Shown here: positions 1-64,000 of the stretch, one piece after another
Numbering within the stretch: position 1 is the stretch's first letter
Layout: every line of letters begins with the position of its first letter
Assembly: GCA_964402565.1 (NCBI GenBank)
Contig: CAYOCJ010000001.1
Span: 504,802-568,801 of the forward strand
Length of the DNA: 64,000 bases
Direction of reading: 5' to 3'
DNA from: an uncultured Gammaproteobacteria bacterium
GTDB lineage: Bacteria > Patescibacteriota > Patescibacteriia > UBA1558 > 2-01-FULL-52-15
Program-made: the position numbers and the translations under genes
Notes under the pieces: model-generated
Told to the model about the DNA's origin: nothing
Database searches by the model: none
Seen by the model: the letters and a program-made list of their open reading frames with translations, nothing else

Positions 1-2
1 AT

Positions 3-1049
3 GAAAATTCCGTAACCTCAGTTGTCAAAAAATCCAATCCAGCGGTCGTATCCATTATCATCAGCAAAGATGTCCCGGTGATGGAACAGTATTATGATCA
101 ACAGCCGTCTGATCCGTTCGGTGATTTTTTTGGACCCTTCAATCTGCAAATACCTCAGTACCGGCAAAATGGGACTCAGAAGCAGGAGGTCGGCGGAGGA
201 TCGGGGTTCTTTGTTTCTGATGATGGCATGATCATTACAAATAAACACGTCGTTGATCAAACTGACGCTCAGTACACCGTATTTACCAATGATGGGAAAA
301 AATTCGATGCTGAGGTCATAGCACGCGATCCCGTCAATGATCTTGCAGTTCTGAAAGTTAAAGGCAGCGGTTTTCCGTATCTTACGTTCGGTAATTCTGA
401 TTCCATCCAAGTCGGGCAAACAGCTATCGCCATCGGAAACGCGCTTGGTGAATTCCGCAATACGGTTTCCGTTGGTGTTATCTCAGGCCTTTCTCGCTCA
501 ATTACTGCCGGCGACACCAGCGGCAAAAGCGAGCTGTTGGAAGGAATAATCCAGACAGATGCTGCCATCAATCCCGGGAATTCTGGCGGACCTTTGCTTG
601 ATCTTTCCGGAGATGTCGTTGGCGTGAACGTTGCAATTGCACAAGGGTCTCAAAGCGTGGGTTTTGCTATTCCAAGCAAGATCGCACAAGGCGTCGTCGA
701 GTCGGTGAAAAAAACCGGCAAAATAGTCCGGCCATTCCTCGGCGTCAGGTATATACCGGTGACCAAGGAATTAAAGGATGCGAATAAACTCACTGTTGAT
801 TATGGAGTTCTAATACAGCGTGGTTCGAACGCCGATGAGTTAGCCATCATCCCGGGCAGTCCTGCAGATAAGGCCGGGCTTCAGGAGAATGACATTATTC
901 TTGAAATGGACGGTCTGAAACTTGATGATTCGCACTCGTTAGCGACCTTGGTTAGAAATAAAGCGGTAGGAGACACAATAACCCTAAAAATACTGCATAA
1001 AGGGGACGAGAAGACTGTATCAGTTAAACTTGAGGAAGCAAAGGAATAA
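3..1049 (+). CDS. htrA: HtrA/DegP-family serine protease with C-terminal PDZ domain; 5'-truncated by the window edge (frame open from nt 3)
   Basis: Trypsin-like core with GNSGGPL catalytic-Ser motif, HVV His region and D-L-A-V-L-K Asp region. C-terminal PDZ-like segment (IIPGSPADKAGLQENDIIL). The frame is open upstream of the track's Met back to nt 3 (ENSVTSVVKKSNPAVVSIII). Confidence 0.85.
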   Translation, partial: ENSVTSVVKKSNPAVVSIIISKDVPVMEQYYDQQPSDPFGDFFGPFNLQIPQYRQNGTQKQEVGGGSGFFVSDDGMIITNKHVVDQTDAQYTVFTNDGKKFDAEVIARDPVNDLAVLKVKGSGFPYLTFGNSDSIQVGQTAIAIGNALGEFRNTVSVGVISGLSRSITAGDTSGKSELLEGIIQTDAAINPGNSGGPLLDLSGDVVGVNVAIAQGSQSVGFAIPSKIAQGVVESVKKTGKIVRPFLGVRYIPVTKELKDANKLTVDYGVLIQRGSNADELAIIPGSPADKAGLQENDIILEMDGLKLDDSHSLATLVRNKAVGDTITLKILHKGDEKTVSVKLEEAKE

Positions 1050-1080
1050 GGAATACTAGAGAGTTCAATTCAGCACACTT

Positions 1081-1108
1081 AAAAAGGACCTTTTAGGTCC
1101 TTTTTATT
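1081..1108 (+). terminator. Rho-independent terminator after htrA
   Basis: Stem aaaggacc / ggtccttt with a tttta loop, followed by a T-run. Confidence 0.6.
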
Positions 1109-1299
1109 ATGGCCTTGACAAAAATCTCACTATATACTATGTTCACTTGTTCTATTGACAAACCCTCAAACAAGTAGGACAATGCAAACACTAAAATCTA
1201 ATGAAAAGCGACAAAAAATCCAATTAAAAATATATTTTTACCTTAGCAAAAAAGCAAGGTATTGAACCTAATTAACATCAGAATTTAAACTAAGACACT

Positions 1300-4200
1300 A
1301 TGTTAAAAAAGCTACATACCAAAAGGGGGGTACGTACCGGCTTTTACGTCTTCGTCATTGCCGGTTTAGTTTTAAATAATTTCAGTAGCATCAGGATCCC
1401 AGTGACCTATGCTGCTGACAGCGGATTCTTCGCAGCAAACGCGACCGTTGCAAGCAATAGCGTCACCAGTCCTGACAATGGCTGGGTATCTGATGATAAT
1501 CGCGCAACGTTCAATGCAACAGGCGATACCGCTGATTATAGCTTCGGAAACCTTGGTTTGCCGGCAAATGCCCAGATCGATGGCATTGAAGTTACGATCG
1601 AAGGCCAGAGATCGAGTAGCCGCAATTTGAGCGCAGCGCTATGGAATGCTTCGAACAGTAACCCAGACGCTTATAGCTCAAGCTCAACCGCAACGTTGAA
1701 CACGAATAGCGACACCGTCGTCACGCTCGGCGGACCAACATCAAAGTGGGGCAAGAACTGGGATTCAAATGATTTTGGTGCATCGTTCAAGATCCGAGTA
1801 GCTGGCGCCTCAGGCAGCGGAAACGCCCTGTTGGATCAGCTTCGAGTCAAAGTCTACTACAGCACCTTACCTCAGAGTGCTGAAAATCCATCACTTCCAA
1901 ACTCATGTGGCTTGGATGTGTCTTTAGTTTTGGACAACTCTGCATCCATCGACAACACTGAACTCGGTCAGATGAAGACTGCTTTCAAAGGTTTCGTTGA
2001 TGCATTAGCACCAGGAACTCCAACAGATTTCTCAGTCACGAAGTTCAATAGCAATGGCAGCACTGTATTGGACCCATTCTCTGCAAACGCAACAACGGTG
2101 AAGAATGCGATCGACTCTGTAACCACCTCAAGCGGTCACACAAACTGGGAAGATGGTTTGAACGTTTCTTTCGGGATCTCAGACCCGCGACCTTCTAATC
2201 CGAACGTCATGGTCTTTGCTTCTGACGGAGACCCAAACCGCAAGATCGGTTCAGTCGCTGACATTTCAGCTTTCGACGCAATGACAGCTGCTATCAATAA
2301 GGCAAATACGATCAAAGGCGCTGGCACTCGAATAATTACTCTCGGTGTCGGTAACGCTATCAATACTGCGAACTTGGTCGATATTTCAAGCGCTGACGCA
2401 AACTTCACTACAGCAAACTTCAGCGATCTGAATACAACTTTACAGAACCTCGCTCAGGAGCTTTGTGGCGGAACCATCACGGTTACCAAGAGAATTGGCA
2501 CCCCAGACAGTTCTGTTGCTGCGGGTGAAGGCTGGACATTCAATATCGGCGGAAACCCGAACAAAAACACTGACACAAATGGACAGACTCCATCAGTAAA
2601 TTTGACGAACGGAACCTACGTTGTAACCGAAACCGGCGGCCCTTCAGGCTATGCGTTCAATAGCGCAACATGCGAAGGCGCGACCAATGATGGTTCGTCG
2701 ATCGCAAATGGCGTTGAAGGAATCCAGGTTGGAACGAATGATATTGTCTCATGCACATTCTATAACACTGCAAATGCAGGAACACTAACCGTCATTAAGA
2801 ACGTTGTTGGCGGTGATGCGCAGGCATCTGATTTCAACCTAACGGTAGATAATGGTAACCCGGGATCATTCCCAGGCAGTTCAATAGGCACTGCGGTTAC
2901 AGTTGCTGCTGGAGCATCATACAATGTTGGTGAAGATCCAGTATCAAACTACTCGCCAAGCTATTCTGAAGGCTGTTCAGGTGTTATGCAGCCAGGTGGC
3001 CAGGTTGAGTGCACTGTTACCAATACATACACACCGCCTCAGGAGACAACCGGAACAGTAACCGTGATCAAAAAAGTCACTAAGGATAATGGCGGCACCG
3101 CTGAAGTGGGCGACTTTACCCTTATGGTTGGCGATACATCTGTTGTATCCGGTGAAGCTAATGCATTTTTCCCTGGGCCATACGCGGTCAGCGAAACCGG
3201 CGGCCCTTCAGGCTATGCGGGTTCATTCAGCGGAGACTGCGATGAAAATGGAAATATAAACGTTGTTGCAGGCGAGTCATATGTCTGCACCATCACCAAT
3301 GATGATATTCAACCGAAACTGACCGTTCAAAAGATCGTTGTTGGCGGTAACCTCGATGCAAATAACGTCCCCTTATTCGTGAATGGAGACCCAGTCACCA
3401 ATAATGTTACGAACGGATTTGATGCAGGGACTTACACTGTCAGTGAAACGCCGCAACCAAACTATATTCCAAGTTTCAGTGAGAATTGTCCAAATGGACA
3501 GATCTCATTGGTAGTAGGACAGGAAGCTACCTGTACCATTACGAACACCTACAATCCGCCGGTCGAACAGGACACGACCAATATCGTCGCAACTAAGATC
3601 GTCTGTCAGGATGAAGCAGACTTGCCGAACTGGGGAGAGACCGGTCAGCCGGATATCACCTCTTCGACAGCTGCAGATTTCTTAGCAACACACCCTGGTT
3701 GCCACTTGGCTCCAGACTGGACCTTCCAATACGGCTTTGCTGATAAAGAAGGCCAGGAAGGTGTCGACAAGCTGCCCGGAGATATCATCGGCGACGCAGA
3801 TGGTACGGACTCTACTGGTATGTGCAATGCACCATACTGCGGAGCTAATACCAATACCGGAACCGGCTACAGCGACTGGAAATCATTCGGACCGACAAAC
3901 GGTTCAGGTGAAGCATCAGTTTCGATCAGCGATCTTGAAGGAGCATCTTCTCTCTGGGTTCGTGAATCATTGAAGCCCGGCTATATCCCGTTCACCTATC
4001 CGCCACAGGGTCCGGATGAGAACAATGTAACTGCTGAGATCTATTGCCATAAGGATACGAACCATTACGACAACTATGACAATATTGAAGATGTCTCAGC
4101 TGGAAATACCTACTACTGTGTAGCATTCAATGCACCAAAGCCATTGACTATCGTTGCAAATAAGATCGTTTGTGAAAATGAATCAGACTTGCCGAACTGG

Positions 4201-5091
4201 GGAGAGACCGGTCAGCCGGATATCACCTCAAGTACCGCGACTGAATTCCTGGACACACATCCAAATTGCCACTTACAACCTGATTGGAAGTTCCAGTGGG
4301 GATATGGTGACAAGGATGGCCAAGAAGGCGTCGATAAGCTTCCAGGCGACTTCGTAGGTGAGGCTACTGCTGCCGGTGATTCAACCGGCATGTGCAGCAC
4401 CCCATACTGCGGTGCGAATACAGAGACAGGCCTTGGCTACTCAAACTGGAAGACTTTTGGCCCTACCGATGTAAATGGTACGACCTCAGTGAATATTTCA
4501 GACCTGCAGGGTGCTTCATTGATCTGGGTACGTGAAGTCTTGAAAGATGGGTATATTCCATTCACCTATCCGCCAGAAGCACCGGATGCTGACAATGTGT
4601 CGGCGGAGATTTACTGCAGCATGGATACTAACCACTACGATAATTACGACAATATCGCAAATCCAGAGCTTGGAAATACATACTACTGCGTAGCGTTCAA
4701 TGCTCCAAAGCCTGGTACTGATGTCTGTAACAATATCGAAGGAATTCAGTCAATTATCCCTGATGGTATGGTCTCGAACGGCGAAGGCGGTTGTGAGACC
4801 CCGCAGGATCCAGGCGGTGGTAGTTCGATCACAACCTCAGGCGGTGGTGGTGGAGGAGGAGGCGGTGGCGGAGGAATTCCGAATTTCCCGAACCAGCCAA
4901 CTGGCTCTGATAATCCAAAAGTAGAAGGTTTCTCTACAACCGTTCCTGATAACCCGACTGTTCTCGGATTCGAAGTATTGCCGAATACAGGCGGTGACCT
5001 TACCGGCTACTATGCGGCTGTCAGCACACTCTTTACGCTTATTCTCAGCACGCTCTACGTAAGCTATCGTAGACGCTCAGCGAAAGCATAA
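1300..5091 (+). CDS. Sortase-anchored surface adhesin: signal peptide, vWA domain (MIDAS DxSxS), several Ig-like/CnaB-like beta-sandwich repeats, two tandem ~189-aa Cys-rich repeats, poly-Gly linker, LPNTG sorting signal
   Basis: N-terminal hydrophobic signal (FYVFVIAGLVL). DVSLVLDNSASID vWA MIDAS motif. Repeated T-V-x-K-x-V / VGG..DA..FNL segments typical of isopeptide/CnaB-type domains. C-terminus LPNTGG followed by a hydrophobic TM segment and an RRRSAKA tail, the classic cell-wall sorting signal. A sortase gene lies immediately downstream. Confidence 0.85.
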   Translation: MLKKLHTKRGVRTGFYVFVIAGLVLNNFSSIRIPVTYAADSGFFAANATVASNSVTSPDNGWVSDDNRATFNATGDTADYSFGNLGLPANAQIDGIEVTIEGQRSSSRNLSAALWNASNSNPDAYSSSSTATLNTNSDTVVTLGGPTSKWGKNWDSNDFGASFKIRVAGASGSGNALLDQLRVKVYYSTLPQSAENPSLPNSCGLDVSLVLDNSASIDNTELGQMKTAFKGFVDALAPGTPTDFSVTKFNSNGSTVLDPFSANATTVKNAIDSVTTSSGHTNWEDGLNVSFGISDPRPSNPNVMVFASDGDPNRKIGSVADISAFDAMTAAINKANTIKGAGTRIITLGVGNAINTANLVDISSADANFTTANFSDLNTTLQNLAQELCGGTITVTKRIGTPDSSVAAGEGWTFNIGGNPNKNTDTNGQTPSVNLTNGTYVVTETGGPSGYAFNSATCEGATNDGSSIANGVEGIQVGTNDIVSCTFYNTANAGTLTVIKNVVGGDAQASDFNLTVDNGNPGSFPGSSIGTAVTVAAGASYNVGEDPVSNYSPSYSEGCSGVMQPGGQVECTVTNTYTPPQETTGTVTVIKKVTKDNGGTAEVGDFTLMVGDTSVVSGEANAFFPGPYAVSETGGPSGYAGSFSGDCDENGNINVVAGESYVCTITNDDIQPKLTVQKIVVGGNLDANNVPLFVNGDPVTNNVTNGFDAGTYTVSETPQPNYIPSFSENCPNGQISLVVGQEATCTITNTYNPPVEQDTTNIVATKIVCQDEADLPNWGETGQPDITSSTAADFLATHPGCHLAPDWTFQYGFADKEGQEGVDKLPGDIIGDADGTDSTGMCNAPYCGANTNTGTGYSDWKSFGPTNGSGEASVSISDLEGASSLWVRESLKPGYIPFTYPPQGPDENNVTAEIYCHKDTNHYDNYDNIEDVSAGNTYYCVAFNAPKPLTIVANKIVCENESDLPNWGETGQPDITSSTATEFLDTHPNCHLQPDWKFQWGYGDKDGQEGVDKLPGDFVGEATAAGDSTGMCSTPYCGANTETGLGYSNWKTFGPTDVNGTTSVNISDLQGASLIWVREVLKDGYIPFTYPPEAPDADNVSAEIYCSMDTNHYDNYDNIANPELGNTYYCVAFNAPKPGTDVCNNIEGIQSIIPDGMVSNGEGGCETPQDPGGGSSITTSGGGGGGGGGGGGIPNFPNQPTGSDNPKVEGFSTTVPDNPTVLGFEVLPNTGGDLTGYYAAVSTLFTLILSTLYVSYRRRSAKA
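3587..4713 (+). repeat. Intragenic tandem duplication (2 x ~567 bp) encoding a 6-Cys domain (KIVC..DLPNWGETGQPDITSST...CHL.PDW...PYCGANT...NHYDNYDNI...YYCVAFNAPKP)
   Basis: Two ~189-aa protein repeats with >75% identity. They include a 44-nt perfectly identical DNA stretch (3619-3662 and 4185-4228). Confidence 0.85.
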
Positions 5092-5108
5092 CAAACCAAC
5101 TGTACGGA

Positions 5109-5765
5109 ATGCAGCTCAGGAAACGATACACATTCCTTGCAATCATCATTCTGGCCATATTCGCGGTAACGCTGATATGGCCAGGGTTTGTTATTAATGC
5201 ATTAAGCGAATTCGTAAGCGGCATTAAACAGGGCAGCGACGTCATACAAAAGATACATACCCCGAGCGACATCTTGTCTGAGATCAATTTCGATGTACCG
5301 ACCGATACCAGCACGTCCACGGTCGCGTTTACACCGCCGGACGAGAATGGCGATAATCATTTGATCATACCGAGCATCGGGGTAAATGGCGAGGTTATCA
5401 TCAGCGACAGTCAAAATGCACTCAATAAAGGATTCTGGCATATTCCAGGCTCCGCAGTTCCGGGTACGAAAGGCAATATCGTTGTTTCAAGTCACCGATG
5501 GTTTCATATACCGCCGAATCCAGTAACGTTCTACCGGATCGATGAAGTCAAGATAGGCGATCCTGTCTTCTATAATTACAAAAACAAGCGCTACACGTAT
5601 CAGGTTACTGAAACGAAGATCGTCGACCCGACTGACGTGCATATCTTGGATCAGGACGAAGATAAATTGACGCTTTTTACCTGCCATCCGTTATTTTCTA
5701 CCAAGCAGAGGTATGTGGTGATAGCTACATTCGTTTCAGTCAGTGACATCCCAGCAAAGGAGTGA
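5109..5765 (+). CDS. Sortase (transpeptidase), N-terminal membrane anchor
   Basis: N-terminal TM segment (FLAIIILAIFAVTLIW). Conserved His region (NIVVSSHR). LTLFTCHP motif matching the sortase TLxTC catalytic Cys. It lies directly downstream of the LPNTG substrate gene. Confidence 0.8.
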   Translation: MQLRKRYTFLAIIILAIFAVTLIWPGFVINALSEFVSGIKQGSDVIQKIHTPSDILSEINFDVPTDTSTSTVAFTPPDENGDNHLIIPSIGVNGEVIISDSQNALNKGFWHIPGSAVPGTKGNIVVSSHRWFHIPPNPVTFYRIDEVKIGDPVFYNYKNKRYTYQVTETKIVDPTDVHILDQDEDKLTLFTCHPLFSTKQRYVVIATFVSVSDIPAKE

Positions 5766-5783
5766 TACACTGTACGAACGCGT

Positions 5784-6557
5784 ATGCAGAAATTGAAAAT
5801 CATTTCCTGGAATGTCAACGGCATCCGGGCCATTTCCAACAAAGGTTTTCTCACGTGGCTGAAAAAAACAAAGCCTGATATCCTCGCCATCCAGGAGACC
5901 AAGGCTCATCCTGACCAACTGTCGAAGGAAATCCTTAATCCTGAAGGTTATTTTTCGTACTGGCATTTAGGCGAGCGCAAAGGGTATAGCGGAGTCGGCC
6001 TATATACAAAAAAGGAGCCTAAGGACCTCAAGGTTTCATTCGGAGAAAAACATCTCGACGCTGAAGGGCGTACTATGATGGCAGATTTCGGCACTTTCAT
6101 CCTGTTCAACATTTATTTCCCGAACGGCGGCCAAGGCGAACACCGCATTAAGTATAAGCTTGAGTACTATGATGCTTTCTTAAAACTTGCGGTCAAGCTT
6201 AAAAAAAATGCGAAAAAAGTAATTTTTTGCGGAGATGTAAATACAGCGCATACAGAGATAGACCTTGCGCGGCCGAAAGAAAATTCGACGGTGACTGGTT
6301 TTTTACCTCAGGAACGTGTGTGGATAGACAAATTTATTGACGCAGGCTTTACCGATACATTCAGGAAATTCAACTCAAAACCCAATAACTATACCTGGTG
6401 GGACTATAAAAGCAGGGCACGAGAACGAAATGTCGGCTGGCGGATCGACTATTTTTTTGCCTCTGAGAACATCGTTGGCAATATCAAAAAATCATATATT
6501 TTACAGGATGTACAAGGCTCTGATCATTGCCCTATAGGCATTGAATTAGAGATTTAG
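5784..6557 (+). CDS. xth: Exodeoxyribonuclease III / AP endonuclease (ExoIII family)
   Basis: N-terminal [20 protein letters not shown] and C-terminal [13 protein letters not shown] motifs of the EEP/ExoIII family. Confidence 0.9.
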
Positions 6558-6601
6558 CTGCATCGCCGTAGTATGGTATACTATGTATAACATACCATTT
6601 T

Positions 6602-6979
6602 ATGAAAGATCGGGTATTTGTCGATAGCGACAATATTTTAAACTGGATACCAGGCAATCAAACCGGCGACGTCGAAGGAACCAGCATGTCAGTGAATGTG
6701 CTGTCAGAGTTATTGGAGGAGCGCAGCCCTTCATGTGTTCTGGTTGACCTTTCGCGCGCACAGCGGCCGAACACGCTGCAGCGCCAGATCATTATCAATG
6801 GCCTGCAATCGAATCGCCACAATATTCAAAAAATCGCGCTTTTCGGTGAATCGCCTTTGATGAAAGCAGTTTCGTACTTTATCATCAATACATCGGGATA
6901 CGAGAACATGAAATTTTTCTCAAGTCGTAATAAGGCGGTGACCTGGCTCAAAGAAGGCGAACAAAAAAGCTCTACATGA
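6602..6979 (+). CDS. Hypothetical small protein, possibly STAS/SpoIIAA-like fold
   Basis: 125 aa with no strong motif. The C-terminal ...FFSSRNKAVTWLKEG resembles STAS-domain ends. Its stop overlaps the start of the next gene (ATGA), which suggests translational coupling. Confidence 0.35.
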   Translation: MKDRVFVDSDNILNWIPGNQTGDVEGTSMSVNVLSELLEERSPSCVLVDLSRAQRPNTLQRQIIINGLQSNRHNIQKIALFGESPLMKAVSYFIINTSGYENMKFFSSRNKAVTWLKEGEQKSST

Positions 6980-8061
6980 AATACGGCGAATCATCTCACG
7001 CGGTAGGCATTGATATCTCTGATGGCAGCCTTGAACTCGCAAATATTCAGGAACGTCGGGATGGCGTTCCTGTTTTGATTGATTATGCGCGAGTTACGCT
7101 GCCGGAGCATGTGATCGTGCATGGGCGCATACAGGACGAACCCTTGCTGGACGAAGCTCTCGAGGAGCTACTCGACCAGACAAGCCTCGAGCTGAGGAAT
7201 GTGTCGGTCTGTACAGCTTTGCCTGATTCTCAGATCATTACGAAAATCTTACCCTTGCCGAAAAGTCCGGAAATCCCTTCTTTTGATTCGCTGCATCAAA
7301 GCGCACAATTGCTCTATAAGAGCCTGAATTTTAGGATTGAGGATCCAGTACTGCAATGGACATTCCATGAGCTCCCTGACACGTCAGGCGAATTGACTCT
7401 TTTTGCAACAGCGGCCGATGCGGTGCATCAGTGGGAACGTTTTTTCAAAAAAGAAGGCATGGATCTCCTGAGCCTTGAAATGGAATCTCTTGCCCTCCAG
7501 CGGGCCTTTATTCAAAAGATCCCTCATAATGAATCGATTGCGCTCATTGATTTCGGTTTTAGAATGACGATCATTTCAATAGTTGATGCCAGCGGCCTTC
7601 GGTATTCGCATACCATAGATCAGGGCGGTTTTGATCTCACCACTGCAATTGCGCGGACCACCTCGGCCAAGCTCGACACTGCAGAGCGTTTGAAAATTTC
7701 AGTAGGTCTAACGAATCGGGCTGACAAACCGCTGCACGCGCTTATCACAAAAAATATCGACGACCTATTGCATCTCATTCATGCGTCCTTACAGGACTTC
7801 GGCGGTGCCGTTGACTCGATCATTATTACCGGAGGAGGAGCGAGGCTTCGGGGCATCCGTGCTGAAACCGAGCATGTGCTCAAAATTCCCACCAAGCGTG
7901 GGATTCCTTGGTTTTCACAAGTCCACCAGGTAAAAGGCCAGCTCAACTCCACACAAATTGAGACCACAAAAATGCCTTTGTACGCCGGCGCTTTAGGTCT
8001 TGCATTGCGCGGCATGAATCGATATACTCTTGCGAAAGGAATTAATTTTATCGATGAGTAA
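6976..8061 (+). CDS. PilM-like actin-fold ATPase (type IV pilus assembly protein PilM family)
   Basis: N-terminal VGIDISDGSLELA (the GIDIGS-type phosphate-1 loop of the PilM/FtsA fold). Central LTLFATAAD...LSLEMESLALQRAF. C-terminal IIITGGGARLRGI, matching the PilM LTGGGA motif. Confidence 0.65.
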   Translation: MKYGESSHAVGIDISDGSLELANIQERRDGVPVLIDYARVTLPEHVIVHGRIQDEPLLDEALEELLDQTSLELRNVSVCTALPDSQIITKILPLPKSPEIPSFDSLHQSAQLLYKSLNFRIEDPVLQWTFHELPDTSGELTLFATAADAVHQWERFFKKEGMDLLSLEMESLALQRAFIQKIPHNESIALIDFGFRMTIISIVDASGLRYSHTIDQGGFDLTTAIARTTSAKLDTAERLKISVGLTNRADKPLHALITKNIDDLLHLIHASLQDFGGAVDSIIITGGGARLRGIRAETEHVLKIPTKRGIPWFSQVHQVKGQLNSTQIETTKMPLYAGALGLALRGMNRYTLAKGINFIDE

Positions 8062-8084
8062 CGTGCTGGTCGAGTTCGCTACAT

Positions 8085-9602
8085 ATGTCGCAGGATAAAC
8101 GAAGTTTTTTAATGTACCGCGCACTGGAAATGTTGCCAGGTATTTTAGTATGGGCAACGTTCATCGCTGTTACTGCTCTGTCACTGGTCAGGCCGATTTT
8201 AGCCATTTATTTTATTATCTTGTTCGATCTCTACTGGCTGCTTCGCGTTTCGTATTTGATGCTGTATATTTTCATATCGTGGACTCGCTATCGAAAGACC
8301 AAACGCATCGACTGGAACGAACAGCTTGAAAAGGACTTTCATGATGCAAAGACAAAACGCTGGAGAGAGTATTGGCATGTTATTTTTCTGCCGACATATA
8401 AAGAACCACTCGAGATAGTTGAGGCGAGCATTCGGGCCATCGTTGATTCATCGTACCTAGATAAAAAAAAGATGATCGTGGTGCTCGCAGGCGAGGAGCG
8501 AGATGGTCAGCATTTCAAATCGGTTGCCGAACACATTACGAAAAACTATCAGCAGCACTTCAATGCATTGCTCGTTACCATTCACCCAAGCGGGATTGAT
8601 GGCGAATTGCCTGGCAAGGGTTCTAATTTGTACCATGCGGGGCATGAAGCGCAAGCGTACATTGACCGGCAGGCTATTGAGTACTCAAAAATAATCGTAT
8701 CCACTTTTGACATCGACACCATCGCGCATCGTCAGTATTTTTCATATTTGACGTATCAATTTTTGAACCACCCAAATCCCTACCGTGCGAGTTTCCAGCC
8801 ATTGACGTTTTATCATAATAATATTTGGGAATCTGATCTCATTACGCGCGTCGTCGCGAATTCGACGACCTTTTGGCTCCTGACGGACCTTGCCCGTTCT
8901 GATCGATTGTTCACTTTTTCATCGCACAGCATGAGCTGGCGCGCTCTCGTAGATATAGGTTTTTGGCAAAATAACATCGTAACCGAAGACTCGCGGATCT
9001 TTTTGCAATGCCTTATCCGCTACAATGGCGATTACCAGGTATTCCCTATGTATATAACGGTTTCGATGAATACCGTCTTCGTAGGCTCGCTGAAACGCAG
9101 CCTGATCAATCAATATAAGCAAATGCGCCGCTGGGCATATGGCGTCGAGCATTTTCCGTATATGGTGTGGCACTTTTCGCGGAATAAAAAAATACCGCTG
9201 AAAAAAAAGATCTCATACCTTTGGAATCAGACTGAAGGCGTATATTCATGGGCAACTGCACCGATCATTATGTTCATCGCAGGACGCCTGCCTCTCATGA
9301 TCACGGACATCAATAAAGATAATTCGATTGTCATTCAGCAGGCACCGCTGATCCTGAGTTTTATCATGACCTTAGCGCTCTGGGGCATCATTGTCATAGC
9401 CATACTCAGCACCCTCATCTTGCCTCCGCGGCCAATGAAAGGGATGAATAAAGTGATCCAGTATGGAGTCATGGTCGCTCAATGGGCCTTGTTTCCGATT
9501 ACCATGATCATTTTCGGGGCATTCCCGGCTATCGACGCACAGACGCGGCTAATGATCGGCAAATATTTGGATTTTTGGGTGACTGAAAAAAAATCCGTCT
9601 GA
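8085..9602 (+). CDS. Processive family-2 glycosyltransferase (cellulose/chitin/PNAG-synthase-like) with N- and C-terminal TM helices
   Basis: DxD (FDIDTIAH), TED motif (VTEDSRIF) and QxxRW motif (QMRRWAYG). Multiple TM helices flank the catalytic domain. Confidence 0.75.
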   Translation: MSQDKRSFLMYRALEMLPGILVWATFIAVTALSLVRPILAIYFIILFDLYWLLRVSYLMLYIFISWTRYRKTKRIDWNEQLEKDFHDAKTKRWREYWHVIFLPTYKEPLEIVEASIRAIVDSSYLDKKKMIVVLAGEERDGQHFKSVAEHITKNYQQHFNALLVTIHPSGIDGELPGKGSNLYHAGHEAQAYIDRQAIEYSKIIVSTFDIDTIAHRQYFSYLTYQFLNHPNPYRASFQPLTFYHNNIWESDLITRVVANSTTFWLLTDLARSDRLFTFSSHSMSWRALVDIGFWQNNIVTEDSRIFLQCLIRYNGDYQVFPMYITVSMNTVFVGSLKRSLINQYKQMRRWAYGVEHFPYMVWHFSRNKKIPLKKKISYLWNQTEGVYSWATAPIIMFIAGRLPLMITDINKDNSIVIQQAPLILSFIMTLALWGIIVIAILSTLILPPRPMKGMNKVIQYGVMVAQWALFPITMIIFGAFPAIDAQTRLMIGKYLDFWVTEKKSV

Positions 9603-9605
9603 CCG

Positions 9606-10526
9606 CTACGATTCGAGAATCGACGGGTGGCCGTTCAGAAAAGCAGAGGAGGGCATGCGTGGCTTTCCTTCAGCTTGTAGTTCTAAAATCTCCAAAGCTC
9701 CATCCGCTGTCTGCATTACAAGAGAGCCTTGAGCTGATTTGCTGAATTTTTTTGTCGGCCGGTAACCTTTAAAAATGCAGGCTGAGTGTATCTTGAGTCG
9801 ACGGCTATCCCACACTATATAACAGCCTGGCCATGTTTGCAGGGCGCGTATCTGGGCGTCCAGCACGGTAATTGACTGAGCAGGATCGAGCAAGCCATCT
9901 TCGGAGTTAATAAGCTTGCAAAATGTCGCCTTCGTATGATCTTGAGGAGTCAGGATGATCGTCGAATCAATGTAAGCACGAAATTTTTTCTTGAGCATTG
10001 CAGATCCCAGAAGTGATAATGTATGAGAGAGGGTTTCGTACGTTTCTGAAGGAGTGCATGCGATAGACTCTTGAGCGATCAATGGACCATGGTCCATTTG
10101 ATTATCAAGCTGAATCAGAGATACGCCGGTTGCGGTATCCTGGTTAAGGATCGCTGCCTGGATTGGCGATGGACCGCGGTACTTTGGCAATAATGACGGG
10201 TGTACATTAATGACGCCAGGCGTTGATAGGTTTAAGATGGCTTCAGGAATAATCTTTCCATATGCGGCGACAACAAATAGACATGGCAGGAATTCCTGCA
10301 GCCTCCGGACGAAATCCAATTCCTTTAAGTTCTCCGGTTCAAATATGGGTACACCGAACGATTCAGCTCTTTGTTTAACGGCGGAAGGCACTGTATTTCG
10401 AAGTCCTCGTCCTTGTTTACGTTCCGGTTGAGTGACCACAGCACTCAAAACACTTTCATCGCGGAGCATATCGAGAATAGGAACGGCAAAATCTGGTGTA
10501 CCCCAGAAGACAACAGAATACTTCAT
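9606..10526 (-). CDS. fmt: Methionyl-tRNA formyltransferase
   Basis: N-terminal VVFWGTPDFAVPIL and a formyltransferase core. It is immediately downstream of def and overlaps it by 4 nt. Confidence 0.9.
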   Translation of the reverse strand: MKYSVVFWGTPDFAVPILDMLRDESVLSAVVTQPERKQGRGLRNTVPSAVKQRAESFGVPIFEPENLKELDFVRRLQEFLPCLFVVAAYGKIIPEAILNLSTPGVINVHPSLLPKYRGPSPIQAAILNQDTATGVSLIQLDNQMDHGPLIAQESIACTPSETYETLSHTLSLLGSAMLKKKFRAYIDSTIILTPQDHTKATFCKLINSEDGLLDPAQSITVLDAQIRALQTWPGCYIVWDSRRLKIHSACIFKGYRPTKKFSKSAQGSLVMQTADGALEILELQAEGKPRMPSSAFLNGHPSILES

Positions 10527-11014
10527 TTTTTTGTAGCGTGTTTAGTGTCAAGCGATCCCTTGGTCACCTGTATCGCGTGGTCTATGATCAAGGTGCCGTT
10601 GATATGGTCGATCTCATGCTGCAGGACAATGGCGCGCATGCCGGTAGCCTTTTCGATTATTTTTTTTCCGTCAACATCCTGATAGGATACGCGAATTTTA
10701 GCTCGTCGCTCGACATAACCGAACAGTCCGGGCACCGAGAGGCAGCCTTCCTCAATGGCAACCGTTTTCGCGCTTGAGAAAGTTATCTTTGGATTCACAT
10801 AGCATTTGTATTTGTCGCCCTCGTCGCCTATTTTTACAATGATGATCGAGATGTTTTTCCCGATCTGAGGCGCTGCCAGACCAATGCCATTCTCACGGAT
10901 CATGGTTTCGTTCATTTGCTCTGCAAGCACGCGCAAGTCGTCACCAAATTCAGTGATCGGTTTTGATGGGTGGTGCAAGCTTGCTTTTGGATGTACGGTC
11001 AATGCTAATGGCAT
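10523..11014 (-). CDS. def: Peptide deformylase
   Basis: The three Def metal-site motifs are present: GIGLAAPQIG, EGCLSVPG and QHEIDHINGTL. Confidence 0.92.
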   Translation of the reverse strand: MPLALTVHPKASLHHPSKPITEFGDDLRVLAEQMNETMIRENGIGLAAPQIGKNISIIIVKIGDEGDKYKCYVNPKITFSSAKTVAIEEGCLSVPGLFGYVERRAKIRVSYQDVDGKKIIEKATGMRAIVLQHEIDHINGTLIIDHAIQVTKGSLDTKHATKK

Positions 11015-11086
11015 ACGTCAATTTATATGATTACGGAAACCAGTATACGAATTGCAGATTGGCACGTCAACTGCCGTTAGCGTGCT

Positions 11087-11884
11087 TCAGGCGAAATTAA
11101 GCTGTGCAGTAAGATACCCGACGCCAAGCGGGGATTCAAAGCTAAGCACGTTTACTGAATACGAACGTTCATCAATGATCCCGCACAAAAGCGCAATGGA
11201 ACGCAAAGCACATTCTGATAGCCTTTTCGTTTCATCCGTTTCCATGGTCATAATCGAACGCAGGTCACCAGCGAACACCTTATCATGAATTGCTTTATTA
11301 AATGCTGATGCTCCCGGCAATACGCCTCCGGGTGCATGCTTGCTTGCACCATGGGAAAGATCGCCTGATGCGATCACACCTATGCGCTTGGTGGTTGTAT
11401 TAATTTTTCGATTGATGGCAACGCCTAGATCATAATGCTGGCTCAGTGTCAGATCAGGTGAGGTTCCGATGGGTACAATGCGCAGTGCGTCGGCGCTGTA
11501 GCCGCGCAGTACATGAAAAAGAGGTATGGTCAGTCCATAGTCTAACTCCTGGTTTTCGATCAATGAGATCGGTATCTTCGTTTCCACAGATTCTTTAATA
11601 GAATAGCCGAAACCAACGTCATTATAGAGTTTGAGCGAGTCAGATAAATTGCCGTATGCGGTGAAGGCCGCGAGCAACTCAGGTCTTTGGTTTATGGTAA
11701 GTGCATGTGCGACGCGGAACGCATGCGGCGTGATAGCAATAATCGTGTCCACCTTTGCCGCATAGAGGTTCTCAGAAAGTTCGCGAAAAGCCTTCATGGT
11801 TCCCCGCAGCTTCGGCAAGTGCTCCTTGCCAATATCCGGCACTGCCATCACAGGATGCGGCGTCAAAGCAGCAAAAACGAGCAT
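11087..11884 (-). CDS. Memo1/LigB-superfamily protein (AmmeMemoRadiSam-system protein B-like / class III extradiol dioxygenase fold)
   Basis: Recurrent His-containing motifs TPHP..., ITPHA and ASGDLSHG resemble the Memo/LigB metal-site pattern. The family assignment is tentative. Confidence 0.4.
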   Translation of the reverse strand: MLVFAALTPHPVMAVPDIGKEHLPKLRGTMKAFRELSENLYAAKVDTIIAITPHAFRVAHALTINQRPELLAAFTAYGNLSDSLKLYNDVGFGYSIKESVETKIPISLIENQELDYGLTIPLFHVLRGYSADALRIVPIGTSPDLTLSQHYDLGVAINRKINTTTKRIGVIASGDLSHGASKHAPGGVLPGASAFNKAIHDKVFAGDLRSIMTMETDETKRLSECALRSIALLCGIIDERSYSVNVLSFESPLGVGYLTAQLNFA

Positions 11885-11893
11885 ACAAAAATG

Positions 11894-13327
11894 TTACTTA
11901 ACAATGATAGGGTCTCCGGTCGGGTGTAGATCGAGCACAGCGTCGCTCGTGGTGATGATATTTGACCATTTGTAGCCAATAGTCGTGAAGACCTTTTCCG
12001 AAGTGACATGTCTTTTTTTTCCATTCGATATGACATAGACATCCGGACCTGATCCCTTGACCAGTACGCCGTCTCGCAATAAAACCGGGAAGCCACTTGG
12101 ATATTTCGAAAGGGTATCGGAAGCGACCAAGCTTGTTTTCATAGTTGGATAGTCGATTTGCATGATAGCCTTGTCCAAAATAGGATAGCGCCTTCCGGAC
12201 TCAACGTAGAAGATCTCTTTCGTCTTTTTATCCTGAAGTAGCGCTCCGGTAGGGTATGCATCGCTCAGGCTGATCGGCCTGCCGTCAGGGATCACGCTGG
12301 CTGCTTCGTCAGTAATATCTTCGACTTCTTCCGGATTGAAGCCTAAATTTTTAAATACATCCGGGGATGTAATCAAGCGCTTTTGATCAACTGTAAGCAA
12401 ATAGATCGACCCTGATGTTTTTGCTTTGACCAGCGAGTAGGCAGGAAAGTCAATGGAATAATCCTCAGGGTACAACTCCAAGTCTGTCTTTGTAATAGGC
12501 ACCACCAGTTTCGGGTCGTATCTGGAAACCAGCGCAAGCCGAGAAGTGAATGCATGGCGGACCGAATCTTTGATCAGCCACACGCCTGCTTCGCCGGGAA
12601 CTTGCACCAAGGTCGTGTCAGGCAGGATCGAAACGAAATACCGCTGCCAAAGCGCCTGGAAAAGCTTATTGCCGTGAAGATGCGGCGTATAGTTATACAG
12701 TGCAGCAGTTACTCTGTTCTTTGGAGAGACCGTTATGCCGTCTACGGTCGACTGCCTGCCTGGTTGATATGAGTATTCGTCAATATGGTCGTAATAATAC
12801 CGGAACTGTTCTGCGGCGCTCGGGATTTGTTTGTAAATGCCTCTCCACCGCTCATTGCATGCCTGCCCGTCAAGACATCCGTATCCTGTAGCCCAATCAA
12901 GCTGGTTTTGGGTAGGGGATGGTTCTTCTATAAGACTTTGTTCCTTTTGCAGCAAAACGAGCAAAAACTGCGGGTTGATGTGATGATTTTGTGCTGCTCG
13001 AAATATTTGCTCAGCAATTGACAACCGTTCACCCGTATCGAGCGTACTAAAATACGTCGACAAATAACTCTGCTTACTGGTCAAAAAATCTTGGATGTCC
13101 TGCTGATCCATGGTCTGATAGGCGACCATTTCTTCATCAGAAATGATATACGAGTAATCAAAGGTATCATCCGTTTGTGCAAACGCATGGAGAGGCAGAA
13201 CCGAGGCCAACAAAAAAATTGAAAGTCCGACAGCTAGCGGCTTATATGCATACATAGTGAATGTAGTGTTGACGAAAAGCAGAGCATATTGTTTGACTAT
13301 TATAGCATATATGCACGATATACTCAA
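11894..13327 (-). CDS. Secreted protein with N-terminal signal peptide and four C-terminal ~55-aa repeats (probable cell-envelope binding)
   Basis: Signal peptide (LAVGLSIFLLASVLPLHAFA). Four degenerate repeats with the pattern G..Y.i..g.kr.I.S..vF...G.....I.... Confidence 0.45.
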   Translation of the reverse strand: MSISCIYAIIVKQYALLFVNTTFTMYAYKPLAVGLSIFLLASVLPLHAFAQTDDTFDYSYIISDEEMVAYQTMDQQDIQDFLTSKQSYLSTYFSTLDTGERLSIAEQIFRAAQNHHINPQFLLVLLQKEQSLIEEPSPTQNQLDWATGYGCLDGQACNERWRGIYKQIPSAAEQFRYYYDHIDEYSYQPGRQSTVDGITVSPKNRVTAALYNYTPHLHGNKLFQALWQRYFVSILPDTTLVQVPGEAGVWLIKDSVRHAFTSRLALVSRYDPKLVVPITKTDLELYPEDYSIDFPAYSLVKAKTSGSIYLLTVDQKRLITSPDVFKNLGFNPEEVEDITDEAASVIPDGRPISLSDAYPTGALLQDKKTKEIFYVESGRRYPILDKAIMQIDYPTMKTSLVASDTLSKYPSGFPVLLRDGVLVKGSGPDVYVISNGKKRHVTSEKVFTTIGYKWSNIITTSDAVLDLHPTGDPIIVK

Positions 13328-13369
13328 CTATTTATTGCTTTTTTATGTCTCTTCGGTACAATCCAGACT

Positions 13370-13927
13370 ATGAAAACAGCGCGTTTATTCATTGCTGTGC
13401 ACGTTCCCCAAAAAATTCAGAACACGCTCCTCAGACAGATGGGGCAGCTCGGGCTAACCTCTGAAAATATACGTCCTGTGCCGCTGTCTGACATTCATTT
13501 GACATTGAAATTTATCGGTGAAACAGACGATACGCATATCCCGCCATTACTCGAGATCCTGAAGGTTGTTGCTGAGCGAAATCAGTCATGTGAAATTACC
13601 ATTGAAGGCGGCGTTCTCTTGCCGCCCCGTAAACCGCGAACGTTCGGAGTGCGAATGCAGCACTCAGGTCAATTGCAAGACCTCTATGAAGATATCGATG
13701 ACGAGCTTTCTGCAAACGGTTTATCTGATCGAGATGTCAGGAAATTTTACCCCCATATCACCCTTGCACGGACAAAAGGTCTGATGACACCGCATGAAAT
13801 ATCACAAATACTTTCATGGCCCTGCAAGGGAATGTCCTTCATTGCTGAAGATATTAGATTAATAGAAAGCACCTTGCGTCCCCAAGGGCCGCTCTATACT
13901 GTACTTACCTCAGAACCCTTACAATGA
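13370..13927 (+). CDS. thpR: RNA 2',3'-cyclic phosphodiesterase (2H phosphoesterase, LigT/ThpR)
   Basis: Two H-x-T-x motifs (HLTLKFIG and HITLART). The start was moved to the internal MKTARLFIAV, because the track start at 13289 overlaps the upstream minus-strand gene. Confidence 0.75.
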   Translation: MKTARLFIAVHVPQKIQNTLLRQMGQLGLTSENIRPVPLSDIHLTLKFIGETDDTHIPPLLEILKVVAERNQSCEITIEGGVLLPPRKPRTFGVRMQHSGQLQDLYEDIDDELSANGLSDRDVRKFYPHITLARTKGLMTPHEISQILSWPCKGMSFIAEDIRLIESTLRPQGPLYTVLTSEPLQ

Positions 13928-14637
13928 AGTCTTTTCAATTGCTCGGTATTAAAATATCATTCCTCGATCGACAGGCGCTGAACGACCGGCTAACTCAGAT
14001 GCTGTCTGGAGACAGAATGAATCAGATAGCTACCATCAACCCGGAATTTATCGTTGCCGCTCATAGCGACGAAGAGTACCGGAAACTGCTGCAGCAAGTC
14101 GATCTGGCAACGCCTGATGGCACGGGCATCATTCTGGCAGCACGCATACACCGTATGCGGGTTTCATTTGCTGACCGCATTACAGGAGTTGATCTGACTA
14201 TGCGGGTACTTGAAATTGCCCATGCACAGAAACTTTCTGTATGCATACTCCTCAAAGCAAACAGCCTCAGCTCAGATGATACGGTCAATGCAAAGATCTT
14301 AGAACTCTTTCCTGGATTACATCTTCGAATTTTTAGAGCGCCGATCGATGTGCACCGAATAGGAGAACATTCGCCGCACGTTTTATTCGTCGCTTTCGGA
14401 TCGCCTAGCCAGGAATTCTGGATACGCGAACACCGTAACGATTTGCCGACCATTCGCATAGCCATGGGTGTCGGTGGGACATTCGATTTTATTTCTGGTA
14501 AAATACAACGAGCTCCGGCTATATTGAGAGCAGGAGGGCTTGAATGGGTATGGCGGCTGCTTCGCGAGCCAAAGCGCCTGCCCCGAATTCTGCGGGCAGT
14601 ACTTGTCTTTCCCTTCATTGTTCTAACTAAAAAGTAG
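13924..14637 (+). CDS. WecB/TagA/CpsF-family glycosyltransferase (GT26)
   Basis: LLGIKISFLD...ATINPEFIV...DLATPDGTGII matches the GT26 (WecG/TagA) N-terminal consensus. Confidence 0.7.
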   Translation: MKSFQLLGIKISFLDRQALNDRLTQMLSGDRMNQIATINPEFIVAAHSDEEYRKLLQQVDLATPDGTGIILAARIHRMRVSFADRITGVDLTMRVLEIAHAQKLSVCILLKANSLSSDDTVNAKILELFPGLHLRIFRAPIDVHRIGEHSPHVLFVAFGSPSQEFWIREHRNDLPTIRIAMGVGGTFDFISGKIQRAPAILRAGGLEWVWRLLREPKRLPRILRAVLVFPFIVLTKK

Positions 14638-16062
14638 ATGAAAAAAATAGTAACACGTTTTGCGCCGTCCCCGACCGGATATCTGCATATCGGCGGATTA
14701 CGGACAGCACTGTTCAGCTATCTATGGGCGAAAAAGAACCATGGCCATTTTCTGCTTCGCATCGAGGATACTGACCAAAAACGGGAAGTCCCTGGTGCAA
14801 CGCAAAAATTGATCGAAACACTTGGTCTATTCGACATTCGAACTGACGGAGATCTTGTCATACAGTCAGAACATGCAAAAACCGGAGTATACAAAAAATA
14901 CGCAGAGCTCCTGGTCAGCAAAAAAAATGCATACTATTGTTTCTGCACCGAACAACGGCTCACTGAACTGCGTGCAGCACAGCATGCGTCGAAACAGCCG
15001 CCGCGATATGACGGGCATTGCCGTCATTTGTCAGAGGATGAAATAAAAAATAACCTGGCCAAAAAAATCGAACATGTTGTTCGCATTGCAATTCCGGAAC
15101 GACAAACCATCGTTGCAGAAGATGTTATTCATGGAAAACTATCGTTCGAAAGTGCAACGTTGAATGACGCAGTGCTTCTAAAATCCGACGGCATACCAAC
15201 ATACCACCTTGCCAATGTCGTTGACGACCATCTGATGCATATCTCGCATGTCATACGAGGCGAGGAGTGGATCCCGTCATTTCCGCTGCACATACTCTTA
15301 TACGATTTTTTTGGATTTGATAAACCAATATTTTGTCATTTGCCTTTAATCCTAAATCCTGACAAGTCAAAACTATCTAAACGGCAAGGCGATGTCGCTG
15401 TGGAGCAGTACCTTGAAAAAGGATATCTGAAAGAAGCTCTTTTGAATTATGTCGTTTTTTTGGGATGGAACCCCGGCACTGACAGAGAGATCTTTTCACT
15501 CAAAGAACTCATTCATGATTTCGAACTGGACAAACTGCACTCGGCTGCGGCAGTATTCAGCATCGACAAACTAAATTGGTTCAATAGCTGGTACATAAAA
15601 AATATACTTGCAACAAAAGCACCGGACGAGTTATCAAGCAGCATCGCTCCATTTTTACCGGGGATTGATGCTGAAAAGCGGCTCGGCGTGTTTAACCTGT
15701 TTTTTGAACGCATCAACCGACTTGATGAGCTTGCATCCCTTGCGCAGTTCTTATGGAAATTACCGCATTACGAAAGCGACCTTCTCATTTTCAAAAAAAG
15801 CGACAGTGAAACTACGATCAGGGGCTTGAAGCTTTGCGCTGATCGATTCACCTCATTCAGCGACAAGTGGACTCCTATTAATTTGGAATTACTGCTTAAA
15901 AAAGCAGCCGAGGAGCAGGGGTTGAAGCTAGGGGATGTATTTTGGCCGTTGCGTGTTGCTGTCTCAGGACTTGCAGCAAGCCCTGCGCCGACAGATATAG
16001 CTGCCTTTCTCGGAAAGGAGGAGACTCTGTCTCGCATACAAAGATCGCTTGATAAGCTCTAA
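14638..16062 (+). CDS. gltX: Glutamate--tRNA ligase
   Basis: HIGH motif (PTGYLHIGGLRTALF), KMSKS-type KLSKRQG and a class I catalytic core. Confidence 0.92.
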   Translation: MKKIVTRFAPSPTGYLHIGGLRTALFSYLWAKKNHGHFLLRIEDTDQKREVPGATQKLIETLGLFDIRTDGDLVIQSEHAKTGVYKKYAELLVSKKNAYYCFCTEQRLTELRAAQHASKQPPRYDGHCRHLSEDEIKNNLAKKIEHVVRIAIPERQTIVAEDVIHGKLSFESATLNDAVLLKSDGIPTYHLANVVDDHLMHISHVIRGEEWIPSFPLHILLYDFFGFDKPIFCHLPLILNPDKSKLSKRQGDVAVEQYLEKGYLKEALLNYVVFLGWNPGTDREIFSLKELIHDFELDKLHSAAAVFSIDKLNWFNSWYIKNILATKAPDELSSSIAPFLPGIDAEKRLGVFNLFFERINRLDELASLAQFLWKLPHYESDLLIFKKSDSETTIRGLKLCADRFTSFSDKWTPINLELLLKKAAEEQGLKLGDVFWPLRVAVSGLAASPAPTDIAAFLGKEETLSRIQRSLDKL

Positions 16063-16093
16063 AGCGAGGGTAACTTTATAGAATGCTCTTTTT

Positions 16094-16103
16094 GTGCTAT
16101 ACT
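16094..16103 (+). promoter_or_regulatory. Extended -10 promoter element (TGcTATACT) upstream of the M23 peptidase gene
   Basis: tgtgcTATACT lies 16 nt upstream of the ATG at 16119. Confidence 0.4.
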
Positions 16104-16118
16104 ATGCTTTGAAGAGCT

Positions 16119-17387
16119 ATGATTCAAACAAACACACAAAGAAAATTTAGGCTAACATACGCAGTTGTACCCATTTTTTTGGGTATTTTTTTATACATTT
16201 CGACCGGACTATATGCTGCAGTAGAGCTGAATCTCAATGCGAATTATGACCAGGAGATCTGGCAACTTAACCAGCAGATCAACGATAAACGCAAAGAAGC
16301 TGATTCCCTCAAGCAGCAGGCAGACCTCTATAAAAAAAGCCTGGCGTCAAAACAGCGACAGATTGCGACTCTTAACTACCAAGTATCGACATTAAATCAA
16401 ACTATTACGAAGATTTCTCTAGAAAAGGAAGCGCTCGAAGTCGAGGTCGACGAGATCAATCTCCGCATCAAAAACAACGAGCTTAAGATGCAGGCAACCG
16501 AGGAGAATGTGCAGGAACAGAAGGACCACCTTGCTGATCTGGTGCGTACGCTGTATCAGACTGACAAACAGGATAACCTGCTCATGATCTTGGCAACCAA
16601 CAATGACCTCGGCGATTACCTTTCGCAATTGCAGCACCTGCAGAGCATACAGGGCGGTGTGCTGACCGGACTCGATTCTCTTGGAAACCTAAAAATAGCT
16701 CTTGCCGGAGAACAGAGCAGCCTTGACTCTAACAAGCAAAGTCTCAGTGACCTGCAGGATGAGTTATCCCAAAAAACGCAGCTGCTTGAAGACCAAAAAG
16801 ATGCAAAATTTTCATTGATCGATGAGACGCGAGGACAGGAAAGCAAATATCAGCAGCTGATCCAAGATCTCAAGAGCGAACAAGACAGGACCAACAATGA
16901 CATCGTCAACTTAGAACAAGTTGCCCGCGAAAAATTAAATCGGCAGATCAAGGCCGGAACAGCCAAAGATCTCGGATCAGGTCCTATGATCTGGCCGATC
17001 GCTTCCCGAAAGATCACGACGTATTTTCATGATCCTGACTATCCTTTCCGAAATGTCTTTGAGCACCCTGCTATCGACATCGCGACCCCGCAAGGCACAC
17101 CTATCGCGGCTGCAGCATCGGGGTATGTTGCACGAGCAAAGGATGCGGGCATGGGATATAGCTATATCATGTTGATACATGATAACGGCATTTCAACTGT
17201 CTATGGACATGTCAGCGCTATTAATGTCACCGAGGGCACGTTCGTGACGCAGGGGCAGATCATCGGAGCATCAGGCGCAACACCGGGCACCCCAGGTGCT
17301 GGAAGATTGACTACCGGACCGCATTTACATTTTGAAGTGCGTTTGAATGGGATACCAGTCAACCCCCTCAATTACTTGCCAGAATAA
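16119..17387 (+). CDS. M23 (LytM) family metallopeptidase with N-terminal TM segment and long coiled-coil (EnvC-like)
   Basis: C-terminal HLHFEVR and the HD...G..Y.H M23 motifs. About 250 aa of heptad-rich coiled-coil precede the catalytic domain. Confidence 0.88.
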   Translation: MIQTNTQRKFRLTYAVVPIFLGIFLYISTGLYAAVELNLNANYDQEIWQLNQQINDKRKEADSLKQQADLYKKSLASKQRQIATLNYQVSTLNQTITKISLEKEALEVEVDEINLRIKNNELKMQATEENVQEQKDHLADLVRTLYQTDKQDNLLMILATNNDLGDYLSQLQHLQSIQGGVLTGLDSLGNLKIALAGEQSSLDSNKQSLSDLQDELSQKTQLLEDQKDAKFSLIDETRGQESKYQQLIQDLKSEQDRTNNDIVNLEQVAREKLNRQIKAGTAKDLGSGPMIWPIASRKITTYFHDPDYPFRNVFEHPAIDIATPQGTPIAAAASGYVARAKDAGMGYSYIMLIHDNGISTVYGHVSAINVTEGTFVTQGQIIGASGATPGTPGAGRLTTGPHLHFEVRLNGIPVNPLNYLPE

Positions 17388-17413
17388 TTTGATCAAAGCG
17401 AAAGGCGGTCCGC

Positions 17414-17469
17414 AGATGCGAGCCGCCTTTTTCGATTCCAAAGATGCGAGCCGCCTTTTTCGATTCCAA
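17414..17469. repeat. Perfect 28-bp tandem duplication (agatgcgagccgcctttttcgattccaa x2) overlapping the terminator of the M23 gene
   Basis: Direct reading of the sequence. The first copy includes the ggcgg...ccgcc + ttttt terminator-like hairpin. Confidence 0.8.
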
Positions 17470-17479
17470 GCGATATTGC

Positions 17480-17770
17480 TTACTTGGAAGAGTTGGGATG
17501 AAGCATGAAAGAGAATTGTTGTGACCTGCGAGCGGGAGGCACTTGAACCGCAGGCTCGATCTTCTTGACCCTCAGAGGCGTTCTTCGAGCGACGATTTGC
17601 TCGAAAATGCCGCAGCGCTCTTCGCCGCGAACCACGTAGCCTATCCAGGCGCCGTATAGCTTGCGAGCGGGGTAGGCTGCCAGGTCTTTCTTTCGGATGA
17701 CTCCTTTCCCGTACTTTTTCATAGCACGGTAGTGCAAGATGTCGACCAGCTCGTCTTTGTACATGCACAT
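17480..17770 (-). CDS. Hypothetical small basic protein (unsupported by homology)
   Basis: 96-aa ORF in a 420-bp gap, with a GGAG 9 nt upstream of its ATG. No recognisable motif. It could be non-coding. Confidence 0.25.
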   Translation of the reverse strand: MCMYKDELVDILHYRAMKKYGKGVIRKKDLAAYPARKLYGAWIGYVVRGEERCGIFEQIVARRTPLRVKKIEPAVQVPPARRSQQFSFMLHPNSSK

Positions 17771-17887
17771 CTCCGTACCGGCTATACCGGATTGAAAGAA
17801 CTATGGAATTTATTATAGTACATAAATCTAATAATGTCAAGTATACCGATTTACAGAAAGCATGCTTTACAGTAACCTATATACAGT

Positions 17888-19021
17888 ATGCGACCAACAA
17901 ATTCAGGCGTATATTTATTGCTTTTAATCGCATTTGCCATCACCGTAGGCGGATCGCTTGCCTCATATGGCCGCGGTGTATTAACTGCCATCGCTGATTT
18001 TGACACTTCGATCTCGATTGAGGAGAAGTCGATCCATCGCGAGAAACCAAAAAAAATCGTTTCAAAGGGACTATATCTTACTGCCTACTCGGCATCCAAC
18101 CCTAAGAAGCGAGCCGAAATAATTGACCTTATTCGCCGAACTGAGCTCAATACCGTAGTGATAGATATTAAGGACTATAGCGGGTATGTGCTGTATGACA
18201 GTGCCATACCGATGGTACGCGATCTAAAAACCAAGAAAGTCATTGTTAAAGACATGCGAGCGGTTATCAGTGAGTTCAAAAAAGCTGGGATTTACGTCAT
18301 CGCGCGCCAAACTGTTTTTCAAGACCCCGTTCTGGCTAATGCAAAGCCTGAATGGGCCATCAAGGTTGCTGGAGGAGGATTATGGAAAGATTTCAAGGGC
18401 TTATCGTGGGTCGATCCGACCGTTCATGATATCTGGAAGTACAATATGTCCATTGCAAAAGAAGCCATCAAGCTTGGTTTCGATGAGGTCAACTTTGACT
18501 ATGTCCGATTTCCCAGTGATGGAAATATTAAGACCGCAGTGTATGCAGACCTGCAGGGAGACAAAGCTGCAACCATGAAATCGTTCTATAGCTTCGTACA
18601 GCAGCAAATGAAAGACCAGCCGGCCTATACGTCGTTTGACTTATTCGGGCTAGTCCTTGAGTCCCATGACTTTGACATGAATATAGGCCAGAAGCTGACC
18701 TCTGCTTTGGACCAGGTAGATTATATCTGCCCTATGACATACCCTTCGCATTATCCGGCAGGATATCTGAGTTTTTCAAACCCAGCTGACCATCCCTATG
18801 AGGTCGTCCATAACGGACTGGTAAAATCTGAAGTTATCATGCAAACCGCACAGCGATCGAAGCTTCGGCCCTGGGTGCAGGCATTTAATCTTGGTGCAGT
18901 GTATGATGCTGACAAGATCAGGGCACAGATACAGGCGATCGAGGAGTCAGATTATTCAGCAGGGTGGCTGCTCTGGAATGCATCAAATAGGTACACTGAT
19001 GCAGGCTTGAAAGCGAAATAA
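17888..19021 (+). CDS. Putative glycoside-hydrolase-like TIM-barrel protein (DUF4015-type), N-terminal TM/signal
   Basis: NTVVIDIKDYSGYVLYDS...GIYVIARQTVFQD...FDEVNFDYVRFP matches the DUF4015 putative glycosyl hydrolase pattern. Confidence 0.55.
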   Translation: MRPTNSGVYLLLLIAFAITVGGSLASYGRGVLTAIADFDTSISIEEKSIHREKPKKIVSKGLYLTAYSASNPKKRAEIIDLIRRTELNTVVIDIKDYSGYVLYDSAIPMVRDLKTKKVIVKDMRAVISEFKKAGIYVIARQTVFQDPVLANAKPEWAIKVAGGGLWKDFKGLSWVDPTVHDIWKYNMSIAKEAIKLGFDEVNFDYVRFPSDGNIKTAVYADLQGDKAATMKSFYSFVQQQMKDQPAYTSFDLFGLVLESHDFDMNIGQKLTSALDQVDYICPMTYPSHYPAGYLSFSNPADHPYEVVHNGLVKSEVIMQTAQRSKLRPWVQAFNLGAVYDADKIRAQIQAIEESDYSAGWLLWNASNRYTDAGLKAK

Positions 19022-19080
19022 AAGCTTTCACCTTTTGTATAATGATGATAGAGTAGTACAAGAAAATTAATAATAGTATA

Positions 19081-19584
19081 ATGAATCAGCAAAAAACAAT
19101 AGCAATGGTCGTCGGATCGCTTGCGGTCATCGTCATCCTTGGAGTGATAGTTATGATGCAACCGGCGCATATCATCACACCGGCGAACACAAATACGAAC
19201 GAAACGCTTACAGAAAATGCTAATATTAATCAACCAGTGCCAGAACAGCCAACAACTATGGATACACTCAAGACTGAAACAGTGAAGAAAGGAAGCGGTC
19301 CAGCAGCACAAGCAGGTAATGAAGTAACCGTGCATTATACAGGCACGTTAGACGACGGAAGCAAATTTGATTCGAGCAGAGACCGGGGAACACCTTTTAC
19401 ATTCACGCTCGGGCAGCACCAGGTGATCGAAGGCTGGGAACAGGGCGTGCTCGGCATGCAGGTCGGTGAAGAGCGAAAACTGACCATTCCTTCAAGCCTC
19501 GGTTACGGTGACACTGGCTATCCGCCGGTGATACCAGCGAAAGCAACACTGCACTTCGACATTGAATTGCTGGGAATCAAATAA
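19081..19584 (+). CDS. FKBP-type peptidyl-prolyl cis-trans isomerase with N-terminal TM anchor
   Basis: [65 protein letters not shown] is a canonical FKBP domain. Confidence 0.92.
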
Positions 19585-19592
19585 ATGAAAAT

Positions 19593-19630
19593 AAAATCAC
19601 CCCGACCAACGTCGGGGTGATTTTTTCTTT
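19593..19630. terminator. Bidirectional rho-independent terminator between convergent genes
   Basis: aaaatcaccccgac-caac-gtcggggtgatttt hairpin with T-runs on both strands. Confidence 0.7.
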
Positions 19631-19635
19631 GTCCG

Positions 19636-20094
19636 CTACAATGTTTCGTCAACTCCTTGGCCAGTACTATCTTCTGCTATTGGTGTAACCTTGCAGGCCT
19701 TGCGGTCAGCGGTGAACTGTCTCCACGAGGCATGCTTCGCGTCGCGGAACGTTTTGCGTATGGTTCGCACTGAATCCCGGTAATTCTTCCAGGCAGCCTT
19801 CAATGCTGCTCTGCGCGCAACCTTATCAGTAATGCCCCAGGCAGTAACCAGGGCATTCTTTCGCGTCATCAGAGCTGTCTTTATCGCTGCACTATAGGTA
19901 TCTAAAGCCGATATAATGGCAGTGTCACGCTTTTCAACAGCTGCTTGAATGCATGCAGGATCAAACGGAGGATTGGTATTCGTATTGATCGGGGGCAAAT
20001 CGATCGAAACTTGGGCTCTTCCTACGGATACAGGTGAGAACAACAAGGTTCCTAGGACCGCAAAAAAAGCTAACATGCTGACAATTTTCTTCAT
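19636..20094 (-). CDS. Secreted hypothetical protein (signal peptide, alpha-helical, Lys/Arg-rich)
   Basis: Signal peptide FFAVLGTLLFSPVSVGRA. No known motif. Confidence 0.5.
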   Translation of the reverse strand: MKKIVSMLAFFAVLGTLLFSPVSVGRAQVSIDLPPINTNTNPPFDPACIQAAVEKRDTAIISALDTYSAAIKTALMTRKNALVTAWGITDKVARRAALKAAWKNYRDSVRTIRKTFRDAKHASWRQFTADRKACKVTPIAEDSTGQGVDETL

Positions 20095-20220
20095 AGAATT
20101 ATTATGGTTAATAGTTTTGGAGAGTTCGACGAGGCTCTACATACTGATGACGTATCCAAGATATTTTCTTTCAAGTCGAACTATAGTATAGCACAAAACA
20201 ACAGTTTCTATGCAATTGAC

Positions 20221-20399
20221 GGGGGCTGTTGACTTGTGATCGGCACAAGCAGTAAGGTCGAATTGCAGGTCGGATGCCGCAATCCTGGCTTACAAGATGC
20301 GGGTCGTCAGAAACGACAACGAAAGGAGATAACTCTTGGATACGTTCGACTTGTAGTGGGGCAGGCCCTTTTCGAAGGACACTGCCCCTTCCACTTTTT
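20221..20399 (+). ncRNA. Candidate small structured RNA of unknown family (GC-rich, multi-hairpin, ends in an intrinsic terminator)
   Basis: About 180 nt and GC-rich relative to its flanks. It contains a series of hairpins (cuugug-AUCGGC-acaag; guaagg...cuuac; gucg-ucagaaa-cgac). It ends with ggggcag-N17-ctgcccc + ttccacttttt, which is a terminator only on the plus strand, and no plus-strand CDS precedes it. It could not be matched to tmRNA, SRP RNA, RNase P or 6S by eye. Confidence 0.3.
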
Positions 20400-20408
20400 A
20401 AAGCCCTA

Positions 20409-21740
20409 TTAATCCACTGATCCTGAAAACATCGGTATCCCTAAACGCCGCCGTTTCGTCTCATCCTTGAATAATTGGGTCATGCGCCTCGGCGCATCGC
20501 CCCGTGCACCCAAATGTTGAGAAAAATTATGTGCCTGAAAGCTCGAGGCAAGATACACCACATGCTTCCCGTAATAGCCCGCGAGCTCATCCATGCCTTT
20601 ATATACATAGGATAATTTCTCAGCGCGCACGCTGGCGCCGAATAGATCCATCTGATGCACATCATCAGTAGTCAAATCCAATAGAACCACGCCGGTCATA
20701 CGGTAGCGGAGCGTCGGGTCAAAAAAATCATCAAAAGAATCTTCAAGAACCTTAATGATCTCATTTGGATACGCGCTTGCCCGCGTTAGTTTCGCTGATA
20801 TGGCATATTCCTTGAATTCCTGAGTTCTCAATACGAAAACTACTTCTTTAGCAGCCTGATGATGGCGCCGTGCTTTAATACAGGCATTTTCAATGTTCTT
20901 GGACAGTTGCGCGAGCACGAATGTACGCTCGGATGAGGGGGGAGTAAAGGTCTTCATCTTTTGAATAGAATAATATGTTTCATGTTCATCCGTCAGAAGA
21001 CTCATAACTGAGATGCCGTTCAGCTCCTGCCATATCTCAATAAATGGTTTTGAAAAATGTTTCCGCACCCAAGCCTCCGGACGCTCTGCAAAGGCAAGGG
21101 CAGTGGTAATGCCATACTTCGCCAACAGGGCAGTAGTCTGAGGCCCGATGCCCCAAACGTTGCCAGCAGGGAGGTCCCGCAAAAAATCCTGACGGGTCCG
21201 GGCGCTGATAAGCGTCAGGCCATGGGGCTTATTCCACTTTGAAGCAACCTTTGCCAATACCTTGGTTGGCGCAAGGCCGATGGAAAAAGTAAAACCAAGC
21301 TCGCGCGTCAGGTCGCTATCGATCTTTTCAGCGATCTGGCGATAGGAACTATGCAATGGCCTTCGCATACCGGTAATGTCCGCGAAGCACTCGTCGATCC
21401 CGTACTCTTCGAGGTCCGAGGTATAACGGCGCACAATGCTATAAAATCGTTTCGAAAGGAGACTATAGGTCTCATAATCAGACGGTATGATGATCACCTG
21501 TGGAATAAGTTTTTTGATCTCAGCAAGGCTCATGCCGCGAGTAGCGCCTTGTGCTTTTGCCTCATAGCTGATGCTTGAAGCAATACCGCGTTCTTTGCCG
21601 GTGACGACCGGCTTGCCTTTCAATTTGAAGTTCAGGGACTGCTCGCAGGACGCAAAAAAAGCATCTCCATCGATATGGAGAATCGCGCGCGGGAATGACG
21701 AATGTGCTCCAAATGGCATACGATCAATATTTACGGACAA
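20409..21740 (-). CDS. dinB: Y-family DNA polymerase (DNA polymerase IV / DinB-UmuC family)
   Basis: N-terminal ILHIDGDAFFASCEQ (the Y-family catalytic DxD/FF motif). The UmuC-like core overlaps the lexA stop by 17 nt. Confidence 0.88.
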   Translation of the reverse strand: MSVNIDRMPFGAHSSFPRAILHIDGDAFFASCEQSLNFKLKGKPVVTGKERGIASSISYEAKAQGATRGMSLAEIKKLIPQVIIIPSDYETYSLLSKRFYSIVRRYTSDLEEYGIDECFADITGMRRPLHSSYRQIAEKIDSDLTRELGFTFSIGLAPTKVLAKVASKWNKPHGLTLISARTRQDFLRDLPAGNVWGIGPQTTALLAKYGITTALAFAERPEAWVRKHFSKPFIEIWQELNGISVMSLLTDEHETYYSIQKMKTFTPPSSERTFVLAQLSKNIENACIKARRHHQAAKEVVFVLRTQEFKEYAISAKLTRASAYPNEIIKVLEDSFDDFFDPTLRYRMTGVVLLDLTTDDVHQMDLFGASVRAEKLSYVYKGMDELAGYYGKHVVYLASSFQAHNFSQHLGARGDAPRRMTQLFKDETKRRRLGIPMFSGSVD

Positions 21741-22290
21741 CCGCTTTCACGATCGCTGCGATCTTAAGCTCATCTTTCGGCACAATGGGCGGATACTTTG
21801 GGTTACCAGGCTGCAGCCATGTCTTGCCTTTTTCTTTACGCAAATACTTCATGGTCCAGCCAGTGTCTATTTCAGCAATAACGATATCGCCATCACGAGC
21901 ATCGCTGCGCCGCTCGACCAAAACCATATCACCCGGCATGATGCCTGCCTCGATCATTGAATCGCCTGATACTTTAAGAAGATAGGTTGCATCGCGATGT
22001 TCTATCAAATACTCATCCAGGCTCATAGTATCCGTAAGCTCTTCTTCAGCAGGGGACGGAAAGCCAGCTTCGACAGCACCCAAAAGAGAAATAGACCCCA
22101 TGAGCTTATTGGGGATAAGTTTACCCTTCGCATCCTTGCTCAATATGCCCTCAGAAAGGTAGTTCCTAACCAATTTATAGGCCGAATTCTTTGATTTAAA
22201 GCCCATTAGACGCATGATCTCAGCATAACTGGGCATCCGACGGTTCTGCCTATAAAAATCGTTTATTTTGTGAATTCTTGAAATGGCCAT
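21724..22290 (-). CDS. lexA: LexA repressor (wHTH + S24 peptidase)
   Basis: N-terminal winged HTH (YAEIMRLMGFKSKNSAYKLVRNYL). S24 Ser-Lys dyad context (KVSGDSMIEAGI ... K). The start was trimmed to MAISRIHK at 22290, because the track's upstream TTG start lies inside the -35 box. Confidence 0.85.
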   Translation of the reverse strand: MAISRIHKINDFYRQNRRMPSYAEIMRLMGFKSKNSAYKLVRNYLSEGILSKDAKGKLIPNKLMGSISLLGAVEAGFPSPAEEELTDTMSLDEYLIEHRDATYLLKVSGDSMIEAGIMPGDMVLVERRSDARDGDIVIAEIDTGWTMKYLRKEKGKTWLQPGNPKYPPIVPKDELKIAAIVKAVVRKY

Positions 22291-22296
22291 AGATAT

Positions 22297-22326
22297 AGTA
22301 TAGGTGAACGTTCGTTCACCTGTCAA
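22297..22326 (-). promoter_or_regulatory. lexA promoter: -35 TTGACA, 18-nt spacer, -10 TATACT; transcript probably leaderless or with a very short leader
   Basis: Minus strand reads TTGACA-ggtgaacgaacgttcacc-TATACT. The ATG lies 7 nt after the -10. Confidence 0.6.
22302..22321. promoter_or_regulatory. LexA operator (SOS box): 20-bp near-perfect palindrome AGGTGAACGTTCGTTCACCT, GAAC-N4-GTTC (Cheo-box) type
   Basis: 9-bp inverted arms. It is located exactly in the lexA promoter spacer. The GAAC-N4-GTTC core matches Gram-positive LexA boxes. Confidence 0.7.
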
Positions 22327-22372
22327 ATGCCAGGCCTTAGCAAAGGGTTTTTACTTTTTCACTGATAGAGAA

Positions 22373-23098
22373 TCAGATCTTTTCAGCACAGACGATCAGG
22401 GAGAGTCCAATGAGGGGACTCAGAATGCCGTTCATCAGTTGAGCAAGCGGCAGCATCTGTTCATACAGCTTTACGCCAGAACGGGGGATGCTTGTTTTCT
22501 GGGCTATACCACCCATGAACGCCCAGCCAGGTATGCCGAATGGATTAAAGTAGCGAACGCTGAGGGGTTTCATAGAGTGCCTGGTGACCAGATCAATGCA
22601 TGATTGTTTCGTATATCTGCGTTCATGGCCGAGAGCCTTGTCGAGATGATTAAAAAGCATAGGCAGCGCAGGAACGAATAGCACAATGCGGCCACCAGGT
22701 TTCAGTAATGATCGCATGCTTTCGACAGCAATATCATGATGACGGATATGCTCGAGAACATTGATCGCAAAGATACTGTCAATAGTTCCTTGCAGCCCTT
22801 GGACTGCCGAACCGGCCGCATCGAGCGGCACATTCAAATCAATACGATGTGAGCCGAGATAATTTGGATTCCCCCGGAAGCGCTTATCAAGATCATCGCA
22901 GTAGACCATTTCATAATCGCTCAAAAAACAACGAAACTCCTTAAGCGCCAACTCTGAAAAGGTGCCGGTCCCGCTGCCGAATTCAAAAACTGTCCCTTTC
23001 AGAAATGGCCGTATAGCGCTATACATCCACTGGTTCAGCTTGTGAGCGTCTCCCAAGGTTTCAAGCGTCGTGTGGCCGGTATATTCGAAATGCTCCAT
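22373..23098 (-). CDS. Class I SAM-dependent methyltransferase (small-molecule/protein MTase type)
   Basis: Motif I VFEFGSGTGTFS and motif post-I/II spacing typical of Methyltransf_11/23. Confidence 0.7.
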   Translation of the reverse strand: MEHFEYTGHTTLETLGDAHKLNQWMYSAIRPFLKGTVFEFGSGTGTFSELALKEFRCFLSDYEMVYCDDLDKRFRGNPNYLGSHRIDLNVPLDAAGSAVQGLQGTIDSIFAINVLEHIRHHDIAVESMRSLLKPGGRIVLFVPALPMLFNHLDKALGHERRYTKQSCIDLVTRHSMKPLSVRYFNPFGIPGWAFMGGIAQKTSIPRSGVKLYEQMLPLAQLMNGILSPLIGLSLIVCAEKI

Positions 23099-23103
23099 GG
23101 TAT

Positions 23104-24048
23104 TTATTTTTTTAGGGGATGAAATTTCTGATGCTCTGATTCAGCATAACGATCTGACGCATGTACATAGCGCGTCGTCGTATCAAGTGATTCATGGCCG
23201 AGGAGGACTTGAATTGCGGCCGGGTTAGCTCCTGATTCTGCCAAATAGGTTGCAAAACCATGCCGCAGGCTATGCGCGCTCGTTGGCACATTGATATTCA
23301 AAGCTTCCCGATACTCTTTGATCTTTGCCTGCAAATAATTGGATGAAATGCCTTTGAAGCTGCTGCCGGTATTTCTGCCGCGCAATGGTACCCACAGATG
23401 CGGCAAGCGATCGCCGCGAGTCTTCAAATAGCGGTCGACCTGTTTCAAAGCGCGCTCAGTCAGATACACAAAACGCTCCTTTTTGCCTTTTCCTTTGATA
23501 AAGATCTTGCCGGACTTATAATCGATCTGGTCGCGTTTCAGGCTGAGGAGCTCAGAAATACGCATGCCGGTAGCAAACAGCATCTCAAGCATAGCGCGAT
23601 TGCGCAAACCAACATGTGCATCTTTTTCAAGAGCCTCAGGAGACTCAATGAGCTTGATGAGTTCATCAAGTTCAGCGACTCTGCCATGTTTCTTGTCAGT
23701 GCGGATCAATTTGATCGCCTCGGGCGCCATCGGAACCTTCTCATCCATGTCGATCATAAACTTCAGATAATTCCGTAGTGATGAAAGCATGCGGTTAACT
23801 GAAAAGCTTGAAAGCTTGCCATGTACCTTAGCGCCTTTAGCAGTACGCCTATTGATAGAGTAGAGGTAGGCTTTATAGTCCTCAATAGTAGATTTCTTGA
23901 TAGAGGAGAACTTGGTCTTTTGATACGTCAAAAAATTCTCAAACGTTGTTAAGTCGCGCTCATAATTCAAAAGAGTTTCTTCAGAATAATTGTTGCTCTG
24001 CAAGAATCTGAGAAAGGTCTCTTTTTTTGGAAGCGGGGAATCAGGCAT
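23104..24048 (-). CDS. Tyrosine site-specific recombinase, XerC/XerD-type
   Basis: N-terminal SAM-like core-binding domain (ETLLNYERDLTTFENFL). Catalytic R..HxxR..Y signature (HSLRHGFATYL ... LLGHESLDTTTRYVH). Confidence 0.8.
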   Translation of the reverse strand: MPDSPLPKKETFLRFLQSNNYSEETLLNYERDLTTFENFLTYQKTKFSSIKKSTIEDYKAYLYSINRRTAKGAKVHGKLSSFSVNRMLSSLRNYLKFMIDMDEKVPMAPEAIKLIRTDKKHGRVAELDELIKLIESPEALEKDAHVGLRNRAMLEMLFATGMRISELLSLKRDQIDYKSGKIFIKGKGKKERFVYLTERALKQVDRYLKTRGDRLPHLWVPLRGRNTGSSFKGISSNYLQAKIKEYREALNINVPTSAHSLRHGFATYLAESGANPAAIQVLLGHESLDTTTRYVHASDRYAESEHQKFHPLKK

Positions 24049-24426
24049 AGGTTGCTTCAGCAGTATAGCATACGCGGTGGATTAAATCGAGTGTTTGGGA
24101 TATTATACTCAGTTAATATATATTCCTAGATAAAGCCATTAAAGCCTTATGCCGGCTAAAAATTACATTTAATAGACCAAGCTATGGCCACTCTATACAG
24201 ACATCTGACTCTTATGTGCCTAAGCAGTTATTTAAAATTTAAATTATAGCTGTCTACATACCTTTATATACAAATAAGGCCTTTCTAACACAGGCTTTGA
24301 ATTCTAAGCCAAAGGTATCAAGATACCCTTCAAAGCAAATTTAAAGCGCTTATAGATACTGAGATCCTGTCTCTATACCCCATCAGACTACCTTAACTAC
24401 CAAATAGTTAAGCGTCATAAAATAAT

Positions 24427-27042
24427 TTAGCAACCAATACTCGTACAGCCTGTTTGCGTACAAGTAATACTACATGATGGCTGCACTGGCCCATTCGCAA
24501 ATGTATTGACGCCAAACACATTGTATGAGAAAGACTTTGCTTTTGTATCCCCTGCGCAAAAGGTATAGTCAAAACGATATGGTAATGCTGGCCACGTCGC
24601 CTGAGTCGCAGGTTCATCGATAGTACAAATCTTCTTACCTACGGCAGGTAATTCCTTTCCTGAACAATTAGTGCCTTGATCAGCTTGAATAGATCCGCCT
24701 TTGAGCTGGCATACTGTCAGTGCTGAAACAAGTGCGTTTGCCGTTGATTTTGCTGATGCTACACTCGTGTTATAGAGCTGATTACCAACTCCTGCGCTAG
24801 TCTCTGCTCCTAAATTCCGGGGCGGATACCAAACATCATAATAATCTAATTTACCCGGACCTGCGGGCTCATAACCTTTTGTCACTTCATCGCCATCGGA
24901 GTAGCCATCGCCATCTGAATCTTTTTTATTTGGATCCGAACCATAGTATGCTTCGACAATATCCGGCAGCCCATCAGCATCAGTATCAACGGCTAATGCC
25001 ACCTTTGCCTCCACTGAGATCTCAGTAGCATTTGCCGTGTTGACGCCATTCACATAATTAACAGCCTCATTCACGCCAAATCCGTTCGACATCCCCATGA
25101 ATCCTCCGCCTCCATTGCTTGCCTGTTCTTTTACGCGATGCGGAATTTGCATGGTATATTTCAATGTATACGCATCAGGATTGGTCAGCTTCTCGTATAT
25201 AAACTGCTGTCCGGTGAAACCATCCTGCGGAACAGTTTTCAAGAATGGCGTTTCAGCCAGCTGCTTCTCATACTCCGGATCATTGAAAGAGTTAAAACTA
25301 TCAGGAAAGTCGATCTGAACACCTGTCGCGTTGGTATTGGTAACGGTCTTTTTCGGCGCTTTCGTGAGCTTGCCTCGCGGCGTCGTCAACTCATCGAGTG
25401 AAGCAGGATAAGCCCCGGTATAGGATTTAAACTCAGACAAGGCGCTTCGAACCAGATCTACATTGGTTTGTTGACGCTGTGCACGGTACATTTCTTTTGT
25501 CATGCCGGTAAGCGCTAGTTGCGCATCTTCGAACGATATAGCACCAGCCGGCTCCTCTACCACGACCGGAACATTGATATTGCTTAAGCTCAATGTGAGA
25601 TCAAGTCCGATCTGTTTATCCTTCAGTTTCGTAGCTTTCGCGCCCGGTACGATCCTGAAGCGGTATGACATCTGGACCGGATAACCGGTGTTCTTATCGA
25701 TCAGTATCTTTAACTTGGTATTATTTTTTATAAAGGTTAAGTACTTGGTAAAGGTATCCGTTTTCATGTACCGAAGTGATGTTTCGTCAAGCTTTACCAT
25801 GGCATCAGCTCCGAACTTATCCTGTAATTCCTTGCTCAAATGCTCATACCAGGCAGCGACTTTTGTCTCGTCATACGTAACATTGTAGGCATAGGCCTGG
25901 GTCGTCCCTAAGCTTTCATCAGGCAATGACATGTCAACTTGCAGCACTTTGTCTTCATCCATAGTTTTCAGGATCGTCTGGAACTGTTCCAGCGCCTGAG
26001 TATTCTTCTGCTGCTTATCTCCGATAAACGTACCGATATATGACAAGTCTGAATATCCTACCAAATCCTCCGGCACTGCCTTGATCCATTTATTTTTAAT
26101 GGCGGTCAGATCAATGAATAGAGACGGAAATTTGGAAACCATGCCATAGTAGGTATCGCCTTTTTTCCGCAGCTCAAACTCGGCAGCGACATTGAAGTCT
26201 CCAAACGAAGCGTCCCCTCCAAGATGAAAATTGGCGTCTGCTTTTTTTGCCTGATCTTTCGTCGACGTGCCGCCTGCTCTGAGGTTAAAACTGAAATCAG
26301 ATGGCGCATAATCGAGGTACTCATCAGCGCCCTGCTCAAGCGTCGAAACCCAGGATGGCCTATGCGGTTCACCATTAAAGTAAAAATATGATTCGCTTTT
26401 CTTAGATAAGGTCACTTTTTTGCCATCGACCTGTGTTACTTCTTTTTTGCTATAGCCGGCGACTGCTTTTACGGCATCATCAGTCTCAAACGTGACTGAA
26501 AGCGCATAATCATCATTGCCAGCGTTTAATGCATAGGTAAAATCGCTCAGGTTCTTGGCTGTGAGTGCCGGCACATCAGAAAGCTGATTTGGATATGCGG
26601 TATTGCTTTGACGGTATACCGATAATGCGGACTGGATTGACTGCGCATCAGACACCCTATTCGCATCTCGCTCATACATTTGCGTGTCATTCACAAATTC
26701 AGGAAAGGTAAGAGGCTCGAACGCAGTCGCTCCTGCTTCCCTCGGCTCAGCCTGCAGGCCGAACTTAGCTTCGTACGTTGCTGAGTTTATCGACTGAATT
26801 TTAGAAAAAAAGTTTGCAAAAGCACTTTGCTTCGAAGCAGGACCCATACCCTGGAATGGCCAGATCTTAAAATAAAAAGCGGCTCCTGCATAGGAACCAA
26901 TCACGAGGACGCCGAGTAAGACGATAATAACCATCCATGGCGTTTTTTTAGCTGCCGGCTGCAATGGCTGTGACGACTCAGGCATGGTCGTAACCGGCAT
27001 AGGCGCCTGCTGCGGCGGCTGTTGATATGGTTGTTGGTCCAT
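24427..27042 (-). CDS. Large membrane-anchored surface protein: Pro/Gln-rich N-terminus, single TM, TSP3-like Ca-binding aspartate repeats, Cys-rich C-terminal domain
   Basis: TM segment WMVIIVLLGVLVIGSYAGAAFYF. DTDADGLPD...DSDGDGYSDGDE resembles type-3 thrombospondin Ca-binding loops. Ten Cys lie in the last 100 aa. Confidence 0.6.
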   Translation of the reverse strand: MDQQPYQQPPQQAPMPVTTMPESSQPLQPAAKKTPWMVIIVLLGVLVIGSYAGAAFYFKIWPFQGMGPASKQSAFANFFSKIQSINSATYEAKFGLQAEPREAGATAFEPLTFPEFVNDTQMYERDANRVSDAQSIQSALSVYRQSNTAYPNQLSDVPALTAKNLSDFTYALNAGNDDYALSVTFETDDAVKAVAGYSKKEVTQVDGKKVTLSKKSESYFYFNGEPHRPSWVSTLEQGADEYLDYAPSDFSFNLRAGGTSTKDQAKKADANFHLGGDASFGDFNVAAEFELRKKGDTYYGMVSKFPSLFIDLTAIKNKWIKAVPEDLVGYSDLSYIGTFIGDKQQKNTQALEQFQTILKTMDEDKVLQVDMSLPDESLGTTQAYAYNVTYDETKVAAWYEHLSKELQDKFGADAMVKLDETSLRYMKTDTFTKYLTFIKNNTKLKILIDKNTGYPVQMSYRFRIVPGAKATKLKDKQIGLDLTLSLSNINVPVVVEEPAGAISFEDAQLALTGMTKEMYRAQRQQTNVDLVRSALSEFKSYTGAYPASLDELTTPRGKLTKAPKKTVTNTNATGVQIDFPDSFNSFNDPEYEKQLAETPFLKTVPQDGFTGQQFIYEKLTNPDAYTLKYTMQIPHRVKEQASNGGGGFMGMSNGFGVNEAVNYVNGVNTANATEISVEAKVALAVDTDADGLPDIVEAYYGSDPNKKDSDGDGYSDGDEVTKGYEPAGPGKLDYYDVWYPPRNLGAETSAGVGNQLYNTSVASAKSTANALVSALTVCQLKGGSIQADQGTNCSGKELPAVGKKICTIDEPATQATWPALPYRFDYTFCAGDTKAKSFSYNVFGVNTFANGPVQPSCSITCTQTGCTSIGC

Positions 27043-27107
27043 GAAAAAAAATTACTAGTAAGTGACTCCAGTATAACATATCGCTGGTGCTCTGAATATT
27101 GACTTAT

Positions 27108-28421
27108 CTACAGGCGGCCTATCGAATAATACTCAAAGCCGAGCTCCCGCATATCAGCCGGGATCCAGATATTTCTGCCGTCAATGACTAATTTTTTCTT
27201 CATGAGCTGGCCCACGTGCTTAAAATCAACGCTGCGGAACTCATCGCATTCAGTGACCAGCACCAGCGCGTCTGCACCGGTAACCGCTTCCAAGGCATTT
27301 GCGGCATACTGTATGTCCGCAAAATACATTTTTTTACTCATTTCCATTGCAATAGGGTCAAAAGCGACGACCTGTGCTCCGGCTTCAAGCAATTGTTTGA
27401 TCAGAACCACGGACGGAGCTTCACGCATGTCATCAGTTTTTGGCTTGAATGCTAATCCCCATAGTGCAATTTTTTTGCCGCTCAGGTCCGGCATGCTCGC
27501 CTTCAATTTCGCAAAGGGTATATTTTTTTGGTGCACATTCACGTCCTGAACCGCCTGAATAATTTTAAAGTCATAGCCAGCATCTTTTCCGGTCAGGATC
27601 AGCGCGTCGACATCTTTTGGAAAACAGCTTCCTCCGAACCCAATGCCCGCATGCAGGAAGCGCCTGCCGATGCGATCATCGAGCCCCACTCCCCGCTCAA
27701 TGGCGATAATATCTCCTCCGACGCGTTCGCTGAGCTGGGCGATCTCATTCATGAAAGAGATCTTCGTCGCCAGTAAAGCGTTCGAAGCATATTTGATGAT
27801 CTCAGCGCTTTCAATATTTGTTGTAAAGAACACCGAACCTTTGTCGATGATCGGGGCATAGAGTTTGCGCATACTATCAACTGCCTTCTCAGATTCAGCG
27901 CCAACCACAATGCGGTCAGGTTTTAAACAATCTGCGACCGCGACGCCCTCACGCAGGAATTCAGGGTTTGACACCTGATCATATCCAAAGGTTACACCGC
28001 GCTTCTTGAACTCTGTTAAAATTATTTCCTTGCACAGCTTACCTGTGCCTACCGGTACGGTAGATTTGTTAACGAATAACTTATAAGCGTCTGCGTAGGT
28101 GCCGAAATCAACGGCTACTTGCTTGACGGCAGTAAGATCAGCACGATGATCCTTATCCGGAGGCGTGCCTACTGCTGAAAACACTACTTCGGCCCATGTG
28201 ATGCCGGCTGGTATATCTGTTGAAAATCTGAGTCGACGTGCCGCCGCATTTCTTTTCACCAGATCTTCCAAACCAGGCTCATAGATAGGCAGGATATTGT
28301 TCTGAAGATTCTCGATTTTGACCGTATCCAGATCAACGCATATGACCTCATGGCCCGTTTCAGCAAGACATGCTCCAACGGTCAATCCCACATAGCCTGT
28401 GCCAACGACGGTAATACGCAT
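27108..28421 (-). CDS. ugd: UDP-glucose 6-dehydrogenase (nucleotide-sugar dehydrogenase family)
   Basis: MRITVVGTGYVGLTVGACLAETGHEVICVD Rossmann start. The catalytic Cys region GGSCFPKD is present. The start was trimmed to MRITV at 28421, directly after the stop of the upstream gene. Confidence 0.85.
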   Translation of the reverse strand: MRITVVGTGYVGLTVGACLAETGHEVICVDLDTVKIENLQNNILPIYEPGLEDLVKRNAAARRLRFSTDIPAGITWAEVVFSAVGTPPDKDHRADLTAVKQVAVDFGTYADAYKLFVNKSTVPVGTGKLCKEIILTEFKKRGVTFGYDQVSNPEFLREGVAVADCLKPDRIVVGAESEKAVDSMRKLYAPIIDKGSVFFTTNIESAEIIKYASNALLATKISFMNEIAQLSERVGGDIIAIERGVGLDDRIGRRFLHAGIGFGGSCFPKDVDALILTGKDAGYDFKIIQAVQDVNVHQKNIPFAKLKASMPDLSGKKIALWGLAFKPKTDDMREAPSVVLIKQLLEAGAQVVAFDPIAMEMSKKMYFADIQYAANALEAVTGADALVLVTECDEFRSVDFKHVGQLMKKKLVIDGRNIWIPADMRELGFEYYSIGRL

Positions 28422-28422
28422 C

Positions 28423-30033
28423 TTAGTATCCGTAATGAATGAACTGCTCTGCCCGAGCCAATTGCGGATCGCCATTCGGCTGCGCTTCAACGATGATGTC
28501 AGGCGTGATGCCAACCGAATTGATGCTCGTGCCGCCCGCGGTGAACCATTCGAATGTGGTCATTTTCATGCCCGATCCGTCGGCAAAATTGTAGATGCTT
28601 TGGCCGGTTCCTTTGCCGTAGGTCTTGGTCCCGATCACGGTCGCATCATGGTGCTGCATGAGCGCTGAAGTGAATATCTCAGATGCCGAGGCCGTGCCTT
28701 CATTCGTCAGAATGACAGTCGGGATATTCGGCACATCGCGGCCCGCTGAAGCTTCATAATTTGTCGTCTGATTCGGCCAATGCTCAGAGTAGATGAGTTC
28801 TCCGTTCGTCAGCCAATAATCAGCAAGTTGAGCAGCTGAATCAGTCACACCGCCGCCATTATTGCGCATATCAATAATGATCCCTTTTGTTGACGGCGTG
28901 ATGAGCTTGTCGACCAAATTCTGAAATTGAGGGATAAGGCTGGTCGTAAATACCGAAAACTTGAAGTAAGCGATAGACCCGTTATCCAGTGCTTCTCCGT
29001 CGACATCTGGAATGGTTATTTTTTCCCGGGTGATCGAATACTCGCTTGACGTGCCAGTGCTCGGACGAAGTATTTGCAGCTTGACGATGGTTCCTGCCGG
29101 GCCTTTGATGCGTGAAACAGCAGATTCGACAGATATGCCTTTTGCCGACTCGCCATTGATGCTCAGGATCTGATCCTTGGGCAAGAGGCCGGCGCGTTCC
29201 GCAGGAGCATCCTTCACGAGCCAATCAACAAAAAGTGTTCCGTCCAGAGTATCGATAGAGGCGCCTATCCCCTCGAGCGTCGTATTCCCGGTAAAATATT
29301 CATCGAATTTTTTATTTTTTTCAGGAGAGAAGAATTGCGTATATTTATCTCCGGTGGCCTCTGCCATGCCTTCCAGCGAACCATAATACAGGTCCTGGCC
29401 CGTAAATGTATCTTTATACAAATGGTTTTCTTCGATGATGTTGAATACGTCGCCGTACAGGCTTGGATCTATGTCAGGTATCGTGTTTGGAACAATATCC
29501 TGCTGGTCTGCAGTGAAGCCAAGTTTTTTTGTTTCAGGAATCTGATCAAGCCGGTCAGCGCTTATGTCCAAAGCTAAACCTTGTGCGACCGTAAACCCTT
29601 CATTCCCATTTTGCAAGAAGTACATTTTGAGATCCAGAGGATTCAAATACCATGCTTTGCCATTCGCGTCCACCTGCAGCATGATCGCGCCTTTGAATTT
29701 TTGAAGCATGTCATAGGAAACGACATGCGCCTTTGTATCTGTCGAGGGTAATTGCTGTAATGTCTGTTTCGTTATGCCTTTTCCCTCATTCGTAAGTAGT
29801 CGCGAAAAGCTATTTGATGTATTCACCGCGTACCGCTCGCCAGATGACGGATCGACATACCAATATTGGTCTGTGCCCCCTTTTCGTTCGACCAAAAACG
29901 TTCCTTTATACATGCTGACGTCGATCTGATCGCCAATGACCGTTTCCGCGTGCACGGGAGCTGACATGATATACAGAGAACCGGATACTACCATTCCTCC
30001 GACAACCAGGGCATATAATCTTCGATAACGCAT
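28423..30033 (-). CDS. ctpA: S41-family C-terminal processing peptidase with PDZ domain
   Basis: PDZ (LSINGESAKGISV...), IIDMRNNGGG and TNEGTASASEIF (Ser nucleophile region). Confidence 0.85.
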   Translation of the reverse strand: MRYRRLYALVVGGMVVSGSLYIMSAPVHAETVIGDQIDVSMYKGTFLVERKGGTDQYWYVDPSSGERYAVNTSNSFSRLLTNEGKGITKQTLQQLPSTDTKAHVVSYDMLQKFKGAIMLQVDANGKAWYLNPLDLKMYFLQNGNEGFTVAQGLALDISADRLDQIPETKKLGFTADQQDIVPNTIPDIDPSLYGDVFNIIEENHLYKDTFTGQDLYYGSLEGMAEATGDKYTQFFSPEKNKKFDEYFTGNTTLEGIGASIDTLDGTLFVDWLVKDAPAERAGLLPKDQILSINGESAKGISVESAVSRIKGPAGTIVKLQILRPSTGTSSEYSITREKITIPDVDGEALDNGSIAYFKFSVFTTSLIPQFQNLVDKLITPSTKGIIIDMRNNGGGVTDSAAQLADYWLTNGELIYSEHWPNQTTNYEASAGRDVPNIPTVILTNEGTASASEIFTSALMQHHDATVIGTKTYGKGTGQSIYNFADGSGMKMTTFEWFTAGGTSINSVGITPDIIVEAQPNGDPQLARAEQFIHYGY

Positions 30034-30098
30034 AAAAATAGCTTAATGATTTAATGGATGGCTACAGACTAGCACAAAGCTAGTTAAAAGGAAAAATA

Positions 30099-30971
30099 CT
30101 ACTTCAGATAGACATTATCATCATAACGGAGGTCTATATATTCTGCCGGCGCCTCAAAGTTACGATCCTGGAGATACACAGAAAGACGCTGTAATTGAGG
30201 GTGAATATCCTTATTCGGATCTACGTACACGCGAAATCCCTTATCGGTCGAAACGATAATGCGATCCTTGTCGTCAGTTAGATGAAAGCCGGTAAGCGCA
30301 GCCAGCTGGATCGATTGGCCCCAATCCTCAGCAATGGTCGTAGCTTTTTCCAGATAGTCTACCGGAATGCTGCGCTCTTTAACCGCGCGCTCATCAGCTA
30401 TCAGCAATTGATTCGGCTGAGGTTTGTCGACGGTTTCAAGAGCTTTCCCATCAGTGCCTAAGGTAAAATAGCCGTCCGGTGTTTGCACCACAAATGCAGT
30501 GATGCGCTCATGGACCGAGATCGTGACCGTATGCGGAAAAGATACATGCAGCGATGTGACGGTCAGATAAAACCGCTGCTCAAGCCTTTTCCTCATTTTT
30601 GTCTGAGCCAATAAGAAATAATTATCATTGCGGAAGATGAACAGCCGGCGTCTGTGCAATTCATCCATGATGAAGGATTGCACCTGTTCCAGAGGAATAT
30701 ATTTCAAACCCTGTATGCGCACATCGGTGATCCTGAACTGAGGGATCTGAAAGATGCTCTGCATCAGCAAAAAAACAGCGATCACAATAATGGCGATTTT
30801 CGCATACCGATAGCTCGCGGTCGGCGTTTTTCGTGAATACTGATTCTGATACAATGCTGAGCGGCCGGTGATCTGTGGGGCCATGCCGCCGTGATTTGCA
30901 ATAAACCGCGCCCGCGGCGTTTGATACAATTTTTGATTGATGCGTGGTATGCGTTTGTCCATACTGAACAC
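30099..30971 (-). CDS. ftsQ: Cell-division protein FtsQ/DivIB-like (TM + POTRA)
   Basis: Cytoplasmic N-terminus, then TM segment IAIIVIAVFLLMQSIF, then a POTRA-like FRITDVRIQGLKYIPLEQVQSFIM. Confidence 0.6.
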   Translation of the reverse strand: MFSMDKRIPRINQKLYQTPRARFIANHGGMAPQITGRSALYQNQYSRKTPTASYRYAKIAIIVIAVFLLMQSIFQIPQFRITDVRIQGLKYIPLEQVQSFIMDELHRRRLFIFRNDNYFLLAQTKMRKRLEQRFYLTVTSLHVSFPHTVTISVHERITAFVVQTPDGYFTLGTDGKALETVDKPQPNQLLIADERAVKERSIPVDYLEKATTIAEDWGQSIQLAALTGFHLTDDKDRIIVSTDKGFRVYVDPNKDIHPQLQRLSVYLQDRNFEAPAEYIDLRYDDNVYLK

Positions 30972-32098
30972 TAACTACTAATACGGCGCGGCAACAAAGG
31001 ATTGATGCGCGTAACGATCTCATAGTTGATCGTTCCTGCATGCTTCGCCAGCTCCTCAGCTGTTATTCTTTCCGAGCCTTGTTTTCCTATAAGGACCGCT
31101 TCGTCGCCCGATCGAGCATGCACCTGATGAGGCAATTCAGCCATGGTCAGGTTCATGCATATGCGTCCTCGTACCCGGCATCGCCGCCCTGCGATAAGTA
31201 TAGATGCTGCATTCGATAATTTCCGGTCATAGCCGTCAGCATAACCTATCGCTACGGTAGCGATACGCGTTTTTTTCTGTACACGATAACTCATCCCGTA
31301 ACCTATTGGATCTCCGGCTTTATGTTCCTTGATCTGTAAGATGGTTGTTTTCCAGGTAAGAACGGGCCGCAGCTGTATGTGCGTTCTATAGAATTTTTTG
31401 CTGTCCTTCGACGGCCATAACCCGTAAAGGGCTATTCCCAAACGCACGCCTTCATGAAGATATGACGATCCGCGCAATGCAGATGCGCTGCATGCAATAT
31501 GAGCAGGAGGCGCGGAGAAGCCTTTTTTCCGAATCGCATCAAGGCAAGCCATGAAGCGTTTGTGCTGGGTCTTTGTATATCGTTCATTAACATTTTCAGA
31601 ATCTGCGAAATGTCCGAAAATGCCGACGACATTCAGATGCTCCATTTGAAGCACCTGTACGATCTGATCGATCTCATCATGTTCAAAGCCCAAGCGGGCT
31701 GTCCCTACGTCCAGTTTGATATGCACCTGTATCTTCCTTTTCATCCGCTTACTAAGAGCATTCAGATATTTTGCAGAGCGTACATCGAAAATCGGCAATT
31801 CTACTCCTGCCCGGATGGCCAGTTTCAACTGGGCCTGATCCCGCTGCCACATGCTGAGTACAATGATCCTCTTTCGCGTCAGTTTTGTGAGCATCAAACT
31901 CTCGTCAAGACTGGCTACCATGAATCCGGAGACCGACGCATCAGATCGTAATACGCGCAACACCTCGACCATGCCGTGCCCATATGCATTACTTTTGACC
32001 ACACAAAAAAGGTCGCGGTTTCCGATAATTTTTTTGAAGACTTTGACATTATGCTGAAGTGCCGAGCGCGACACCTCAACCCATGAAAGATGCTGCAT
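30971..32098 (-). CDS. alr: Alanine racemase
   Basis: PLP-Lys motif CVVKSNAYGHG and the typical fold length. Confidence 0.88.
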   Translation of the reverse strand: MQHLSWVEVSRSALQHNVKVFKKIIGNRDLFCVVKSNAYGHGMVEVLRVLRSDASVSGFMVASLDESLMLTKLTRKRIIVLSMWQRDQAQLKLAIRAGVELPIFDVRSAKYLNALSKRMKRKIQVHIKLDVGTARLGFEHDEIDQIVQVLQMEHLNVVGIFGHFADSENVNERYTKTQHKRFMACLDAIRKKGFSAPPAHIACSASALRGSSYLHEGVRLGIALYGLWPSKDSKKFYRTHIQLRPVLTWKTTILQIKEHKAGDPIGYGMSYRVQKKTRIATVAIGYADGYDRKLSNAASILIAGRRCRVRGRICMNLTMAELPHQVHARSGDEAVLIGKQGSERITAEELAKHAGTINYEIVTRINPLLPRRISS

Positions 32099-32101
32099 AC
32101 G

Positions 32102-33370
32102 CTATAGGTGCTTTTCTATCCTCTGCTGCCCGCCCATGTATGGCTGTAACACATTCGGTATGCTAATAGACCCGTCAGCATTCTGATACTGTTCAAGCAA
32201 TGCTATTAAAATGCGCGGGCTTGCGACGACCGTATTATTCATCGTGTGCGGATACTGGGTTCGTCCGCCGGCATCCTTATACCTCATATTTACGCGGCGT
32301 GCCTGCCAATCGGTCAAATGCGAGCAGCTATGCGTTTCACCATAGGCATTCCTGGATGGCATCCAGGTTTCGATATCATACATTTTGTACTTGCCGGCTC
32401 CCATATCGCCGGTGCAGATGCTCAACACGCGATACGGTAATTCCAGATCCTGCAGCACTTCTTCTGCAATGTGGAGCATTTCTTCGAACAGTGCCATTGA
32501 CTTGGATATATCGTTCTCAGCGATGACCACCTGCTCTATCTTCCAGAACTCATGGACTCGATACAATCCTTTTGTATCTTTGCCATAGCTGCCGATTTCA
32601 CGGCGATAGCATGGAGAAATTGCACAGTACTTTAATGGCAGCTCAGAAACATGTAACAGTTCATCAGCACGATAGGCCAGCGTGGATGCTTCGCTGGTAC
32701 CGACCAGGAAGCGATCGTCCACGTTATAAATTTCTTCTCTGCCTGCAGGGAAATGGCCAGACCCGATCAGTGCAAACTCCTTCACCATGGTAGGCGTAAG
32801 CAGGACATGAAAACCTTTAGCGCGCATCTTATTCAGGCAATGGGTAAACAAAGCCCATTGCAGCAATACCAGATCGTTCTTCAAAAAATAACCCCTGAAG
32901 CCGGCGACTTTAACACCGCGGTCAATGTCGATCAAATCCAAATCTTCGCCCAGCTTCATGTGATCCTTAAGCTGAAAGTCAAACTTTTTTGGCTCGCCCC
33001 ATGTACGAAACACGGTATTGCCGGTCTCATCGGTTCCAATAGGTGTGTCGTCTGACGGGATATTTGGCACCAGGAGCATCAGCTCGTGATAGCGGTCCTC
33101 TGCCAGCTTCAAGCGAGGTTCCAATTCAGCGATCTTCTCTTTCAATGCTTTGCCTACAGCGATCGATTGTGCGTCAGGCTTCCCGCCTTGCTGTTGGATC
33201 TGCGCTGAATGCTCATTACGCTGTTTCTGCAAAGACTCTACGGCCTGCAGAAGCTCCTTGCGATCTGCGTCAGCTTTGAGAAGTGAATCAAGATCAAGCG
33301 TTATACGCTTATCCGTGATAGCTTTTCGAACGGTCTCAAGATTTTTTAGTATGTATCCGATATCGAGCAT
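32102..33370 (-). CDS. serS: Serine--tRNA ligase
   Basis: N-terminal coiled-coil arm plus class II motifs (FRGY..., GSGHFPAGREE..., and motif 3 near the C-terminus). Confidence 0.9.
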   Translation of the reverse strand: MLDIGYILKNLETVRKAITDKRITLDLDSLLKADADRKELLQAVESLQKQRNEHSAQIQQQGGKPDAQSIAVGKALKEKIAELEPRLKLAEDRYHELMLLVPNIPSDDTPIGTDETGNTVFRTWGEPKKFDFQLKDHMKLGEDLDLIDIDRGVKVAGFRGYFLKNDLVLLQWALFTHCLNKMRAKGFHVLLTPTMVKEFALIGSGHFPAGREEIYNVDDRFLVGTSEASTLAYRADELLHVSELPLKYCAISPCYRREIGSYGKDTKGLYRVHEFWKIEQVVIAENDISKSMALFEEMLHIAEEVLQDLELPYRVLSICTGDMGAGKYKMYDIETWMPSRNAYGETHSCSHLTDWQARRVNMRYKDAGGRTQYPHTMNNTVVASPRILIALLEQYQNADGSISIPNVLQPYMGGQQRIEKHL

Positions 33371-33383
33371 GGTCGTTTATTAC

Positions 33384-35033
33384 TTAATTAGAGGCGCCGC
33401 TTTGATCCGCGCCCTCGGGATCATTTAACGGCTGCGTTGCATCATCACTGGCAGCACTCACATCAGCAAGACGCTGCAATACAAAATCTCTATCCAGGGC
33501 AGACAGGAACCATCCTGCCTGGGGGCCAGAATTTTTTCCCAAGAAACTTATGTAGATCGCGGAAAAAAGATCAGCAGGAGCAATGGCAAGCGTTGCCTTT
33601 ACCTCATGGATTTGCGTATGCAGCTCTTCACCAGTGAGTTCGTCATGTTCGCGAATATACTCGTAGATAGAACGCAACGACTGACGCTGTAAGGAGGTGA
33701 ACTCTTTTGCACCTTCGGGCGGTGCTTCTTGAATATCAAATTTATACTTTTCAGGGCTATACTGGGACAGCCATATTTTTGCATAGCGGGCCCTATCCTG
33801 ATACTCGCTCGCATCTGCATCGGTCAGTTGAGAACCTTTCATAGACGCAACTTTCTTCGCAAGATCAATGTGAGGCATTTGCACCAGATACGCTATCTGT
33901 GAGAAACGCGGCAGAAACGCTTCCTGAATCATGTTCCTGGACGAAGCCGGATAACATAATGGAAAAACCGATGTCCAATCTGATGCAGCGTTCTTAAAGT
34001 ATTCGCCTGCAATGGTGTCGAAATGATCATAGAGAATCGGAATGGTGTCTCCATAGGGTTCAAAGTCAATCTCATGCTTCGGCTCCTTCATCATAAGAAA
34101 GCGCAGCATGCGCGTCGGCAAAAGATCAGCAATTTCTTTTGCTGATGACCCTTTGCCTTTTGACGAGGACATCTTCGCACCACCGAGGGTAAAAAAATTA
34201 TAGGGAATATCGAGCGGCTCAGGGAACTGATAGATCTCTTTCAAAATTCGGCGCGCGATATCTCGCGATCCGCCTTTCGTATAGTGATCCTTTCCTCCGC
34301 CTTCCAGATGCACGCCTAGCACCATGAACTTTGCCGCCCATTCTACTTTCCAAGGCAATTTCGCTCGTCCGTCAAATGGATCTACTTTGCCAGAATGGCC
34401 GCAACCGACGGCCCACTTCACCAAATCAGCACTGCACGCATAAGATACTTGCTTGCCGTCCCATGCGGTCACCTTTGTAGTGCCTACTTTGCGGCATTGC
34501 TCACAGATGACCTGTAAGGGAAACCAATCATCGCCCTTATCAGATCCAGAAACCTCTTTATATATTTTTCTTATCTTGTCTGCATTGTCCAATGCAAGGC
34601 GAATGGCATTATTATATTTCCCGCCCAAATAAAGCGTACTCGAGCGATAGTACTCGGGCGTAAAGCCGGTATGTTCAACAGCAACCATAAACTCCTGCGC
34701 CCAGTACTCTGCATAGTTCGGTGCTGTCGGATCCGGTGAGGGTACCTCATACAAAGGACGCCCCATATAGGGACGATAGAGCTCCTGGTCAAGGTAGACC
34801 GGCAAACCGTCCATTGGGTCAAAATCATTCACTTCGAATAGGTACTTGTTTGGAATCTTCGCTTCGGTCAGCACATCTGAAACTATGCCATGAATGACGA
34901 CGCCTCTGAGCGAACCCACATGTACTCTGCCGGACATCGTTTTTTCATCGCGAATAATAAGAGGCTTGCCAGCGGCAATTTCTTTTGCAAAACGATTTTT
35001 AGCTGAATCTCGAAGTTTATATCCCCAAAACAT
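33384..35033 (-). CDS. lysK: Lysine--tRNA ligase, class I (LysK type)
   Basis: SGRVHVGSLRG (HIGH-equivalent) and KMSSSKG (KMSKS-equivalent), as in archaeal-type class I LysRS. Confidence 0.8.
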   Translation of the reverse strand: MFWGYKLRDSAKNRFAKEIAAGKPLIIRDEKTMSGRVHVGSLRGVVIHGIVSDVLTEAKIPNKYLFEVNDFDPMDGLPVYLDQELYRPYMGRPLYEVPSPDPTAPNYAEYWAQEFMVAVEHTGFTPEYYRSSTLYLGGKYNNAIRLALDNADKIRKIYKEVSGSDKGDDWFPLQVICEQCRKVGTTKVTAWDGKQVSYACSADLVKWAVGCGHSGKVDPFDGRAKLPWKVEWAAKFMVLGVHLEGGGKDHYTKGGSRDIARRILKEIYQFPEPLDIPYNFFTLGGAKMSSSKGKGSSAKEIADLLPTRMLRFLMMKEPKHEIDFEPYGDTIPILYDHFDTIAGEYFKNAASDWTSVFPLCYPASSRNMIQEAFLPRFSQIAYLVQMPHIDLAKKVASMKGSQLTDADASEYQDRARYAKIWLSQYSPEKYKFDIQEAPPEGAKEFTSLQRQSLRSIYEYIREHDELTGEELHTQIHEVKATLAIAPADLFSAIYISFLGKNSGPQAGWFLSALDRDFVLQRLADVSAASDDATQPLNDPEGADQSGASN

Positions 35034-35188
35034 AAAAAAACGTCGGTTACCCTCGTCTTACAATTCTACCTAATTAAGGCCTAAAAATCAATGATTTTTG
35101 ATCTTGACGCCGCAAAATAGTTTGCTAGGCTGATTGAAAGTTTCGTTCATTCCAATACATCCGTTATTCATCACCAAAGGAGGTGTAC

Positions 35189-35563
35189 ATGAGCAGCTTG
35201 AGGATGGTCCGAGACCTGCGTTTCTGGGGTGTTCTAGTGGTTCTGTTGATCACCGGACTCATCGGCTATGGACTGGGCCAAGGCAAAGGATCAGCAGGCG
35301 ATGTGGCCCACACTTTATTGGGCCTCGTCTGCTCTGGCGTCGGAGCCTTTCTCCTCAATGCGGTAATCATGCCATCCTTTGATCGTTCGAACGGAAATGA
35401 ATCAGGCATGATTGCCGGCATCTTACTGGTTCTCTTTATTCTCGCCGGACTCGTGGTCGGAACGCTGTGGGCGCTCTTCTTCGGACCAAGCGTCGCGCTT
35501 TTCGTCGTGTCGATCGGCATTCAGCTTTTCGGCATAGTCGTGGCCTGCTTCACAGTCAACTAA
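35189..35563 (+). CDS. Small integral membrane protein (3-4 TM helices), hypothetical
   Basis: AAAGGAGG SD lies 5 nt upstream of the ATG at 35189. The sequence is highly hydrophobic. Confidence 0.5.
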   Translation: MSSLRMVRDLRFWGVLVVLLITGLIGYGLGQGKGSAGDVAHTLLGLVCSGVGAFLLNAVIMPSFDRSNGNESGMIAGILLVLFILAGLVVGTLWALFFGPSVALFVVSIGIQLFGIVVACFTVN

Positions 35564-35626
35564 ACCAACAAACCATAACAAGGATTTGCAAATGCAAATC
35601 CTTGTTCACTTTATAACTCGCTAATA

Positions 35627-36259
35627 TTAAACCGAACGTTTATCGCTATTTGATGACCTGATTTCTTTCGACAGTATCTTGCAAGCATCGTCGAACTGAT
35701 AGCAATAGACTTCGCCCGTACCAATTTCAAGATCGCCTATGGTATCATCAGTGATTTGTTCGAGGTGTTTCACAAGTGCCCGCAAAGAATTACCGTGAGC
35801 AACGATCAATACATTTTTTGCCTGAAGCAAATCATTTTTAATCTGCTCCTCATAGTACGGGACTACCCTCGCATGCACGTCTTTCAATGATTCGCCTTCA
35901 GGTATCGGCACATCCCAGCCGCGGCGTAATGCCTGGAACGCCTCGTCGCCTATCTCTTCCTTGACCTGCCATTTATTTTTCCCGGTATGAATACCGTAAT
36001 GCCGTTCATTGATCGCATGGTGGCGCCTGGTTTCTAACTCTTCGATACCAAGCTCTTTCAAAATTTCAGCGAGTGTTTGATGGGTGCGGCGTAGTGCTGA
36101 CACATAAGCGATGTGGATCGTTTCGTTTTTCAGGGCTTCCCCAGCGGCTCGCGCCTCAGCAATGCCTGTTTCTGATAAGTCAACATCAGTATGGCCGGTC
36201 CATTGGCCGAGATCATTCCATGTTGATTTGCCGTGGCGGACTAGAAAAAGGAAGGCCAT
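35627..36259 (-). CDS. gpmA: 2,3-bisphosphoglycerate-dependent phosphoglycerate mutase (histidine phosphatase superfamily)
   Basis: LVRHGKSTWN...GQWTGHTDVDLSETG matches the dPGM RHGE/QWN signature. Confidence 0.82.
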   Translation of the reverse strand: MAFLFLVRHGKSTWNDLGQWTGHTDVDLSETGIAEARAAGEALKNETIHIAYVSALRRTHQTLAEILKELGIEELETRRHHAINERHYGIHTGKNKWQVKEEIGDEAFQALRRGWDVPIPEGESLKDVHARVVPYYEEQIKNDLLQAKNVLIVAHGNSLRALVKHLEQITDDTIGDLEIGTGEVYCYQFDDACKILSKEIRSSNSDKRSV

Positions 36260-36261
36260 AG

Positions 36262-37566
36262 CTATTGCAACGCTGATGCCCCGGCATAGACGGCGCCAGC
36301 ACCTAATGACTGCTCTATGCGCAGGAGCTCGTTATATTTCGCAATACGGTCGGTACGAGACATTGAACCTGTCTTGATCTGGCCGGTGCCAAGACCAACG
36401 GCAATATGCGCGATGCTTACATCCTCGGTTTCGCCCGAGCGATGCGAGATAATAGCTTTCCAATTCGCCTTATGCGCCATATCGACTGCTTGTATGGTTT
36501 CAGTCAAAGTGCCGATCTGGTTCACTTTCACCAGGATTGCGTTTGCAGCTTGTTCGCGTATACCGCGTTCCAAAAATTTTACATTGGTAACCAGCAGATC
36601 ATCACCGACCAGCTGCATACTCTTGCCAAGCTTTGCTGTCATCTGCGACCATCCGGACCAATCATCCTCAGCTAAACCATCTTCAATGGATCGGACAGGA
36701 AATTCTTTTGAGAAATTTTCATACAAAGCGATCATTTCTGCGCTGCTATGTGCGGCATGCTCTGTCGCCAAGTTATATACTCCATCTGAAAAAAGTTCGC
36801 TTGCTGCAACATCCAAAGCAAATGCAATATCCGTACCAAGTGTATAGCCAGCTTTCGCAACTGCCTCAGCAATGAGCTCCAGAGCTTCTCTATTCCCCTT
36901 CTTGACCGCTGGCGCATAACCCCCTTCATCGCCGACTGTCGTGCCATACCCCTTTGTTTTCAAAACCCCCGCAAGCGCATGAAAGACCTCAGCCTGCATC
37001 TGTATCGCCTGTCTGAATGTTCTTGCACCCACAGGCATGATCATGAATTCCTGAATATCTGTGGAGCCTGCTGCATGCTGACCGCCATTGATGATATTGC
37101 ACAGAGGCAGCGGTAAGCACATCTCGCGTTTCACACTGGATACATCGCGAATATACTGAAAGAGCGGAACTTTCTTTGACAGAGCAGCTGCTTTTGCTGC
37201 TGCGAGTGAAACAGCGAGGATCGCATTAGCCCCCAGATTGCTCTTCGTTTCAGTTCCGTCTAATTCGATCATTTTCTGATCAATGACCGTTTGCTGAGAC
37301 GCGTCGGTGCCGATCAAAGCACGGCTGATCGGGCCTGTTACATTATCGACTGCTTTCAAAACGCCCTTGCCACCGTAGCGTGACATATCTCCATCGCGGA
37401 GCTCATGAGCCTCATGTGAGCCAGTAGACGCTCCTGAAGGAACCGCTGCCCTCCCGAGGCTTCCGTCATCCAAGATAACATCCGCCTCTACCGTCGGGTT
37501 TCCGCGTGAGTCTAGAATCTCCCTTGCTTGGATTGATTTAATTTTCATGCCGTTCAAACGTAACAA
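36262..37566 (-). CDS. eno: Enolase (copy 1)
   Basis: [32 protein letters not shown] and KYNELLRIE motifs. Confidence 0.93.
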
Positions 37567-37690
37567 TGCTTATAAGAAGATAAGTATAGCTAGACACTTT
37601 TACATTGTCTAGCTGGAACGAACGTACAAAATATATGATAAGGCTTAGCAAACTGCCATGCCTGAATCTTGCAGTGTACCGGCAGGCAAA

Positions 37691-37939
37691 CTACTTCCTG
37701 CTATTCATAATCTTAAACCAATACAAAATATTTTTATCCCGCGCCTTGCATTCTTTGAATGCAGCGAAAGCCTTCGCATAATCTGCTTTGCACAGCATGA
37801 AAATTGACGCTTTCTCAGTATCTACGCCGCGAAGTTCTTCATAGATCTGCGCAGCAAGGTCCTGCCAAGGCTGCACCGGGTTATTCTTTTTTGACCCGGT
37901 GACATTCCTATTCTTTAAGATATCCTCAATGCTTTCCAT
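37691..37939 (-). CDS. Hypothetical small protein
   Basis: 82-aa ORF upstream of the Nudix gene with no recognisable motif. Confidence 0.35.
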   Translation of the reverse strand: MESIEDILKNRNVTGSKKNNPVQPWQDLAAQIYEELRGVDTEKASIFMLCKADYAKAFAAFKECKARDKNILYWFKIMNSRK

Positions 37940-37945
37940 ACCGTA

Positions 37946-38389
37946 TCATTTCTGAATTTGAGAGGACCAAAAAATTTTTTTATCATGCAGCCATTCAGCT
38001 ACACTTTCCTTCAAACCGGCGGGCAGGATATGCGTCGCGGACATTTCCGTCAAAGGCAGCCATGCAAATGAAATGTGATCTTCGCGCGAGCGCACTTCAG
38101 ACTGTGCAAGCGATCCGACAAAGACAAAACTATACTCATGCCGTTTTTGCCCGTCCTGAACAAAAAAATTCTCTGCGCTGCCCATATAGTCGCCAACATG
38201 AAGATCTAAACCGGTCTCTTCTTTTAGTTCGCGGACCAGGCATGCTTCCGCAGTTTCACCAAATTCAATATGCCCGCCTGGAAAAAAATAATGTCCTTTT
38301 CCCTGCGCTCTGCATAACAATATGCGGTCGTCATGGACAATAACAGCCCGTGCCACTAATTCAATGCCGTGCAGTTCAAGCATGCTCAT
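37946..38389 (-). CDS. NUDIX hydrolase
   Basis: Nudix box GGHIEFGETAEACLVRELKEETGL. Confidence 0.88.
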   Translation of the reverse strand: MSMLELHGIELVARAVIVHDDRILLCRAQGKGHYFFPGGHIEFGETAEACLVRELKEETGLDLHVGDYMGSAENFFVQDGQKRHEYSFVFVGSLAQSEVRSREDHISFAWLPLTEMSATHILPAGLKESVAEWLHDKKIFWSSQIQK

Positions 38390-39191
38390 ATTCGATGTGA
38401 GGATTGCTCTTTCCGCGGTACTTCATGAAATACTTGATATAACTGATATTATGCGCACGGGTGCTTTTATTGAAGAGCAGCGACAGTGCGGTGCCCTCCG
38501 AAGACCCTCCGCGCATACGAATCGCCTTTGCTTGCGGGACATACCAGACTTCATACTTTTGTTCCCAAAATCGTCGACACCAGTCAGTATCCTCAAGATA
38601 CAGGAAAAAACTTTCATCCAGATGCCCGACGCGCTCAAGCGAGCTCATGCGGGTAAGATAGCATGTACCAAAAAGCCAATCAACGCGTCGCTCAGTCGCG
38701 TGGTCCCATTCACGCAAAAAATACCAATCGAGCCATCGTTTCCCAAAAGACGTCGATCCGAGAAACGTTCTTCGAAAGAACGGCAGCCAGGGGTTTGGGA
38801 ATCTGCCGCATGTATACTGTAATGTACCATCTCCATTGCTGATCGCCGGCCCTGCAATGCCTGCCATCGGATGCTTCTCCATAAAAGCATGCAGCGTTTC
38901 GACCAGCGCCGCGGTCAACACCGTATCAGGGTTAATGATCAATGCGTACGCTCCCTGAGCATTTCTCAAACCGATATTATTGCCGGCTGCATATCCATTA
39001 TTATGCTCTGATTGAATAAATCGAACCTGCGGAAATGCATGAGCCATAAGCTCGCCGATGCCGTCATTCGAGTTATTATCTACGACGATAACTTCGACGC
39101 TGAGAGCACACGGCTGTAGATAGAAATGCTTAAGCTGCTCTGCAACCAGCTTCTTGCTTTTATAATTGAGTATGATGATCGAAACATCCAT
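38376..39191 (-). CDS. Glycosyltransferase family 2
   Basis: SIIILNYKS...VIVVDNNSNDG plus DxD context. Confidence 0.85.
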   Translation of the reverse strand: MDVSIIILNYKSKKLVAEQLKHFYLQPCALSVEVIVVDNNSNDGIGELMAHAFPQVRFIQSEHNNGYAAGNNIGLRNAQGAYALIINPDTVLTAALVETLHAFMEKHPMAGIAGPAISNGDGTLQYTCGRFPNPWLPFFRRTFLGSTSFGKRWLDWYFLREWDHATERRVDWLFGTCYLTRMSSLERVGHLDESFFLYLEDTDWCRRFWEQKYEVWYVPQAKAIRMRGGSSEGTALSLLFNKSTRAHNISYIKYFMKYRGKSNPHIEYEHA

Positions 39192-39192
39192 A

Positions 39193-40248
39193 TCATTGAA
39201 GGAGTTGAGCCATGTCTTTCAGCAACGCTGCTTTATTTTTTTGGATCATACGCCTTTTCTTCTTGAACTTCGGCAACAGTTGGAAAAATTCCAACATTCC
39301 CTTCGGGCTTGAGCCGTCCAAAAAAGCTAAATAAAAAAACTTTCCTGTCTCGAACCAGATCACTGACGGCAATTTTTTTAGCGTAATACGCCACTGATGA
39401 TTTTTGTATACCGTGAGCAAATGGTTCCGATATGAGTATCGGTTTATGCCTGAGCGCTTTTTTCGATCAGAACGGTTTTTGGGACTAAGCTCTTGCATGT
39501 ATGAAAACTCAGTTCCATCATTTCCATTTGTGCTTACTGCGCGTATCGTACGCTGATGAAATGCTATTGCATCGCCGACCAAATGCTGCTCGCAATTCTG
39601 CAAGTTAAGCCGCCAGGCAATATCGACATCTTCCTTGTATAAGAAAAAATCCTCGTCAAAATACTCGTTACCGACGCCGCCGATCCGCGGTAGTTTCACG
39701 GCTTCAAGAGCAGACCTGCGGAACATGACGCATGCACCGCTTAATCCAAAAACGCGATGAGAAACCGTTGCTTGATTTTTTTCACTCTGCATGATATCGG
39801 ATGATCGATACGGTCCCTTCACTTGTATCCCGCAGCTGTCGATCGTCCCGACTGGCTGATGCGCAGCATGGTCCCATGAGAGCAGCTTCGGTCCGACCGC
39901 GCCTGCGTGGGCATGCGCATCTGCATATCGCACCAGGCGTTCGAGGCAATGTTCTTCAAAAATAAAATCAGGGTTCACGACAAGCACATATTCAGATTTT
40001 GACCAGGCAATCGAGAGGTTATGCGCCTTTGAAAAGCCGATATTTTCCTTTTGGCGGATGACCTTCGCACTAGGCATGCATTCGCTGACCACCGCTGCTG
40101 ATCGATCATAGGAAGCATTATCGATAGCGATCAATTCCCAGTCAGTGAATGTCTGAGCATGCAAGGAATCGCAAAAATCATGCAGGTATTTCTCGCTATT
40201 ATACGTGACGACGCTGATAGAGATTTTAGGCATATGCAGGTTCAACAC
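39193..40248 (-). CDS. Glycosyltransferase family 2
   Basis: ISISVVTYNSEKYL...LIAIDNASYDRS. The start may be a few codons downstream (MPKISI), since it overlaps the upstream gene by 23 nt. Confidence 0.82.
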   Translation of the reverse strand: MLNLHMPKISISVVTYNSEKYLHDFCDSLHAQTFTDWELIAIDNASYDRSAAVVSECMPSAKVIRQKENIGFSKAHNLSIAWSKSEYVLVVNPDFIFEEHCLERLVRYADAHAHAGAVGPKLLSWDHAAHQPVGTIDSCGIQVKGPYRSSDIMQSEKNQATVSHRVFGLSGACVMFRRSALEAVKLPRIGGVGNEYFDEDFFLYKEDVDIAWRLNLQNCEQHLVGDAIAFHQRTIRAVSTNGNDGTEFSYMQELSPKNRSDRKKRSGINRYSYRNHLLTVYKNHQWRITLKKLPSVIWFETGKFFYLAFLDGSSPKGMLEFFQLLPKFKKKRRMIQKNKAALLKDMAQLLQ

Positions 40249-41695
40249 TATGCTGTAGAACCAGCATCGTCAAGAGCACATAGCCAATGCCTAATGGGTG
40301 GTTCAAATACGGGCTGACGACATGCACGATCAGGATAAAAAAAAGTCCCGAAAGCATGGAGGCTGCCCACAATGCGTCAGTCGTGTCTGCTTTCGAAATG
40401 CGCATGCTGCGGCGGAATTGGCGCACCATAATGAATGCCCAGAGAAGCATCCCGAATAATCCCCATTTCAACCATTGGTCTAGGTACCCCCACTCAAAAG
40501 AATACGTAATGACATTTCCATCGGGGTTAGATGGATTTTTGATGCGGGGATCATTTGAATGATAGCGGACCGTTGTTCCGAAGCCCTGGCCTAAAAAGGG
40601 CGACACTTTGATCGCTGAGAGCAAAGGACCCAGCAGCTGAGCACGGGAGGTGCCGGCAGCATCATTTGCGGAGAAGCGGTCAGTCAATGCGCCCTGTATA
40701 TCCTTTCCCCCATTCGGAATAAAAATAAAAGCTACTACCAGAAACCCTGCTATCGCTAAGCTTATAAACACCTTCAATGATAGATGCACAGAGTCCATGA
40801 AGCGAATTTTTCTGCGAAAGACCGCGATCGCAAAGGTCAGACCCATGGCTACGAATAAGCCGATCCAATAACTGCGCGACATGCTTGCTATAATGCCCGC
40901 GAACAGCACCCCAAGGTACACAATGCGATTGACGCGCATCGTATGATCGTGAATGATCTCGGTGACTGCGTGCATGATGGCTATGCCGATGAACAGTTGT
41001 GATTGAATAAAGATGCGCCAAATCGCAGTTCCCGTGGCAGTGATCTCGCCGACTCTCGTATCTCTAATCCATAGATAGAGATACTGCACATTCAGAGCTT
41101 CATACTGGTTGGTAAAAATATTCATCAAGATCAGTGTTTTAAATGACAGCGCTAACGCAGCTCCGGTGAAGAGCGCTTTCAGAGCCGGGATCGTTTTCTG
41201 ATCATAGACCAGGTGCCATAGGGGAATATACAGCAAATACAGATATGCATTACCGTCAAAAAAAACTGCTCCAAGCGGATGATGCAATCCCAGCCCCCGC
41301 AGCGTTGCCCACGCTGCAGGCAAAGCCAATAGCGCGTACTGCAAAGCATCGCGCTGAAAACCATGCAATGGCACAAATCTGCCTGAGTAGCGTTTCCAGG
41401 CCCAGAATCCCACGCAGATCACAAATAATACTATCCGCACCGGCAAATGCACGGGACCTAATTGCCATTGCAATTCAGAGCCGAATGAACCCCAGGTCAG
41501 CTCAGCAAGCGGCAAAATGAGCAGATTGCGTTCATCCCTTGCGATACAAAAAAAGATAAAAAAGATGACCAGTGGGAGCAGGCACCAGTTAAAAAACGGA
41601 AAGGTATAGGCAGCAAGGGAAATAACATCCAAAACAAAAAAAGCTGTAATTGCATACAACACGTTGCGTGCTATTGATGGACTGTTATTTTCCAT
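40226..41695 (-). CDS. O-antigen polymerase/ligase-like polytopic membrane protein (Wzy/WaaL superfamily)
   Basis: About 12 predicted TM helices with a large periplasmic loop. It is embedded between GT genes and a Wzx flippase. Confidence 0.5.
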   Translation of the reverse strand: MENNSPSIARNVLYAITAFFVLDVISLAAYTFPFFNWCLLPLVIFFIFFCIARDERNLLILPLAELTWGSFGSELQWQLGPVHLPVRIVLFVICVGFWAWKRYSGRFVPLHGFQRDALQYALLALPAAWATLRGLGLHHPLGAVFFDGNAYLYLLYIPLWHLVYDQKTIPALKALFTGAALALSFKTLILMNIFTNQYEALNVQYLYLWIRDTRVGEITATGTAIWRIFIQSQLFIGIAIMHAVTEIIHDHTMRVNRIVYLGVLFAGIIASMSRSYWIGLFVAMGLTFAIAVFRRKIRFMDSVHLSLKVFISLAIAGFLVVAFIFIPNGGKDIQGALTDRFSANDAAGTSRAQLLGPLLSAIKVSPFLGQGFGTTVRYHSNDPRIKNPSNPDGNVITYSFEWGYLDQWLKWGLFGMLLWAFIMVRQFRRSMRISKADTTDALWAASMLSGLFFILIVHVVSPYLNHPLGIGYVLLTMLVLQHSVEPAYA

Positions 41696-42548
41696 AGCCG
41701 CGTATGCGTTGATAGACAGCGACCATCACCAGATTCAGCGGCACCGTCGCGAGTATGGAAAGATACCCGCGAAGTCCATAGTGCTTGCTATAGTAATGCA
41801 AGGCGCTTCGATTAAATAATTTTTGTTTCACGAGCGGCAGCGACTGGGAGAAGCTGCGTCCGCCATGGTGCGTGACCAGCACATGCGGTATATACCTGAT
41901 GCGTTCCCCTGCTTCACGGAATCGCTTGCTGAGATCGACTTCTTCGAACCAAAGAAAAAAACCTTCGTCAAAAAAACCTATGCGATCGAGCACCTCTTTG
42001 CGAATGAACATAGCCGCACCCATAGGCTGGTCTATATCCTGCTGCAGAGAAGGATCAAAATCATCGGCATAATACCGGCGCATGACCTTCACATGCGAAA
42101 GAAGGTATTGTAATTTCAATAAAATAATGACCTGTGAAGTAATGGTCGGGTCGCGCCTGATCGATCCTTTTTGAAAACTCCCGTCAGCATTGACGATCTG
42201 CGGCGCTGCAACGGCGACTCCGGGATGGTCGTCCATAAAGCTGATCAGCGATTCAAGAACTCCCTCATGTAACTCAGTGTCGGGATTTAAAATAAAAACA
42301 TACCTACCCTGCGCTTGTGCAAGGCCAATATTATTCGCGCGAGCGAATCCCCTGTTCATCCCCTGTGCCTTAACCTGCACCCATGGGTATTCGTCACGAA
42401 GCATTTCGAGGCTGCCGTCCGTGGAGCCATTGTCAACCACAATGACTTCTATGGTATAGGCATTGGTCCTGCGATGGATCGAGTCTAAGCATAATTTCAG
42501 ATACTCACGGACATTCCAGTTGACGATGATAATGGAGCAATCGACCAT
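41685..42548 (-). CDS. Glycosyltransferase family 2
   Basis: CSIIIVNWNVREYL...VIVVDNGSTDGS. Confidence 0.85.
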   Translation of the reverse strand: MVDCSIIIVNWNVREYLKLCLDSIHRRTNAYTIEVIVVDNGSTDGSLEMLRDEYPWVQVKAQGMNRGFARANNIGLAQAQGRYVFILNPDTELHEGVLESLISFMDDHPGVAVAAPQIVNADGSFQKGSIRRDPTITSQVIILLKLQYLLSHVKVMRRYYADDFDPSLQQDIDQPMGAAMFIRKEVLDRIGFFDEGFFLWFEEVDLSKRFREAGERIRYIPHVLVTHHGGRSFSQSLPLVKQKLFNRSALHYYSKHYGLRGYLSILATVPLNLVMVAVYQRIRGYGK

Positions 42549-42549
42549 A

Positions 42550-43716
42550 TCAGACGCTTAACTTCTTATCGATGATATCAAGCATCTGGCGGGTACTCGC
42601 TGACCATGAATATTCCTCGACCACCTGCGCACGGGCACGGTGCAACTCAGGCGTATCTTCCTGTAATGCGACGAATAGCTTTCTATTCATATCCTCATCC
42701 GTTTCCGCGATATACACATACTCTTTCAGCGAATCGACCCCAGAGCTCGAAGTAGCGAGCACCGGTATGCCACAGGCTAGGTATTCGTACATTTTCATCG
42801 GATTCGTCGAGGTGACGAATGCTGATGCCCGGTGCGGAATTAAGCCGACATCAAACTGCTGAATATACATGGGCGCTTCGGCGTATGATTTATAACCGAG
42901 CAGATGAATATTCGGCACTTCTTTCAAGGAACCGGCATCTGCATCATGCCAAACGGGGCCCACGATAACGAATGATTTGGCAGGATTTTTTTTCGCCAGG
43001 AATTTTATGAGATCAATGTCTACACGGTCTTGGACAACTCCGATATACCCGATGATTGGTTTTGGCAAGTCGGCGATATCGCGATTCACCAGCACATGCT
43101 TCGACTGGTAATGCGTTATGTCGACGCCGTTCGGAATCCAATAGACATTCGACTGATTATCAAAAAGCTTCTGGAGATCATCCGCGACCGTAAAGATCAC
43201 ATCGGTGGTTTTCTTGATCTGTTCGTAATTTTTTTTCAATCGCTCCTTGAATCGCGCATAGGAAGCATGCTCGATCCAATTATCAACGGCATCGAAAACG
43301 GTCAATTTTGGATCCAGCTGCTGGATATACGGTGTCATGAACGGGAAATATGACCAGACTACGCTCTCATGAAAATCGAGTTTCGCAGCTATTTTTTTTA
43401 CGCTCTGTATAAAATGGCCTGGCCGGATGCAAAACTCACTATTTGAATATACATACAGTTTATCAGAAAGCTTCGTTACTTTATCATATAATGACCACGA
43501 TATGACTTTTCCGTCCTTCAGAGGCGGTACAACATTTTCTATATGATTCCGCAGCGCTCTCTTCAAGGTCAACGGCGGATAATCGACCGCAAGAATTTTA
43601 CGTACCTGTTCGGATTGCAAAAGCTGGCGCAGTACATGATAGTTGCGATTGCTGACACCGCGCTGCCACTCAGCATATCCTGACATATTGAACATGATGA
43701 TATCGAACTGTTTCAT
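42550..43716 (-). CDS. Glycosyltransferase, GT-B fold (GT4-like)
   Basis: C-terminal GLIPHRAS...NPMKMYEYLACGIPVLATSSSGV matches the E-x7-E GT4 motif region. Confidence 0.7.
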   Translation of the reverse strand: MKQFDIIMFNMSGYAEWQRGVSNRNYHVLRQLLQSEQVRKILAVDYPPLTLKRALRNHIENVVPPLKDGKVISWSLYDKVTKLSDKLYVYSNSEFCIRPGHFIQSVKKIAAKLDFHESVVWSYFPFMTPYIQQLDPKLTVFDAVDNWIEHASYARFKERLKKNYEQIKKTTDVIFTVADDLQKLFDNQSNVYWIPNGVDITHYQSKHVLVNRDIADLPKPIIGYIGVVQDRVDIDLIKFLAKKNPAKSFVIVGPVWHDADAGSLKEVPNIHLLGYKSYAEAPMYIQQFDVGLIPHRASAFVTSTNPMKMYEYLACGIPVLATSSSGVDSLKEYVYIAETDEDMNRKLFVALQEDTPELHRARAQVVEEYSWSASTRQMLDIIDKKLSV

Positions 43717-43719
43717 AGC

Positions 43720-44814
43720 TTATGACAATATTTGCTCCAATACTTCTGCCTGCTGTTTCCAATCAGGAATAACGCTCAAATGCTGCTGAGCGTTCTTGCC
43801 AAGGAAGGCGGCTAGCTCGCGATCCTGCAGCAAATGGACCAGCGCTTCAGTGATATCCTCCAGGTTTTCGCCGTCTGCATATACCCCGCAGGCGTCGCCG
43901 CCGATCGCTTCAGCAGTACCCGGTGTTTTTCCCGCAAGGATGGGCAATGCAAAAAAAGCAGCCTCGAGGTATACGATGCCAAAACCTTCAATATCTCCTC
44001 CTATCGTACGTGTCGGCATCGCGAACAACGAAGCTTGTTTATAGTAAGCGCCCAATTTCGAGTCAGGCAGATCGCTGATGATATCGACGTGGCGCTCCAG
44101 GTGCAATTCGGTGATCAGCTCCTCTAAGTAACCCCGGTCAGGTCCGTCGCCTACAATGCAATAATGAGCATCGGGCACTTTTTTGATAACTTCCGGCATC
44201 GCCTGAATGATCATATCCTGTCCTTTGCGCTTGACCAGGCGTCCCACGGTTAAAATTAATTTCTTTTTTCCATACTTTTTTATCGCCTCGCCTGCTGCCT
44301 TATCATTTACGGATAATTTACCTTTATTGAAGTATGGGGTGATCACGGTAATCGGCGATTGCAGTTTCAGATCTGCAACTATCTTTTTAGTTGCCTGGCT
44401 ATTAACCACGATATGCTGCGCACCCTTTAAAATACTCGTGGTCATAGACCGCTTGTTTGCAAGCCCCAGATTGATATCAAGGCCATGCAACGATATGACA
44501 TACGGTATTTTCAAAGATTTGCCTACCGCTTGAGCTATATTACCGAGAGGAAGTACATTAGGCGTCATAATGCACTCGATGCCATGCTCTTTGGCTATTT
44601 TTTTTACTACTGAGATGCCTCTGAACCAGCTTGGCTTCATGAAAGAAGACAGGAGTTTTTTGTTGATGATCGGCACTCTTCGGTCAGATGCTTTTTGATC
44701 GGTCAATACGATGTACCTATGCGGAGGCAGATGTTCAAATAAGTTATAGCAATACCTGGCTATGCCGCCACGGTATGGATAGTATTCATGCGTTAGTAGT
44801 AAGGTCTTTTTCAT
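43720..44814 (-). CDS. Glycosyltransferase family 4
   Basis: LLLTHEYYPYRGGIARY N-terminus and a C-terminal FGIVYLEAAFFALPILAGKTPGTAE (EX7E) motif. Confidence 0.85.
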   Translation of the reverse strand: MKKTLLLTHEYYPYRGGIARYCYNLFEHLPPHRYIVLTDQKASDRRVPIINKKLLSSFMKPSWFRGISVVKKIAKEHGIECIMTPNVLPLGNIAQAVGKSLKIPYVISLHGLDINLGLANKRSMTTSILKGAQHIVVNSQATKKIVADLKLQSPITVITPYFNKGKLSVNDKAAGEAIKKYGKKKLILTVGRLVKRKGQDMIIQAMPEVIKKVPDAHYCIVGDGPDRGYLEELITELHLERHVDIISDLPDSKLGAYYKQASLFAMPTRTIGGDIEGFGIVYLEAAFFALPILAGKTPGTAEAIGGDACGVYADGENLEDITEALVHLLQDRELAAFLGKNAQQHLSVIPDWKQQAEVLEQILS

Positions 44815-46268
44815 GCCCGTTTCAAAAGCGCTTTTACTTGATGCAGCGTCTCATGCGTAATAATGTTCTGCACCCAAAGTCCGGCTACGTACACTCCTAC
44901 CCCGGCCAGAATAGCAATATACCATGGTCCATAGTGAAGCAACCCTCGAATAACAACGTAGCATAAGGCGCCGCTCAACAAAATTCTGAATGCGATCGAC
45001 AGAGCATCAGCGCTGTCAAAATGCAGTACTGTTTGCGCAACCATGATACCCAGCACAAAGACAACCGTCGTACTGATAAGAGATGCGATAGCTGCACCAG
45101 TGATGCCCAGCAAAGGGATCAAGATCACATTCAAAAAGACCGTGGCCACAACCCCGACAGCCAAATGCAGCGTCTGGCGGTTTTGCCTTCCGATGGCATT
45201 CAAGAGCGATCCAATGGGAAAATTTATAAAAAGAAGCGGCAGCGAAGCACAGAGCAAAATCAGCGGCATCACCGATCCTGCAAATTCATCTCGGTACACC
45301 AGCGGTATGATCACGCGCGCTGAACCTGCAATAATTGCAACAACAGGTACTGAAAAGATCAGCAGATAGGTGCATGCCTGTACGAAAATTCTCGGCAGCC
45401 GTTCACGGTCATGATGCCACATTGAGGTAAATGCCGGGTACAAGCTGGCTACGAATGCCATCGGAATGAACTGAAATGCAAAAGTGATCTTGTAGGCGAC
45501 ACTGTAAAGGCCAACGGCTGTGTCATTCAACAGTGCTTTAACGAGAATGGTGTCAGTGTACGCATTCGCTTTGATGCATAACATGGCTACTGCAAACGGA
45601 GCAGCCAGATACAGCAGGCGGATCAGCAGTTTTTGATCAAAGGCCACTGGCGCATGATTGACGAGCATCTTGCGCATAGCAGATATGCCTATCGCGCAGT
45701 TCACCATGCTGCCCAAGAGCAAGGCGCACATGAGAATGGTGACCGGCGCATGTTGATACATTGCAATGCCGCCTGCGCATAATACGGTCACCTGAAACAC
45801 AACGGCAGAAATGCTTTCGTACCATAGATTTTGAAAAGCGCGCACTGTGGCAAATAACGATAAGGATACGGTATCGAAGACCGCAATAGCAAGCGCAATA
45901 TAGATCAAATGCCTCTGAACAGCGTCGGGAGCGATCCATCCGCTCAGCCCAATAAGACCAAGGATCAATACAACAGCAAGCGCTGCTTTAATATACAGCG
46001 TGTGCCAAAGTATCTTTTTTGCATGCTCATGGTCACGGGCCACCTCGCGGGTCAATGCCGGCGTCAAACCAATATCAACAATGCCGATGACTATCCCTGC
46101 TACTGAAAGCGCAAAAAAATACTTGCCGGTCAACGCAGCGCCTAATGACCGGGCGATAAAGACAAAATACAAAAAAGAGAGCGCTTTCTGTATGGTCAGT
46201 GCAGCAATGTAAAATGTCGTATTTTTGGCTATTCTCGTACCCGTAACAGCTGTTTGCATGATGCTCAT
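44811..46268 (-). CDS. wzx: Wzx-type polysaccharide flippase (MOP superfamily)
   Basis: About 14 TM helices. The N-terminal NTTFYIAALTIQKALSFLYFVFIARSLG is typical of Wzx/PST family proteins. Confidence 0.75.
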   Translation of the reverse strand: MSIMQTAVTGTRIAKNTTFYIAALTIQKALSFLYFVFIARSLGAALTGKYFFALSVAGIVIGIVDIGLTPALTREVARDHEHAKKILWHTLYIKAALAVVLILGLIGLSGWIAPDAVQRHLIYIALAIAVFDTVSLSLFATVRAFQNLWYESISAVVFQVTVLCAGGIAMYQHAPVTILMCALLLGSMVNCAIGISAMRKMLVNHAPVAFDQKLLIRLLYLAAPFAVAMLCIKANAYTDTILVKALLNDTAVGLYSVAYKITFAFQFIPMAFVASLYPAFTSMWHHDRERLPRIFVQACTYLLIFSVPVVAIIAGSARVIIPLVYRDEFAGSVMPLILLCASLPLLFINFPIGSLLNAIGRQNRQTLHLAVGVVATVFLNVILIPLLGITGAAIASLISTTVVFVLGIMVAQTVLHFDSADALSIAFRILLSGALCYVVIRGLLHYGPWYIAILAGVGVYVAGLWVQNIITHETLHQVKALLKRA

Positions 46269-46534
46269 TATAGCAAGATATCAGGCCTTTAGACAACAAA
46301 AACTTCAACGCCGCCCGTGGTTTGCGGACAGTGTTATTGCGGCCCAAATCGCCGCTATCACCCATTCTTTGAATCTGAATCAGTCTTACATGCGCGACAT
46401 CCCCCGCATTCTATGCAGTGATCGGTTGGCGTTCCACAACCATCACAATTCCTTGGATACTTCTCGCTTCCGGTTTTTCTCTTGCAGGCATCACACCAGA
46501 TGCTCATGGTAGGCTCCTTTGTAGGTACGAAGTT

Positions 46535-46564
46535 CAAAAAAGAATAGTCCTTTCGGACTATTCT
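46535..46564 (-). terminator. Rho-independent terminator ending the ribosomal-protein operon (after rpsI)
   Basis: Minus strand reads agaatagtcc-gaaa-ggactattct followed by TTTTTT. Confidence 0.7.
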
Positions 46565-46588
46565 GTCGAAATATACTGTAACGTAATG

Positions 46589-46996
46589 TTAACGCTTTGA
46601 CCACTGAGGAGCTCGTCGTGCTTTCTTCAAACCCGGCTTCTTACGCTCTTTCACGCGCGGATCTCGAGTCAACATGCCATTTTTTTTGAGGGTTGCGCGG
46701 TATTCCTCGTTCATGACGATTAATGCTCTTGCAATACCAAGGCGAATTGCTTCAGCCTGGGAATTAATGCCGCCGCCTTGTACTTTGATAGTTACCGGCA
46801 GCATCTCATGGCCGGTCAATTTCAACGGGCTCATGATGACTTCCTGCCACTGCGGATAGTTGAAGTATGCGTCGTAATTTCTGTCATTCACGGTGATCGA
46901 AACTCCAGAACCAGCTTTCGCGTGAAGACGAACACGGGCGATCGATGATTTGCGCCGGCCAACTGTTGCAATATAATCTTTCTTCTTGGTCACCAT
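46589..46996 (-). CDS. rpsI: 30S ribosomal protein S9
   Basis: C-terminal ...KKARRAPQWSKR and an S9 core. Confidence 0.93.
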   Translation of the reverse strand: MVTKKKDYIATVGRRKSSIARVRLHAKAGSGVSITVNDRNYDAYFNYPQWQEVIMSPLKLTGHEMLPVTIKVQGGGINSQAEAIRLGIARALIVMNEEYRATLKKNGMLTRDPRVKERKKPGLKKARRAPQWSKR

Positions 46997-47001
46997 AGGT
47001 A

Positions 47002-47373
47002 TTATTTGGCTTTCTTTGCTTTAGTAAAAGTTAATCGCTTGATCATGACCGGACGCAGTTTGTTCTTTGGCAACATGGCATAGACCATTTTTCTCAAAAG
47101 CTCTTCCGGATTCGTCGCCATGCGTTCACCCAGGCTTTTACTCATAATGCCGCCAGGATAGCCCGTGAAACGATGATATTTCTTATTTGAAAGTTTCTTA
47201 CCGGTGAACTTCAGCTGTGCAACGTTTTCGACCGCAACAAAATCACCCGCATCAATGTGATGCTGAAAGCTGACTTTATGCTTGCCCTGCAGCCAGGTCG
47301 CAATCTGGCTTGCAAGCCTGCCGCCAACTTTTCCTGCTGCATCTACAGAGTGTTTTGTGCGTTCAATGGTCAT
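47002..47373 (-). CDS. rplM: 50S ribosomal protein L13
   Basis: The L13 core is ...DAAGKVGGRLASQIATWLQGKHK.... The start was trimmed to MTIERTKH at 47373, 2 nt after the rplQ stop; the longer track ORF overlaps rplQ. Confidence 0.88.
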   Translation of the reverse strand: MTIERTKHSVDAAGKVGGRLASQIATWLQGKHKVSFQHHIDAGDFVAVENVAQLKFTGKKLSNKKYHRFTGYPGGIMSKSLGERMATNPEELLRKMVYAMLPKNKLRPVMIKRLTFTKAKKAK

Positions 47374-47374
47374 A

Positions 47375-47725
47375 TTATACAAATTCAATGCGAACCATAG
47401 GCGCTGCATCACCCTGGCGCTGACCGAGCTTGGTGATGCGCAAATAGCCGCCAGGTCGCTCTTTATAGCGAGGTCCAAGCACTTCAAGAATTTTCTTAAC
47501 CGCTTTTTTCTCAGGCAAATACTTTCCCAGTTCCTGTTTAGCATGCAGAGACTTGACCTTGCCTTTCGTTACCAGGCGTTCAACAACGGGACGAATGGCA
47601 CGCGCCTTCGTCGCTGTGGTCGTTACTTTCTCATATAAAATAACGCTAGTCGCCAAATTCGAAAGCATAGCCTTGCGCGGCCCTGTCTTCCTTCCAAATT
47701 TAAATACTTTCTTTTGGTGGCGCAT
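47375..47725 (-). CDS. rplQ: 50S ribosomal protein L17
   Basis: MRHQKKVFKFGRKTGPRKAMLSNLATSVI matches the L17 N-terminus. Confidence 0.92.
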   Translation of the reverse strand: MRHQKKVFKFGRKTGPRKAMLSNLATSVILYEKVTTTATKARAIRPVVERLVTKGKVKSLHAKQELGKYLPEKKAVKKILEVLGPRYKERPGGYLRITKLGQRQGDAAPMVRIEFV

Positions 47726-47730
47726 ACGTG

Positions 47731-48501
47731 TTATTCAGCTGATGGTGCTTCTTCATTTTTTTCTGCTTTGTCTGCTTTCTCAGCCTTGGCCTTCTTCTTT
47801 GATTCCTTTACCGGCTCTGCTCCTGCAATTGCTGAGAACTGTTCCTGCAAGATGGCGACGCATTTCTGGACTGCATCTTCAGCGCTCATTGTGCCGTCAG
47901 TCGTTACTGATAAAACTACTTTCTCATAATCAGTACGTTGGCCGACTCGCGTATGCTCGATATTGAAACCGACATTAGCAATCGGGCTGAAGATCGAATC
48001 GATTTGCATCAAACCAATATCCTTCTTATCAACCACACGCTCCTCGACTGGCTCGTAGCCAATGCCTTTCTTAACCACAATTTCCATTGAAAGATCAGCC
48101 TTTTTATCCGTCAGAGTAGCGATAACCATATCAGTATTGATGATCTCAACATCAGCATTCTTCTTTATGTCTGCAGCGGTGACTTCCTTTTCGCCTTTTG
48201 CATGCAATTCAAGCGTTACCGGCTCATCACTGTGGCAAACGACGCGGAGTTTCTTCAAATTCATCATGATCTGTACGATATCTTCCTTCACATGATCCAG
48301 CGTATCGTATTCATGCTGTACGCCATTGACCTTGATGGCACATACTGCTGCGCCTGGCAATGATGATAACAGCACGCGTCGAAGCGCATTGCCTACCGTC
48401 GTTCCATAGCCAGGATAGCAAGGCTCAATGACGACCTCAGTCATATTGTTCTTGCCTGCAGTGTATTTCACCGTTGTTGGTGTTGGAATTGCGCTCGACA
48501 T
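47731..48501 (-). CDS. rpoA: DNA-directed RNA polymerase alpha subunit, NTD only (no alpha-CTD; Lys/Ala/Glu-rich tail)
   Basis: The alpha-NTD core is EPCYPGYGTTVGNALRRVLLSSLPGAAV. The protein is 256 aa and ends in ...KESKKKAKAEKADKAEKNEEAPSAE with no helix-hairpin-helix CTD. The next gene (rplQ) starts 6 nt downstream, so there is no room for a CTD. Confidence 0.85.
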   Translation of the reverse strand: MSSAIPTPTTVKYTAGKNNMTEVVIEPCYPGYGTTVGNALRRVLLSSLPGAAVCAIKVNGVQHEYDTLDHVKEDIVQIMMNLKKLRVVCHSDEPVTLELHAKGEKEVTAADIKKNADVEIINTDMVIATLTDKKADLSMEIVVKKGIGYEPVEERVVDKKDIGLMQIDSIFSPIANVGFNIEHTRVGQRTDYEKVVLSVTTDGTMSAEDAVQKCVAILQEQFSAIAGAEPVKESKKKAKAEKADKAEKNEEAPSAE

Positions 48502-48528
48502 AGCTTCGTAGTGTTAGTTTTTAAATTT

Positions 48529-49143
48529 TTAACGTGAATAGAACTCGACGATAAGATATGTTTCGATATTTTGCGGGAGCTCTTCAGGCTTTGGTTCTGC
48601 GGTCACCGTGATCGAAAGATCCTTAGCATTAACTGACAACCAGCCGGGAACATCTGCCTTTTTCATAGTTTCAAGTACATTCTTCCAATAGGTCGCTCCT
48701 GTTTTTGTGGCTCGCACCTTAATGACTTGGCCGACTTTCACGGTATATGACGGAATATCGACGCGGGCGCCGTTGATCTCGAAATGGCCATGGTTCACAA
48801 GCTGACGAGCTAATTGCTTCGTCGATGCGAGGCCTGAGCGGAACACCACATTATCAAGCCTCTTCTCAAGCAAGGTCATCAAATTAGTCCCAGCGCTGCC
48901 AGGCAATGCCTGAGCCTTTTTAAATGTATTTCTAAATTGACGCTCCAGCAAACCATAGATAAACTTGGCCTTCTGCTTTTCTCGCAGCTGCTTGCCATAA
49001 TCAGAGAGCTTGCCACGCGTCTTTTTCTGTCCATGCTGTCCCGGCGGATAATTCCGCTTAACAACTGGGCACTTGAAACTATCGCAAAGTTTGATTCCTT
49101 CGCGGCGGCAGAGTTTATGCTTTGGTCCTGTTTTACGAGCCAT
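48529..49143 (-). CDS. rpsD: 30S ribosomal protein S4
   Basis: MARKTGPKHKLCRREGIKLC N-terminus and an S4 domain. Confidence 0.93.
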   Translation of the reverse strand: MARKTGPKHKLCRREGIKLCDSFKCPVVKRNYPPGQHGQKKTRGKLSDYGKQLREKQKAKFIYGLLERQFRNTFKKAQALPGSAGTNLMTLLEKRLDNVVFRSGLASTKQLARQLVNHGHFEINGARVDIPSYTVKVGQVIKVRATKTGATYWKNVLETMKKADVPGWLSVNAKDLSITVTAEPKPEELPQNIETYLIVEFYSR

Positions 49144-49149
49144 ACTGTT

Positions 49150-49581
49150 TTATACTCTTCGGGCTTTCTTAGCGCGCACGCCATTGTGCGGGATCGGGGT
49201 TGTGTCCTTGATCGAGAGCACTTCAAGTCCAGCGCCATGCAAAGCGCGGACTGCTGATTCGCGTCCCTGTCCTACGCCTTTCACAAATACATCCACTTCT
49301 CGAAGCCCATATTCGCGGGCTTTCTCAACTGCAGCGCGTGAAATGATACCAGCTGCATAGGGCGTTGATTTCTTCGGCCCCTTGAACCCATTCTTCCCAG
49401 CGGATGACCAAGCCAGAACATTGCCCTGCGGATCAGTAATGCTGACGATAGTATTATTATAGGTTGCCTGCACATAGGCGCGGCCACGCGGAACGATCTG
49501 CTTCTTCTTTTTGCGTGCTTTAACCTTCGGCGCTGCAACTGCATCGGTAGTATCTGCTGCTGGTTTCTTTTGTTCGTCCAT
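49150..49581 (-). CDS. rpsK: 30S ribosomal protein S11
   Basis: C-terminal ...[18 protein letters not shown]. Confidence 0.93.
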
Positions 49582-49595
49582 AGTCTCTATAAAAA

Positions 49596-49985
49596 TTATG
49601 TCTTCTGAGCAGCTGCCTTACGACCGCTTCCCATAGTCTTACGTACATTGCCGCGTACAGTCCTGGTATTAGTCTTGGTGCGCTGGCCGCGTACCGGCAA
49701 ATGCTTCGCGTGTCGCGAACCGCGATAGCTATTGATCTCTTTCAATCGCTTGATGTTCGAAAGCACTTCGCGCCTCAAATCACCCTCGACCCGATGCGTA
49801 TCTTCAATCACGCGTCGAAGATTATTTACTTCGCTTTCTGAAAGATTTTTCACTCTGGTATCCGGATTGATCTTCAGCTGGGCAAGGATTTTTTGAGATG
49901 TGGTAAGCCCGATACCGTAGATATAGGTAAGCGCTACTTCAACTCGCTTCTCCACTGGAATGGTAACTCCTGCTATACGTGCCAT
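49596..49985 (-). CDS. rpsM: 30S ribosomal protein S13
   Basis: [26 protein letters not shown]. Confidence 0.93.
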
Positions 49986-49988
49986 AGA

Positions 49989-50102
49989 TTATCCTTGTCT
50001 CTGCTTATGCTTAGGATTTTCGCAAATAACAACCAAACGTCCCTTTCTGCGGACCTTTTGGCATTTTGAACAAATTTCTTTTACAGAAGCTCGTACCTTC
50101 AT
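49989..50102 (-). CDS. rpmJ: 50S ribosomal protein L36 (37 aa; absent from ORF track)
   Basis: Manual translation of the minus strand gives [37 protein letters not shown] with the zinc-ribbon C..C...C..H pattern. It sits between infA and rpsM, as in canonical operons. Confidence 0.88.
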
Positions 50103-50106
50103 TCGA

Positions 50107-50340
50107 TTATTTACGATATGTTATGCGCCCCTTGGTGAGGTCGTACGGACTGATCTCAACCCGAACTCTGTCACCTGGTATCAAGCGAATTTTATTCATC
50201 CGCATTTTTCCGGACAAATGACACAAAATTTCATGTCCATTATCCAAAGTCACCTTGAATGTAGCGCTCGGAAGTAATTCCTCGACCACACCCTCCATCT
50301 CTATAAATCCTTTGGACGTATCTTGGCTGTCTTGTGGCAT
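50107..50340 (-). CDS. infA: Translation initiation factor IF-1
   Basis: S1-like OB fold: [60 protein letters not shown]. Confidence 0.92.
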
Positions 50341-50398
50341 TAGTCTCTCTTAAACAAAAACTATAATCAGCCGTAAAGGCTGAAAATAACTCGTGATA

Positions 50399-50426
50399 AT
50401 TATACAGTTTTTCTCTAACCTGTCAA
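50399..50426 (-). promoter_or_regulatory. Sigma70-type promoter of the infA-ribosomal operon (-35 TTGACA, -10 TATAAT)
   Basis: Minus strand reads TTGACAggttagagaaaaactgTATAAT, about 55 nt upstream of infA. Confidence 0.6.
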
Positions 50427-50498
50427 GAATTAAAGCTCCCGCAGTACCTTAAACCAACTGCATGTAAAAACAGCACTAATATTAGCATTTTCTGACTA

Positions 50499-50527
50499 TT
50501 GACAAAAATTAGATAATCGTGTATATT
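50499..50527 (+). promoter_or_regulatory. Divergent outward-facing consensus promoter (-35 TTGACA, 17-nt spacer, -10 TATATT)
   Basis: Plus strand reads TTGACAaaaattagataatcgtgTATATT. It drives the GC-rich 250-nt unit described below. Confidence 0.55.
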
Positions 50528-50605
50528 GTTGACGATTGATTTCTGGTCTTCGAGTCCGGCAAACAGTCCACAAACCAAAACCAACGTCGAAAGGGAGGTG
50601 GTACC

Positions 50606-50707
50606 TTGAACAAGTTCCATTGCACCGCAGCGCGGAGCGCGCATCTGGGCCTGAAGGCCATTTATAACAACGCGACCGGCGACGCCGAGACCAGCTCGAT
50701 CAACTGA
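50606..50707 (+). CDS. Candidate small ORF (33 aa, TTG start) inside a GC-rich promoter-terminator cassette; may instead be part of a non-coding RNA
   Basis: Strong SD GGGAGGTG lies 5 nt upstream of TTG. Predicted peptide: (M)NKFHCTAARSAHLGLKAIYNNATGDAETSSIN. No homology recognised. Confidence 0.25.
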   Translation: MNKFHCTAARSAHLGLKAIYNNATGDAETSSIN

Positions 50708-50724
50708 TCGACCAGGCCGACGGC

Positions 50725-50790
50725 AAGGGGCAGCACTCGTGGAAATGGGAAGACCATTTTCAATGAGCAGCTGCCCCTTCTCTTTTCCAA
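50725..50790 (+). terminator. Rho-independent terminator of the small plus-strand unit
   Basis: ggggcagc ... gctgcccc two-tier stem followed by ttctcttttcc. Confidence 0.55.
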
Positions 50791-50794
50791 AAAA

Positions 50795-52549
50795 TTATTC
50801 GAGTACAGCCTTAATACGCCTGACGCCAGCAGAACTAGCTTCTTCCTTTTGAATCTTAAGCTTTCCCATATCTTTCGTGTTCTGCACATGCGGACCACCG
50901 CAAATTTCTTTACTAAAGTCGCCCACAAAATAGACTTTGACTTTGTCTCCATACTTGTGCTCAAAAACACCTGTTGCGCCAATCTTCTTCGCATCAGCGA
51001 CTGACATCTCTTCGAAATGAACATCATGTCCCTTGGCGATCTCGGTATTGACCATTTCCTCTATTTTGTGAATCTCATATTCTTCAAGCTTGCGAGGAAA
51101 TGTAAAATCAAAACGCAAACGCTCAGCCGTGATATTACTGCCACGCTGGTTAATATCCTCGCGTCCCAAGATGCGCTTCATAGCCTCGAGCATGAGATGG
51201 TTTGCTGTATGATACTTCACTGTTTGATCACTATGATCAGCAAGTCCACCTTTGAATTTCCCGGCTGAGGCGGTGCGGCTTTTATCTTGATGGTCTTTCA
51301 TCAATGCAGTAAAGCTAGCAACATCGACTGATATATTCTTTTCATGTGCAAGCTCCTGCACCATTTCCAGTGGAAAACCATAACTTGAAAATAAGGTAAA
51401 TGCATCTTCACCAGAAATAGTTCCAGCTTTTGCATATTTCTCGAAAGTTCTGGTTCCTTGATCTATTGTCTTTGAAAACTTTTCCTGCTCCTTATGCAGC
51501 TCCTCTACTACTACATCATGATTACGTCCAAGTTCTGGATAGTCATTGTGATATTCTCGTGTAACGATCTGAACCAATGAATCAAATTCTTTGGAATCCA
51601 AATCAATCATCTTCGCGTAGCGTACCATACGGCGAATCAACCTGCGCAGGACATAACCCTGGTCAACATTCGAAGGCCGGATAGCTCGTTCATCAGCCAG
51701 CATGAAAACAGTAGCACGAATATGATCAACGATGATCCTAACAGCTCGATCGTTTCCTTGTGCCTTTTTCGCTGTTCGATTCACATGCGTAATGAGCGGC
51801 TCAACCGTATCAATGCTATAGACCGAGTCCTGACCATCAAGCACTGCAACGGTGCGCTCCAAGCCCATACCAGTATCAACATTTTTCTGCTTCAATGGCG
51901 TATAGGAGCCATCTTTCTGTTTTTCATAGGCCATAAATACATTATTCCAAATCTCGATCCAACGGCTATCTTTCGGATCATATATCTTGGGCGCAGGCTC
52001 ATTAGCGCTCCAGTAAAATATCTCTGTGTCAGGTCCGCAAGGACCAGAATCTCCTACTGGTCCCCAGAAATTATCATCGAGATACGCGATCCGATCTTTT
52101 GAAACGCCATGTAGTTGCCAAAGATGCGCTGTTTCTTCATCTCGTGGAATACCTTCTTTTTCATTGCCGTCGAAAACAGTAAATGCCAATTTATCCAGAG
52201 AAATACCAAGATATTTTTTATCTGTAAGGAATTCAAAGCTCCATTCAACGGCATCTGTTTTGAAATAGTCGCCTAAAGACCAATTGCCGAGCATTTCGAA
52301 AAAAGTCAGATGCGTACCATCGCCTACTTCATCGATATCCCCGGTACGGATACACTTCTGTGCATTGGCGAGCCTGAGACCCTGCGGATGCTTCTCTCCT
52401 TTGAGAAATGGGGTTAAGGGGTGCATACCAGCTGTGGTAAAGAGCACGGTCGGATCATTCTCTGGAATCAAAGAAGCCGAAGGCACGATCTCGTGGCCTT
52501 TGGAACGGAAAAAATTGAAGTAGAGGTTTTTGAGCTGACGGCTAGTCAT
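50795..52549 (-). CDS. alaS: Alanine--tRNA ligase, short form (catalytic + tRNA-binding + editing domains; lacks the C-terminal C-Ala domain)
   Basis: N-terminal FNFFRSKGHEIVPSASLIPENDPTVLFTTAGM. Editing-domain HTANHL...CGGPHV Zn motif. The gene is 584 aa, versus about 870 aa for typical AlaS. The start was trimmed to MTSRQLK at 52549. Confidence 0.85.
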   Translation of the reverse strand: MTSRQLKNLYFNFFRSKGHEIVPSASLIPENDPTVLFTTAGMHPLTPFLKGEKHPQGLRLANAQKCIRTGDIDEVGDGTHLTFFEMLGNWSLGDYFKTDAVEWSFEFLTDKKYLGISLDKLAFTVFDGNEKEGIPRDEETAHLWQLHGVSKDRIAYLDDNFWGPVGDSGPCGPDTEIFYWSANEPAPKIYDPKDSRWIEIWNNVFMAYEKQKDGSYTPLKQKNVDTGMGLERTVAVLDGQDSVYSIDTVEPLITHVNRTAKKAQGNDRAVRIIVDHIRATVFMLADERAIRPSNVDQGYVLRRLIRRMVRYAKMIDLDSKEFDSLVQIVTREYHNDYPELGRNHDVVVEELHKEQEKFSKTIDQGTRTFEKYAKAGTISGEDAFTLFSSYGFPLEMVQELAHEKNISVDVASFTALMKDHQDKSRTASAGKFKGGLADHSDQTVKYHTANHLMLEAMKRILGREDINQRGSNITAERLRFDFTFPRKLEEYEIHKIEEMVNTEIAKGHDVHFEEMSVADAKKIGATGVFEHKYGDKVKVYFVGDFSKEICGGPHVQNTKDMGKLKIQKEEASSAGVRRIKAVLE

Positions 52550-52740
52550 GGGAATTAGTATATTGTAAAAGTACAAGGAAAACAAGATTTTTTATATTCA
52601 GGAGCTTTTACTACTATAAACTATTGACAAAATATATTATTTATGCTATTTTACTCGGTCTTTTGCATCACAGTCAGAAGGCTTAGTTCTTCGAAATCAC
52701 AATTTACGGCGACTATGGTCGCTCTAAGAAGGGAGAAAAT

Positions 52741-53994
52741 GTGCGCTTTCAAAAACGTCTTTTTCTGTTCATCGCGGCCGCTCTGTTGAGCGCAACTCAA
52801 CTCAGCGCCCAAGCACCGCCAGAAATGCTCAGTCTTTCCGCGCCCTACGGATACAACGGTGAGACGGTGGCGATCGACGGGCACTATCTCTTCGGTCCCT
52901 ACCAGACGACGGTGACATTCAACGGTTCTCCTGCGCTGATCATCTTCCAGAGGACCTACGGATCAGATTCACCAATCCTCCAGGAGATCGTCATGCTGGT
53001 TCCGGATGATGCCTGCTCGGGCCCAGTGTGCGTACGGACGCCGTACGGAACGACTTGCTGGCCAGATTCATTCACAGTCTGGCCGTATTCCGAAACGGAT
53101 GATGACTTCATCGGTGACCACTGCGACAACTGTCCGAGTGTAAACAACCCCGACCAGTCGGACAGCGACGGTGACGGGGTCGGCGACGCTTGTGACAATT
53201 GCCCGACCATCTACAATCCGAGTCAATCGGATTTCAACTCCGACGGCCAGGGAGACCACTGCGACAACGACGACGGCACCGTCTATCTCTCGTTGCCCGA
53301 AAAAAGTACGATCGAGTGGGACGGCGACTCAGGAGCCCATCCCTGGAACATCTACCGAGGTGATCTAGCGGAGCTCCGAGCGAGCGGAACCTATACGCAG
53401 CCTAGCGGCACGAATCCTGGAGCTGGACGAGAGTGCAGCCTGATGCAAGTTCAAACCACAGACTTCGACGTTATCAACCCCGGTGAAGTGTGGTTCTATC
53501 TCGTGAATGGTACCTACCCGAACGGGATCGAATACGCTCTTGGCGCGGATTCGAGTGGAACCATGCGACCGAACGACAATCCGTGCGGTGTTCAAACGCC
53601 TAACACATTTACGGCAAAATACTGGAACACACCAATGTACCAGTACGAGCCGCCGATGCCGACGTGGGCACCGGACATCGTGACACAGGTTCCCACGGTC
53701 GACTTCAACTGGGGGCAAGGCTCTCCAGATCCTGCCATCACCAACGACCACTTCATGGCGGAATACACGAAGTACCAATTCTTTGTAGGCGGCCCCTATC
53801 AGTTCAGGGCAAAGGTCGATGACGGAGTTCGAGTCTTCGTCGATGGCTACAGGGTCATCGATGAATGGCGCGATCAGGGTGAGCCGACCTTCTATGGCAA
53901 CATTACCCTCAACGAAGGACTGCATGCCATCAAAATCCTCTACTACGAGGATGGCGGCGGTGCTGTCATCCAGGTAAACTGGCAGCGTCAGTAG
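52741..53994 (+). CDS. Secreted protein with thrombospondin type-3 Ca-binding repeats and a C-terminal PA14 domain; GTG start; GC-rich relative to neighbours
   Basis: Signal peptide [19 protein letters not shown]. Three DxDxDGxxDxCDNCP TSP3 repeats. PA14-like [26 protein letters not shown]...[22 protein letters not shown]. Confidence 0.7.
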
Positions 53995-54067
53995 CAATCA
54001 TCCGCGGGGGACGATCACTATCAATTCGGAATCAACCGAAGCGATACGGATCTCCCCCGCTTTTCTT

Positions 54068-55183
54068 TTACGTAATTACCCCACTCCCGACAAGTTCCTT
54101 ACCATTATAAGCAGCGAAAGTTTGGCCTGGTGAAACTGCTCTTTGCGGGCGAGCGAAGCGAGCCCGCACAATTACTTTGCCCTCTGACTTCACGACGGGA
54201 TTTTTCGACTTCGTCCCGCTTCGCGGGACTTCGCTCAAAATGACTGCCTGATCCTGTTGCCGATAGCGTATCTTTGCTTTGCACTTCAATGGAAAGCAAA
54301 GCGGCTTGGCAACCAAATGCCAGTCTGAAACAGTAATTTCTTTTTTGAAAAGCTGTAATTGATGTTCAGTGCCAACAACTAAGCGATTCTTTTTCAGGTC
54401 TTTATCTATGACATAGAGCGCCGGTCCTCCGCCAATATGAATTCCTTTCCTTTGGCCGATAGTGTAGTAATACACTCCCTGATGCTGCCCGAGTACTTTC
54501 CCATTCGTATCAACGATATCTCCTTTCTTTGGCTTGATCCATTCTTTCAAGAAATCGTCCATATCAATATTTCCGACAAAACATACGCCCTGGCTGTCAG
54601 GCCTAGTAGCATTTGGTAATTTAATTCTCTTCGCAAGAGTCCGTACCTCAGGCTTTGTTATCTCCGCCAATGGAAAAACTACATGAGATAATTGCTCCTG
54701 TCCCAGTCCTGCCAGAAAATACGATTGATCCTTGTTCTTGTCCTTGCCTTTCAATAGATGAAAGATGCCGTCTTTTGTCTTTTTCACTCCTGCATAATGC
54801 CCTGTAGCGATTGATTCGTACCCCTCTTTTTTTGCACGATCCAAAAACACACCGAACTTGATTTGCGTATTACACATGATGTCGGGATTTGGTGTTCTGC
54901 CGCTCTTATACTCATAGACCATATAGTCAAAAACCTGTTTGTGATACTCTCGTTCAAAATTCCAAGTCTCGAAAGGAATTTTCAAAAACCTTGCTACTCT
55001 ACGAGCTTCTCTCATGTCCTCTTTCCAGGGGCAATCGACACCTTTCATTGGCAATGAGAAATTCTTCATGAATACGGCATGTACTTCATAGCCTTGTTTT
55101 TTCAGCAGATAGGCAGAAACAGCAGAGTCTACGCCGCCCGATAATCCGATCAAAATGTTCTTCTTACTTTTCATAAGATGCAC
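54068..55183 (-). CDS. mnmA: tRNA-specific 2-thiouridylase
   Basis: PP-loop ILIGLSGGVDSAVSAY. The Cys pair and C-terminal barrel are typical of MnmA. Confidence 0.88.
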   Translation of the reverse strand: MHLMKSKKNILIGLSGGVDSAVSAYLLKKQGYEVHAVFMKNFSLPMKGVDCPWKEDMREARRVARFLKIPFETWNFEREYHKQVFDYMVYEYKSGRTPNPDIMCNTQIKFGVFLDRAKKEGYESIATGHYAGVKKTKDGIFHLLKGKDKNKDQSYFLAGLGQEQLSHVVFPLAEITKPEVRTLAKRIKLPNATRPDSQGVCFVGNIDMDDFLKEWIKPKKGDIVDTNGKVLGQHQGVYYYTIGQRKGIHIGGGPALYVIDKDLKKNRLVVGTEHQLQLFKKEITVSDWHLVAKPLCFPLKCKAKIRYRQQDQAVILSEVPRSGTKSKNPVVKSEGKVIVRARFARPQRAVSPGQTFAAYNGKELVGSGVIT

Positions 55184-55353
55184 TATCTATAATGCAGGCA
55201 CCGACGCTTCACACCCGGGCCCGCTCTTTAGGGTGTCCAGCGCACGCGCCTGCATCATGATTCATTGTACAAACTTACTCACTACGAGCAGGGATGTGTG
55301 TCGAAAGTCCCTTGCGTAGCATGGGATGCGAAACGGCAGCCCGGCGAGAATAG

Positions 55354-56340
55354 TTATAAATACCTTTCCTTATTCTTCTGATGCTCGGCGAACGTTTTTG
55401 CATAGTGGACAGTGCCGGCGCTATCCGTTAAAAAATAATAATACGGATTCGACTCAGGGTAGATCACCGCTTTGAGGGCGTCAAGGCTTGGGTTACCTAT
55501 GGGGCCAGGGGGAAGGCCGCGATATTTGTAGGTATTGTAGGGCGAGTCTATCAGCAAATCCTTGGCCGTGGATTTTGTTCGGCCGCTATCAGTTATGTAA
55601 TTCACCGTGGCGTCTGATTGCAGGGCGATATTGTCTTTGAGCCGTTTCAGGAAAATATCAGCCACGATTTTACGATCCTTGGTTTGGGAAACTTCCTTTT
55701 CAATGATCGAAGCTAAAATGACAACCTCCTCTATCGTACTTTTTTGTTTTGCAATAGCCTCACGCATGTCCTGGCTCATCTTCGAGTCAAAATTCCGGAG
55801 CATTTTTTGCAGCAGCTGCTTCGTATCTCTATCAGTATCTACCGCATACGTATCGGGAAACAAATATCCTTCGAGAGTAGCCTTGCCGATCGGCTTCAGA
55901 AAGTCATAATTGCCGTTCCACAGCTCCGCATTCTTGGTCAGGGAGTCAAATGCATCAGCTGAAAATCCCTGTTTCGAAAGGTAGGTGCGATATTCCTTCA
56001 GATCCCAACCCTCGATCAATGTGACCGTTCCTCCGGTGGCAAATTTTCCTGACGTAAGAACAGTGATGACCTGCAGGACATTTTGATCGGGTGTCAGTGA
56101 ATAGGTGCCTGCGTGGATTTTGGCTTCTGCATGCATTGCCCGCACCAGGATGTCAAAGGCCAGCGAACTTTTGACCAGGCCGGCTGACTTCAGCGTGCGT
56201 CCGACTGCATTCACTCCTTGTCCGGCTCCGACGCGAAAAATTTGTTCATGCGCATCAGCAGAAACTGCTCCTAAAAGCGAAACTGACCGGAACAAAAAAA
56301 TTACACCTAAGAGTACTAGCAGTATAAGAAACTTGCGCAT
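55354..56340 (-). CDS. mltG: Endolytic murein transglycosylase MltG (YceG-like)
   Basis: N-terminal TM segment. Conserved YRGLPPGPIGNPSLDALKAVIYPE motif. Confidence 0.85.
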   Translation of the reverse strand: MRKFLILLVLLGVIFLFRSVSLLGAVSADAHEQIFRVGAGQGVNAVGRTLKSAGLVKSSLAFDILVRAMHAEAKIHAGTYSLTPDQNVLQVITVLTSGKFATGGTVTLIEGWDLKEYRTYLSKQGFSADAFDSLTKNAELWNGNYDFLKPIGKATLEGYLFPDTYAVDTDRDTKQLLQKMLRNFDSKMSQDMREAIAKQKSTIEEVVILASIIEKEVSQTKDRKIVADIFLKRLKDNIALQSDATVNYITDSGRTKSTAKDLLIDSPYNTYKYRGLPPGPIGNPSLDALKAVIYPESNPYYYFLTDSAGTVHYAKTFAEHQKNKERYL

Positions 56341-56343
56341 AGG

Positions 56344-57432
56344 CTATAGATGATCCTCCAAGCCCAGCTCCTTCATTTTCTCGAGTAATTCTTTGATGTC
56401 TGCTGATTGCTTTAACGACGATATAAACAAAGCATCTTTGGTATCGATCACTGCAAGGTCATGGATGTCATTAGCGACTAATACTTTTTTCCCAACGGTC
56501 GAGTATAGTAAATTATTTGTTGCATTTGAGTGCACCACGGTGCCGCGGGTTACGTTTGCGGATGTCTCTGATTCTGCCATTCGCTTAACGACATGCCATT
56601 TGCCCAAGTCGCTCCAGCCGATTCGATTTGATACGCTCATTGCAAGCTTTTCAACGTGCTCAGTGAGAGCGGTCTCGATGGTAATTTTTTCAAGCTCAGC
56701 ATACTTCGCTCGAATACGAGGATCGGAAGGATCATGGACCATGATCTTGGCTACCTCGCGGCATATCTCGAACATACCAGGCTGAAATTTCTCGAACAGA
56801 TCGAGAACGGTGCCCAGACGCCAGATATACATGCCCGTATGCGCATAGTATACGCCGGATTTCATGATCTCCTTCAAAAAATCGGGCTCAGGCTTTTCTA
56901 CGATATCGTCGATCTCGAAGATGCCTTCAGCTCCCACCTGCTGCAAATTCTTCCCGGCTTTAAAATAGCTGTAGCCGGTATCAGGATAACTCGGCGTCAC
57001 AGCCGGGGTCAAAATGTAATCATGATGAGACTTGATGAACTGTTCGCTAGCGCGCAACAGATCCTGAAATGCACCTACATCTCCTATGAAATCGTCTGAG
57101 GGCAATGAGGCAATGATTTCGCCTCGATCTACGAATTCTGCCACGTAACAGACCTCAAGGCACATGGACGGGCCGGTATTTCGCGTATCAGTTTCAATGA
57201 TCTGATTTGCTGCCGGTATCTCAGGCGCTAATTCGCGAAAGCGTTCGACAAAACGCTCGTTTACTGAAACGAATACATCTTCAGGTCCATGGATGAGGGG
57301 TGTCAGGCGCTCATACGTCATCCGGATCATGGATTGCTCGCCGACCAGGTTTTGGAATTGCTTCGGATTGGTTTTACGGCTCAATGGCCAAAGCCTTGTC
57401 CCGATACCGCCTGCTCGAATGACGTATTTCAT
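56344..57432 (-). CDS. manC: Mannose-1-phosphate guanylyltransferase-like sugar nucleotidyltransferase
   Basis: AGGIGTRLWPLSRKTNPKQFQ, the GGxGTRLxPLS nucleotidyltransferase signature. Confidence 0.78.
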   Translation of the reverse strand: MKYVIRAGGIGTRLWPLSRKTNPKQFQNLVGEQSMIRMTYERLTPLIHGPEDVFVSVNERFVERFRELAPEIPAANQIIETDTRNTGPSMCLEVCYVAEFVDRGEIIASLPSDDFIGDVGAFQDLLRASEQFIKSHHDYILTPAVTPSYPDTGYSYFKAGKNLQQVGAEGIFEIDDIVEKPEPDFLKEIMKSGVYYAHTGMYIWRLGTVLDLFEKFQPGMFEICREVAKIMVHDPSDPRIRAKYAELEKITIETALTEHVEKLAMSVSNRIGWSDLGKWHVVKRMAESETSANVTRGTVVHSNATNNLLYSTVGKKVLVANDIHDLAVIDTKDALFISSLKQSADIKELLEKMKELGLEDHL

Positions 57433-57521
57433 ATATAATACTGTAACAAAAACACGTGAAAAAGACTACTCGCTGCACTTCTTTTCTCAATTCCTACGAT
57501 AGATGCTATACTAACTATGCT

Positions 57522-57944
57522 ATGCGTCTATTTATAGTACCTATTGCGGTCATGCTGGTAACCCAGGCGATAAAGCTGTCTATTGAATATTACCAGGGAA
57601 ATTTCAGCTGGAGTCACGTCAATAGCTACGGCGGCATGCCATCATCACATGCGGCTTTTGTCTCTTCGCTGTCCTATACGCTGGCGCATTACGACGGGAT
57701 CAGCAGCCCTGCCTTCGCAGTTTCAATAATTCTTTTAGTTATTGTACTGCGCGATGCCATGGGCTTCCGCTGGCAACTAGGCATTCACGGCAAAATACTG
57801 AATAAGCTGATCAAAGAACTCCCGGCAACAAAAGAATATCAATTTCCGGTACTCTCAGAACGACTCGGGCATACGCCCCTCGAGGTGACTGTCGGGCTTG
57901 TGACAGGCATCATCCTCAGCATGATCGCCATAGCGCTCATTTAG
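57522..57944 (+). CDS. Divergent PAP2 / acid-phosphatase-vanadium-haloperoxidase-related membrane protein (DUF212, YuiD-like)
   Basis: YGGMPSSHAAFVSSL motif. The start was moved to MRLFIVP. Confidence 0.65.
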   Translation: MRLFIVPIAVMLVTQAIKLSIEYYQGNFSWSHVNSYGGMPSSHAAFVSSLSYTLAHYDGISSPAFAVSIILLVIVLRDAMGFRWQLGIHGKILNKLIKELPATKEYQFPVLSERLGHTPLEVTVGLVTGIILSMIAIALI

Positions 57945-57951
57945 GGGCCGA

Positions 57952-59547
57952 CTAGAGTAGCGATATCCCGATAATCTCATCGGGTTTTTTTAACCCCATT
58001 ATTTTTAAAATGGTCGCAGTTATATCCGGCAAAATACCGGCAGATGAAGCCATACTCAAATCGTGTCCACGAATACCATAGGAGACATTTTTACCCTGCC
58101 ATGGTTTACCAATAATGATAAAGGGCACCGGATTATTTGAATGCATCTTATCAACCGCGCCAGTTTGTAAATTAAAGAGGCTTTCGGCATTACCGTGATC
58201 TGCAGTAATCAAAACCGCACCATCATAGGCAAGGGCAGTATCGACGATCTGACCTATGCACTCATCCAGCACCTGAACGGCTTCGATCGTTGCCTGCAAA
58301 TTTCCGGTGTGGCCTACCATGTCTGCATTGGCAAAGTTAACGACGATAAAGTCATATTTCGACTCGCGGATCTCGGATATCAACCGAGCCGTGATTTCCC
58401 GGGCGCTCATTGCTGGTTTTTGATCATAGGATGCAGATTTTACTGATGGTATCAAGATATGCTCCTCGCCGGGATATTTCTTCTCCTGGCCTCCGTTAAA
58501 AAAATAAGTCACATGCGCATATTTTTCTGTTTCTGCGATATGCAGCTGGGCTAAGCCTGCGTCGCTTATGACTTTAGCCAGAGGCATCGTAACTGCTTCC
58601 GGAGGAAAGGCGACAGGCACCGGCAAATCTTTTTCATACTCGGTCATTGCAAGAAAATGCAGATCCTGCATATACACACGTTCAAATTTATTAAAACCCG
58701 GAAGTACAAAAGCTTTCGTTAACTGACGTGCCCGGTCGGCGCGAAAGTTAAAGAAGACAACACCATCCCCATTTGAGATCGTTGCCACCGGTTTTCCATG
58801 ATCAGTGATGACCGTCGGCACTAATTGCTCGTCATAGACGCCCTTATCGTATGACTCCTGAATGGCCTTCTGCGGATCGTCAGACATGACATCAGCAACA
58901 CCCTGTACCATAGCGCGATACGCTTTCTCAGTGCGATCCCACCTATTATCCCTGTCCATGGCATAGAAACGGCCGGCAAGCGTAGCGATTTTTCCAATGC
59001 CTAATTTTTTCAACACATCCTGCAGCTTACTGACAAAGGTCAATCCGCTATTGAGCGGCGTATCTCTGCCGTCGAGAAAACAATGTATAAATACCTTCTC
59101 CATTTTTTGCTGTTCGGCCAATTCTAACAGCGCATACAGGTGCTCATTGAAGCTATGCACGCCTCCCGAGCTGACCAAACCTATGATATGCAATGCCGTG
59201 CCGTTCTTTTTGACCGTCTTGTACAGCTCGAGAAATTCTTTATTCTGAAAAAAAGTTCCGTCTGCGATCGATTTTGAAATACGCGGCAGGCTCTGATACA
59301 GCACTCTGCCTGATCCAAGGCTCAAGTGGCCCACCTCCGAATTGCCTACCTCGCCCCACGACAAGCCTACTGCTTCCCCTGCGGCCTGTATGGACATGGC
59401 CGGATAATTCGTCAAATACGAATCCATGTTCGGCGTCTTGGCAAGACTGATGGCATTAGCCCGGGATGGCGGCGCAATGCCCCACCCGTCGAGTACGATC
59501 AGTACCACAGGGCGCGGTCGGACAAATGGTGCATTCGAGGGTGGCAT
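57952..59547 (-). CDS. gpmI: 2,3-bisphosphoglycerate-independent phosphoglycerate mutase (copy a)
   Basis: VLIVLDGWGI, GNSEVGHLSLGSGR (catalytic Ser) and ITADHGN. Confidence 0.9.
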   Translation of the reverse strand: MPPSNAPFVRPRPVVLIVLDGWGIAPPSRANAISLAKTPNMDSYLTNYPAMSIQAAGEAVGLSWGEVGNSEVGHLSLGSGRVLYQSLPRISKSIADGTFFQNKEFLELYKTVKKNGTALHIIGLVSSGGVHSFNEHLYALLELAEQQKMEKVFIHCFLDGRDTPLNSGLTFVSKLQDVLKKLGIGKIATLAGRFYAMDRDNRWDRTEKAYRAMVQGVADVMSDDPQKAIQESYDKGVYDEQLVPTVITDHGKPVATISNGDGVVFFNFRADRARQLTKAFVLPGFNKFERVYMQDLHFLAMTEYEKDLPVPVAFPPEAVTMPLAKVISDAGLAQLHIAETEKYAHVTYFFNGGQEKKYPGEEHILIPSVKSASYDQKPAMSAREITARLISEIRESKYDFIVVNFANADMVGHTGNLQATIEAVQVLDECIGQIVDTALAYDGAVLITADHGNAESLFNLQTGAVDKMHSNNPVPFIIIGKPWQGKNVSYGIRGHDLSMASSAGILPDITATILKIMGLKKPDEIIGISLL

Positions 59548-59549
59548 AC

Positions 59550-61106
59550 CTACTTTCGTATGAGACTCGACCCTGTCATGAGGTCTGGTTTATCAACGTG
59601 CAATAGCTCAAGCAAGGTTGGCGCAATATCAGCGAGGATGCCTTTCTTGCGAAGCTGCAGCTTCGGCCCTTTTTTGATGATAATGCAGGGCACGGGATTT
59701 TTTGAGTGTTCAGTGTCTATCTCACCGGTTGTTCTATTTACCAGTTCCTCTGCATTGCCGTGATCTGCAGTAATGCATATCATACCGTTCTTTGCGAGAA
59801 CCGCTGCAACCATTTTACCAAGACAATGGTCTACGTACTCTGCTGCTTCGATGGTAGCCGGTACGCTTCCCGTATGCGCCAGCATGTCTGCATTTGAAAT
59901 ATTAACCCCGATAAAATCATACCTGTCGCTACTTATTGCTTTCAAAAATTGGCTGGTGATAGACGGCAGGCCCATTTTCGGAGTTTTTTTGTATGAAAGC
60001 ACGTCCGGTGATGGGACCATGATGCGCTTTTCGCCTGCGACCGGCCGGTCATAACCGCCATTAAAGAAATAGGTCATGTGCGCGTATTTCTCGCTCTCAG
60101 CGATATACAATTGCCGGAAATTGCTCAGCACGACCGGCAAGGTGTCCACGATGTCGCGGCTCGGATATGCAGTGAGAATCGTTTCCAGATCCGGGCCAAA
60201 ATCAGTCATGGCGACGAAAAAAACATTTTTTAATACTTTCAAGCGCTTAAATGCATGTGCATTGACCTTTTCAAAATCAAATTGCGTAAACGGCTTTGAG
60301 AGCTGCCGAGCGCGATCAGACCGTAAATTGAAAAAAACAACACTGTCCTTGTCGCTTATCTTCCCCACCGGCTTGCCATTTGAGGTGATCACGGTCGGCA
60401 GAATGAACTCATCGGTCTCGCCGCGATTATACGCATGCAGAACAGCATCCTCGGCTGAACTCGCTGTCTGGGGCGCTACGCCGCGAACCATTGCATCGTA
60501 AGCTAATTGCGTATGCTTCCAGTCCTTTTTCCTGTCCATCGCATATGCTCTGCCGATAATAGAAGCTATGGTGCATTGTGCGTTGAACAAATTCTGATAC
60601 TTGCGAAGAAGCCGGATCGCAGAATACCGGGAGCTGTCCCGTCCATCCGTAAACAAATGCAGATAAATATTCTTAACCTTTTGGTAGCGGAAAAATGTAA
60701 TAAGCGCTATCAGATGATCAGGCTGCGAATGTGCGCTTTGTCCGTTCGACAAGAGCCCCATCAAATGCACATTCGATTTATACTTGCGGGCATGTTTTGC
60801 TGCCTGCAAAAAAGCAGGATTCTTGAAAAAAGTTCCGTCTGAGATCGAGCGCGAGATCATCACGCTGTCTTGTTCGACAATGCGTCCTGCTCCGATATTC
60901 ATATGGCCTGCTTCGGAATTTCCATCCTGGCCAAGCGGCAATCCCACATGGACCGATGAAGCCAATAATTCTGTGTATGCGTACTTACGCTTAAACTCAT
61001 CCATATGGGGCGTTTTTGCCTGATAGAGCGCATTGCTCTCATCATGGGGGCCGATCCCCCAGCCATCAAGAATAAATAGCACAAATGGTTTGCTAGTTTT
61101 TGCCAT
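59550..61106 (-). CDS. gpmI: 2,3-bisphosphoglycerate-independent phosphoglycerate mutase paralogue (copy b, ~35-40% identity to copy a)
   Basis: FVLFILDGWGIGP, GNSEAGHMNIGAGR and ITADHGNAE. The start was trimmed to MAKTSKPF at 61106. Confidence 0.85.
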   Translation of the reverse strand: MAKTSKPFVLFILDGWGIGPHDESNALYQAKTPHMDEFKRKYAYTELLASSVHVGLPLGQDGNSEAGHMNIGAGRIVEQDSVMISRSISDGTFFKNPAFLQAAKHARKYKSNVHLMGLLSNGQSAHSQPDHLIALITFFRYQKVKNIYLHLFTDGRDSSRYSAIRLLRKYQNLFNAQCTIASIIGRAYAMDRKKDWKHTQLAYDAMVRGVAPQTASSAEDAVLHAYNRGETDEFILPTVITSNGKPVGKISDKDSVVFFNLRSDRARQLSKPFTQFDFEKVNAHAFKRLKVLKNVFFVAMTDFGPDLETILTAYPSRDIVDTLPVVLSNFRQLYIAESEKYAHMTYFFNGGYDRPVAGEKRIMVPSPDVLSYKKTPKMGLPSITSQFLKAISSDRYDFIGVNISNADMLAHTGSVPATIEAAEYVDHCLGKMVAAVLAKNGMICITADHGNAEELVNRTTGEIDTEHSKNPVPCIIIKKGPKLQLRKKGILADIAPTLLELLHVDKPDLMTGSSLIRK

Positions 61107-62373
61107 GTAATTCCCGTTCAATTTCCAGCAATCGATTATACTTTGCAATGCGTTCGCCGCGGGCAGTAGACCCTGTTTTAATAAAATCCGCATTAACACC
61201 TACGGCAAGGTCTGCAATAAATGTGTCCGGGGTCTCACCGCTTCGATGCGAAATAGCAGTTGCATAGTTGTGCTGCTGTGCAAGCTGAATGCAAGATAGC
61301 GTCTCCGTTAATGTCCCGATCTGATTCAACTTGATCAAAATACTATTTGCGGCCCCCTGGTCGATGCCTTTTTGCAGCCTTTTAACATTGGTCACAAAAA
61401 GATCATCGCCGATCAGCTTTAGTTTTTCATGATGCGCCTTGGATCGTGCGGTATACTGTTGCCATGCCCGCCAGTCTTCCTCGGCAAAAGGATCTTCAAT
61501 TGCGCTAATAGGATACTCGCGAATAAGCCCGTCATAGTATTCGGCCAGTTCAGATGAATCCATTTCTGTATGCTCAAGCTGTAACTTATATTTTTCTATT
61601 TCATGATCATAGAAAACCGATGATCCTGCGTCGATGCCAAGGGCAATCTCGCTTCCCGGCGTATAGTTGGCTTGCTCAATGGCATGCAGCAGCAGATCAA
61701 AGACGCGACGATGATTAGGAAAATTCGGCGCATATCCGCCTTCATTGCCCAGATCGGTATCCATATGTTCTGAAGTTAATACTGATCCTAGTGCATGAAA
61801 AATTTCACTGCCCTGCTCTAAGCGTTCAGCAAACGCTGTTGCATGATGCGGAATGATCCAGAATTCCTGGATATTGAGATTCGTCGCAGCATGCATACCT
61901 CCGTTGATGACATTGATAAGCGGAGTCGGCAAGTGATAGTCCTGATCGTCGCTTTCGCTCAGCGATCTAATATACCTATAGAGCGGCACGCCGAATGCTT
62001 GCGCAGCAGCACGAGCACAAGCGAGCGAAACGCCTAAAATCGCATTTGCTCCTAAGCGGCTTTTATTTTCAGTGCCATCAAGACCTATCATCAATTGATC
62101 CAGCCTCTGTTGATCATTCACATACATACCTGAAAGATGGGCAGCGATTTCGTTATTTACATTTGCAACAGCTTTCAAAACCCCTTTACCTCCGTATCGC
62201 TTCTTGTCGCCGTCGCGCAATTCAAATGCTTCAAAGGTGCCAGTAGACGCGCCCGACGGCACTGAAGCAGTTGCCTGCATGCCATTTTCCAAATGGACCG
62301 TTACTTCAAGCGTAGGATCGCCGCGGGAGTCCAAGATTTCCAATGCCTCGATTTTTTTTATTTTTTTTGACAT
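61093..62373 (-). CDS. eno: Enolase (copy 2; SHRSGETPD variant of the SHRSGETED motif)
   Basis: ILDSRGDPTLEVTV, SHRSGETPDTFIADLAVG and KYNRLLEIE. The start was trimmed to MSKKIKKIEALEI at 62373, 3 nt after the pgk stop. Confidence 0.9.
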   Translation of the reverse strand: MSKKIKKIEALEILDSRGDPTLEVTVHLENGMQATASVPSGASTGTFEAFELRDGDKKRYGGKGVLKAVANVNNEIAAHLSGMYVNDQQRLDQLMIGLDGTENKSRLGANAILGVSLACARAAAQAFGVPLYRYIRSLSESDDQDYHLPTPLINVINGGMHAATNLNIQEFWIIPHHATAFAERLEQGSEIFHALGSVLTSEHMDTDLGNEGGYAPNFPNHRRVFDLLLHAIEQANYTPGSEIALGIDAGSSVFYDHEIEKYKLQLEHTEMDSSELAEYYDGLIREYPISAIEDPFAEEDWRAWQQYTARSKAHHEKLKLIGDDLFVTNVKRLQKGIDQGAANSILIKLNQIGTLTETLSCIQLAQQHNYATAISHRSGETPDTFIADLAVGVNADFIKTGSTARGERIAKYNRLLEIERELHGKN

Positions 62374-62375
62374 GA

Positions 62376-63539
62376 TCACTTCTTCTTCACCAGCGGTCGC
62401 AATGCAGGGCACGGTGTTCCCTGCAAGAACGACAGCATGGCTCCTCCTCCTGTTGAAACAAAATGAATCTTTTTCTCCGCTTTTGCAGCAAGCACAGCTT
62501 TTACTGTTTCGCCGCCACCGATATATGCTTTAGCGCGCGCTTTCATTAGAATGTGGACCAAAGCATGCGTTGCCTTCGCATAACGCGGGTCTTCAAAGTA
62601 ACCCAATGGCCCGTTCCAGATCACGGTACGCGCTTTTTGGATAACCTGCTCATACAAAGCGATGGTATCAGGACCAAGGTCCAGTATCATCTCACTTTTA
62701 CGAACGCTCCCGACTGCAGAGACGCGCGCTTTTGCAGTTAGCGATGAGGATACCAAGGCATCGACCGGCAGTTTCAGCTTATTGCTCATGAGATTCTTGC
62801 TCCAGGCAAGCATATGCGGTTCAATTTTTGATCTACCGACATCGTAATTCAATGCTGCAAGGACATTGTTCGCCAAAGCACCGCCCAGGAGCAAATACTC
62901 AACTTTTCGGAGCATGCGCTTCAGTAAAACGATCTTTGATGAAATTTTATTACCCCCTACAATAGCTACGATAGGATGTGCTGCATGACTCAGCAATCCA
63001 TAGAGACGCTCGACCTCATACTGGAGCAAAAAACCCGCATAGGACGGCAAATGACGAGTCACGGCGACCATGGATGCATGATTTCGATGTATATTGCCGA
63101 ATGCATCATCGACATATACATCTGCTAAAGCAGCCAATTCTTTACCGAGCCTGGGATCATTTTGTTCTTCCCGGATATCAAATCGAATGTTTTCAAGGCA
63201 TGCTATCTGGCCGGGTTTTAGTTTTTTTGACCATGCAGCATAGTCGTCCATGCTTCCGTTCCAAAAGGCTATCGGCTTTCCCAAAAGCCTCGTCAGAGCA
63301 GCGACTATCGGCTTCAGGCTCAAGTCATGATCATGGCCATGCGGCCTGCCACGATGCGACACCACGATAACTCTCGCTTTTTTCTCGAGGAGATATCGTA
63401 TAGTCTTGAGCGAGCTCTCTAGCTTCCACAGATCATCAGGCCCTATCTTCCCCTTTGTCACTGATGCATTCAAATCGCATCGAAGCAAAACCCGTTTGTT
63501 TCGAAGTAGCAGCACAGAACGTATGCTTCGCAATTTCAT
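62376..63539 (-). CDS. pgk: Phosphoglycerate kinase
   Basis: VLLRCDLNA...VIVVSHRGRP N-domain and C-domain GGGA/GGGE motifs. Confidence 0.9.
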   Translation of the reverse strand: MKLRSIRSVLLLRNKRVLLRCDLNASVTKGKIGPDDLWKLESSLKTIRYLLEKKARVIVVSHRGRPHGHDHDLSLKPIVAALTRLLGKPIAFWNGSMDDYAAWSKKLKPGQIACLENIRFDIREEQNDPRLGKELAALADVYVDDAFGNIHRNHASMVAVTRHLPSYAGFLLQYEVERLYGLLSHAAHPIVAIVGGNKISSKIVLLKRMLRKVEYLLLGGALANNVLAALNYDVGRSKIEPHMLAWSKNLMSNKLKLPVDALVSSSLTAKARVSAVGSVRKSEMILDLGPDTIALYEQVIQKARTVIWNGPLGYFEDPRYAKATHALVHILMKARAKAYIGGGETVKAVLAAKAEKKIHFVSTGGGAMLSFLQGTPCPALRPLVKKK

Positions 63540-63940
63540 TATTCGGCGATTGAAATTTTAGTTATACCCGGCAGATCCGCCAAAAAACATAAATGATTCA
63601 CTGTTGTATCAGCAACCGCATAATCCAGGATCCACGTATTGATATCAAGCATGACGCCGGCTGTTGCAAAATAGTCCTTCACATCCTGCGACGGCTTCTC
63701 TGAAAAATGAATCAACAACTGGATCGGCGCTGTGGAGCTCTTTCTCGCATTCAGAAGTTGTTTCTCAAATAAAGGACTTTTCGCGCAACTCAAATACGAA
63801 CCGATCGGCTTCTCAGTACTATACAAAAAATCCAAAGAAAATCGTTTAGCATCTTTTCCTAAATAAAAAAGAGCCAGCATAACGAGCACGATAATGGCTA
63901 TGACAAACTTATATTTTTTTGCTAATTGCAGGATTGCCAT
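63539..63940 (-). CDS. Hypothetical membrane-anchored protein
   Basis: N-terminal TM segment VIAIIVLVMLALFYL. No recognised motif. It overlaps the pgk start by 1 nt. Confidence 0.4.
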   Translation of the reverse strand: MAILQLAKKYKFVIAIIVLVMLALFYLGKDAKRFSLDFLYSTEKPIGSYLSCAKSPLFEKQLLNARKSSTAPIQLLIHFSEKPSQDVKDYFATAGVMLDINTWILDYAVADTTVNHLCFLADLPGITKISIAE

Positions 63941-64000
63941 ACAGTCCTATACCTGCATAGTATACCATAATACTGCTGCATGTTTAAACCCAGTCTCTCT

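Follow-up and report, generated by a model that had tools for sequence, protein, structure and literature searches.

The locus described here lies on the minus strand of the window, i.e., the whole 64-kb stretch of DNA that was analyzed, and its host is an uncultured bacterium of the Patescibacteria (CPR) with a tiny genome. A gene for a LexA repressor and a gene for a Y-family translesion DNA polymerase follow each other closely behind a promoter whose two hexamers enclose a palindrome, the predicted LexA operator (Table 1). A Xer-like tyrosine recombinase is encoded two genes upstream of the locus. The neighbors are housekeeping genes for a Glu-tRNA synthetase, a formyltransferase, an FtsQ-type protein and an S41 protease, and a mobile-element origin of the locus is therefore unsupported despite the presence of this recombinase. 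An Rfam search of the window returned no RNA family.

Table 1. Positions of genes, promoter elements and predicted functional sites at the lexA-polymerase locus (window coordinates).
Feature	Position	Strand	Remarks
Upstream methyltransferase gene	stop at 22373		precedes the lexA promoter
-35 hexamer TTGACA	22321..22326	-	6/6 consensus match
Predicted LexA operator, 20-bp palindrome AGGTGAAC-N4-GTTCACCT	22302..22321	strand-neutral	center GTTC
Promoter spacer, 18 nt, equal to palindrome GGTGAAC-N4-GTTCACC	22303-22320	-	
Operator core GTGAAC-N4-GTTCAC	22304-22319		
GAAC-N4-GTTC inverted repeat GAACGTTCGTTC	22306-22317		
-10 hexamer TATACT	22297..22302	-	lexA operon promoter
lexA start codon ATG	22288..22290	-	A at 22290 is the seventh nt after the -10; predicted transcription start
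lexA coding sequence, 188 aa	21724..22290	-	winged helix-turn-helix (wHTH; about residues 1-60), short linker, S24 autopeptidase
A75-G76 codons, predicted self-cleavage bond VEA/GFPSPAEE	22063..22068	-	aligns with E. coli VAAGEP
S111 codon, predicted nucleophile, GDSM motif	21958..21960	-	aligns with E. coli S119 in SGMSM
K148 codon, predicted general base of the Ser/Lys dyad	21847..21849	-	aligns with E. coli K156 in VTVKRL
lexA-polymerase junction tcgt, 4 nt	21720..21723	-	between lexA TGA (21726-21724) and ATG 21719
Y-family translesion DNA polymerase, DinB-like, 436 aa	20409..21719	-	IMS and IMS_C domains

The lexA and polymerase genes

The identification of the first gene as lexA, made in a preliminary description from its wHTH and S24 domains, is borne out by several comparisons. 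The protein passed the NCBIfam lexA equivalog TIGR00498 (121.9 bits, cut-off 110.95) with its residues 9-187 aligned to model positions 15-201 of 203, E. coli LexA structures aligned with residues 9-171 (E = 2.5e-21), and Peptidase_S24 was matched at 3.5e-29. In the AlphaFold (AF2) model, three helices and a two-stranded wing (H2-16, H22-29, H34-47, E50-52 and E58-60; pLDDT 81-89) are followed by the S24 domain, and a Foldseek search with this model placed full-length LexA structures on top, the best being a LexA-DNA complex (3jso, 1e-12). As modeled, the N-terminal region is a winged helix-turn-helix DNA-binding domain, despite a match to Pfam LexA_DNA_bind that remained below threshold (E = 0.0085). 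The residues of the predicted cleavage bond and of the predicted catalytic dyad, A75, G76, S111 and K148, are invariant among 29 LexA homologues.

The second gene encodes both the core and the little finger of a Y-family polymerase (IMS, 1.2e-42; IMS_C, 7.2e-11), with predicted catalytic residues D17, D109 and E110 that are conserved in 43 homologues. The structures closest to it are of Pol IV, with 7yll at 4e-38 and E. coli DinB at 1.8e-30. Among the Pol IV models the best match was NF002677 with 203.4 bits, below the cut-off of 256, the other seven also staying below their cut-offs, and the UmuC model gave 148 bits at a cut-off of 431. Judged by these comparisons the polymerase is a DinB-like Y-family enzyme that is nearest to DinB/Pol IV and no strict dinB orthologue, so that of the earlier label the Y-family assignment stood while the name dinB is an approximation. 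The C-terminus of the polymerase contains a conserved motif, FKGET-x-R-[KR]-R-L-x-IP-[MF]-[FL]-G, whose R-L-x-I-P-[MF]-[FL]-G portion resembles clamp-binding motifs.

Both genes meet at a 4-nt junction that contains no Shine-Dalgarno (SD) sequence, which makes translational coupling of the polymerase to lexA likely. The polymerase is found directly behind lexA in 53 of 80 related species, and its start in relatives lies between 4 nt before and approximately 20 nt after the lexA stop. The ATG at 21719, 4 nt past the lexA stop, falls in this range and probably serves as the start; the public gene call of the polymerase likewise has 436 aa. A start at TTG 21740, giving 443 aa, is unlikely, as this triplet arises within conserved C-terminal codons of LexA (AVVRKY) and a start of this kind is missing from most relatives, where the polymerase begins at an ATG adjoining the lexA stop. 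The 17-nt overlap of the two genes reported earlier is thus true for the longest open reading frames (21724-21740), but rests on a TTG that is probably no start and was in all likelihood produced by the ORF caller.

The predicted operator and its conservation

The lexA promoter matches the sigma-70 consensus at 11 of 12 positions and is the best promoter-like site between 19500 and 23500. In the preliminary description the operator had been placed exactly between the -35 and -10 hexamers, which agrees with our analysis of the minus strand, where the spacer and the palindrome coincide and the 20-bp palindrome reaches into each hexamer by one outer base, taking in the final base of the -35 and the initial base of the -10. 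A GAAC-N4-GTTC core alone carries no significance, as the window has one copy where 0.86 are expected; the exact sequence GTGAAC-N4-GTTCAC is present in one copy only. When scored with an operator weight matrix that had been derived from 72 relatives with the window excluded, the predicted lexA operator reached 32.3 bits, compared with 9.7 bits for the runner-up in the window and 14.9 bits for the top of 20 shuffles. Two candidates for a second box, one of 9.7 bits at 33695 and one of 8.7 bits at 8897, are intragenic and stay within the range of the shuffles, i.e., at chance level, in keeping with the earlier statement that no second copy had been spotted in the window.

Absence of the palindrome upstream of lexA in relatives had been named beforehand as an observation that would speak against an operator, and the opposite was found. 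In 78 of the 80 related species the box is located upstream of the lexA operon, in a spacer of 17-18 nt between a -35 and a -10 hexamer. The -35-like hexamer at this place most often reads TTGACA (22 relatives), TTGACG (13) or TTTACA (11), and the -10 reads TATAAT in 35 and TATACT in 33 of the 78. Of these 78 relatives, 56 have exactly the arms GTGAAC/GTTCAC, whereas 36 different forms occur for the 4 nt in the center, and such a combination of nearly invariant arms with a free center is the signature of a site for a dimeric protein. In three relatives both arms have changed symmetrically (L009, with GTGTAC/GTACAC, L012 and L027). These symmetric changes would also fit a palindrome that functions as a nucleic-acid hairpin, e.g., as terminator of the upstream gene, and indeed an 8-bp stem with a 4-nt loop could form 46 nt past the methyltransferase stop; a site for a factor other than LexA may be considered as well. 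However, a T-run is absent and the palindrome was not flagged by the terminator scan, the conservation in the 56 relatives concerns the arm sequence itself, beyond its pairing, and is irrespective of the upstream gene, and the palindrome would not be part of transcripts from the lexA promoter. Moreover, the constant position of the box between -35 and -10 upstream of the lexA operon and its known GAAC-N4-GTTC type point to LexA, which renders a hairpin or a non-LexA site extremely improbable.

Apart from the lexA boxes, 738 kb of related loci contained a single site of at least 15 bits (L049:7181), which is situated directly 5' of a polymerase gene that is separate from lexA. In the metagenome sample, lexA was found at most 2.5 kb downstream of 97 of the 121 promoter-embedded boxes, mostly behind a small ORF, and one of the 121 is located ahead of a lone polymerase gene. 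Across relatives and metagenomes the lexA operon is the main location of the box; detached polymerase genes (L049, L173) carry it as well, and few boxes lie elsewhere, namely at two restriction-modification methylases and one phage terminase. The operator at its own promoter and the retention of this arrangement in nearly all relatives strongly suggest, at the level of sequence, that LexA autoregulates the lexA operon. A search of the window for a homologue of the relatives' small upstream ORF yielded a sole match (31444-31527, E = 0.002), which runs antisense within a 375-aa ORF (30971-32098) and is attributed to chance.

The near confinement of high-scoring boxes to the lexA operon would also be expected if the main role of the S24 protein were that of a local partner and regulator of the polymerase similar to UmuD, as a two-in-one protein in the style of UmuDAb, and not that of a global SOS repressor. 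Its C-terminal fragment, once released by self-cleavage, might then act on the polymerase like UmuD'. Consistent with such a role, the C-terminal domain also passed the cut-off of the NCBIfam UmuD subfamily (116.3, cut-off 110), and the tight junction between lexA and the polymerase gene is similar to that of umuDC. In contrast, the protein passed the lexA equivalog over its full length, the polymerase scored higher as Pol IV than as UmuC, and DinB-type polymerases work without UmuD'. Furthermore, LexA is present independently of the polymerase in 27 of the 80 relatives, mostly with no polymerase within 2-5 kb downstream, and a few boxes precede other genes, among them those for restriction-modification methylases and a phage terminase. 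A predominantly UmuD-like function thus appears quite unlikely, and a LexA repressor acting at its own operon is the preferred reading.

The lexA start codon and the 5' end of the mRNA

The lexA ATG had been described as following the -10 by about 7 nt, and 6 nt were indeed found between the two. A gap of 6-8 nt is shared by 16 of the 80 relatives, with ATG as start in 15 and GTG in one, while in others a leader of 20-100 nt is present or a small ORF comes ahead of lexA; the same 6-8 nt spacing also occurs before the small ORF or a lone polymerase gene in other loci. This geometry of promoter and start codon moderately supports a leaderless lexA mRNA. Since nearly all genes of the window have no SD sequence, its absence at lexA is not specific evidence for this type of transcript.

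Two other start codons were considered and rejected. The longer, TTG-initiated LexA of 200 aa had already been dismissed as an artefact, and rightly so, as TTG 22326 represents the first three bases of the -35, and LexA homologues have lengths of 187-191 aa. In addition, the TTGACA hexamer is located 13 to approximately 750 nt from lexA in the relatives, and this variable distance identifies it as a promoter element and not as a codon. Met19, the start of the public call P0001 (170 aa), would remove residues that are conserved as protein between positions 7 and 18 (I9, F12, Y13 and R18). The variation in codons 7-18 is of the coding type, with entropies of 1.01, 0.78 and 1.55 at codon positions 1, 2 and 3, and the N-terminal stretch of 18 codons as a whole has the properties of coding sequence.

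An mRNA with a leader could arise by transcription from further upstream, either as read-through from the methyltransferase gene or from another promoter, or if translation began at Met19 as in the public call. No terminator was found by the terminator scan between the methyltransferase stop (22373) and the lexA promoter (to 22326), so that read-through lexA transcripts with a leader may also exist; leaders are common in the relatives, and the host initiates translation without SD sequences in any case. Nevertheless, the protein-like conservation ahead of Met19 excludes this codon as the start, and the near-consensus promoter just 6 nt from the ATG, together with the recurrence of this short spacing, nearly always before an AUG, in 16 species and at the small ORF or lone polymerase gene of other loci, makes a leader-bearing mRNA as the regular transcript rather unlikely. 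The leaderless form remains the favored one. The resulting corrections of gene starts concern the public LexA calls, from 170 or 200 to 188 aa, and the polymerase, from 443 to 436 aa.

A probable autoregulated SOS switch and its known counterparts

Taken together, we estimate a probability of roughly 85% that the locus is an autoregulated SOS operon, in which one sigma-70-type promoter gives rise to a bicistronic transcript of lexA and the Y-family polymerase gene. A LexA dimer would bind the GTGAAC-N4-GTTCAC palindrome and, because the palindrome fills the whole spacer between -35 and -10, would block RNA polymerase from the promoter. Upon DNA damage, activated RecA would presumably induce LexA to cleave itself at A75-G76 through its S111/K148 dyad, which would vacate the operator and allow synthesis of LexA and of the translesion polymerase until fresh LexA closed the promoter again. 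Transcription would start at, or 1-2 nt from, the A of the lexA ATG, yielding a leaderless mRNA, and translation of the polymerase would probably be coupled across the 4-nt junction. With an approximate E. coli RecA sequence as query, recA was not found in the window or the related loci, and the inducing arm of the switch is therefore assumed.

In a more far-reaching version, the SOS response would have shrunk to this one self-contained unit with no other regulon members, and the C-terminal fragment of LexA would also serve as a UmuD'-like polymerase subunit. Were this true, promoter, operator and start codon would be packed into about 45 bp that drive a leaderless lexA-polymerase message, and LexA would be repressor and polymerase accessory factor at once; we regard this version as very unlikely. 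What the locus does indicate is that an uncultured bacterium with a tiny genome has kept the classical LexA switch in direct linkage with a mutagenic polymerase. The very clean model of operator and promoter, obtained from 78 of 80 species, can be used to annotate SOS genes and their promoters across the Patescibacteria, while the understanding of SOS regulation itself is unchanged by the lexA-polymerase locus.

In 2017, Sanchez-Osuna, Barbe and Erill reportedly described in Environ Microbiol (19:3465) an SOS network of the Patescibacteria with a small LexA regulon centered on lexA and translesion synthesis, with which the present locus shares the superphylum and the regulator. A literature search on LexA in Patescibacteria, CPR or Parcubacteria and on leaderless mRNA in Patescibacteria found nothing beyond this study. 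Operons of lexA and dinB are familiar from Geobacter sulfurreducens, which has two autoregulated lexA genes and in which lexA shares its transcript with a Y-family polymerase gene, controlled by its own operator. The arrangement of the two genes is alike in both organisms, whereas the phylum is different. The Geobacter LexA box, as quoted in PMC8565304, is GGTT-N10-AACC and not GAAC-N4-GTTC.

The E. coli umuDC operon (Pol V) resembles the present locus in that the gene of an S24 autopeptidase is tightly coupled 5' of a Y-family polymerase gene and preceded by a LexA box. In contrast to UmuD, the S24 protein found here has a wHTH DNA-binding domain and is LexA itself, and the polymerase fits Pol IV (203 bits) better than UmuC (148 bits), both scores being below the cut-offs. 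Given this UmuC score and the wHTH on the S24 protein, the locus is not a UmuDC (Pol V) system. The recognition helix, KSKNAVYKL, is also unlike that of E. coli LexA.

The closest likeness in operator type is to Gram-positive bacteria, as GAAC-N4-GTTC is a documented LexA motif in Firmicutes and Actinobacteria (PMC4951493). The core inverted repeat and its spacing are common to the present box and to the Gram-positive-type SOS box (Cheo box), e.g., that of B. subtilis lexA (dinR), which is likewise autoregulated through an operator overlapping its promoter, and the Gram-positive-type LexA is similarly a wHTH and S24 repressor with an Ala-Gly site and a Ser/Lys dyad. In comparison with this system, however, conservation of the arms extends further here (GGTGAAC/GTTCACC), the operator corresponds exactly to the promoter spacer, LexA is shorter with 188 aa, and the mRNA is probably leaderless. 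The locus is most likely an ordinary, very compact SOS switch with a LexA box of an already known type.

LexA, its start codon and the adjoining polymerase

The first gene of the operon encodes a LexA repressor of 188 aa, counted from the ATG at 22290, in which a Peptidase_S24 domain was detected with Pfam (3.5e-29) together with a sub-threshold match to LexA_DNA_bind. The protein lies above the NCBIfam lexA equivalog cut-off (121.9 vs 110.95 bits, residues 9-187), and its alignment with E. coli LexA spans both domains (E = 2.5e-21). In the AlphaFold model (mean pLDDT 75; N-terminal domain 81-89) three helices and a two-stranded wing precede the S24 domain, and full-length LexA structures were the top Foldseek matches, led by 3jso at 1e-12, in line with the winged helix-turn-helix plus S24 architecture assigned in the preliminary description. 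A75-G76, S111 and K148 are invariant across 29 LexA homologues. Among 8,000 candidates scored, at least 7,924 are homologous at E <= 1e-10; the best 120 are 60-74% identical, and the few of these with a named source are labelled Patescibacteria, Paceibacterota or Taylorbacteria. Contigs with a Patescibacteria-type lexA operon are also labelled Bathyarchaeia, Gammaproteobacteria, Terriglobia, Syntrophorhabdus, Nitrospirae, Bacteroidales, WOR-3 or Actinomycetes (L008, L010, L022, L028, L034, L060, L067, L073 and others), probably representing mis-binned or mislabelled metagenome-assembled genomes.

LexA homologues measure 187-191 aa. The public 170-aa call (P0001), which starts at the internal Met19 and drops 18 conserved N-terminal residues, is too short, since the 12 codons before Met19 vary as coding sequence does (entropy 1.01/0.78/1.55 at codon positions 1/2/3, resembling the codons after Met19) and the conserved I9, F12, Y13 and R18 are encoded upstream of it. 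Conversely, the TTG start of a 200-aa ORF belongs to the -35 hexamer, which makes that ORF too long, and its earlier dismissal as an artefact thus holds. Other database homologues called at 200-230 aa probably owe their length to in-frame starts lying further upstream, of which the TTG within the -35 here is an example.

The second ORF encodes a Y-family polymerase (IMS 1.2e-42, IMS_C 7e-11) that among solved structures comes closest to Pol IV enzymes (7yll 4e-38, E. coli DinB 1.8e-30). Because the Pol IV models of NCBIfam lead (203 bits at best, UmuC 148 bits) yet all remain below their curated cut-offs, we call it DinB-like rather than dinB, retaining the family assignment of the preliminary description and not the strict gene name. 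The catalytic residues D17, D109 and E110 are conserved across 43 polymerase homologues, as is a C-terminal R-L-x-IP-[MF]-[FL]-G motif. In relatives the polymerase ATG is found between 4 nt ahead of the lexA stop and about 20 nt beyond it, and 6-10 residues precede the conserved FPRAILHIDGD motif. The ATG at 21719, 4 nt from lexA, matches this pattern, whereas the alternative TTG at 21740 lies among the conserved codons of the LexA C-terminus and is missing from most relatives. Since the public gene call (436 aa) also favors the ATG, the 17-nt overlap described earlier is probably artefactual; the two genes are still likely to be coupled.

The predicted operator in the lexA promoter

The lexA promoter is the top promoter-like site of 19500-23500 in a consensus scan (11/12 match), and its spacer coincides exactly with a palindrome that, including the flanking A and T, comprises 20 bp (22302-22321) with 8-bp arms. 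The box thus fits between the two hexamers as originally proposed. The bare core GAAC-N4-GTTC is not significant alone (1 observed vs 0.86 expected in the window). The extended GTGAAC-N4-GTTCAC occurs once in the window, scoring 32.3 bits with a weight matrix derived from relatives' boxes; the runner-up site reached 9.7 bits, below the top of 20 shuffles (14.9 bits), in agreement with the earlier failure to spot a second copy.

Features of the lexA promoter region and of related loci
Feature	Position	Strand	Remark
-35 hexamer TTGACA	22326-22321	minus	consensus scan
Promoter spacer GGTGAACGAACGTTCACC	22320-22303	minus	18 nt
-10 hexamer TATACT	22302-22297	minus	consensus scan
ATATCT		minus	between -10 and lexA ATG
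lexA start ATG	22290	minus	
Small ORF, examples	L029:4793-4996, L004:4772-4972, L141:619-822		relatives only
DnaA-box-like TTATCCACA	L031:~4330, L038:~3330, L048:~4220, L053:~4230, L055:~4505		relatives
DnaA-box-like CTATCCACA	L046:~3875		relative

The genes neighboring the operon are housekeeping genes. Downstream of the polymerase stop codon lies a 314-nt non-coding stretch (20095-20408) without an Rfam match, containing a G+C-rich inverted repeat (GGGGCAG...CTGCCCC, ~20359-20388) that is unlike a classical terminator of the minus-strand operon because a T-run follows it on the plus strand only. In an Rfam scan of positions 1-64000 no family attained its gathering threshold, which leaves the window without a detected tRNA, rRNA or riboswitch.

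Conservation of the box

Among 80 related loci, one per species, a box of the GTGAAC-N4-GTTCAC type was present within 400 nt upstream of lexA in 72 and at 475-750 nt in six more; one contig ends too near lexA to judge, and one locus has no box. The palindrome is therefore conserved in 78/80 loci, and in all 78 it occupies a spacer of 17 or 18 nt, with a -35-like hexamer (TTGACA 22, TTGACG 13, TTTACA 11) on one side and a -10 hexamer (TATAAT 35, TATACT 33) on the other. The arms read GTGAAC/GTTCAC in 56/78 loci, whereas 36 different central tetramers occur, and such invariant arms around a free center are the pattern expected of a protein-dimer site. Symmetric changes in both half-sites (L009, GTGTAC-N4-GTACAC; L012, TTGAAC-N4-GTTCAA; L027, TAGAAC-N4-GTTCTA) are candidate cases of LexA specificity co-evolving with the operator.

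The 738 kb of sequence in the related loci holds a single other site of at least 15 bits (L049:7181), immediately preceding a polymerase gene separated from lexA. Such detached Y-family polymerase genes bear their own promoter-embedded box (L049:7181-7200 and L173); in L173 it precedes the polymerase start by about 40 nt and a gap of 6 nt separates the -10 from the ATG, so that this message looks leaderless too. A metagenome scan for a box followed by a -10 yielded 121 sites, with lexA within 2.5 kb downstream at 97, mostly with a small ORF in between, and a lone polymerase gene at one; most of the remainder lie on truncated contigs. A few promoter-embedded boxes (L084, L105, L106, L137) stand before genes whose translations read as two DNA methylases of the restriction-modification type and the small subunit of a phage terminase; in Patescibacteria these may be additional LexA targets or a form of prophage control.

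The small conserved ORF stands between promoter and lexA in 40/80 related species and is absent from the window. It encodes about 65-70 aa ('MSKHQ..IR.EI.RLN.EID..II.G..YR.EA.RH.FL') with a hydrophobic tail, matches no Pfam or NCBIfam family, and may be an uncharacterised SOS effector. Operons of the relatives comprise lexA-polymerase (40), small ORF-lexA-polymerase (13) and small ORF-lexA (27), with lexA alone in none. Six relatives carry a DnaA-box-like sequence, absent from the window, a few bases upstream of the lexA-operon -35.

Probable leaderless expression and proposed autoregulation

The ATG follows the -10 at a distance of 6 nt, close to the roughly 7 nt given in the preliminary description. 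A gap of 6-8 nt separates the -10 from the start of lexA in the window and in 16 relatives (of the relatives, ATG 15, GTG 1), and equal spacing precedes the small ORF or lone polymerase gene at the box promoter of other loci, while about 22 relatives have lexA leaders of 20-100 nt. This geometry permits a 5' untranslated region of about 2 nt at most. Nearly all window genes lack a Shine-Dalgarno sequence (three weak matches within 20 nt of the start, among ~49 ORFs of at least 150 aa), and independence from it appears to be the rule for translation initiation in the source organism. Judged from promoter spacing, the lexA mRNA is probably leaderless, with the longer leaders of some relatives and the general lack of Shine-Dalgarno sequences as caveats; leadered read-through transcripts are possible, since no terminator was found between the upstream methyltransferase gene and the promoter.

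The operon is best explained by classical SOS autoregulation via promoter occlusion. LexA would bind the spacer and block RNA polymerase; upon DNA damage, RecA-stimulated self-cleavage at A75-G76 would relieve repression, and LexA and the translesion polymerase would be made from a single leaderless, translationally coupled message. A one-operon SOS system in which the C-terminal fragment of LexA additionally assists the polymerase in the manner of UmuD' would be a more novel arrangement, but seems very improbable.

The SOS network of Patescibacteria is the subject of a 2017 paper. In Firmicutes and Actinobacteria GAAC-N4-GTTC is well established as the motif of LexA, and variants of it occur in other phyla (PMC4951493). 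Since lexA-polymerase operons and promoter-overlapping operators are both already well known, the exact fit of operator to spacer and the predicted leaderless design are neat, not surprising, and the lexA locus is a tidy further example of a familiar arrangement.

Follow-up and report, generated by a model that had tools for sequence, protein, structure and literature searches.

The 64,000-nucleotide stretch of DNA analyzed here (hereafter the window) carries genes for two enolases and three phosphoglycerate mutases, which judging from their sequences are all apparently functional. We consider it rather likely that the genome is a mosaic, in which an inherited route through cofactor-independent phosphoglycerate mutase (iPGM) was joined by a laterally acquired route through 2,3-bisphosphoglycerate-dependent phosphoglycerate mutase (dPGM). 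An operon composed of a small open reading frame (ORF), pgk, eno2, gpmI-B, and gpmI-A would have been inherited vertically and would represent the layout usual for this part of the CPR; the two metal-dependent iPGMs that it encodes would be ancient paralogs, handed down together as tightly packed and presumably co-translated genes. The eno1–gpmA bicistron was most likely gained as a unit by lateral transfer from one CPR lineage to another. The outcome would be an isofunctional redundancy in which a metal-dependent route through iPGM exists beside a metal-independent one through dPGM, with a separate enolase for each.

Gene content, enzyme identity, and genome setting

The features of the two modules are listed below by their coordinates in the window.

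63959–63988, minus strand: promoter-like site 5' of the 133-aa ORF and pgk cluster (consensus match only, 9/12, extended TG)
63539–63940, minus strand: ORF of 133 aa with a hydrophobic N-terminal segment, directly upstream of pgk
62376–63539, minus strand: pgk, phosphoglycerate kinase, 387 aa (PF00162, 381 bits)
61093–62373, minus strand: eno2, enolase of the CPR cluster-type clade, 426 aa (TIGR01060, 570.9 bits, cutoff 300)
59550–61106, minus strand: gpmI-B, cofactor-independent phosphoglycerate mutase, 518 aa (TIGR01307, 540.3 bits, cutoff 330.65)
57952–59547, minus strand: gpmI-A, cofactor-independent phosphoglycerate mutase, 531 aa (TIGR01307, 630.8 bits, cutoff 330.65)
37583–37611, minus strand: promoter-like site just 5' of eno1 (TAGACA-17-TATACT, 10/12, consensus match only)
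36262–37548, minus strand: eno1, canonical-type enolase with SHRSGETED, 428 aa (TIGR01060, 621.6 bits, cutoff 300)
35627–36259, minus strand: gpmA, short 2,3-bisphosphoglycerate-dependent phosphoglycerate mutase, 210 aa (TIGR01258, 195.1 bits, cutoff 81.7)
35577–35606, minus strand: terminator-like hairpin directly after gpmA (inverted repeat I4, 100% complementary)

The pgk–eno2–gpmI-B–gpmI-A genes (63539–57952) and the eno1–gpmA genes (37548–35627), all on the minus strand, are about 20 kb apart. The stop of the 133-aa ORF abuts the start of pgk, a gap of 2 nt separates pgk from eno2, eno2 and gpmI-B overlap by 14 nt, and the spacing from eno1 to gpmA is 2 nt. The five genes from the small ORF to gpmI-A are read here as a putative operon. 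The start site of eno2 is backed by homologs, and the length of 428 aa for eno1 is that of the gene call, its ORF extending to 37566. The stem of the hairpin 3' of gpmA is a perfect 14 bp according to the repeat search and comprises 13 pairs according to the terminator scan. No Pfam family was found for the 133-aa ORF, and scanning the window for tRNA genes and Rfam families gave no match.

All six genes (pgk, two eno, two gpmI, and gpmA) match family models of Pfam and NCBIfam. The PGK domain is full-length (PF00162, residues 12–374), Eno1 matches both PF03952 and PF00113, and both iPGMs match PF01676 and PF06415. The top PDB match of Eno2 is the enolase of B. subtilis (4a3r, E = 8e-132). The gpmA product matches PF00300 (150 bits) and the dPGM subfamily model TIGR01258, and its best equivalog-level dPGM model is NF002339 (206-aa short form), where its 200.5 bits fall below the cutoff of 316, which marks it as a divergent form within the dPGM subfamily.

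The catalytic and metal-binding residues of enolase (S41, H158, E167, E208, D246, E289/290, D316, K341, H369, R370, S371, and K392 in E. coli, with roles taken from PMC6863902) are kept 12/12 in Eno1, with the E. coli numbering unchanged, and are likewise all present in Eno2. They are invariant across the 120 + 120 sequences of the two enolase clades, i.e., also in 120/120 members of the Eno2 clade. Both GpmI-A and GpmI-B possess 16/16 of the catalytic, metal-binding, and substrate-binding residues of iPGM, a set that does not vary among 7 A-type and 123 B-type sequences. The iPGM residues checked (G. stearothermophilus numbering) included the nucleophile Ser62, the metal ligands D12, D403, H407, D444, H445, and H462, and the substrate residues H123, R153, D154, R185, R191, R261, R264, and K336, with the roles that we take them to have in the 1ejj structure. 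In gpmA all hallmark residues of dPGM are present and conserved in 61–71 of 71 homologs, the list (RHG, N15, T21/G22, R58, E85, Y88, K96, R112/R113, and H155-G-N) being the one that we assume to distinguish mutases from broad phosphatases.

The redundancy that a first-pass annotation had described from the DNA alone is thus real, with the genes where it had placed them. The same annotation had named, as a finding that would refute its reading, disrupted catalytic residues in one copy of each pair, which would make that copy a pseudo-paralog. This is ruled out, because the catalytic residues examined are all intact in the enolases and mutases alike and do not vary across the clades. Its impression of a streamlined genome is also supported, the proteins being encoded on an NCBI contig of 633,461 bp that belongs to a MAG of Patescibacteria type. 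Judging from synteny and best matches, the host is presumably a Patescibacteria (CPR) bacterium with a small genome, related to MAGs labeled Candidatus Komeilibacteria at NCBI; GCA_964422585.1 and GCA_016204595.1 are its closest relatives.

The best matches of the two modules are in different CPR lineages, as would be the case if a chimeric assembly or bin had joined two CPR organisms. Such an artefact is scarcely credible, with both modules co-located not only on the 633,461-bp contig but also on an independently assembled Logan contig of 65,630 bp, and with GC content, GC skew, and codon usage uniform across the window.

The pgk–eno–gpmI–gpmI cluster among relatives

The relatives sampled were MAGs labeled Komeili-, Kerfeld-, Falkow-, and “Nomura”-bacteria. 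Six of seven (L004, L006, L008, L170, L171, and L172) have pgk–eno–gpmI–gpmI with both iPGM paralogs as separate orthologous groups, the A-type ortholog (56–86% identity) lying immediately 3' of the B-type gene in each of the six; one relative was found with a single iPGM. A pgk gene takes the same position in the cluster in L006, L008, L170, L171, L172, and L174, and the downstream genes DUF212(-)/NTP_transferase/YceG are common to the clusters of L004, L006, L008, and L172. An ORF of 124–132 aa in the position corresponding to that of the 133-aa ORF is found in L006, L008, and L172 (27–40% identity for L006 and L008). As far as these genomes indicate, the cluster including its tandem iPGMs is the norm of the lineage and not an anomaly. 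The first-pass annotation had regarded the redundancy as unexpected for such a genome, unless both copies should turn out to be common in close relatives. The total load is indeed unusual for a small genome by published surveys, but the tandem gpmI genes and their cluster are normal in the relatives. No direct literature report of tandem iPGMs or of duplicated lower glycolysis in CPR was found.

Identity between A-type proteins is 56–86% and between B-type proteins 53–86%, while A-type and B-type proteins share 43–46%. GpmI-A and GpmI-B of the window are about 43–44% identical, so that the divergence noted in the first-pass annotation was correct and its figure of about 35–40% slightly too low (43%). 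The relatives of GpmI-B form a graded identity series (87, 80, 74, 73, 72 ... 54%). In the neighbor-joining tree the A clade received a bootstrap value of 68 and the B clade one of 100, A and B were sisters in 0/100 replicates, and the internal branching orders of the two clades agree. A recent tandem duplication of gpmI was rejected on the grounds of the 43–46% identity, the separate orthologous groups, and the failure of the two clades to pair in any of the 100 replicates. From these comparisons the two iPGMs appear to be ancient, non-sister lineages that have co-diverged with their hosts, and both appear to be under purifying selection. GpmI-B is the faster-evolving paralog and GpmI-A the more canonical one. 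When a representative library was searched with GpmI-A, the other iPGMs all scored nearer to A than to B, which was uninformative as to origin, because B evolves faster. Nor are the enolases recent duplicates, since Eno1 and Eno2 (51% identical) belong to different enolase clades in the neighbor-joining tree.

The nearest relatives of Eno2 are Patescibacteria enolases (60–76% identical). Eno2 carries the motifs SHRSGETPD and GNEGG, the first of which had been correctly read beforehand and singled out as a departure from a near-universal SHRSGETED. The position of the proline lies outside the 12-residue catalytic set and is occupied by S, T, N, I, A, E, L, P, and others in the 120 sequences of the Eno2 clade; it is variable throughout the clade, and the notion of a lesion unique to Eno2 was therefore rejected. 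Changes shared by most of the clade occur beside the active site, where GDEGG has become GNEGG in 114/120 and QEFM has become QEFW in 118/120 sequences. The equivalents of yeast enolase R8, E20, R414, and E417, which we take to be inter-subunit salt-bridge residues, are not conserved in the Eno2 clade.

The changes beside the active site and at the presumed interface could indicate a specialization in which one enolase or iPGM is non-glycolytic and its partner copy glycolytic, and the maintenance of two iPGMs over a long divergence likewise suggests that they are not equivalent. Proposed roles include a surface adhesin or plasminogen binding, an RNA-degradosome scaffold, and a new phosphomutase substrate. 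Against this, neither the two enolase clades nor the two iPGM clades show any variation at the catalytic and substrate-binding residues, and just two well-conserved positions of the canonical consensus are altered in GpmI-B (V64A and Y298F). Moreover, the Eno2-type enzyme is the sole enolase seen in the glycolytic clusters of the sampled relatives, where it must accordingly perform the metabolic function. No export- or degradosome-linked feature was identified, and nothing supports the moonlighting that had been suggested earlier; we regard such a specialization as improbable. The different cofactor or metal regime suggested at the same time applies, by definition, to dPGM versus iPGM.

GpmI-B and GpmI-A might also constitute an obligate two-enzyme system, be it as a heteromer, by a division of labor with respect to metal or pH, or by a related but different phosphotransfer in one of them, an idea that we find doubtful. 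If it were correct, the alternative phosphotransfer could feed 3-PG from nucleoside salvage into glycolysis, and the Eno2 clade, with its rewired subunit interface, could differ in oligomeric state.

The eno1–gpmA pair and its provenance

An eno gene was found immediately 5' of a short dPGM gene at 51/62 informative metagenome loci, and the same pair is present in named Saccharibacteria genomes (L014–L016). Neither an iPGM nor a PGK gene was found within 10 kb of those eno–gpmA metagenome loci. By this distribution, a canonical enolase followed by a short, S. pombe-like dPGM is the standard lower-glycolysis module of CPR lineages other than that of the window, such as Saccharibacteria and Kaiserbacteria. 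In the neighbor-joining tree Eno1 nests with the CPR enolases that adjoin a short dPGM (bootstrap 85; branches within the Eno1 clade are weakly supported) and apart from Eno2. The nearest neighbors of Eno1 and gpmA are congruent, being those at L010/L011 with 74% and 66–67% identity, respectively. Scanning the genome collection with Eno1 yielded Saccharibacteria at 67–69% and assorted Proteobacteria and Firmicutes at 56–62% identity. In databases composed of incomplete MAGs and short contigs, no ortholog exceeded 74% identity to Eno1 or 68% to gpmA. Separately, locus L114 carries a lone gpmA. An Eno1-type gene (P0122) that seemed to adjoin a B-type iPGM gene (P0288) proved on look-up to be a coincidental linkage.

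The pair is bracketed by its own promoter-like and terminator-like sites and lies in a NUDIX…LysRS–SerRS gene neighborhood. Tested for a foreign origin by composition, eno1–gpmA matched the rest of the window in codon usage and GC content, and apart from the terminator hairpin no repeats or mobile-element traces were found flanking it. Any transfer would therefore be old, or its donor similar in composition. The same typical composition and lack of insertion scars would suit an account without lateral transfer, in which both modules are ancestral and eno1–gpmA descended vertically but was lost or went unsampled in the relatives examined; as these are known from MAGs and short contigs only, its absence from them is weak evidence. 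However, Eno1 and gpmA are without graded close relatives, unlike GpmI-B and Eno2, and the nesting of Eno1 among enolases of Saccharibacteria/Kaiserbacteria-type loci, none of which has the pgk–gpmI cluster nearby, also argues against purely vertical descent, which we judge conceivable but unlikely. An acquisition of the pair from another CPR lineage would be in line with the lateral transfer of enolase genes among CPR lineages that has been inferred previously (PMC7304191). Under such an acquisition, the dual routes may be a transitional state on the way to non-orthologous displacement, or they may persist as a buffer against metal limitation.

Comparison with known systems and implications

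In the survey of Foster et al. (2010; PMC2964296) iPGM paralogs were found in only 4/702 genomes, and among the 115 genomes with both dPGM and iPGM only 3 were smaller than 2.5 Mb. Two bacterial-type iPGMs were reported for Desulfotomaculum reducens, Sorangium cellulosum, Acidithiobacillus ferrooxidans, and Pseudomonas putida F1, and these four cases were isolated: one was a recent duplicate (90% similarity), two went back to lateral transfer, and the P. putida F1 copy is a pseudogene. The window shares with them the presence of multiple bacterial-type iPGM genes in one genome, but its tandem pair is about 44% identical and is kept across a broad clade. With E. coli, which has GpmA and GpmM (PMC2964296), it shares the combination of a 2,3-BPG-dependent and a metal-dependent mutase, both predicted to be active, while differing in its tiny genome, in having two iPGMs instead of one, and in the provision of an own enolase for each route.

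The eno–gpmA pairs of the Saccharibacteria/Kaiserbacteria type resemble that of the window in order, strand, and spacing (median gap 13 nt), with enolases 67–74% and dPGMs 53–68% identical to its own; they stand apart from iPGM and PGK genes, whereas the pair of the window coexists with an iPGM cluster. The best solved relative of gpmA is the S. pombe phosphoglycerate mutase 1fzt (211 aa, E = 3.3e-46), which matches it in length, shares its catalytic residues, and like it lacks the insert of ~25 residues typical of classic dPGMs; 5um0, the second PDB match, aligned in two segments around a stretch of ~25 residues that is missing in gpmA. The S. pombe enzyme is monomeric. The gpmA product differs from it in being bacterial, in having RHG-K instead of RHG-E, and in that its gene is paired with an enolase gene.

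The glycolytic operon of Firmicutes has the order gap–pgk–tpi–pgm(iPGM)–eno. In the window pgk, iPGM, and eno are likewise clustered on one strand, but the order is pgk–eno–gpmI–gpmI, tpi and gap are not in the cluster, and there are two ancient iPGM paralogs and a conserved small, putatively membrane-anchored ORF in front. The order pgk…gpmI–eno was seen at the loci L035, L047, L056, L065, L070, L076, and L087.

CPR bacteria are a textbook case of genome reduction. By published surveys small genomes rarely hold isofunctional enzymes or iPGM paralogs; here a broad CPR clade appears to keep two iPGMs in an operon, and one member of this tandem-iPGM clade also holds what seems to be the alternative module, eno–dPGM, that is typical of a different CPR lineage. 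Such a combination would provide a concrete case for patchy glycolytic repertoires of CPR arising via swaps of whole modules. For annotation it is a warning that “duplicate” glycolytic genes in these genomes are real and conserved and do not stem from errors of assembly or binning. The iPGM pair and the enolase clade with the altered interface are flagged as targets for biochemistry, and a two-enzyme GpmI system, if true, would constitute an unrecognized step or regulatory layer in the minimal central metabolism of CPR.

Gene arrangement and integrity of the two modules

The lower-glycolysis genes of the window form two modules, taken from the ORF listing together with their flanking elements; dPGM and iPGM denote the 2,3-BPG-dependent and the cofactor-independent phosphoglycerate mutase, respectively.

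Features of the two modules
35606-35577, terminator-like hairpin with a 14-bp perfect stem, flanking eno1–gpmA
35627-36259, minus strand, gpmA-like dPGM gene, 210 aa
36262-37548, minus strand, enolase gene eno1, 428 aa
37611-37583, promoter-like site on the other flank of eno1–gpmA (consensus match only)
57952-59547, minus strand, iPGM gene gpmI-A, 531 aa
59550-61106, minus strand, iPGM gene gpmI-B, 518 aa
61093-62373, minus strand, enolase gene eno2, 426 aa
62376-63539, minus strand, pgk, 387 aa
Ahead of the small ORF preceding pgk, promoter-like site (consensus match only)

Packing is tight, with 2 nt separating pgk/eno2, gpmI-B/gpmI-A and eno1/gpmA, and eno2 and gpmI-B overlap by 14 nt. None of the six proteins departs from the ordinary for its family. 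They were assigned with the NCBIfam models for enolase (TIGR01060, cutoff 300; Eno1 621.6 bits, Eno2 570.9 bits), iPGM (TIGR01307, cutoff 330.65; GpmI-A 630.8 bits, GpmI-B 540.3 bits) and dPGM (TIGR01258, cutoff 81.7; gpmA 195.1 bits) and the Pfam model for PGK (PF00162, 381 bits). Eno1 and Eno2 share 51% identity, GpmI-A and GpmI-B 43%.

Chimerism of the window is unlikely, because the exact window proteins were found on both a 633,461-bp NCBI contig and a 65,630-bp Logan contig (run SRR12313479) that spans both modules, the genes, among them those for sortase, PilM, class I LysRS and many glycosyltransferases, are of the kind usual in CPR/Patescibacteria, and GC content and GC skew are uniform.

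For residue analysis, Eno1 and Eno2 were each aligned with their 120 nearest database relatives. Twelve metal-binding and acid/base residues (S41, H158, E167, E208, D246, E289/290, D316, K341, H369, R370, S371, and K392 in E. coli numbering; roles according to PMC6863902) showed no variation within either group, and Eno1 and Eno2 each have the full set. Sixteen iPGM positions (G. stearothermophilus numbering), made up of the nucleophile Ser62, metal ligands and substrate-binding residues, did not vary among 7 sequences of A-type and 123 of B-type (orthologs of GpmI-A and GpmI-B, respectively), and gpmA, whose best solved relative is the short S. pombe PGM (1fzt, 211 aa), retained all dPGM hallmark residues. 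The first-pass annotation had named disrupted catalytic residues in one copy of each pair as a result that would refute its reading; since the residues checked by alignment are intact in both enolases, both iPGMs and gpmA, a pseudo-paralog explanation is refuted.

Several other loci were recorded. RpoA (47731-48501, minus strand) has only 256 aa; Pfam matched its N-terminal dimerisation and insert domains but no alpha C-terminal domain. At 20409-24048 (minus strand) the genes of an S24 (LexA/UmuD-like) peptidase and a Y-family polymerase (IMS) overlap as a UmuDC-like pair, and a tyrosine recombinase/integrase gene (23104-24048) lies about 0.8 kb from this pair, past a methyltransferase gene; the region is a candidate mobile or SOS-type island within a reduced genome. 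At 1300-5765 (plus strand) the gene of a 1263-aa protein that has VWA and SpaA (prealbumin-like) domains precedes a sortase gene, an arrangement resembling a locus for a sortase-dependent pilin or adhesin. The lysyl-tRNA synthetase (33384-35033, minus strand), adjoining SerRS just downstream of eno1–gpmA, is of class I (PF01921), a form familiar mainly from archaea.

The pgk–eno–gpmI–gpmI cluster and its paralogs

The genomic contexts of Eno2 and GpmI-B homologs were surveyed, and the order pgk–eno–gpmI(B)–gpmI(A) was found in Komeilibacteria (locus L006), ‘Nomurabacteria’ (L008), Kerfeldbacteria (L170), Falkowbacteria (L171), and L172. In L004 (GCA_964422585.1) the contig opens with a partial gene directly ahead of eno2, so that only the eno–gpmI(B)–gpmI(A) part of the order is confirmed there. 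The downstream genes DUF212 (minus strand), NTP_transferase and YceG are common to the window, L004, L006, L008, and L172. The cluster is a lineage norm; the redundancy described as unexpected in the first-pass annotation was confirmed as an observation and is in large part ordinary for these relatives. L174 (GCA_041661625.1) encodes a single iPGM of B-type, which suggests that the A-type is dispensable.

Directly upstream of pgk, the window (63539-63940, minus strand), L006 (1177-1575), L008 (8451-8825), and L172 (3146-3538) carry a small ORF of 124-133 aa that has a hydrophobic stretch near its N-terminus and matches no Pfam family. The window copy is only 27-40% identical to those of L006 and L008; the glycolytic operon may thus open with this ORF as a conserved gene. 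Downstream of the cluster, L173/L174 (GCA_041661625.1, 3507-10720) and L170 (9584-12553) encode a PfkB-family kinase, an ADP-forming acetyl-CoA synthetase or AMP-forming acyl-CoA synthetase, and a NUDIX hydrolase.

Identities were 56-86% among A-type and 53-86% among B-type iPGMs, 43-46% between the types, and about 42-49% between the Geobacillus iPGM and either type. In a neighbor-joining tree (100 bootstraps) the B clade (bootstrap 100) and the A clade (68) were each monophyletic, were sisters in 0/100 bootstraps, and had identical internal branching orders. The pair is therefore ancient, the product of an old duplication or old acquisition, and has diverged along with its hosts. The B-type departs from well-conserved canonical positions at only two (V64A, Y298F), and its sequence gives no sign of a new substrate. 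Two bacterial-type iPGMs were reported in only 4/702 genomes, in none of which the pair was both divergent and conserved (Foster et al., PMC2964296), whereas here such a pair is conserved across a reduced-genome clade. The most likely reason for its retention, held at low confidence, is that the two are isozymes differing in metal, pH or kinetics; that the pair is heteromeric or neofunctional would be the more novel but improbable reading.

The SHRSGETPD motif highlighted in the first-pass annotation is present in Eno2, but its proline is not exceptional. Across 120 Eno2-clade sequences the site is occupied by S (36), T (34), N (15), I (13), A (6), E (6), L (4), P (3), and once each by D, V and C, so the proline is one state of a position relaxed clade-wide; SHRSGETED occurs in 118/120 Eno1-clade sequences, the E itself being invariant in the alignment. 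Further Eno2-clade signatures are GDEGG to GNEGG (114/120) and QEFM to QEFW (118/120). Conservation is also lost at the positions that correspond to R8, E20, R414, and E417 of yeast enolase, the residues that form its inter-subunit salt bridges. This assignment is consistent with the dimer contacts on β1-β3, α5 and α12 in the S. aureus enolase structure paper. The pattern suggests that the subunit interface may be rewired in the Eno2 clade. Between the window organism and L004, its closest sampled relative, identity is only 73% for Eno2 but 86% for each iPGM. As a rule enolase evolves more slowly, and this reversal suggests that the cluster-type enolase is under relaxed constraint in the window/L004 sub-lineage.

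Origin of the eno1–gpmA pair

Eno1 is a canonical enolase, as it shares 56-62% identity with ordinary proteobacterial and firmicute enolases; its best matches (68-74%) are labeled Kaiserbacteria, Saccharimonadales and Parcubacteria. A metagenome scan for gpmA gave 76 loci, 62 with enough upstream sequence, and in 51 of these an Eno1-type enolase gene lay directly upstream on the same strand (median gap 13 nt). No iPGM or PGK gene was found within 10 kb in the metagenome eno–gpmA loci. Named Saccharibacteria genomes (L014-L016) carry the pair as well, which makes it the module of a different lineage. The enolase phylogeny called for by the first-pass annotation separated the two copies: Eno1 fell inside the eno–gpmA clade (bootstrap 85), Eno2 joined the cluster-type enolases of L004, Komeilibacteria and their relatives, and enolases of non-CPR bacteria were placed between them. 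The nearest Eno1 relatives (L010/L011, 74%) have near-top gpmA relatives (66-67%) close by, indicating that both genes share a history.

In the short CPR dPGMs (window gpmA, 35627-36259, and 71 metagenome homologs) the classic active-site RHG-E is mostly replaced; among the 71 homologs RHG-K occurs in 32 and RHG-Q in 19, and the second catalytic His is Ser in 10. Separately, an enolase 67% identical to Eno1 on DATHJH010000030.1 (L017; labeled Candidatus Limnocylindria, MAG labeled Chloroflexota) falls inside the CPR eno–gpmA clade and is followed by an iPGM in place of a dPGM; either lateral transfer or a binning error could account for this.

Relatives of GpmI-B (87, 80, 74, 73, 72 … %) and Eno2 (76, 73, 70, 66 … %) form graded series. 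In contrast, searches that covered 5.8 billion proteins as well as the JGI metagenomes gave no relatives above 74% for Eno1 or above 68% for gpmA, and their closest matches lie in unrelated neighborhoods (ECF sigma factor and DUF5666, or LMWPc and DUF924). These comparisons favor the view that eno1–gpmA was acquired whole from a different CPR lineage, in agreement with the fragmentary, transfer-prone CPR enolase phylogeny (Jaffe et al., PMC7304191). Codon usage and GC content typical of the window and the lack of insertion scars around eno1–gpmA count against a recent transfer, and ancestral presence followed by loss in relatives is a live alternative. The interpretation given in the first-pass annotation is partly supported; what exceeds the lineage norm is best read as modular lateral acquisition.

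Proposed working and significance

The organism would convert 3-PG to PEP by two routes, a metal-dependent one through a co-expressed PGK/Eno2/iPGM-B/iPGM-A operon and one through a separately transcribed Eno1/dPGM pair that would require 2,3-BPG and no metal. E. coli likewise carries a dPGM and an iPGM in one genome; both are active and mutually substitutable, and manganese is the best metal for its iPGM (PMC2964296). By analogy, the second module may buffer flux under metal limitation, or may represent a displacement in progress.

Three features are unusual: an ancient iPGM paralog pair conserved in a reduced-genome clade, an enolase clade in which positions of the motif and the putative interface are relaxed, and two lineage-typical modules coexisting in a genome known from a single contig of about 0.63 Mb. 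The last runs against the published trend that both PGM types occur only in large genomes (PMC2964296).

Follow-up and report, generated by a model that had tools for sequence, protein, structure and literature searches.

[quoted passage not shown] Textbooks count the alpha-CTD among the standard parts of bacterial RNA polymerase; UP elements are read by it, and CRP-type and many other activators make their contact with it. The CTD-less alpha subunit and its occurrence in Patescibacteria are already known, from a one-sentence mention for Patescibacteria/Parcubacteria in PMC8321222; the full-text literature that we have searched beyond this paper holds no further relevant statement or analysis of the trait, and the source that the paper cites (Nelson & Stegen 2015) lists rpoA among the core genes but contains no discussion of RNA polymerase.

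The rpoA gene is located on the minus strand, which corrects an earlier description of it, and it occupies the canonical rpoA position in an operon of the order infA-rpsM-rpsK-rpsD-rpoA-rplQ-rplM-rpsI. The features of this locus are the following:

50399..50426, minus strand: candidate promoter of the operon, TTGACA-16 nt-TATAAT (12/12 consensus match)
49150..50340, minus strand: infA, rpsM and rpsK, located further upstream in the operon (gene calls)
48529..49143, minus strand: rpsD, S4, directly upstream of rpoA (Pfam PF00163 and PF01479)
47731..48501, minus strand: rpoA coding sequence, 256 aa and TAA stop, no C-terminal domain (ORF list, sequence, Pfam, TIGR02027, PDB phmmer)
47827..48501, minus strand: alpha-NTD, residues 1-225, the domain of dimerisation and beta/beta' assembly, containing GNALRRVLLSS (AlphaFold2, Foldseek, invariant residues)
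47734..47826, minus strand: low-complexity tail, 31 aa, residues 226-256, AGAEPVKESKKKAKAEKADKAEKNEEAPSAE (pLDDT 46-59; its start aligns with the linker of a Pseudomonas alpha chain)
47758..47808, minus strand: Lys-rich patch, K232-K248, in the proximal part of the tail (comparison with the 95% orthologue and the Komeilibacteria subclade)
47726..47730, minus strand: 5-nt gap from the stop codon of rpoA to the start codon of rplQ (direct reading)
47375..47725, minus strand: rplQ, ribosomal protein L17, 116 aa (Pfam PF01196 over 1-97 of 97, E=3.8e-32)
47002..47373, minus strand: rplM, L13, 123 aa by the gene call in L003, whose DNA is the same (L003 gene calls and Pfam)
46589..46996, minus strand: rpsI, S9, with which the operon ends (gene calls)
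46541..46564, minus strand: intrinsic-terminator-like hairpin just 3' of rpsI, a 10-bp stem followed by a T run (sequence)

The rpoA reading frame starts with ATG, its product begins with MSSAIPTPTT, and it ends at a TAA stop codon. The sequence-only reading had noted a gene directly downstream of rpoA, and rplQ is indeed found there, on the same strand, but at a distance of 5 nt (47726-47730) instead of the 6 nt that had been given. Rfam and tRNA scans of the 64-kb window have returned nothing, and a LexA-like repressor, adjoining the gene of a DinB-family (impB/mucB/samB) polymerase, is the sole regulator that we have recognised there.

The domain content of the window RpoA is limited, in Pfam, to full matches of PF01000 (residues 56-172, E=2.7e-32) and PF01193 (residues 26-222, E=1.2e-20), while PF03118 (RNA_pol_A_CTD) is not matched even at E<=1. 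The NCBIfam equivalog model for rpoA, TIGR02027, identifies the protein with 261.3 bits against a cut-off of 227.8; this model is matched up to position 231 of 298, and the NCBIfam rpoA models in general are matched only up to about position 231-250 of their 298-344. The sub-models of PRK05182 remain under their cut-offs (e.g. NF003519, with 273.4 against 277), because the part that corresponds to the CTD is missing. In agreement with these matches, a phmmer search of the PDB retrieves alpha chains of RNA polymerase at E values of about 1e-55, always over their first 225-250 residues or so. Judging from these sequence comparisons, the protein is clearly an alpha subunit of the bacterial type; the archaeal RpoD and the eukaryotic Rpb3/AC40 are homologous assembly subunits that are likewise devoid of an alpha-CTD, but they are matched only remotely, the scores of the respective models being far below cut-off (NF001988, 30.9 against 153; NF011548, 21.8 against 194).

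The structure that AlphaFold2 predicts for the window RpoA, from an alignment of 69 homologues, has a mean pLDDT of 87, with values of about 90 or higher over residues 10-228 or so and values of 46-59 in the last 26 residues. All Foldseek matches of this model in the PDB are alpha chains of RNA polymerase (E of about 1e-26), with target-normalised TM-scores of about 0.85-0.92, the value of 0.92 being reached with NTD-only chains, and an rmsd of about 2 Å over some 220 residues. Residues N38, R41, R42, S46 and S47 of the alpha-NTD are invariant across the 69 homologues, and the segment GNALRRVLLSS is identical to that of the aligned Pseudomonas alpha chain; the E. coli counterpart of the GNALRR motif holds the beta-binding arginine. 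An RpoA of 256 residues, composed of the NTD core and a Lys/Ala/Glu-rich tail without an alpha-CTD, was what the sequence-only reading had described, and Pfam, TIGR02027, AlphaFold2 and Foldseek all bear this description out, with the length of the tail being 31 aa.

Three other explanations would deny the gene its status as the only, naturally short rpoA. Since the source sequence is a metagenome assembly, the short rpoA could be an error of assembly or sequencing, or a pseudogene, with the real gene being full length; we give this explanation next to no credence. The identical 256-aa protein occurs on three contigs, two of which come from runs SRR12313479 and SRR12313480, i.e. it recurs in independent assemblies of different runs; the same architecture is shared by an orthologue with 95% identity (L001, 256 aa), by another with 74% identity (L002, 268 aa) and by more than 100 further relatives, and the alpha-NTD is highly conserved. 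As rplQ begins 5 nt after the TAA codon and covers the full L17 model, the locus has no room for a CTD that is hidden or frameshifted, and the rpoA genes of L001 and L002 also stop at TAA, 5-10 nt before rplQ. We know of no bacterial genetic code in which TAA is reassigned. The recurrence of the identical reading frame in independent assemblies and the layout that the orthologues share also settle, in favour of an intact gene, the check for a frameshift or a split gene that had been suggested for this locus.

It is very unlikely, in turn, that the CTD is encoded elsewhere, be it by a small ORF of its own or as part of another protein, although our CTD search covered about 64 kb of a genome that, by comparison with CPR genome sizes, probably measures between several hundred kb and about 1 Mb. 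In the six frames of the 64-kb window, a local HMM made from the CTDs of two Patescibacteria-like proteins and those of E. coli, B. subtilis and Thermus has found no CTD (best E=10), and no CTD has been found in the examined flanks of 10 CTD-less loci. The best CTD-like match of tblastn in the window (E=0.27, 23494-23634, plus strand) was discarded: it lies antisense to the gene of a tyrosine recombinase (integrase) and has no CTD or HhH match in Pfam. A search for stand-alone CTDs with the CTD of P0077 gave seven candidates and a single match, P0121, a PF03118 ORF of 50 aa that is separate from the 227-aa NTD ORF of the same relative (L005). P0121 was rejected as a relocated CTD: it is situated exactly between the NTD ORF and rplQ, i.e. 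at its native position, with the break occurring where the frame shifts, and the lineage of L005 retains the CTD, its intact orthologue P0077 being a fused NTD-CTD protein, so that the break looks like a frameshift or an assembly error and not like a relocated gene; for the window organism this match carries no information. The CTD is probably absent from the rest of the genome as well. Equally, the CTD could be supplied in a heterodimer by a second, full-length rpoA from outside the one 64-kb stretch of genome that was covered, as in Francisella, whose RNA polymerase holds two non-identical alpha subunits (PMC3294249); this arrangement is extremely unlikely here, given that the window rpoA occupies the canonical position in the ribosomal-protein operon, that the nearest relatives of the clade show only short forms, and that the alpha chains of Francisella, with 317 and 323 aa in their PDB entries, are both of full length.

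The naturally CTD-less form of the gene is also what the relatives of the window RpoA display. We have drawn the taxonomic breadth of the trait from named database matches and cluster look-ups. The closest named proteins belong to Candidatus Komeilibacteria (73-77% identity), a lineage that the NCBI taxonomy places within the Parcubacteria group of Patescibacteria, and the more distant named matches belong to Nomurabacteria, Kerfeldbacteria and unclassified Patescibacteria. Among the 120 nearest protein clusters, 118 lack PF03118, their lengths being 217-313 aa. An exhaustive HMMER search of 1.84 billion representatives at 50% identity has given 8762 matches, and the best 150 of these comprise 92 proteins with a CTD and 58 without, the latter being mostly short forms with low-complexity tails and otherwise fragments or frameshifted junk. 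Pfam finds PF03118 in 15 of the 69 aligned homologues, the same 15 that our home-made HMM has flagged.

In a neighbour-joining tree of the NTD region of 243 sequences, the window RpoA is located inside a pure CTD-less clade of 111 members; smaller CTD-less clades of 11, 8 and 5 members occur elsewhere in the tree, and the state inferred for its root is CTD-present. Parsimony on this crude tree needs about 20 changes of the CTD state, so that either the loss has a more complex history than one event would give, or the tree is noisy. At least two CTD-bearing proteins are labelled as Patescibacteria (P0135 and P0137), and P0077 and P0099, which are 55-57% identical to the window RpoA, keep the CTD at the same operon position; the retention of the CTD in some Patescibacteria indicates that its loss is derived within the radiation. 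By these sequence-based counts, the loss is fixed in a large part of the Patescibacteria radiation. The expectation that the truncation might be lineage-wide has accordingly been borne out by the 118 of 120 nearest clusters and by the clade of 111, while the presentation of the trait as a property of a single organism does not hold, since it is clade-wide and had already been mentioned in print (PMC8321222). Seven further CTD-less loci have the same rpoA-rplQ junction and the same infA-rpsM-rpsK-rpsD-rpoA-rplQ-rplM-rpsI synteny. At six of these seven, the locus runs on into a flippase/glycosyltransferase cluster, in most of them together with Wzy, as is also the case in the window.

Compared with the CTD-less RpoA of Patescibacteria/Parcubacteria that is mentioned in PMC8321222, the window RpoA has the same arrangement of NTD and low-complexity tail, the same lack of PF03118 and the same operon position. 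Its identity to the proteins of Komeilibacteria, Nomurabacteria, Kerfeldbacteria and the "Patescibacteria group" ranges from 54 to 95%, and the related CTD-less proteins of the databases, about 245-295 aa long, are annotated as "DNA-directed RNA polymerase subunit alpha"; we see no essential difference from them, other than a lineage-specific tail, in which a proximal Lys patch gives way to an acidic end. The canonical RpoA (329 aa in E. coli, 315 aa in Thermus) shares with the window protein the fold of the NTD, at about 40-45% identity, and the GNALRR motif, but it also has a helix-hairpin-helix CTD of about 70-85 aa for UP elements and activators, which the window RpoA lacks. The laboratory truncations of the E. 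coli alpha subunit (Igarashi, Ishihama, Hayward), as far as they are described in PMC8321222, have essentially the design of the window RpoA; such CTD-less mutants assemble the polymerase and support basal transcription, but not the stimulation by UP elements or by CRP at class I promoters. Those truncations, however, are engineered, in a host with CTD-dependent promoters and activators, whereas the truncation in Patescibacteria is a natural one that has become fixed throughout a clade. Natural losses of the alpha-CTD have been described elsewhere, in Hodgkinia, Tremblaya and the plastids of Euglena (PMC8321222), where the NTD is retained, as in the window RpoA. In these endosymbionts and organelles the NTD is often eroded, whereas the window NTD is intact and its clade is large, diverse and environmentally widespread. 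Genomes of the Hodgkinia/Tremblaya type are well under 200 kb in size.

The tail of the window RpoA (AGAEPVKESKKKAKAEKADKAEKNEEAPSAE) is composed of Lys, Ala or Glu at 24 of its 31 residues, and its 8 Lys residues are balanced by 8 Asp or Glu residues, for a net charge of 0. Its start, AEPVKE, is aligned by phmmer with the inter-domain linker of a full-length Pseudomonas alpha chain (SEPVVE in 7xya_A); because of this alignment, the tail is best read as the retained linker with a few extra residues. Neither the length nor the sequence of the tail is conserved among relatives: the tails of 155 CTD-less relatives are 16-90 aa long and have no conserved sequence, but they fall into clade-structured classes, with 32 being purely acidic, 52 mixed (the class of the window tail), 57 having a terminal Lys/Arg cluster and 14 being AT-hook-like. 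RGRP flanked by Lys (e.g. KPKKRGRPKK or KRGRPKK) occurs in 13 of the 155 tails (about 8%), always 3-7 residues from the C-terminus. This diversity of the tails, above all the recurrent terminal AT-hook-like motif in the relatives, seems unreported, and we have found no paper that links the AT-hook to RpoA in our full-text literature search.

A linker remnant under weak constraint is our default reading of the window tail. A different reading, compatible with the main explanation and left out of account in the sequence-only reading, would regard the tail as a minimal functional substitute for the alpha-CTD: in the CTD-less Patescibacteria clade, the leftover tail would have turned into a short linear DNA-contact module that tethers the polymerase to upstream A/T-rich DNA, in the form of a C-terminal AT-hook-like KRGRPKK, a Lys cluster or, in the lineage of the window, a conserved proximal Lys patch. 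In the window protein, this patch (KESKKKAKAEK) would contact the DNA upstream of the -35 element non-specifically, through electrostatic forces, while in related lineages the C-terminal Lys cluster or KRGRPKK would read the minor groove of A/T-rich DNA. The minor groove of A/T tracts is where AT-hooks bind, which resembles the binding of the alpha-CTD to UP elements and makes a convergent replacement an attractive idea; we nevertheless regard such a substitution as unlikely in the clade, and a functional DNA-contact role of the window tail itself as doubtful.

The observations that speak for a DNA contact are partly local and partly comparative. The window tail and that of the 95% orthologue agree in all of their first 18 residues but differ in 6 of the last 13, and the densest Lys/Arg cluster lies 4-12 residues past the NTD in 20 of the 22 relatives of the Komeilibacteria subclade; the conservation of the proximal Lys patch in close relatives hints that the tail may reflect more than drift alone. 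Shuffling leads one to expect 0.03 RGRP tails against the 13 observed, all with the motif near the C-terminus, terminal Lys/Arg clusters are present in 57 further tails, and the Pfam AT_hook model gives 12.9-15.6 bits in 4 of the 10 tails tested. These scores, however, are all below the Pfam cut-off of 17.4 bits, and the AT-hook core (GRP/RGRP) is absent from the window tail, whose net charge is zero and whose Lys clustering, taken alone, does not exceed that of shuffled sequences (p=0.51). The purely acidic tails of 32 of the 155 relatives would repel DNA, so that DNA contact cannot be a general requirement, and the proximal part of the window tail aligns with the ordinary linker of a full-length alpha subunit. 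The DNA upstream of the predicted promoters also fails to distinguish the lineages: its A/T excess is alike in those with an AT-hook (+0.024, n=14) and in those with an acidic tail (+0.005, n=8), and, among few and predicted promoters, the AT-hook, acidic, mixed and CTD-containing lineages are not told apart by their upstream A/T content.

The flat upstream A/T content is also seen in the window. The candidate promoter of the operon has a perfect core consensus, and its DNA at -38 to -59 is not A/T-rich (…GGTACTGCGGGAGCTTTAATTC); the A+T content at -59 to -38 of the 12 sigma-70 promoters predicted in the window is 0.58, compared with 0.57 in intergenic DNA, a comparison of few and predicted sites, and the upstream A/T excess of the window and the two orthologous loci together is +0.001 (n=13 predicted promoters). 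These values agree with a lack of UP elements, although a sample of about 12 predicted promoters is underpowered.

The mechanism that we propose for the naturally CTD-less rpoA begins in the ancestor of a large Patescibacteria clade, where the gene would have been cut back just past the inter-domain linker, leaving a short, disordered and charged remnant that would drift freely in length and composition. The complete NTD of 225 residues should still dimerise and scaffold beta and beta', and, judging from this intact domain and the invariant GNALRR motif, the protein would be expected to assemble into an active alpha2-beta-beta' enzyme. Initiation would then proceed via the promoter contacts of sigma and core alone, with promoter strength being set by these contacts and by regulators whose target is sigma or the core enzyme, or which work as repressors. 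With the alpha-CTD lost, the polymerase would have no folded domain for UP elements or class I activators, and it is reasonable to suppose, as the sequence-only reading had done, from the established knowledge of the alpha-CTD in E. coli, that transcription takes place without UP elements and without alpha-CTD-dependent (class I) activation. According to PMC12531629, the CPR clade notably lacks proteins of the CRP/FNR type with both domains, an absence that fits the loss of the domain they would contact.

For the window itself, the gain is mostly one of correct annotation, in that the short rpoA is real and not a broken gene. If the module proposed for the tails were true, it would represent a convergent, motif-sized substitute for the interaction between the folded alpha-CTD and the UP element. 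In a very large and abundant radiation without an alpha-CTD, a layer of transcription control that is known from model organisms does not apply; its loss is in keeping with the small sets of regulators that these bacteria have, and the CTD-less clade offers a natural experiment on the evolution of promoters and regulation without an alpha-CTD.

The C-terminal tails of the RpoA relatives that lack the alpha-CTD differ widely in composition: among 155 such homologues, 32 tails are purely acidic, 52 are of a mixed Lys/Glu type, 57 carry a C-terminal Lys/Arg cluster (for example KKKTTKKKSK) and 14 are AT-hook-like, with the classes being structured by clade. Because the charges of the tails are so different, the classes suggest that the roles of the tails differ, or that the tails have no role at all.

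In the AT-hook-like class, a K(K)KRGRPKK motif is located three to seven residues before the C-terminus of the disordered tail (homologues P0045, P0057, P0060, P0078, P0094/95, P0104, P0109, P0113, P0126, P0127, P0166 and P0190; related rpoA loci L007-L010). The motif occurs in 13 of the 155 tails, where shuffling expects 0.03, and parsimony on a crude tree gives approximately nine state changes; the Pfam AT_hook scores of these tails are below threshold, and our literature search found no paper that connects an AT-hook with RpoA.

Two perfect sigma-70 consensus promoters (12/12; TTGACA, 16 or 17 nt, TATAAT) are predicted in the window, one of them preceding infA and the rpoA operon. The only regulator that we recognised in the window is a LexA-like protein, which adjoins a DinB/UmuC-family polymerase.

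17812-17840, minus strand: predicted sigma-70 promoter, 12/12
50399-50426, minus strand: predicted sigma-70 promoter, 12/12, ahead of infA and the rpoA operon
50341-50794: gene-free stretch of 454 nt between alaS and infA
50499-50527, strand opposite to the 50399-50426 promoter: sigma-70 match, 11/12, inside the gene-free stretch
21724-22326, minus strand: LexA-like S24 peptidase/repressor
20409-21740, minus strand: DinB/UmuC-family polymerase
Within 20409-24048, minus strand: methyltransferase, then XerC/D-type tyrosine recombinase (23104-24048)

The rpoA-rplQ-rplM-rpsI genes are followed by a polysaccharide flippase and GT4/GT1/GT2 cluster (37946-46268), and the same arrangement is found in six of the seven related loci (including L008, L009 and L011-L013), most of these clusters also containing a Wzy polymerase; this synteny is kept down to approximately 55% RpoA identity. 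Elsewhere in the window, a surface protein with a sortase gene directly after it resembles a pilus or adhesin of the kind that sortases assemble, and a role in host attachment is plausible. The genes of lower glycolysis occur in duplicate in the small genome (35627-37566 and 57952-63539), with the two enolases being 51% identical and the tandem phosphoglycerate mutases 43% identical to each other. The lysyl-tRNA synthetase is of class I, which we take to be the archaeal type, the usual bacterial enzyme being of class II. Across the whole 64 kb (1-64000), no tRNA gene was found and no Rfam family scored above its gathering score.

1300-5765, plus strand: surface protein of 1263 aa (VWA and SpaA/prealbumin-fold pilin domains), sortase gene directly after
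6976-8061: PilM-like gene
33384-35033, minus strand: class I lysyl-tRNA synthetase (PF01921)
35627-36259: candidate histidine-phosphatase-type mutase
36262-37566 and 61093-62412: enolases
57952-59547 and 59550-61199: tandem cofactor-independent phosphoglycerate mutases
62376-63539: PGK gene

The record of the locus L001 (CAYRBH010000001.1) bears the title "uncultured Gammaproteobacteria bacterium". Its rpoA shares 95% identity with the window protein, the other closest named relatives of which are Komeilibacteria, and the label of the L001 MAG looks wrong. In L005, a CTD-retaining relative of the homologue P0077, rpoA is called as two ORFs (4182-5153), a 227-aa NTD and a 50-aa PF03118 immediately ahead of rplQ, with the frame breaking directly past the NTD; since the contig name points to a long-read assembly, this break is probably an indel error, and a true split gene is unlikely. 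Lastly, in L010 (3398-7251), an OmpR-type response regulator (Response_reg and Trans_reg_C) and a PAS histidine kinase adjoin the infA-rpoA operon; the alpha subunit of this lineage is CTD-less, and its OmpR-type activators would need to act without alpha-CTD contacts.

Follow-up and report, generated by a model that had tools for sequence, protein, structure and literature searches.

The spacer that separates alaS from the infA ribosomal-protein operon in a Komeilibacteria-like Patescibacterium contains a short GC-rich cassette with its own promoter, ribosome-binding site and terminator, and the question that it raises is what such a unit produces. An earlier sequence-only reading of the locus had left two options, a toxin- or bacteriocin-like small protein gene or a structured small RNA (sRNA). 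To our knowledge, the Candidate Phyla Radiation is essentially uncharted with respect to small RNAs and small open reading frames (ORFs), and because the genomes of these organisms are tiny, any non-coding or micro-coding unit that they maintain is informative. Here, we analyze a stretch of 64 kb (hereafter, the window) of the roughly 633-kb genome, together with the corresponding loci of relatives. The reading to which we tentatively lean, while giving it less than an even chance, is that the cassette is a lineage-restricted, non-essential, self-contained unit producing an mRNA-like small RNA of ~250 nt, in which selection maintains ribosome loading and G+C content rather than the peptide.

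A predicted self-contained transcription unit in the infA–alaS spacer

The spacer that holds the cassette is bordered by the infA operon on one side and by alaS on the other, and the surrounding genes comprise infA and the ribosomal-protein genes, alaS, mnmA and a gene for a PA14 protein. The features of the unit are collected in Table 1. They agree with the anatomy outlined in the sequence-only reading, namely, a plus-strand cassette running from promoter to terminator, wedged between the ribosomal operon promoter and alaS and firing away from the operon, with a consensus promoter, a strong Shine-Dalgarno (SD) sequence followed by a TTG-initiated ORF of 33 codons, two short hairpins, a palindrome over the ORF stop and a terminator on the plus strand only. 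The described segment of about 55% GC in poorer surroundings is likewise evident: GC content is 0.58-0.61 in 150-nt segments across 50550-50749 and 0.33-0.44 in both flanks, the predicted transcript as a whole has a GC content of 0.55, and the surrounding intergenic DNA is at ~0.33.

Table 1. Sequence features of the cassette and its borders (positions refer to the window)
Feature	Position	Strand	Basis and remarks
infA operon promoter, TTGACA-16-TATAAT	50426-50399	minus	12/12 match; divergent from cassette promoter
Palindrome ACTAATATTAGC (consensus GCTAAnATTAGC)	50475-50486		13 nt upstream of the -35 hexamer
Sigma-70-type promoter, TTGACA-17-TATATT	50499-50527	plus	11/12 match; predicted transcription start near 50534
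5'-terminal stem-loop of predicted transcript	50534-50568	plus	minimum free energy (MFE) and centroid folds
C/A-rich spacer CACAAACCAAAACCAACGTCGAAA, unpaired	50569-50592	plus	MFE and centroid folds
SD-like sequence GGGAGGTG	50593-50600	plus	read from sequence; 5 nt before start codon
TTG-initiated ORF, 33 codons	50606-50707	plus	ORF list; probably translated
Hairpin GCGCG-GAG-CGCGC within ORF	50630-50642	plus	sequence and folds
Hairpin GGCC-TGAA-GGCC within ORF	50648-50659	plus	sequence and folds
Three-tier hairpin: outer GCCG/CGGC, middle CC/GG, inner TCGATCA-AC-TGATCGA	50684-50724	plus	MFE fold
Intrinsic terminator	50727-50788	plus	long imperfect stem-loop 50727-50777 and tail TTCTCTTTTCC; sequence and fold
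alaS stop codon	50795-50797	minus	ORF list and AlaS homology; alaS convergent on cassette

The terminator consists of a GC-rich stem-loop (stem GGGGCAGC...GCTGCCCC) followed by a U-rich tract, the T-tract being broken by a C. Read on the minus strand, the hairpin leads into TTGCCGTCGG, which leaves a T-rich tail on the plus strand only; a simple terminator scan missed the element because its loop is longer than the 8-nt limit of the scan. The end of the cassette lies 7-10 nt from the alaS stop codon, and no gene follows on the same strand, just the convergent alaS.

Positional counterparts and natural loss

Seven other lineages (L082, L084, L085, L158, L159, L163 and L164) possess an alaS–infA spacer with a promoter, a GC-rich transcript and a terminator. 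The promoter pattern TTGAC[AG]-17-TAnnnT stands at the equivalent place in all seven and in L104, and the predicted transcripts at this site measure 200-425 nt, have a GC content of 0.54-0.64 and invariably finish with a GC-rich hairpin and a T-rich tail. Given how GC-poor the surrounding intergenic DNA is, the recurrence of GC-rich transcripts at this site indicates that the high G+C content is being maintained. The sequences themselves have diverged extensively: when every transcript was compared with all 169 loci using nhmmer, only the window and its 85% relative L082, and L163 and L164, were detectably similar, the homology of the other positional analogues being judged from the shared promoter position alone. 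L084 is alone in carrying a Cys-rich ORF after the terminator. Where alaS-infA synteny extends to more distant Patescibacteria, the place of the cassette is taken by protein genes or by a gap of 155 nt, and a promoter pattern search for further relatives returned chance matches in viral contigs only.

Looking for the cassette between infA and alaS in relatives, as the sequence-only reading had proposed, revealed a unit of this kind in seven lineages and also a loss. The close relative L167 (94% in InfA and 89% in the AlaS C-terminus) lacks the whole cassette at this locus, and no terminal repeats or target duplication were seen at the deletion junction. The contig of a second close relative probably lacks it as well; a relative with 96% InfA is known from gene layout alone. 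Any function of the cassette must therefore be dispensable.

A conserved ribosome-binding site in front of an unconserved peptide

The ORF, which translates to MNKFHCTAARSAHLGLKAIYNNATGDAETSSIN, is matched in L082, where AGGAGGTG occupies the position of the SD sequence; GGAGGT is followed by TTG after 6 nt in the window and after 5 nt in L082. Start and stop codons fall at aligned positions in the two species, and the ORFs (33 and 39 codons) differ by 18 nt, a multiple of three. This agrees with the spacing of 5-9 nt and the frame kept open among relatives that are expected of a protein-coding small ORF. An AAGGAGG-type motif followed by a start codon is also present in L158, L163, L164 and L085, where the ORFs behind it have 5, 2, 2 and 1 codons, respectively (GTG-TAA in L085, ATG-NNN-TAG in L163 and L164). 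ORFs of 22 and 34 codons occur at a comparable place in L084 and L085, and no SD-like motif was found in L159.

The composition of the ORF bears a sign of translation. Across the three codon positions of the window ORF, GC content runs 0.45/0.48/0.85 (P 5e-4 by permutation), and in the L082 ORF the third-position value (GC3) reaches 0.92 (P 5e-5), with GC1 and GC2 of both ORFs at 0.45-0.59; the two ORFs are non-independent samples of this periodicity. It is confined to the ORF and runs in the ORF frame, and the analogues in L084, L159 and L164 show none. An extreme GC3 in the frame of the ORF points to translation. Nevertheless, the genes of this genome have a GC3 of 0.50 +/- 0.05, and 0 of 14,571 gene segments of 33 codons reach the value of the ORF, so that translation with the codon usage of the genome is insufficient as an explanation and a second pressure toward G+C has to be assumed.

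Several of these observations would fit a genuine small-protein gene, and we consider it possible, if doubtful, that the locus encodes a fast-evolving hydrophilic peptide of 33 aa (39 aa in L082), for instance, a disordered or composition-constrained microprotein. The strong and correctly spaced SD sequence, the start and stop shared with L082, the frame-preserving length difference, the periodicity restricted to the ORF and the 22- and 34-codon ORFs of L084 and L085 all speak for such a gene, as do the last 10-15 codons, which in a manual codon-by-codon alignment match L082 in frame at ~62-73% nucleotide identity. However, the peptides themselves show no similarity: BLASTP between the window and L082 peptides returned nothing at E <= 100, their global alignment is no better than that of shuffles (z 1.2, P 0.13) and no Pfam family matches. 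In the aligned tail, the three codon positions are equally conserved, in 9, 9 and 10 of 15 cases (a manual count on the hand alignment), which is not the pattern of purifying selection on a protein, and the frame in which the conserved block CGCAGCG is read differs between the window and L082. Furthermore, just 1-5 codons follow the SD sequence in four other lineages, and other ORFs at the site are unrelated; gene callers left the ORF uncalled in loci L001 and L082, and L167 has lost it from this locus.

The more specific proposal of a toxin- or bacteriocin-like gene fares worse. In common with type I toxin genes and precursor genes of RiPPs, the cassette has a small intergenic ORF, a strong SD sequence and heavy mRNA secondary structure. 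Yet the peptide is polar, being rich in N, T, S, A, G and D, and contains no hydrophobic stretch; it lacks a membrane segment, whether hydrophobic or amphipathic, as well as any conserved leader or core. Unlike type I toxin loci, the cassette has no minus-strand promoter-like site for an antisense RNA within 50534-50790, and unlike those of RiPPs, it has no processing, transport, maturation, immunity or export genes beside it. Since the peptide is unconserved and equally strong SD sequences elsewhere stand before ORFs that measure 1-5 codons, this option of the sequence-only reading, a toxin or bacteriocin gene, finds no support.

Folding of the predicted transcript

The alternative that was paired with it, a structured sRNA, received mixed support. 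With the terminator included, the predicted transcript is more stable than composition-matched shuffles (z -3.6); without it, the body is not (z -0.49). The excess stability is thus almost entirely that of the terminator, and the L082 body behaves likewise (z -0.5). A body without excess structure is as expected of an mRNA and, together with the unstructured C/A-rich leader, is equally in line with a small-protein gene. In L084, L159 and L164, by contrast, the analogues keep significant structure when their terminators are left out (z -3.3 to -4.0).

Individual elements nevertheless recur. L082 has a hairpin of different sequence at the position of the 5' stem-loop, and a 5'-proximal hairpin is found in 6 of 8 lineages (z -1.65 to -3.9). 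The block GTCCAnAAACCAAA of the C/A-rich spacer is common to the window and L082. The first hairpin within the ORF has an L082 counterpart altered on both sides (CGUGG-CGA-CCACG), and the second has no clear one. The three-tier hairpin, whose inner palindrome (50696-50711) carries the ORF stop TGA (50705-50707) in its 3' arm, is the only block with significant similarity between the window and L082 (E 4e-4); its L082 form is GGCG/CGCC, CC/GG and CCGATC-GGCT-GATCGG, with two pairs altered on both sides. Finally, for the window, L082 and L085, MFE folding shows the SD tract paired with the CU-rich tail that follows the terminator.

A purely non-coding, trans-acting sRNA, in which the SD-like tract would serve structure, pairing or protein binding, the C/A-rich spacer would be the seed and the ORF would be incidental, could account for these elements. 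The 5' hairpin, 50630-50642 and 50684-50724 have been kept through two-sided changes between the window and L082; the structured analogues are aperiodic; the SD tract is drawn into pairing; and a promoter and terminator of its own, quick sequence turnover, lineage restriction and dispensability are all typical of sRNAs. We nonetheless regard this explanation as unlikely. It leaves the triplet periodicity in the ORF frame unexplained in both species, as well as the start codon at canonical spacing after the SD sequence in six lineages; the bodies of the window and L082 fold at shuffle level, with a low structure conservation index for their pairwise alignment (0.25-0.31); and no target could be put forward.

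Promoter arrangement and transcription of the spacer

The promoters of the cassette and of the infA operon, the latter kept in all relatives examined, are the two strongest of the region. They stand back to back, 72 bp apart, and, flanking the infA–alaS spacer, account for two of the five sites matching at >=11/12 on either strand of the whole window, compared with 1.1 in shuffles. The palindrome between them is kept in all relatives, 23-25 bp from the -35 hexamer, and is retained in the cassette-less L167; it belongs to the spacer and not to the RNA. A regulon defined by GCTAAnATTAGC was considered and rejected, as the palindrome is not enriched elsewhere in the window.

Such an arrangement invites the idea that the act or direction of transcription is what matters, the cassette running antisense to the 3' UTR or read-through of alaS in cis, or its divergent promoter influencing that of infA through shared regulation or supercoiling. 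No canonical minus-strand terminator of alaS was found ahead of the cassette, the sole terminator-like site on that strand being at 50383-50367; accordingly, the alaS transcript would be fully complementary to the cassette RNA. The paired promoters and the poor conservation of transcript sequence and length also fit. However, transcription as such explains neither the maintained G+C content nor the conserved SD sequence and start codon nor the periodicity, and in L167 the palindrome and infA promoter persist although the cassette is gone. Moreover, as alaS and infA are transcribed in the same direction, they need no insulation from each other. We therefore judge this explanation quite improbable.

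Known RNA families and other rejected identities

Rfam 15 at gathering thresholds matched neither the window nor any of 11 related loci, and permissive filters (E <= 10, E <= 5) yielded only chance-level snoRNA and miRNA matches with E >= 0.3; ARAGORN found no tRNA or tmRNA gene in the window. These searches, which include the covariance-model search that the sequence-only reading had suggested, uphold its statement that no RNA family could be matched. They also make it very improbable that the cassette is a housekeeping RNA in diverged form, be it 6S, SRP, RNase P or tmRNA, or else a known cis-regulatory RNA or ribozyme missed by Rfam in Patescibacteria, notwithstanding the GC-rich island, the strong promoter and the adjacent translation genes. 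6S RNAs are particularly weak in sequence conservation and, like the cassette with its predicted strong expression, are strongly expressed small RNAs of ~200 nt. Unlike 6S RNA, in which the 5' and 3' ends pair around a central bubble to form a closed rod, the cassette folds into a 5' hairpin, local hairpins and a terminator, gives no Rfam 6S match at E <= 10, contains an SD-led ORF and is lost from a close relative at this locus. For a cis-regulator, the downstream gene on the same strand is missing. A resemblance of CCAGGCCGACGGCAAGGGGCAGC to domain IV of SRP RNA was dismissed since GGGGCAGC is the terminator stem, the motif is missing in relatives and Rfam is silent.

Several regulatory identities were likewise considered and rejected. 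A leader peptide that senses alanine and thereby controls transcription antisense to alaS does not fit, Ala codons being not clearly enriched in the ORF and absent from the mini-ORFs of relatives; ribosome-mediated attenuation in general would call for a same-strand downstream gene, and the mini-ORF products ML, MT and MHREL share no codon theme. A CsrA-type sponge is not indicated by ~4 GGA motifs against ~5 expected from composition (our own count). As for a Dam/GATC DNA switch at the palindrome over the ORF stop, GATC is 1.9-fold over-represented genome-wide and forms 62 close pairs in the window. A repeat or mobile element is contradicted by the cassette being single-copy in the window and without phage or plasmid similarity.

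Diversity-generating retroelements (DGRs) are common in Patescibacteria, and a DGR template repeat, or some other copy of part of a GC3-rich coding sequence, would bring periodicity without translation, in keeping with the nearly exclusive G/C at third positions, the many AAC/ACC/GAC codons and the hairpin closing the periodic segment; we find this barely credible, as the 64-kb window contains no reverse transcriptase (of its YxDD-containing ORFs, one runs antisense to the PA14 gene and the others are alaS, PGK, a glycosyltransferase and a methyltransferase), no second copy matching at non-A positions, no A-to-N match and no phage or plasmid similarity, and the periodic segment begins exactly at the SD-led start codon.

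Comparison with known ribosome-binding RNAs

Closer parallels are offered by mRNA-like or dual-function sRNAs with a small ORF, such as SR1/SR1P of B. subtilis, RNAIII/hld of S. aureus and SgrS/SgrT of E. coli. Like these, the cassette would be transcribed independently, from its own promoter to its own terminator, into a short RNA that has a canonical SD sequence and start, an ORF of <50 codons and structured flanks, and like them it is lineage-restricted and non-essential. The known dual-function sRNAs, however, have a conserved peptide of demonstrated activity and a pairing region with known targets, whereas the peptide of the cassette is unconserved and the ORF has 1-5 codons elsewhere.

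A second parallel concerns transcript stability. An untranslated SD sequence can bind the 30S subunit and block RNase J1, and in the STAB-SD of cry3A, as in the cassette, a long purine-rich SD sequence near the transcript 5' end is combined with a 5' stem-loop (PMC4113751). In our set, the purine-rich tract is GAAAGGGAGG in the window and GAAAGGAGG in L163, both complementary to the canonical anti-SD, and matches of 7-8 nt to the canonical SD recur, independently of any conserved coding sequence, in six lineages whose cassettes are otherwise unrelated in sequence, with presumed complementarity to the 16S 3' ends of the hosts. The STAB-SD does not initiate translation and precedes a long gene, whereas the SD sequence of the cassette, in the window as in five other lineages, is followed by a canonically spaced start codon, and no gene lies downstream. 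Furthermore, the analogy needs an RNase J, and none was present among the large ORFs scanned in the 64-kb window.

For the shortest ORFs, the two-codon minigenes of lambda bar provide a precedent. Functional start-stop sites bind ribosomes, with yecJ and hslR as examples in E. coli (10.1101/520783). The cassettes of L085, L163 and L164 similarly present an SD sequence, a start and a near-immediate stop (after 5 codons in L158). Because mini-ORFs of this kind cannot make a functional peptide, it must be the binding of ribosomes as such that is retained. Known start-stops modulate the translation of a gene that contains or follows them, whereas those of the cassette are on a stand-alone RNA, and the window ORF is 33 codons long.

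A proposed translated mRNA-like small RNA

The combination of periodicity with an unconserved peptide means that the choice between protein gene and sRNA, as originally posed, does not fit the locus; the evidence, drawn from sequence comparison, points toward an mRNA-like small RNA that would be translated into a peptide of unconstrained sequence. In anatomy, a strong sigma-70 promoter is followed by a 5' hairpin, an unpaired C/A-rich spacer and an SD sequence of 7-8 nt with a UUG start; behind these come a short ORF rich in G+C and the intrinsic terminator, which abuts the convergent alaS. In the model that we propose, the features under selection would be ribosome loading and G+C richness, such that the SD sequence and start persist while the ORF ranges from 1 to 39 codons and its amino acids are free. 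In the lineage of the window, the ORF is long enough for a clear signature of translation, G or C at nearly every third position. Presumably, 30S subunits or 70S ribosomes would bind at the SD sequence and start and translate to the stop in the GATC hairpin, ~20 nt before the terminator, and ribosome occupancy together with the 5' hairpin may protect the transcript or set its conformation, akin to the STAB-SD and ribosome-binding-site stabilizers of Gram-positive bacteria.

A more ambitious version, to which we accord little probability, would make the locus a clade-specific, translation-coupled riboregulator that captures ribosomes on a sequence-free, GC3-locked ORF and thereby reports or buffers free ribosomes or initiation capacity. 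The ORF could then shrink to a start-stop in some lineages, and the palindromic site would be common to the cassette and the back-to-back promoter of the infA operon.

On present evidence, the cassette is a dispensable lineage-specific element and not a new mechanism. It is nevertheless a clean example of its kind, offering a consensus promoter, a terminator, a set of positional orthologues and a natural deletion, and it displays an unusual mix of a conserved ribosome-binding site, an unconserved peptide and a GC3 near 0.9 next to genes at 0.5. If translation without a conserved product proves true, the locus would be instructive for the interconversion of mRNA-like sRNAs and de novo small ORFs.

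Architecture of the cassette

All parts that a sequence-only reading had claimed between infA and alaS, namely a consensus promoter, a GC-rich segment, hairpins with a palindrome over the ORF stop, a strong Shine-Dalgarno sequence (SD) preceding a 33-codon TTG-initiated ORF, and a plus-strand-only terminator, are present in the window. G+C content reaches 0.58-0.61 over 50550-50749, compared with 0.33-0.44 in the flanks, and no T-tract follows the terminator hairpin on the opposite strand. The cassette promoter is no chance match, because only 5 sites on both strands of the window score at least 11/12, compared with 1.1 in shuffled sequences; 2 of these 5 stand back to back in the infA-alaS spacer, that of infA being a 12/12 match. 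The cassette is single-copy within the window.

Features of the infA-alaS spacer, its relatives and other window genes
Feature	Position	Strand	Remarks
infA-alaS spacer	50341-50794
infA	50107-50340	-	first gene of infA-rpmJ-rpsM-rpsK-rpsD-rpoA-rplQ block
infA 5' leader	50341-50392	-	hairpin TCAGCC-TTTAC-GGCTGA (50383-50367), then TTATAGTTTTTGTTTAAG, right before start codon
12-bp palindrome GCTAAnATTAGC	50475-50486		between divergent infA and cassette promoters
Cassette promoter TTGACA-17-TATATT	50499-50527	+	11/12 match
SD-like GGGAGGTG	50593-50600	+	then TTG at 50606
Three hairpins	50630-50642, 50648-50659, 50696-50711	+
Hairpins with two-sided changes, window versus L082	5' hairpin; 50630-50642; three-tier 50684-50724
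Stop TGA of 33-codon ORF	50705-50707	+	within palindrome
Terminator	50727-50777 (stem-loop)	+	long stem-loop, then TTCTCTTTTCC
alaS	50795-52585	-	convergent with cassette
PA14/thrombospondin-type-3-repeat protein	52741-53994	+	adjoins alaS
iPGM paralogues	57952-59547, 59550-61199	-	tandem, n = 2
Phosphoglycerate kinase	62376-63539		adjoins iPGM pair
Lysyl-tRNA synthetase	33384-35033	-	class I (Pfam tRNA-synt_1f)
L163 second promoter TTGACA-17-TAAAAT	~3300-3480 (spacer 555-740)	L163 reverse	between first cassette and alaS
L084 ~60-aa ORF	spacer 765-945	L084 reverse	after cassette terminator
L165 promoter-like site TTGACA-17-TCTAAT	last ~40 nt before alaS stop	L165 reverse

Searches with Rfam 15 at gathering thresholds yielded no match, either in the window or across 11 related loci, bearing out the earlier failure to find an RNA family; permissive searches returned chance-level matches only, ARAGORN found no tRNA or tmRNA, and nothing similar was seen among phage or plasmid records. 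The cassette is an unannotated small-RNA/small-ORF locus without family assignment.

Distribution among relatives

Judged from AlaS and InfA, the organism of the window belongs to Patescibacteria, with Candidatus Komeilibacteria as the nearest named relatives (66% AlaS identity); its AlaS, at 596 aa, is a short form for which only the catalytic and tRNA_SAD domains are listed. Related loci, gathered by looking up exact proteins and by scanning for the conserved promoter pattern of infA, all retain the order alaS-gap-infA. A cassette occupies this gap in seven further lineages (AlaS identity to the window: L082, 85%; L084, 68%; L163, L164 and L085, 66%; L158, 64%; L159, 62%), always in the same orientation, with a TTGAC[AG]-17-TAnnnT promoter at the same spacing from the conserved palindrome. 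The predicted transcripts are 200-425 nt long, have a G+C content of 0.54-0.64 and end with a GC-rich hairpin and, behind it, a T-rich tail. In nhmmer comparisons, only the window and L082 (E = 0.006) and L163 and L164 (E = 1e-9) were linked; similarity in sequence is slight overall, and the cassettes outside these pairs are positional analogues.

The cassette is missing from the close relatives L167/L166, whose alaS-infA gap spans 149 nt, with nothing corresponding to window positions ~50492-50793; at the nucleotide level, the infA of this lineage is closer to that of L082 (91.5% identity) than either is to that of the window (85.5%). In another close contig (InfA 96%), the gap measures 150 nt, judged from gene layout alone. 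L165 and more distant Patescibacteria likewise lack the cassette, and a protein gene takes its place in L160 and L106. The cassette is confined to one Patescibacteria clade. Since it is kept in seven lineages with slight similarity yet missing from some relatives, it is old within a family-level clade, fast-evolving and dispensable; the natural deletion in L167 shows it to be non-essential.

What is conserved across lineages is the layout: promoter, C/A-rich unpaired stretch, SD of 7-8 nt with a start codon, stop codon in or adjoining a hairpin with a GGCC-rich segment behind it, high G+C and terminator; in 6 of 8 lineages, a hairpin also lies close to the 5' end. Three hairpins are shared by the window and L082, and some of their pairs are altered on both sides, which in two sequences is suggestive, not statistical, evidence for kept structure (structure conservation index, SCI, 0.25-0.31).

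Variation around the cassette

The palindrome is common to all relatives, recurring in the matching position in L082, L084, L085, L158 (two copies), L159, L163, L164 and L167, in the last directly after the alaS stop codon; a T-run follows it on the minus strand, and it shows no enrichment elsewhere in the window. Possible roles are an infA operon operator or a weak alaS end signal. In the infA leader, hairpins of differing sequence precede a conserved TTTTGTTTAA in L082, L163, L164 and L167, and the hairpin resembles an attenuator or a translational operator acting on the ribosomal-protein operon of infA.

The second promoter of L163 would yield a ~90-nt RNA closed by GGGAGGGGTG...CACCCCTCCC, plus a terminator; in L164, this place is taken by a different structured stretch, and neither matched Rfam. 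The ~60-aa ORF of L084 has its own SD but lacks a separate promoter; its four CxxC motifs (MSCPECHGNKMVTCARCDGTGEVLHTG...CPTCHGSGEVLCSYCDG) recall a DnaJ-type zinc finger, and the cassette RNA could serve as its leader. In the infA leader, the promoter and the opening ~74 nt of the RNA, L108 shows no difference from L164 and L121; from there to the contig end its sequence is unrelated, representing either a structural variant of the RNA or an assembly chimera. In the cassette-less L165, a plus-strand promoter-like site is aimed into the alaS 3' end.

Elsewhere in the window, the PA14 protein has the highest GC3 of all genes (0.67) and is replaced in L082 by an unrelated 168-aa ORF, therefore marking a variable surface-protein slot; the cofactor-independent phosphoglycerate mutase (iPGM) is duplicated; and GATC occurs 469 times, versus 248 expected by base composition (1.9-fold over) and 366 under a Markov model.

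The reading frame, its peptide and competing explanations

The ORF of L082 starts with TTG after AGGAGGTG at the same place, stops at the aligned TGA and encodes 39 aa. Nonetheless, the two peptides did not match by BLASTP at E <= 100, aligned globally no better than shuffles (z 1.2) and had no Pfam match, versus 99% identity for InfA and 85% for AlaS. In manual comparisons on the sequence alignment, the conserved block CGCAGCG lies in different frames, and conservation is even across the codon positions of the in-frame ORF tail. Equally strong SDs in other lineages (UAAGGAGG, AAGGAGGU, AAGGAGGG, AAGGAG) precede ORFs of 5, 2, 2 and 1 codons. The toxin- or bacteriocin-like protein proposed from sequence is thus unsupported, because the peptide is unconserved and polar, with no hydrophobic segment, the ORFs elsewhere are minute and the neighbours are housekeeping genes.

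Codon composition nevertheless bears a marked signature. G+C at positions 1/2/3 is 0.45/0.48/0.85 in the window ORF and 0.49/0.59/0.92 in L082, compared with a GC3 of 0.50 +/- 0.05 in the window's genes, where none of 14,571 33-codon windows reached 28/33. The permutation P for this asymmetry, taking the maximum over three phases, is 5e-4 and 5e-5, respectively, the two being non-independent samples. The periodicity starts at the start codon, in the ORF frame, and the other lineages do not show it; the window and L082 have diverged by about 57%, enough that a pattern not under selection should have been lost.

With its stem-loop at the 5' end, C/A-rich spacer free of structure, very strong SD, short ORF and terminator, the unit looks like a well-built, stable, ribosome-loaded small transcript. 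Our preferred reading is that the selected property is ribosome binding or translation itself, not the peptide, because the SD and start codon persist over ORFs of 1-39 codons and the peptide is unconstrained. In the window's lineage, the ORF is probably translated, which would yield the codon periodicity; a separate G+C pressure could then act chiefly at third positions. Transcription, ribosome binding and stabilisation are each what we infer. Mechanistically, the closest precedents are the STAB-SD and RBS stabilisers of Gram-positive bacteria, which block RNase J1 (PMC4113751), and start-stop ribosome-binding sites (10.1101/520783).

We consider five alternatives, by falling confidence. A fast-evolving functional microprotein, which would share the codon periodicity and must face the unconserved peptide, is a minority possibility. 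Slightly less probable is a pure trans-acting sRNA with an incidental ORF. The hairpins of the structured sRNA envisaged earlier do exist, and the window transcript folds with z -3.3 to -3.6; this is owed to the terminator, and the body without it has z -0.49 (L082, -0.50; L084, L159 and L164 still -3.3 to -4.0), which, with the ORF codon asymmetry, argues against a simply structured non-coding RNA in the window. A transcription-level or antisense role relative to alaS and infA is improbable. A diverged housekeeping RNA is very unlikely, given the silence of Rfam 15 at gathering thresholds and of ARAGORN, and a diversity-generating retroelement (DGR) or gene-fragment origin, with a template repeat as non-translational source of periodicity, is the least likely of all, the window having no reverse transcriptase or copy matching at non-A positions.

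Two points make this locus unusual, as judged from few sequences: a GC3-locked, sequence-free ORF in one lineage pair, and a conserved SD before mini-ORFs in others.
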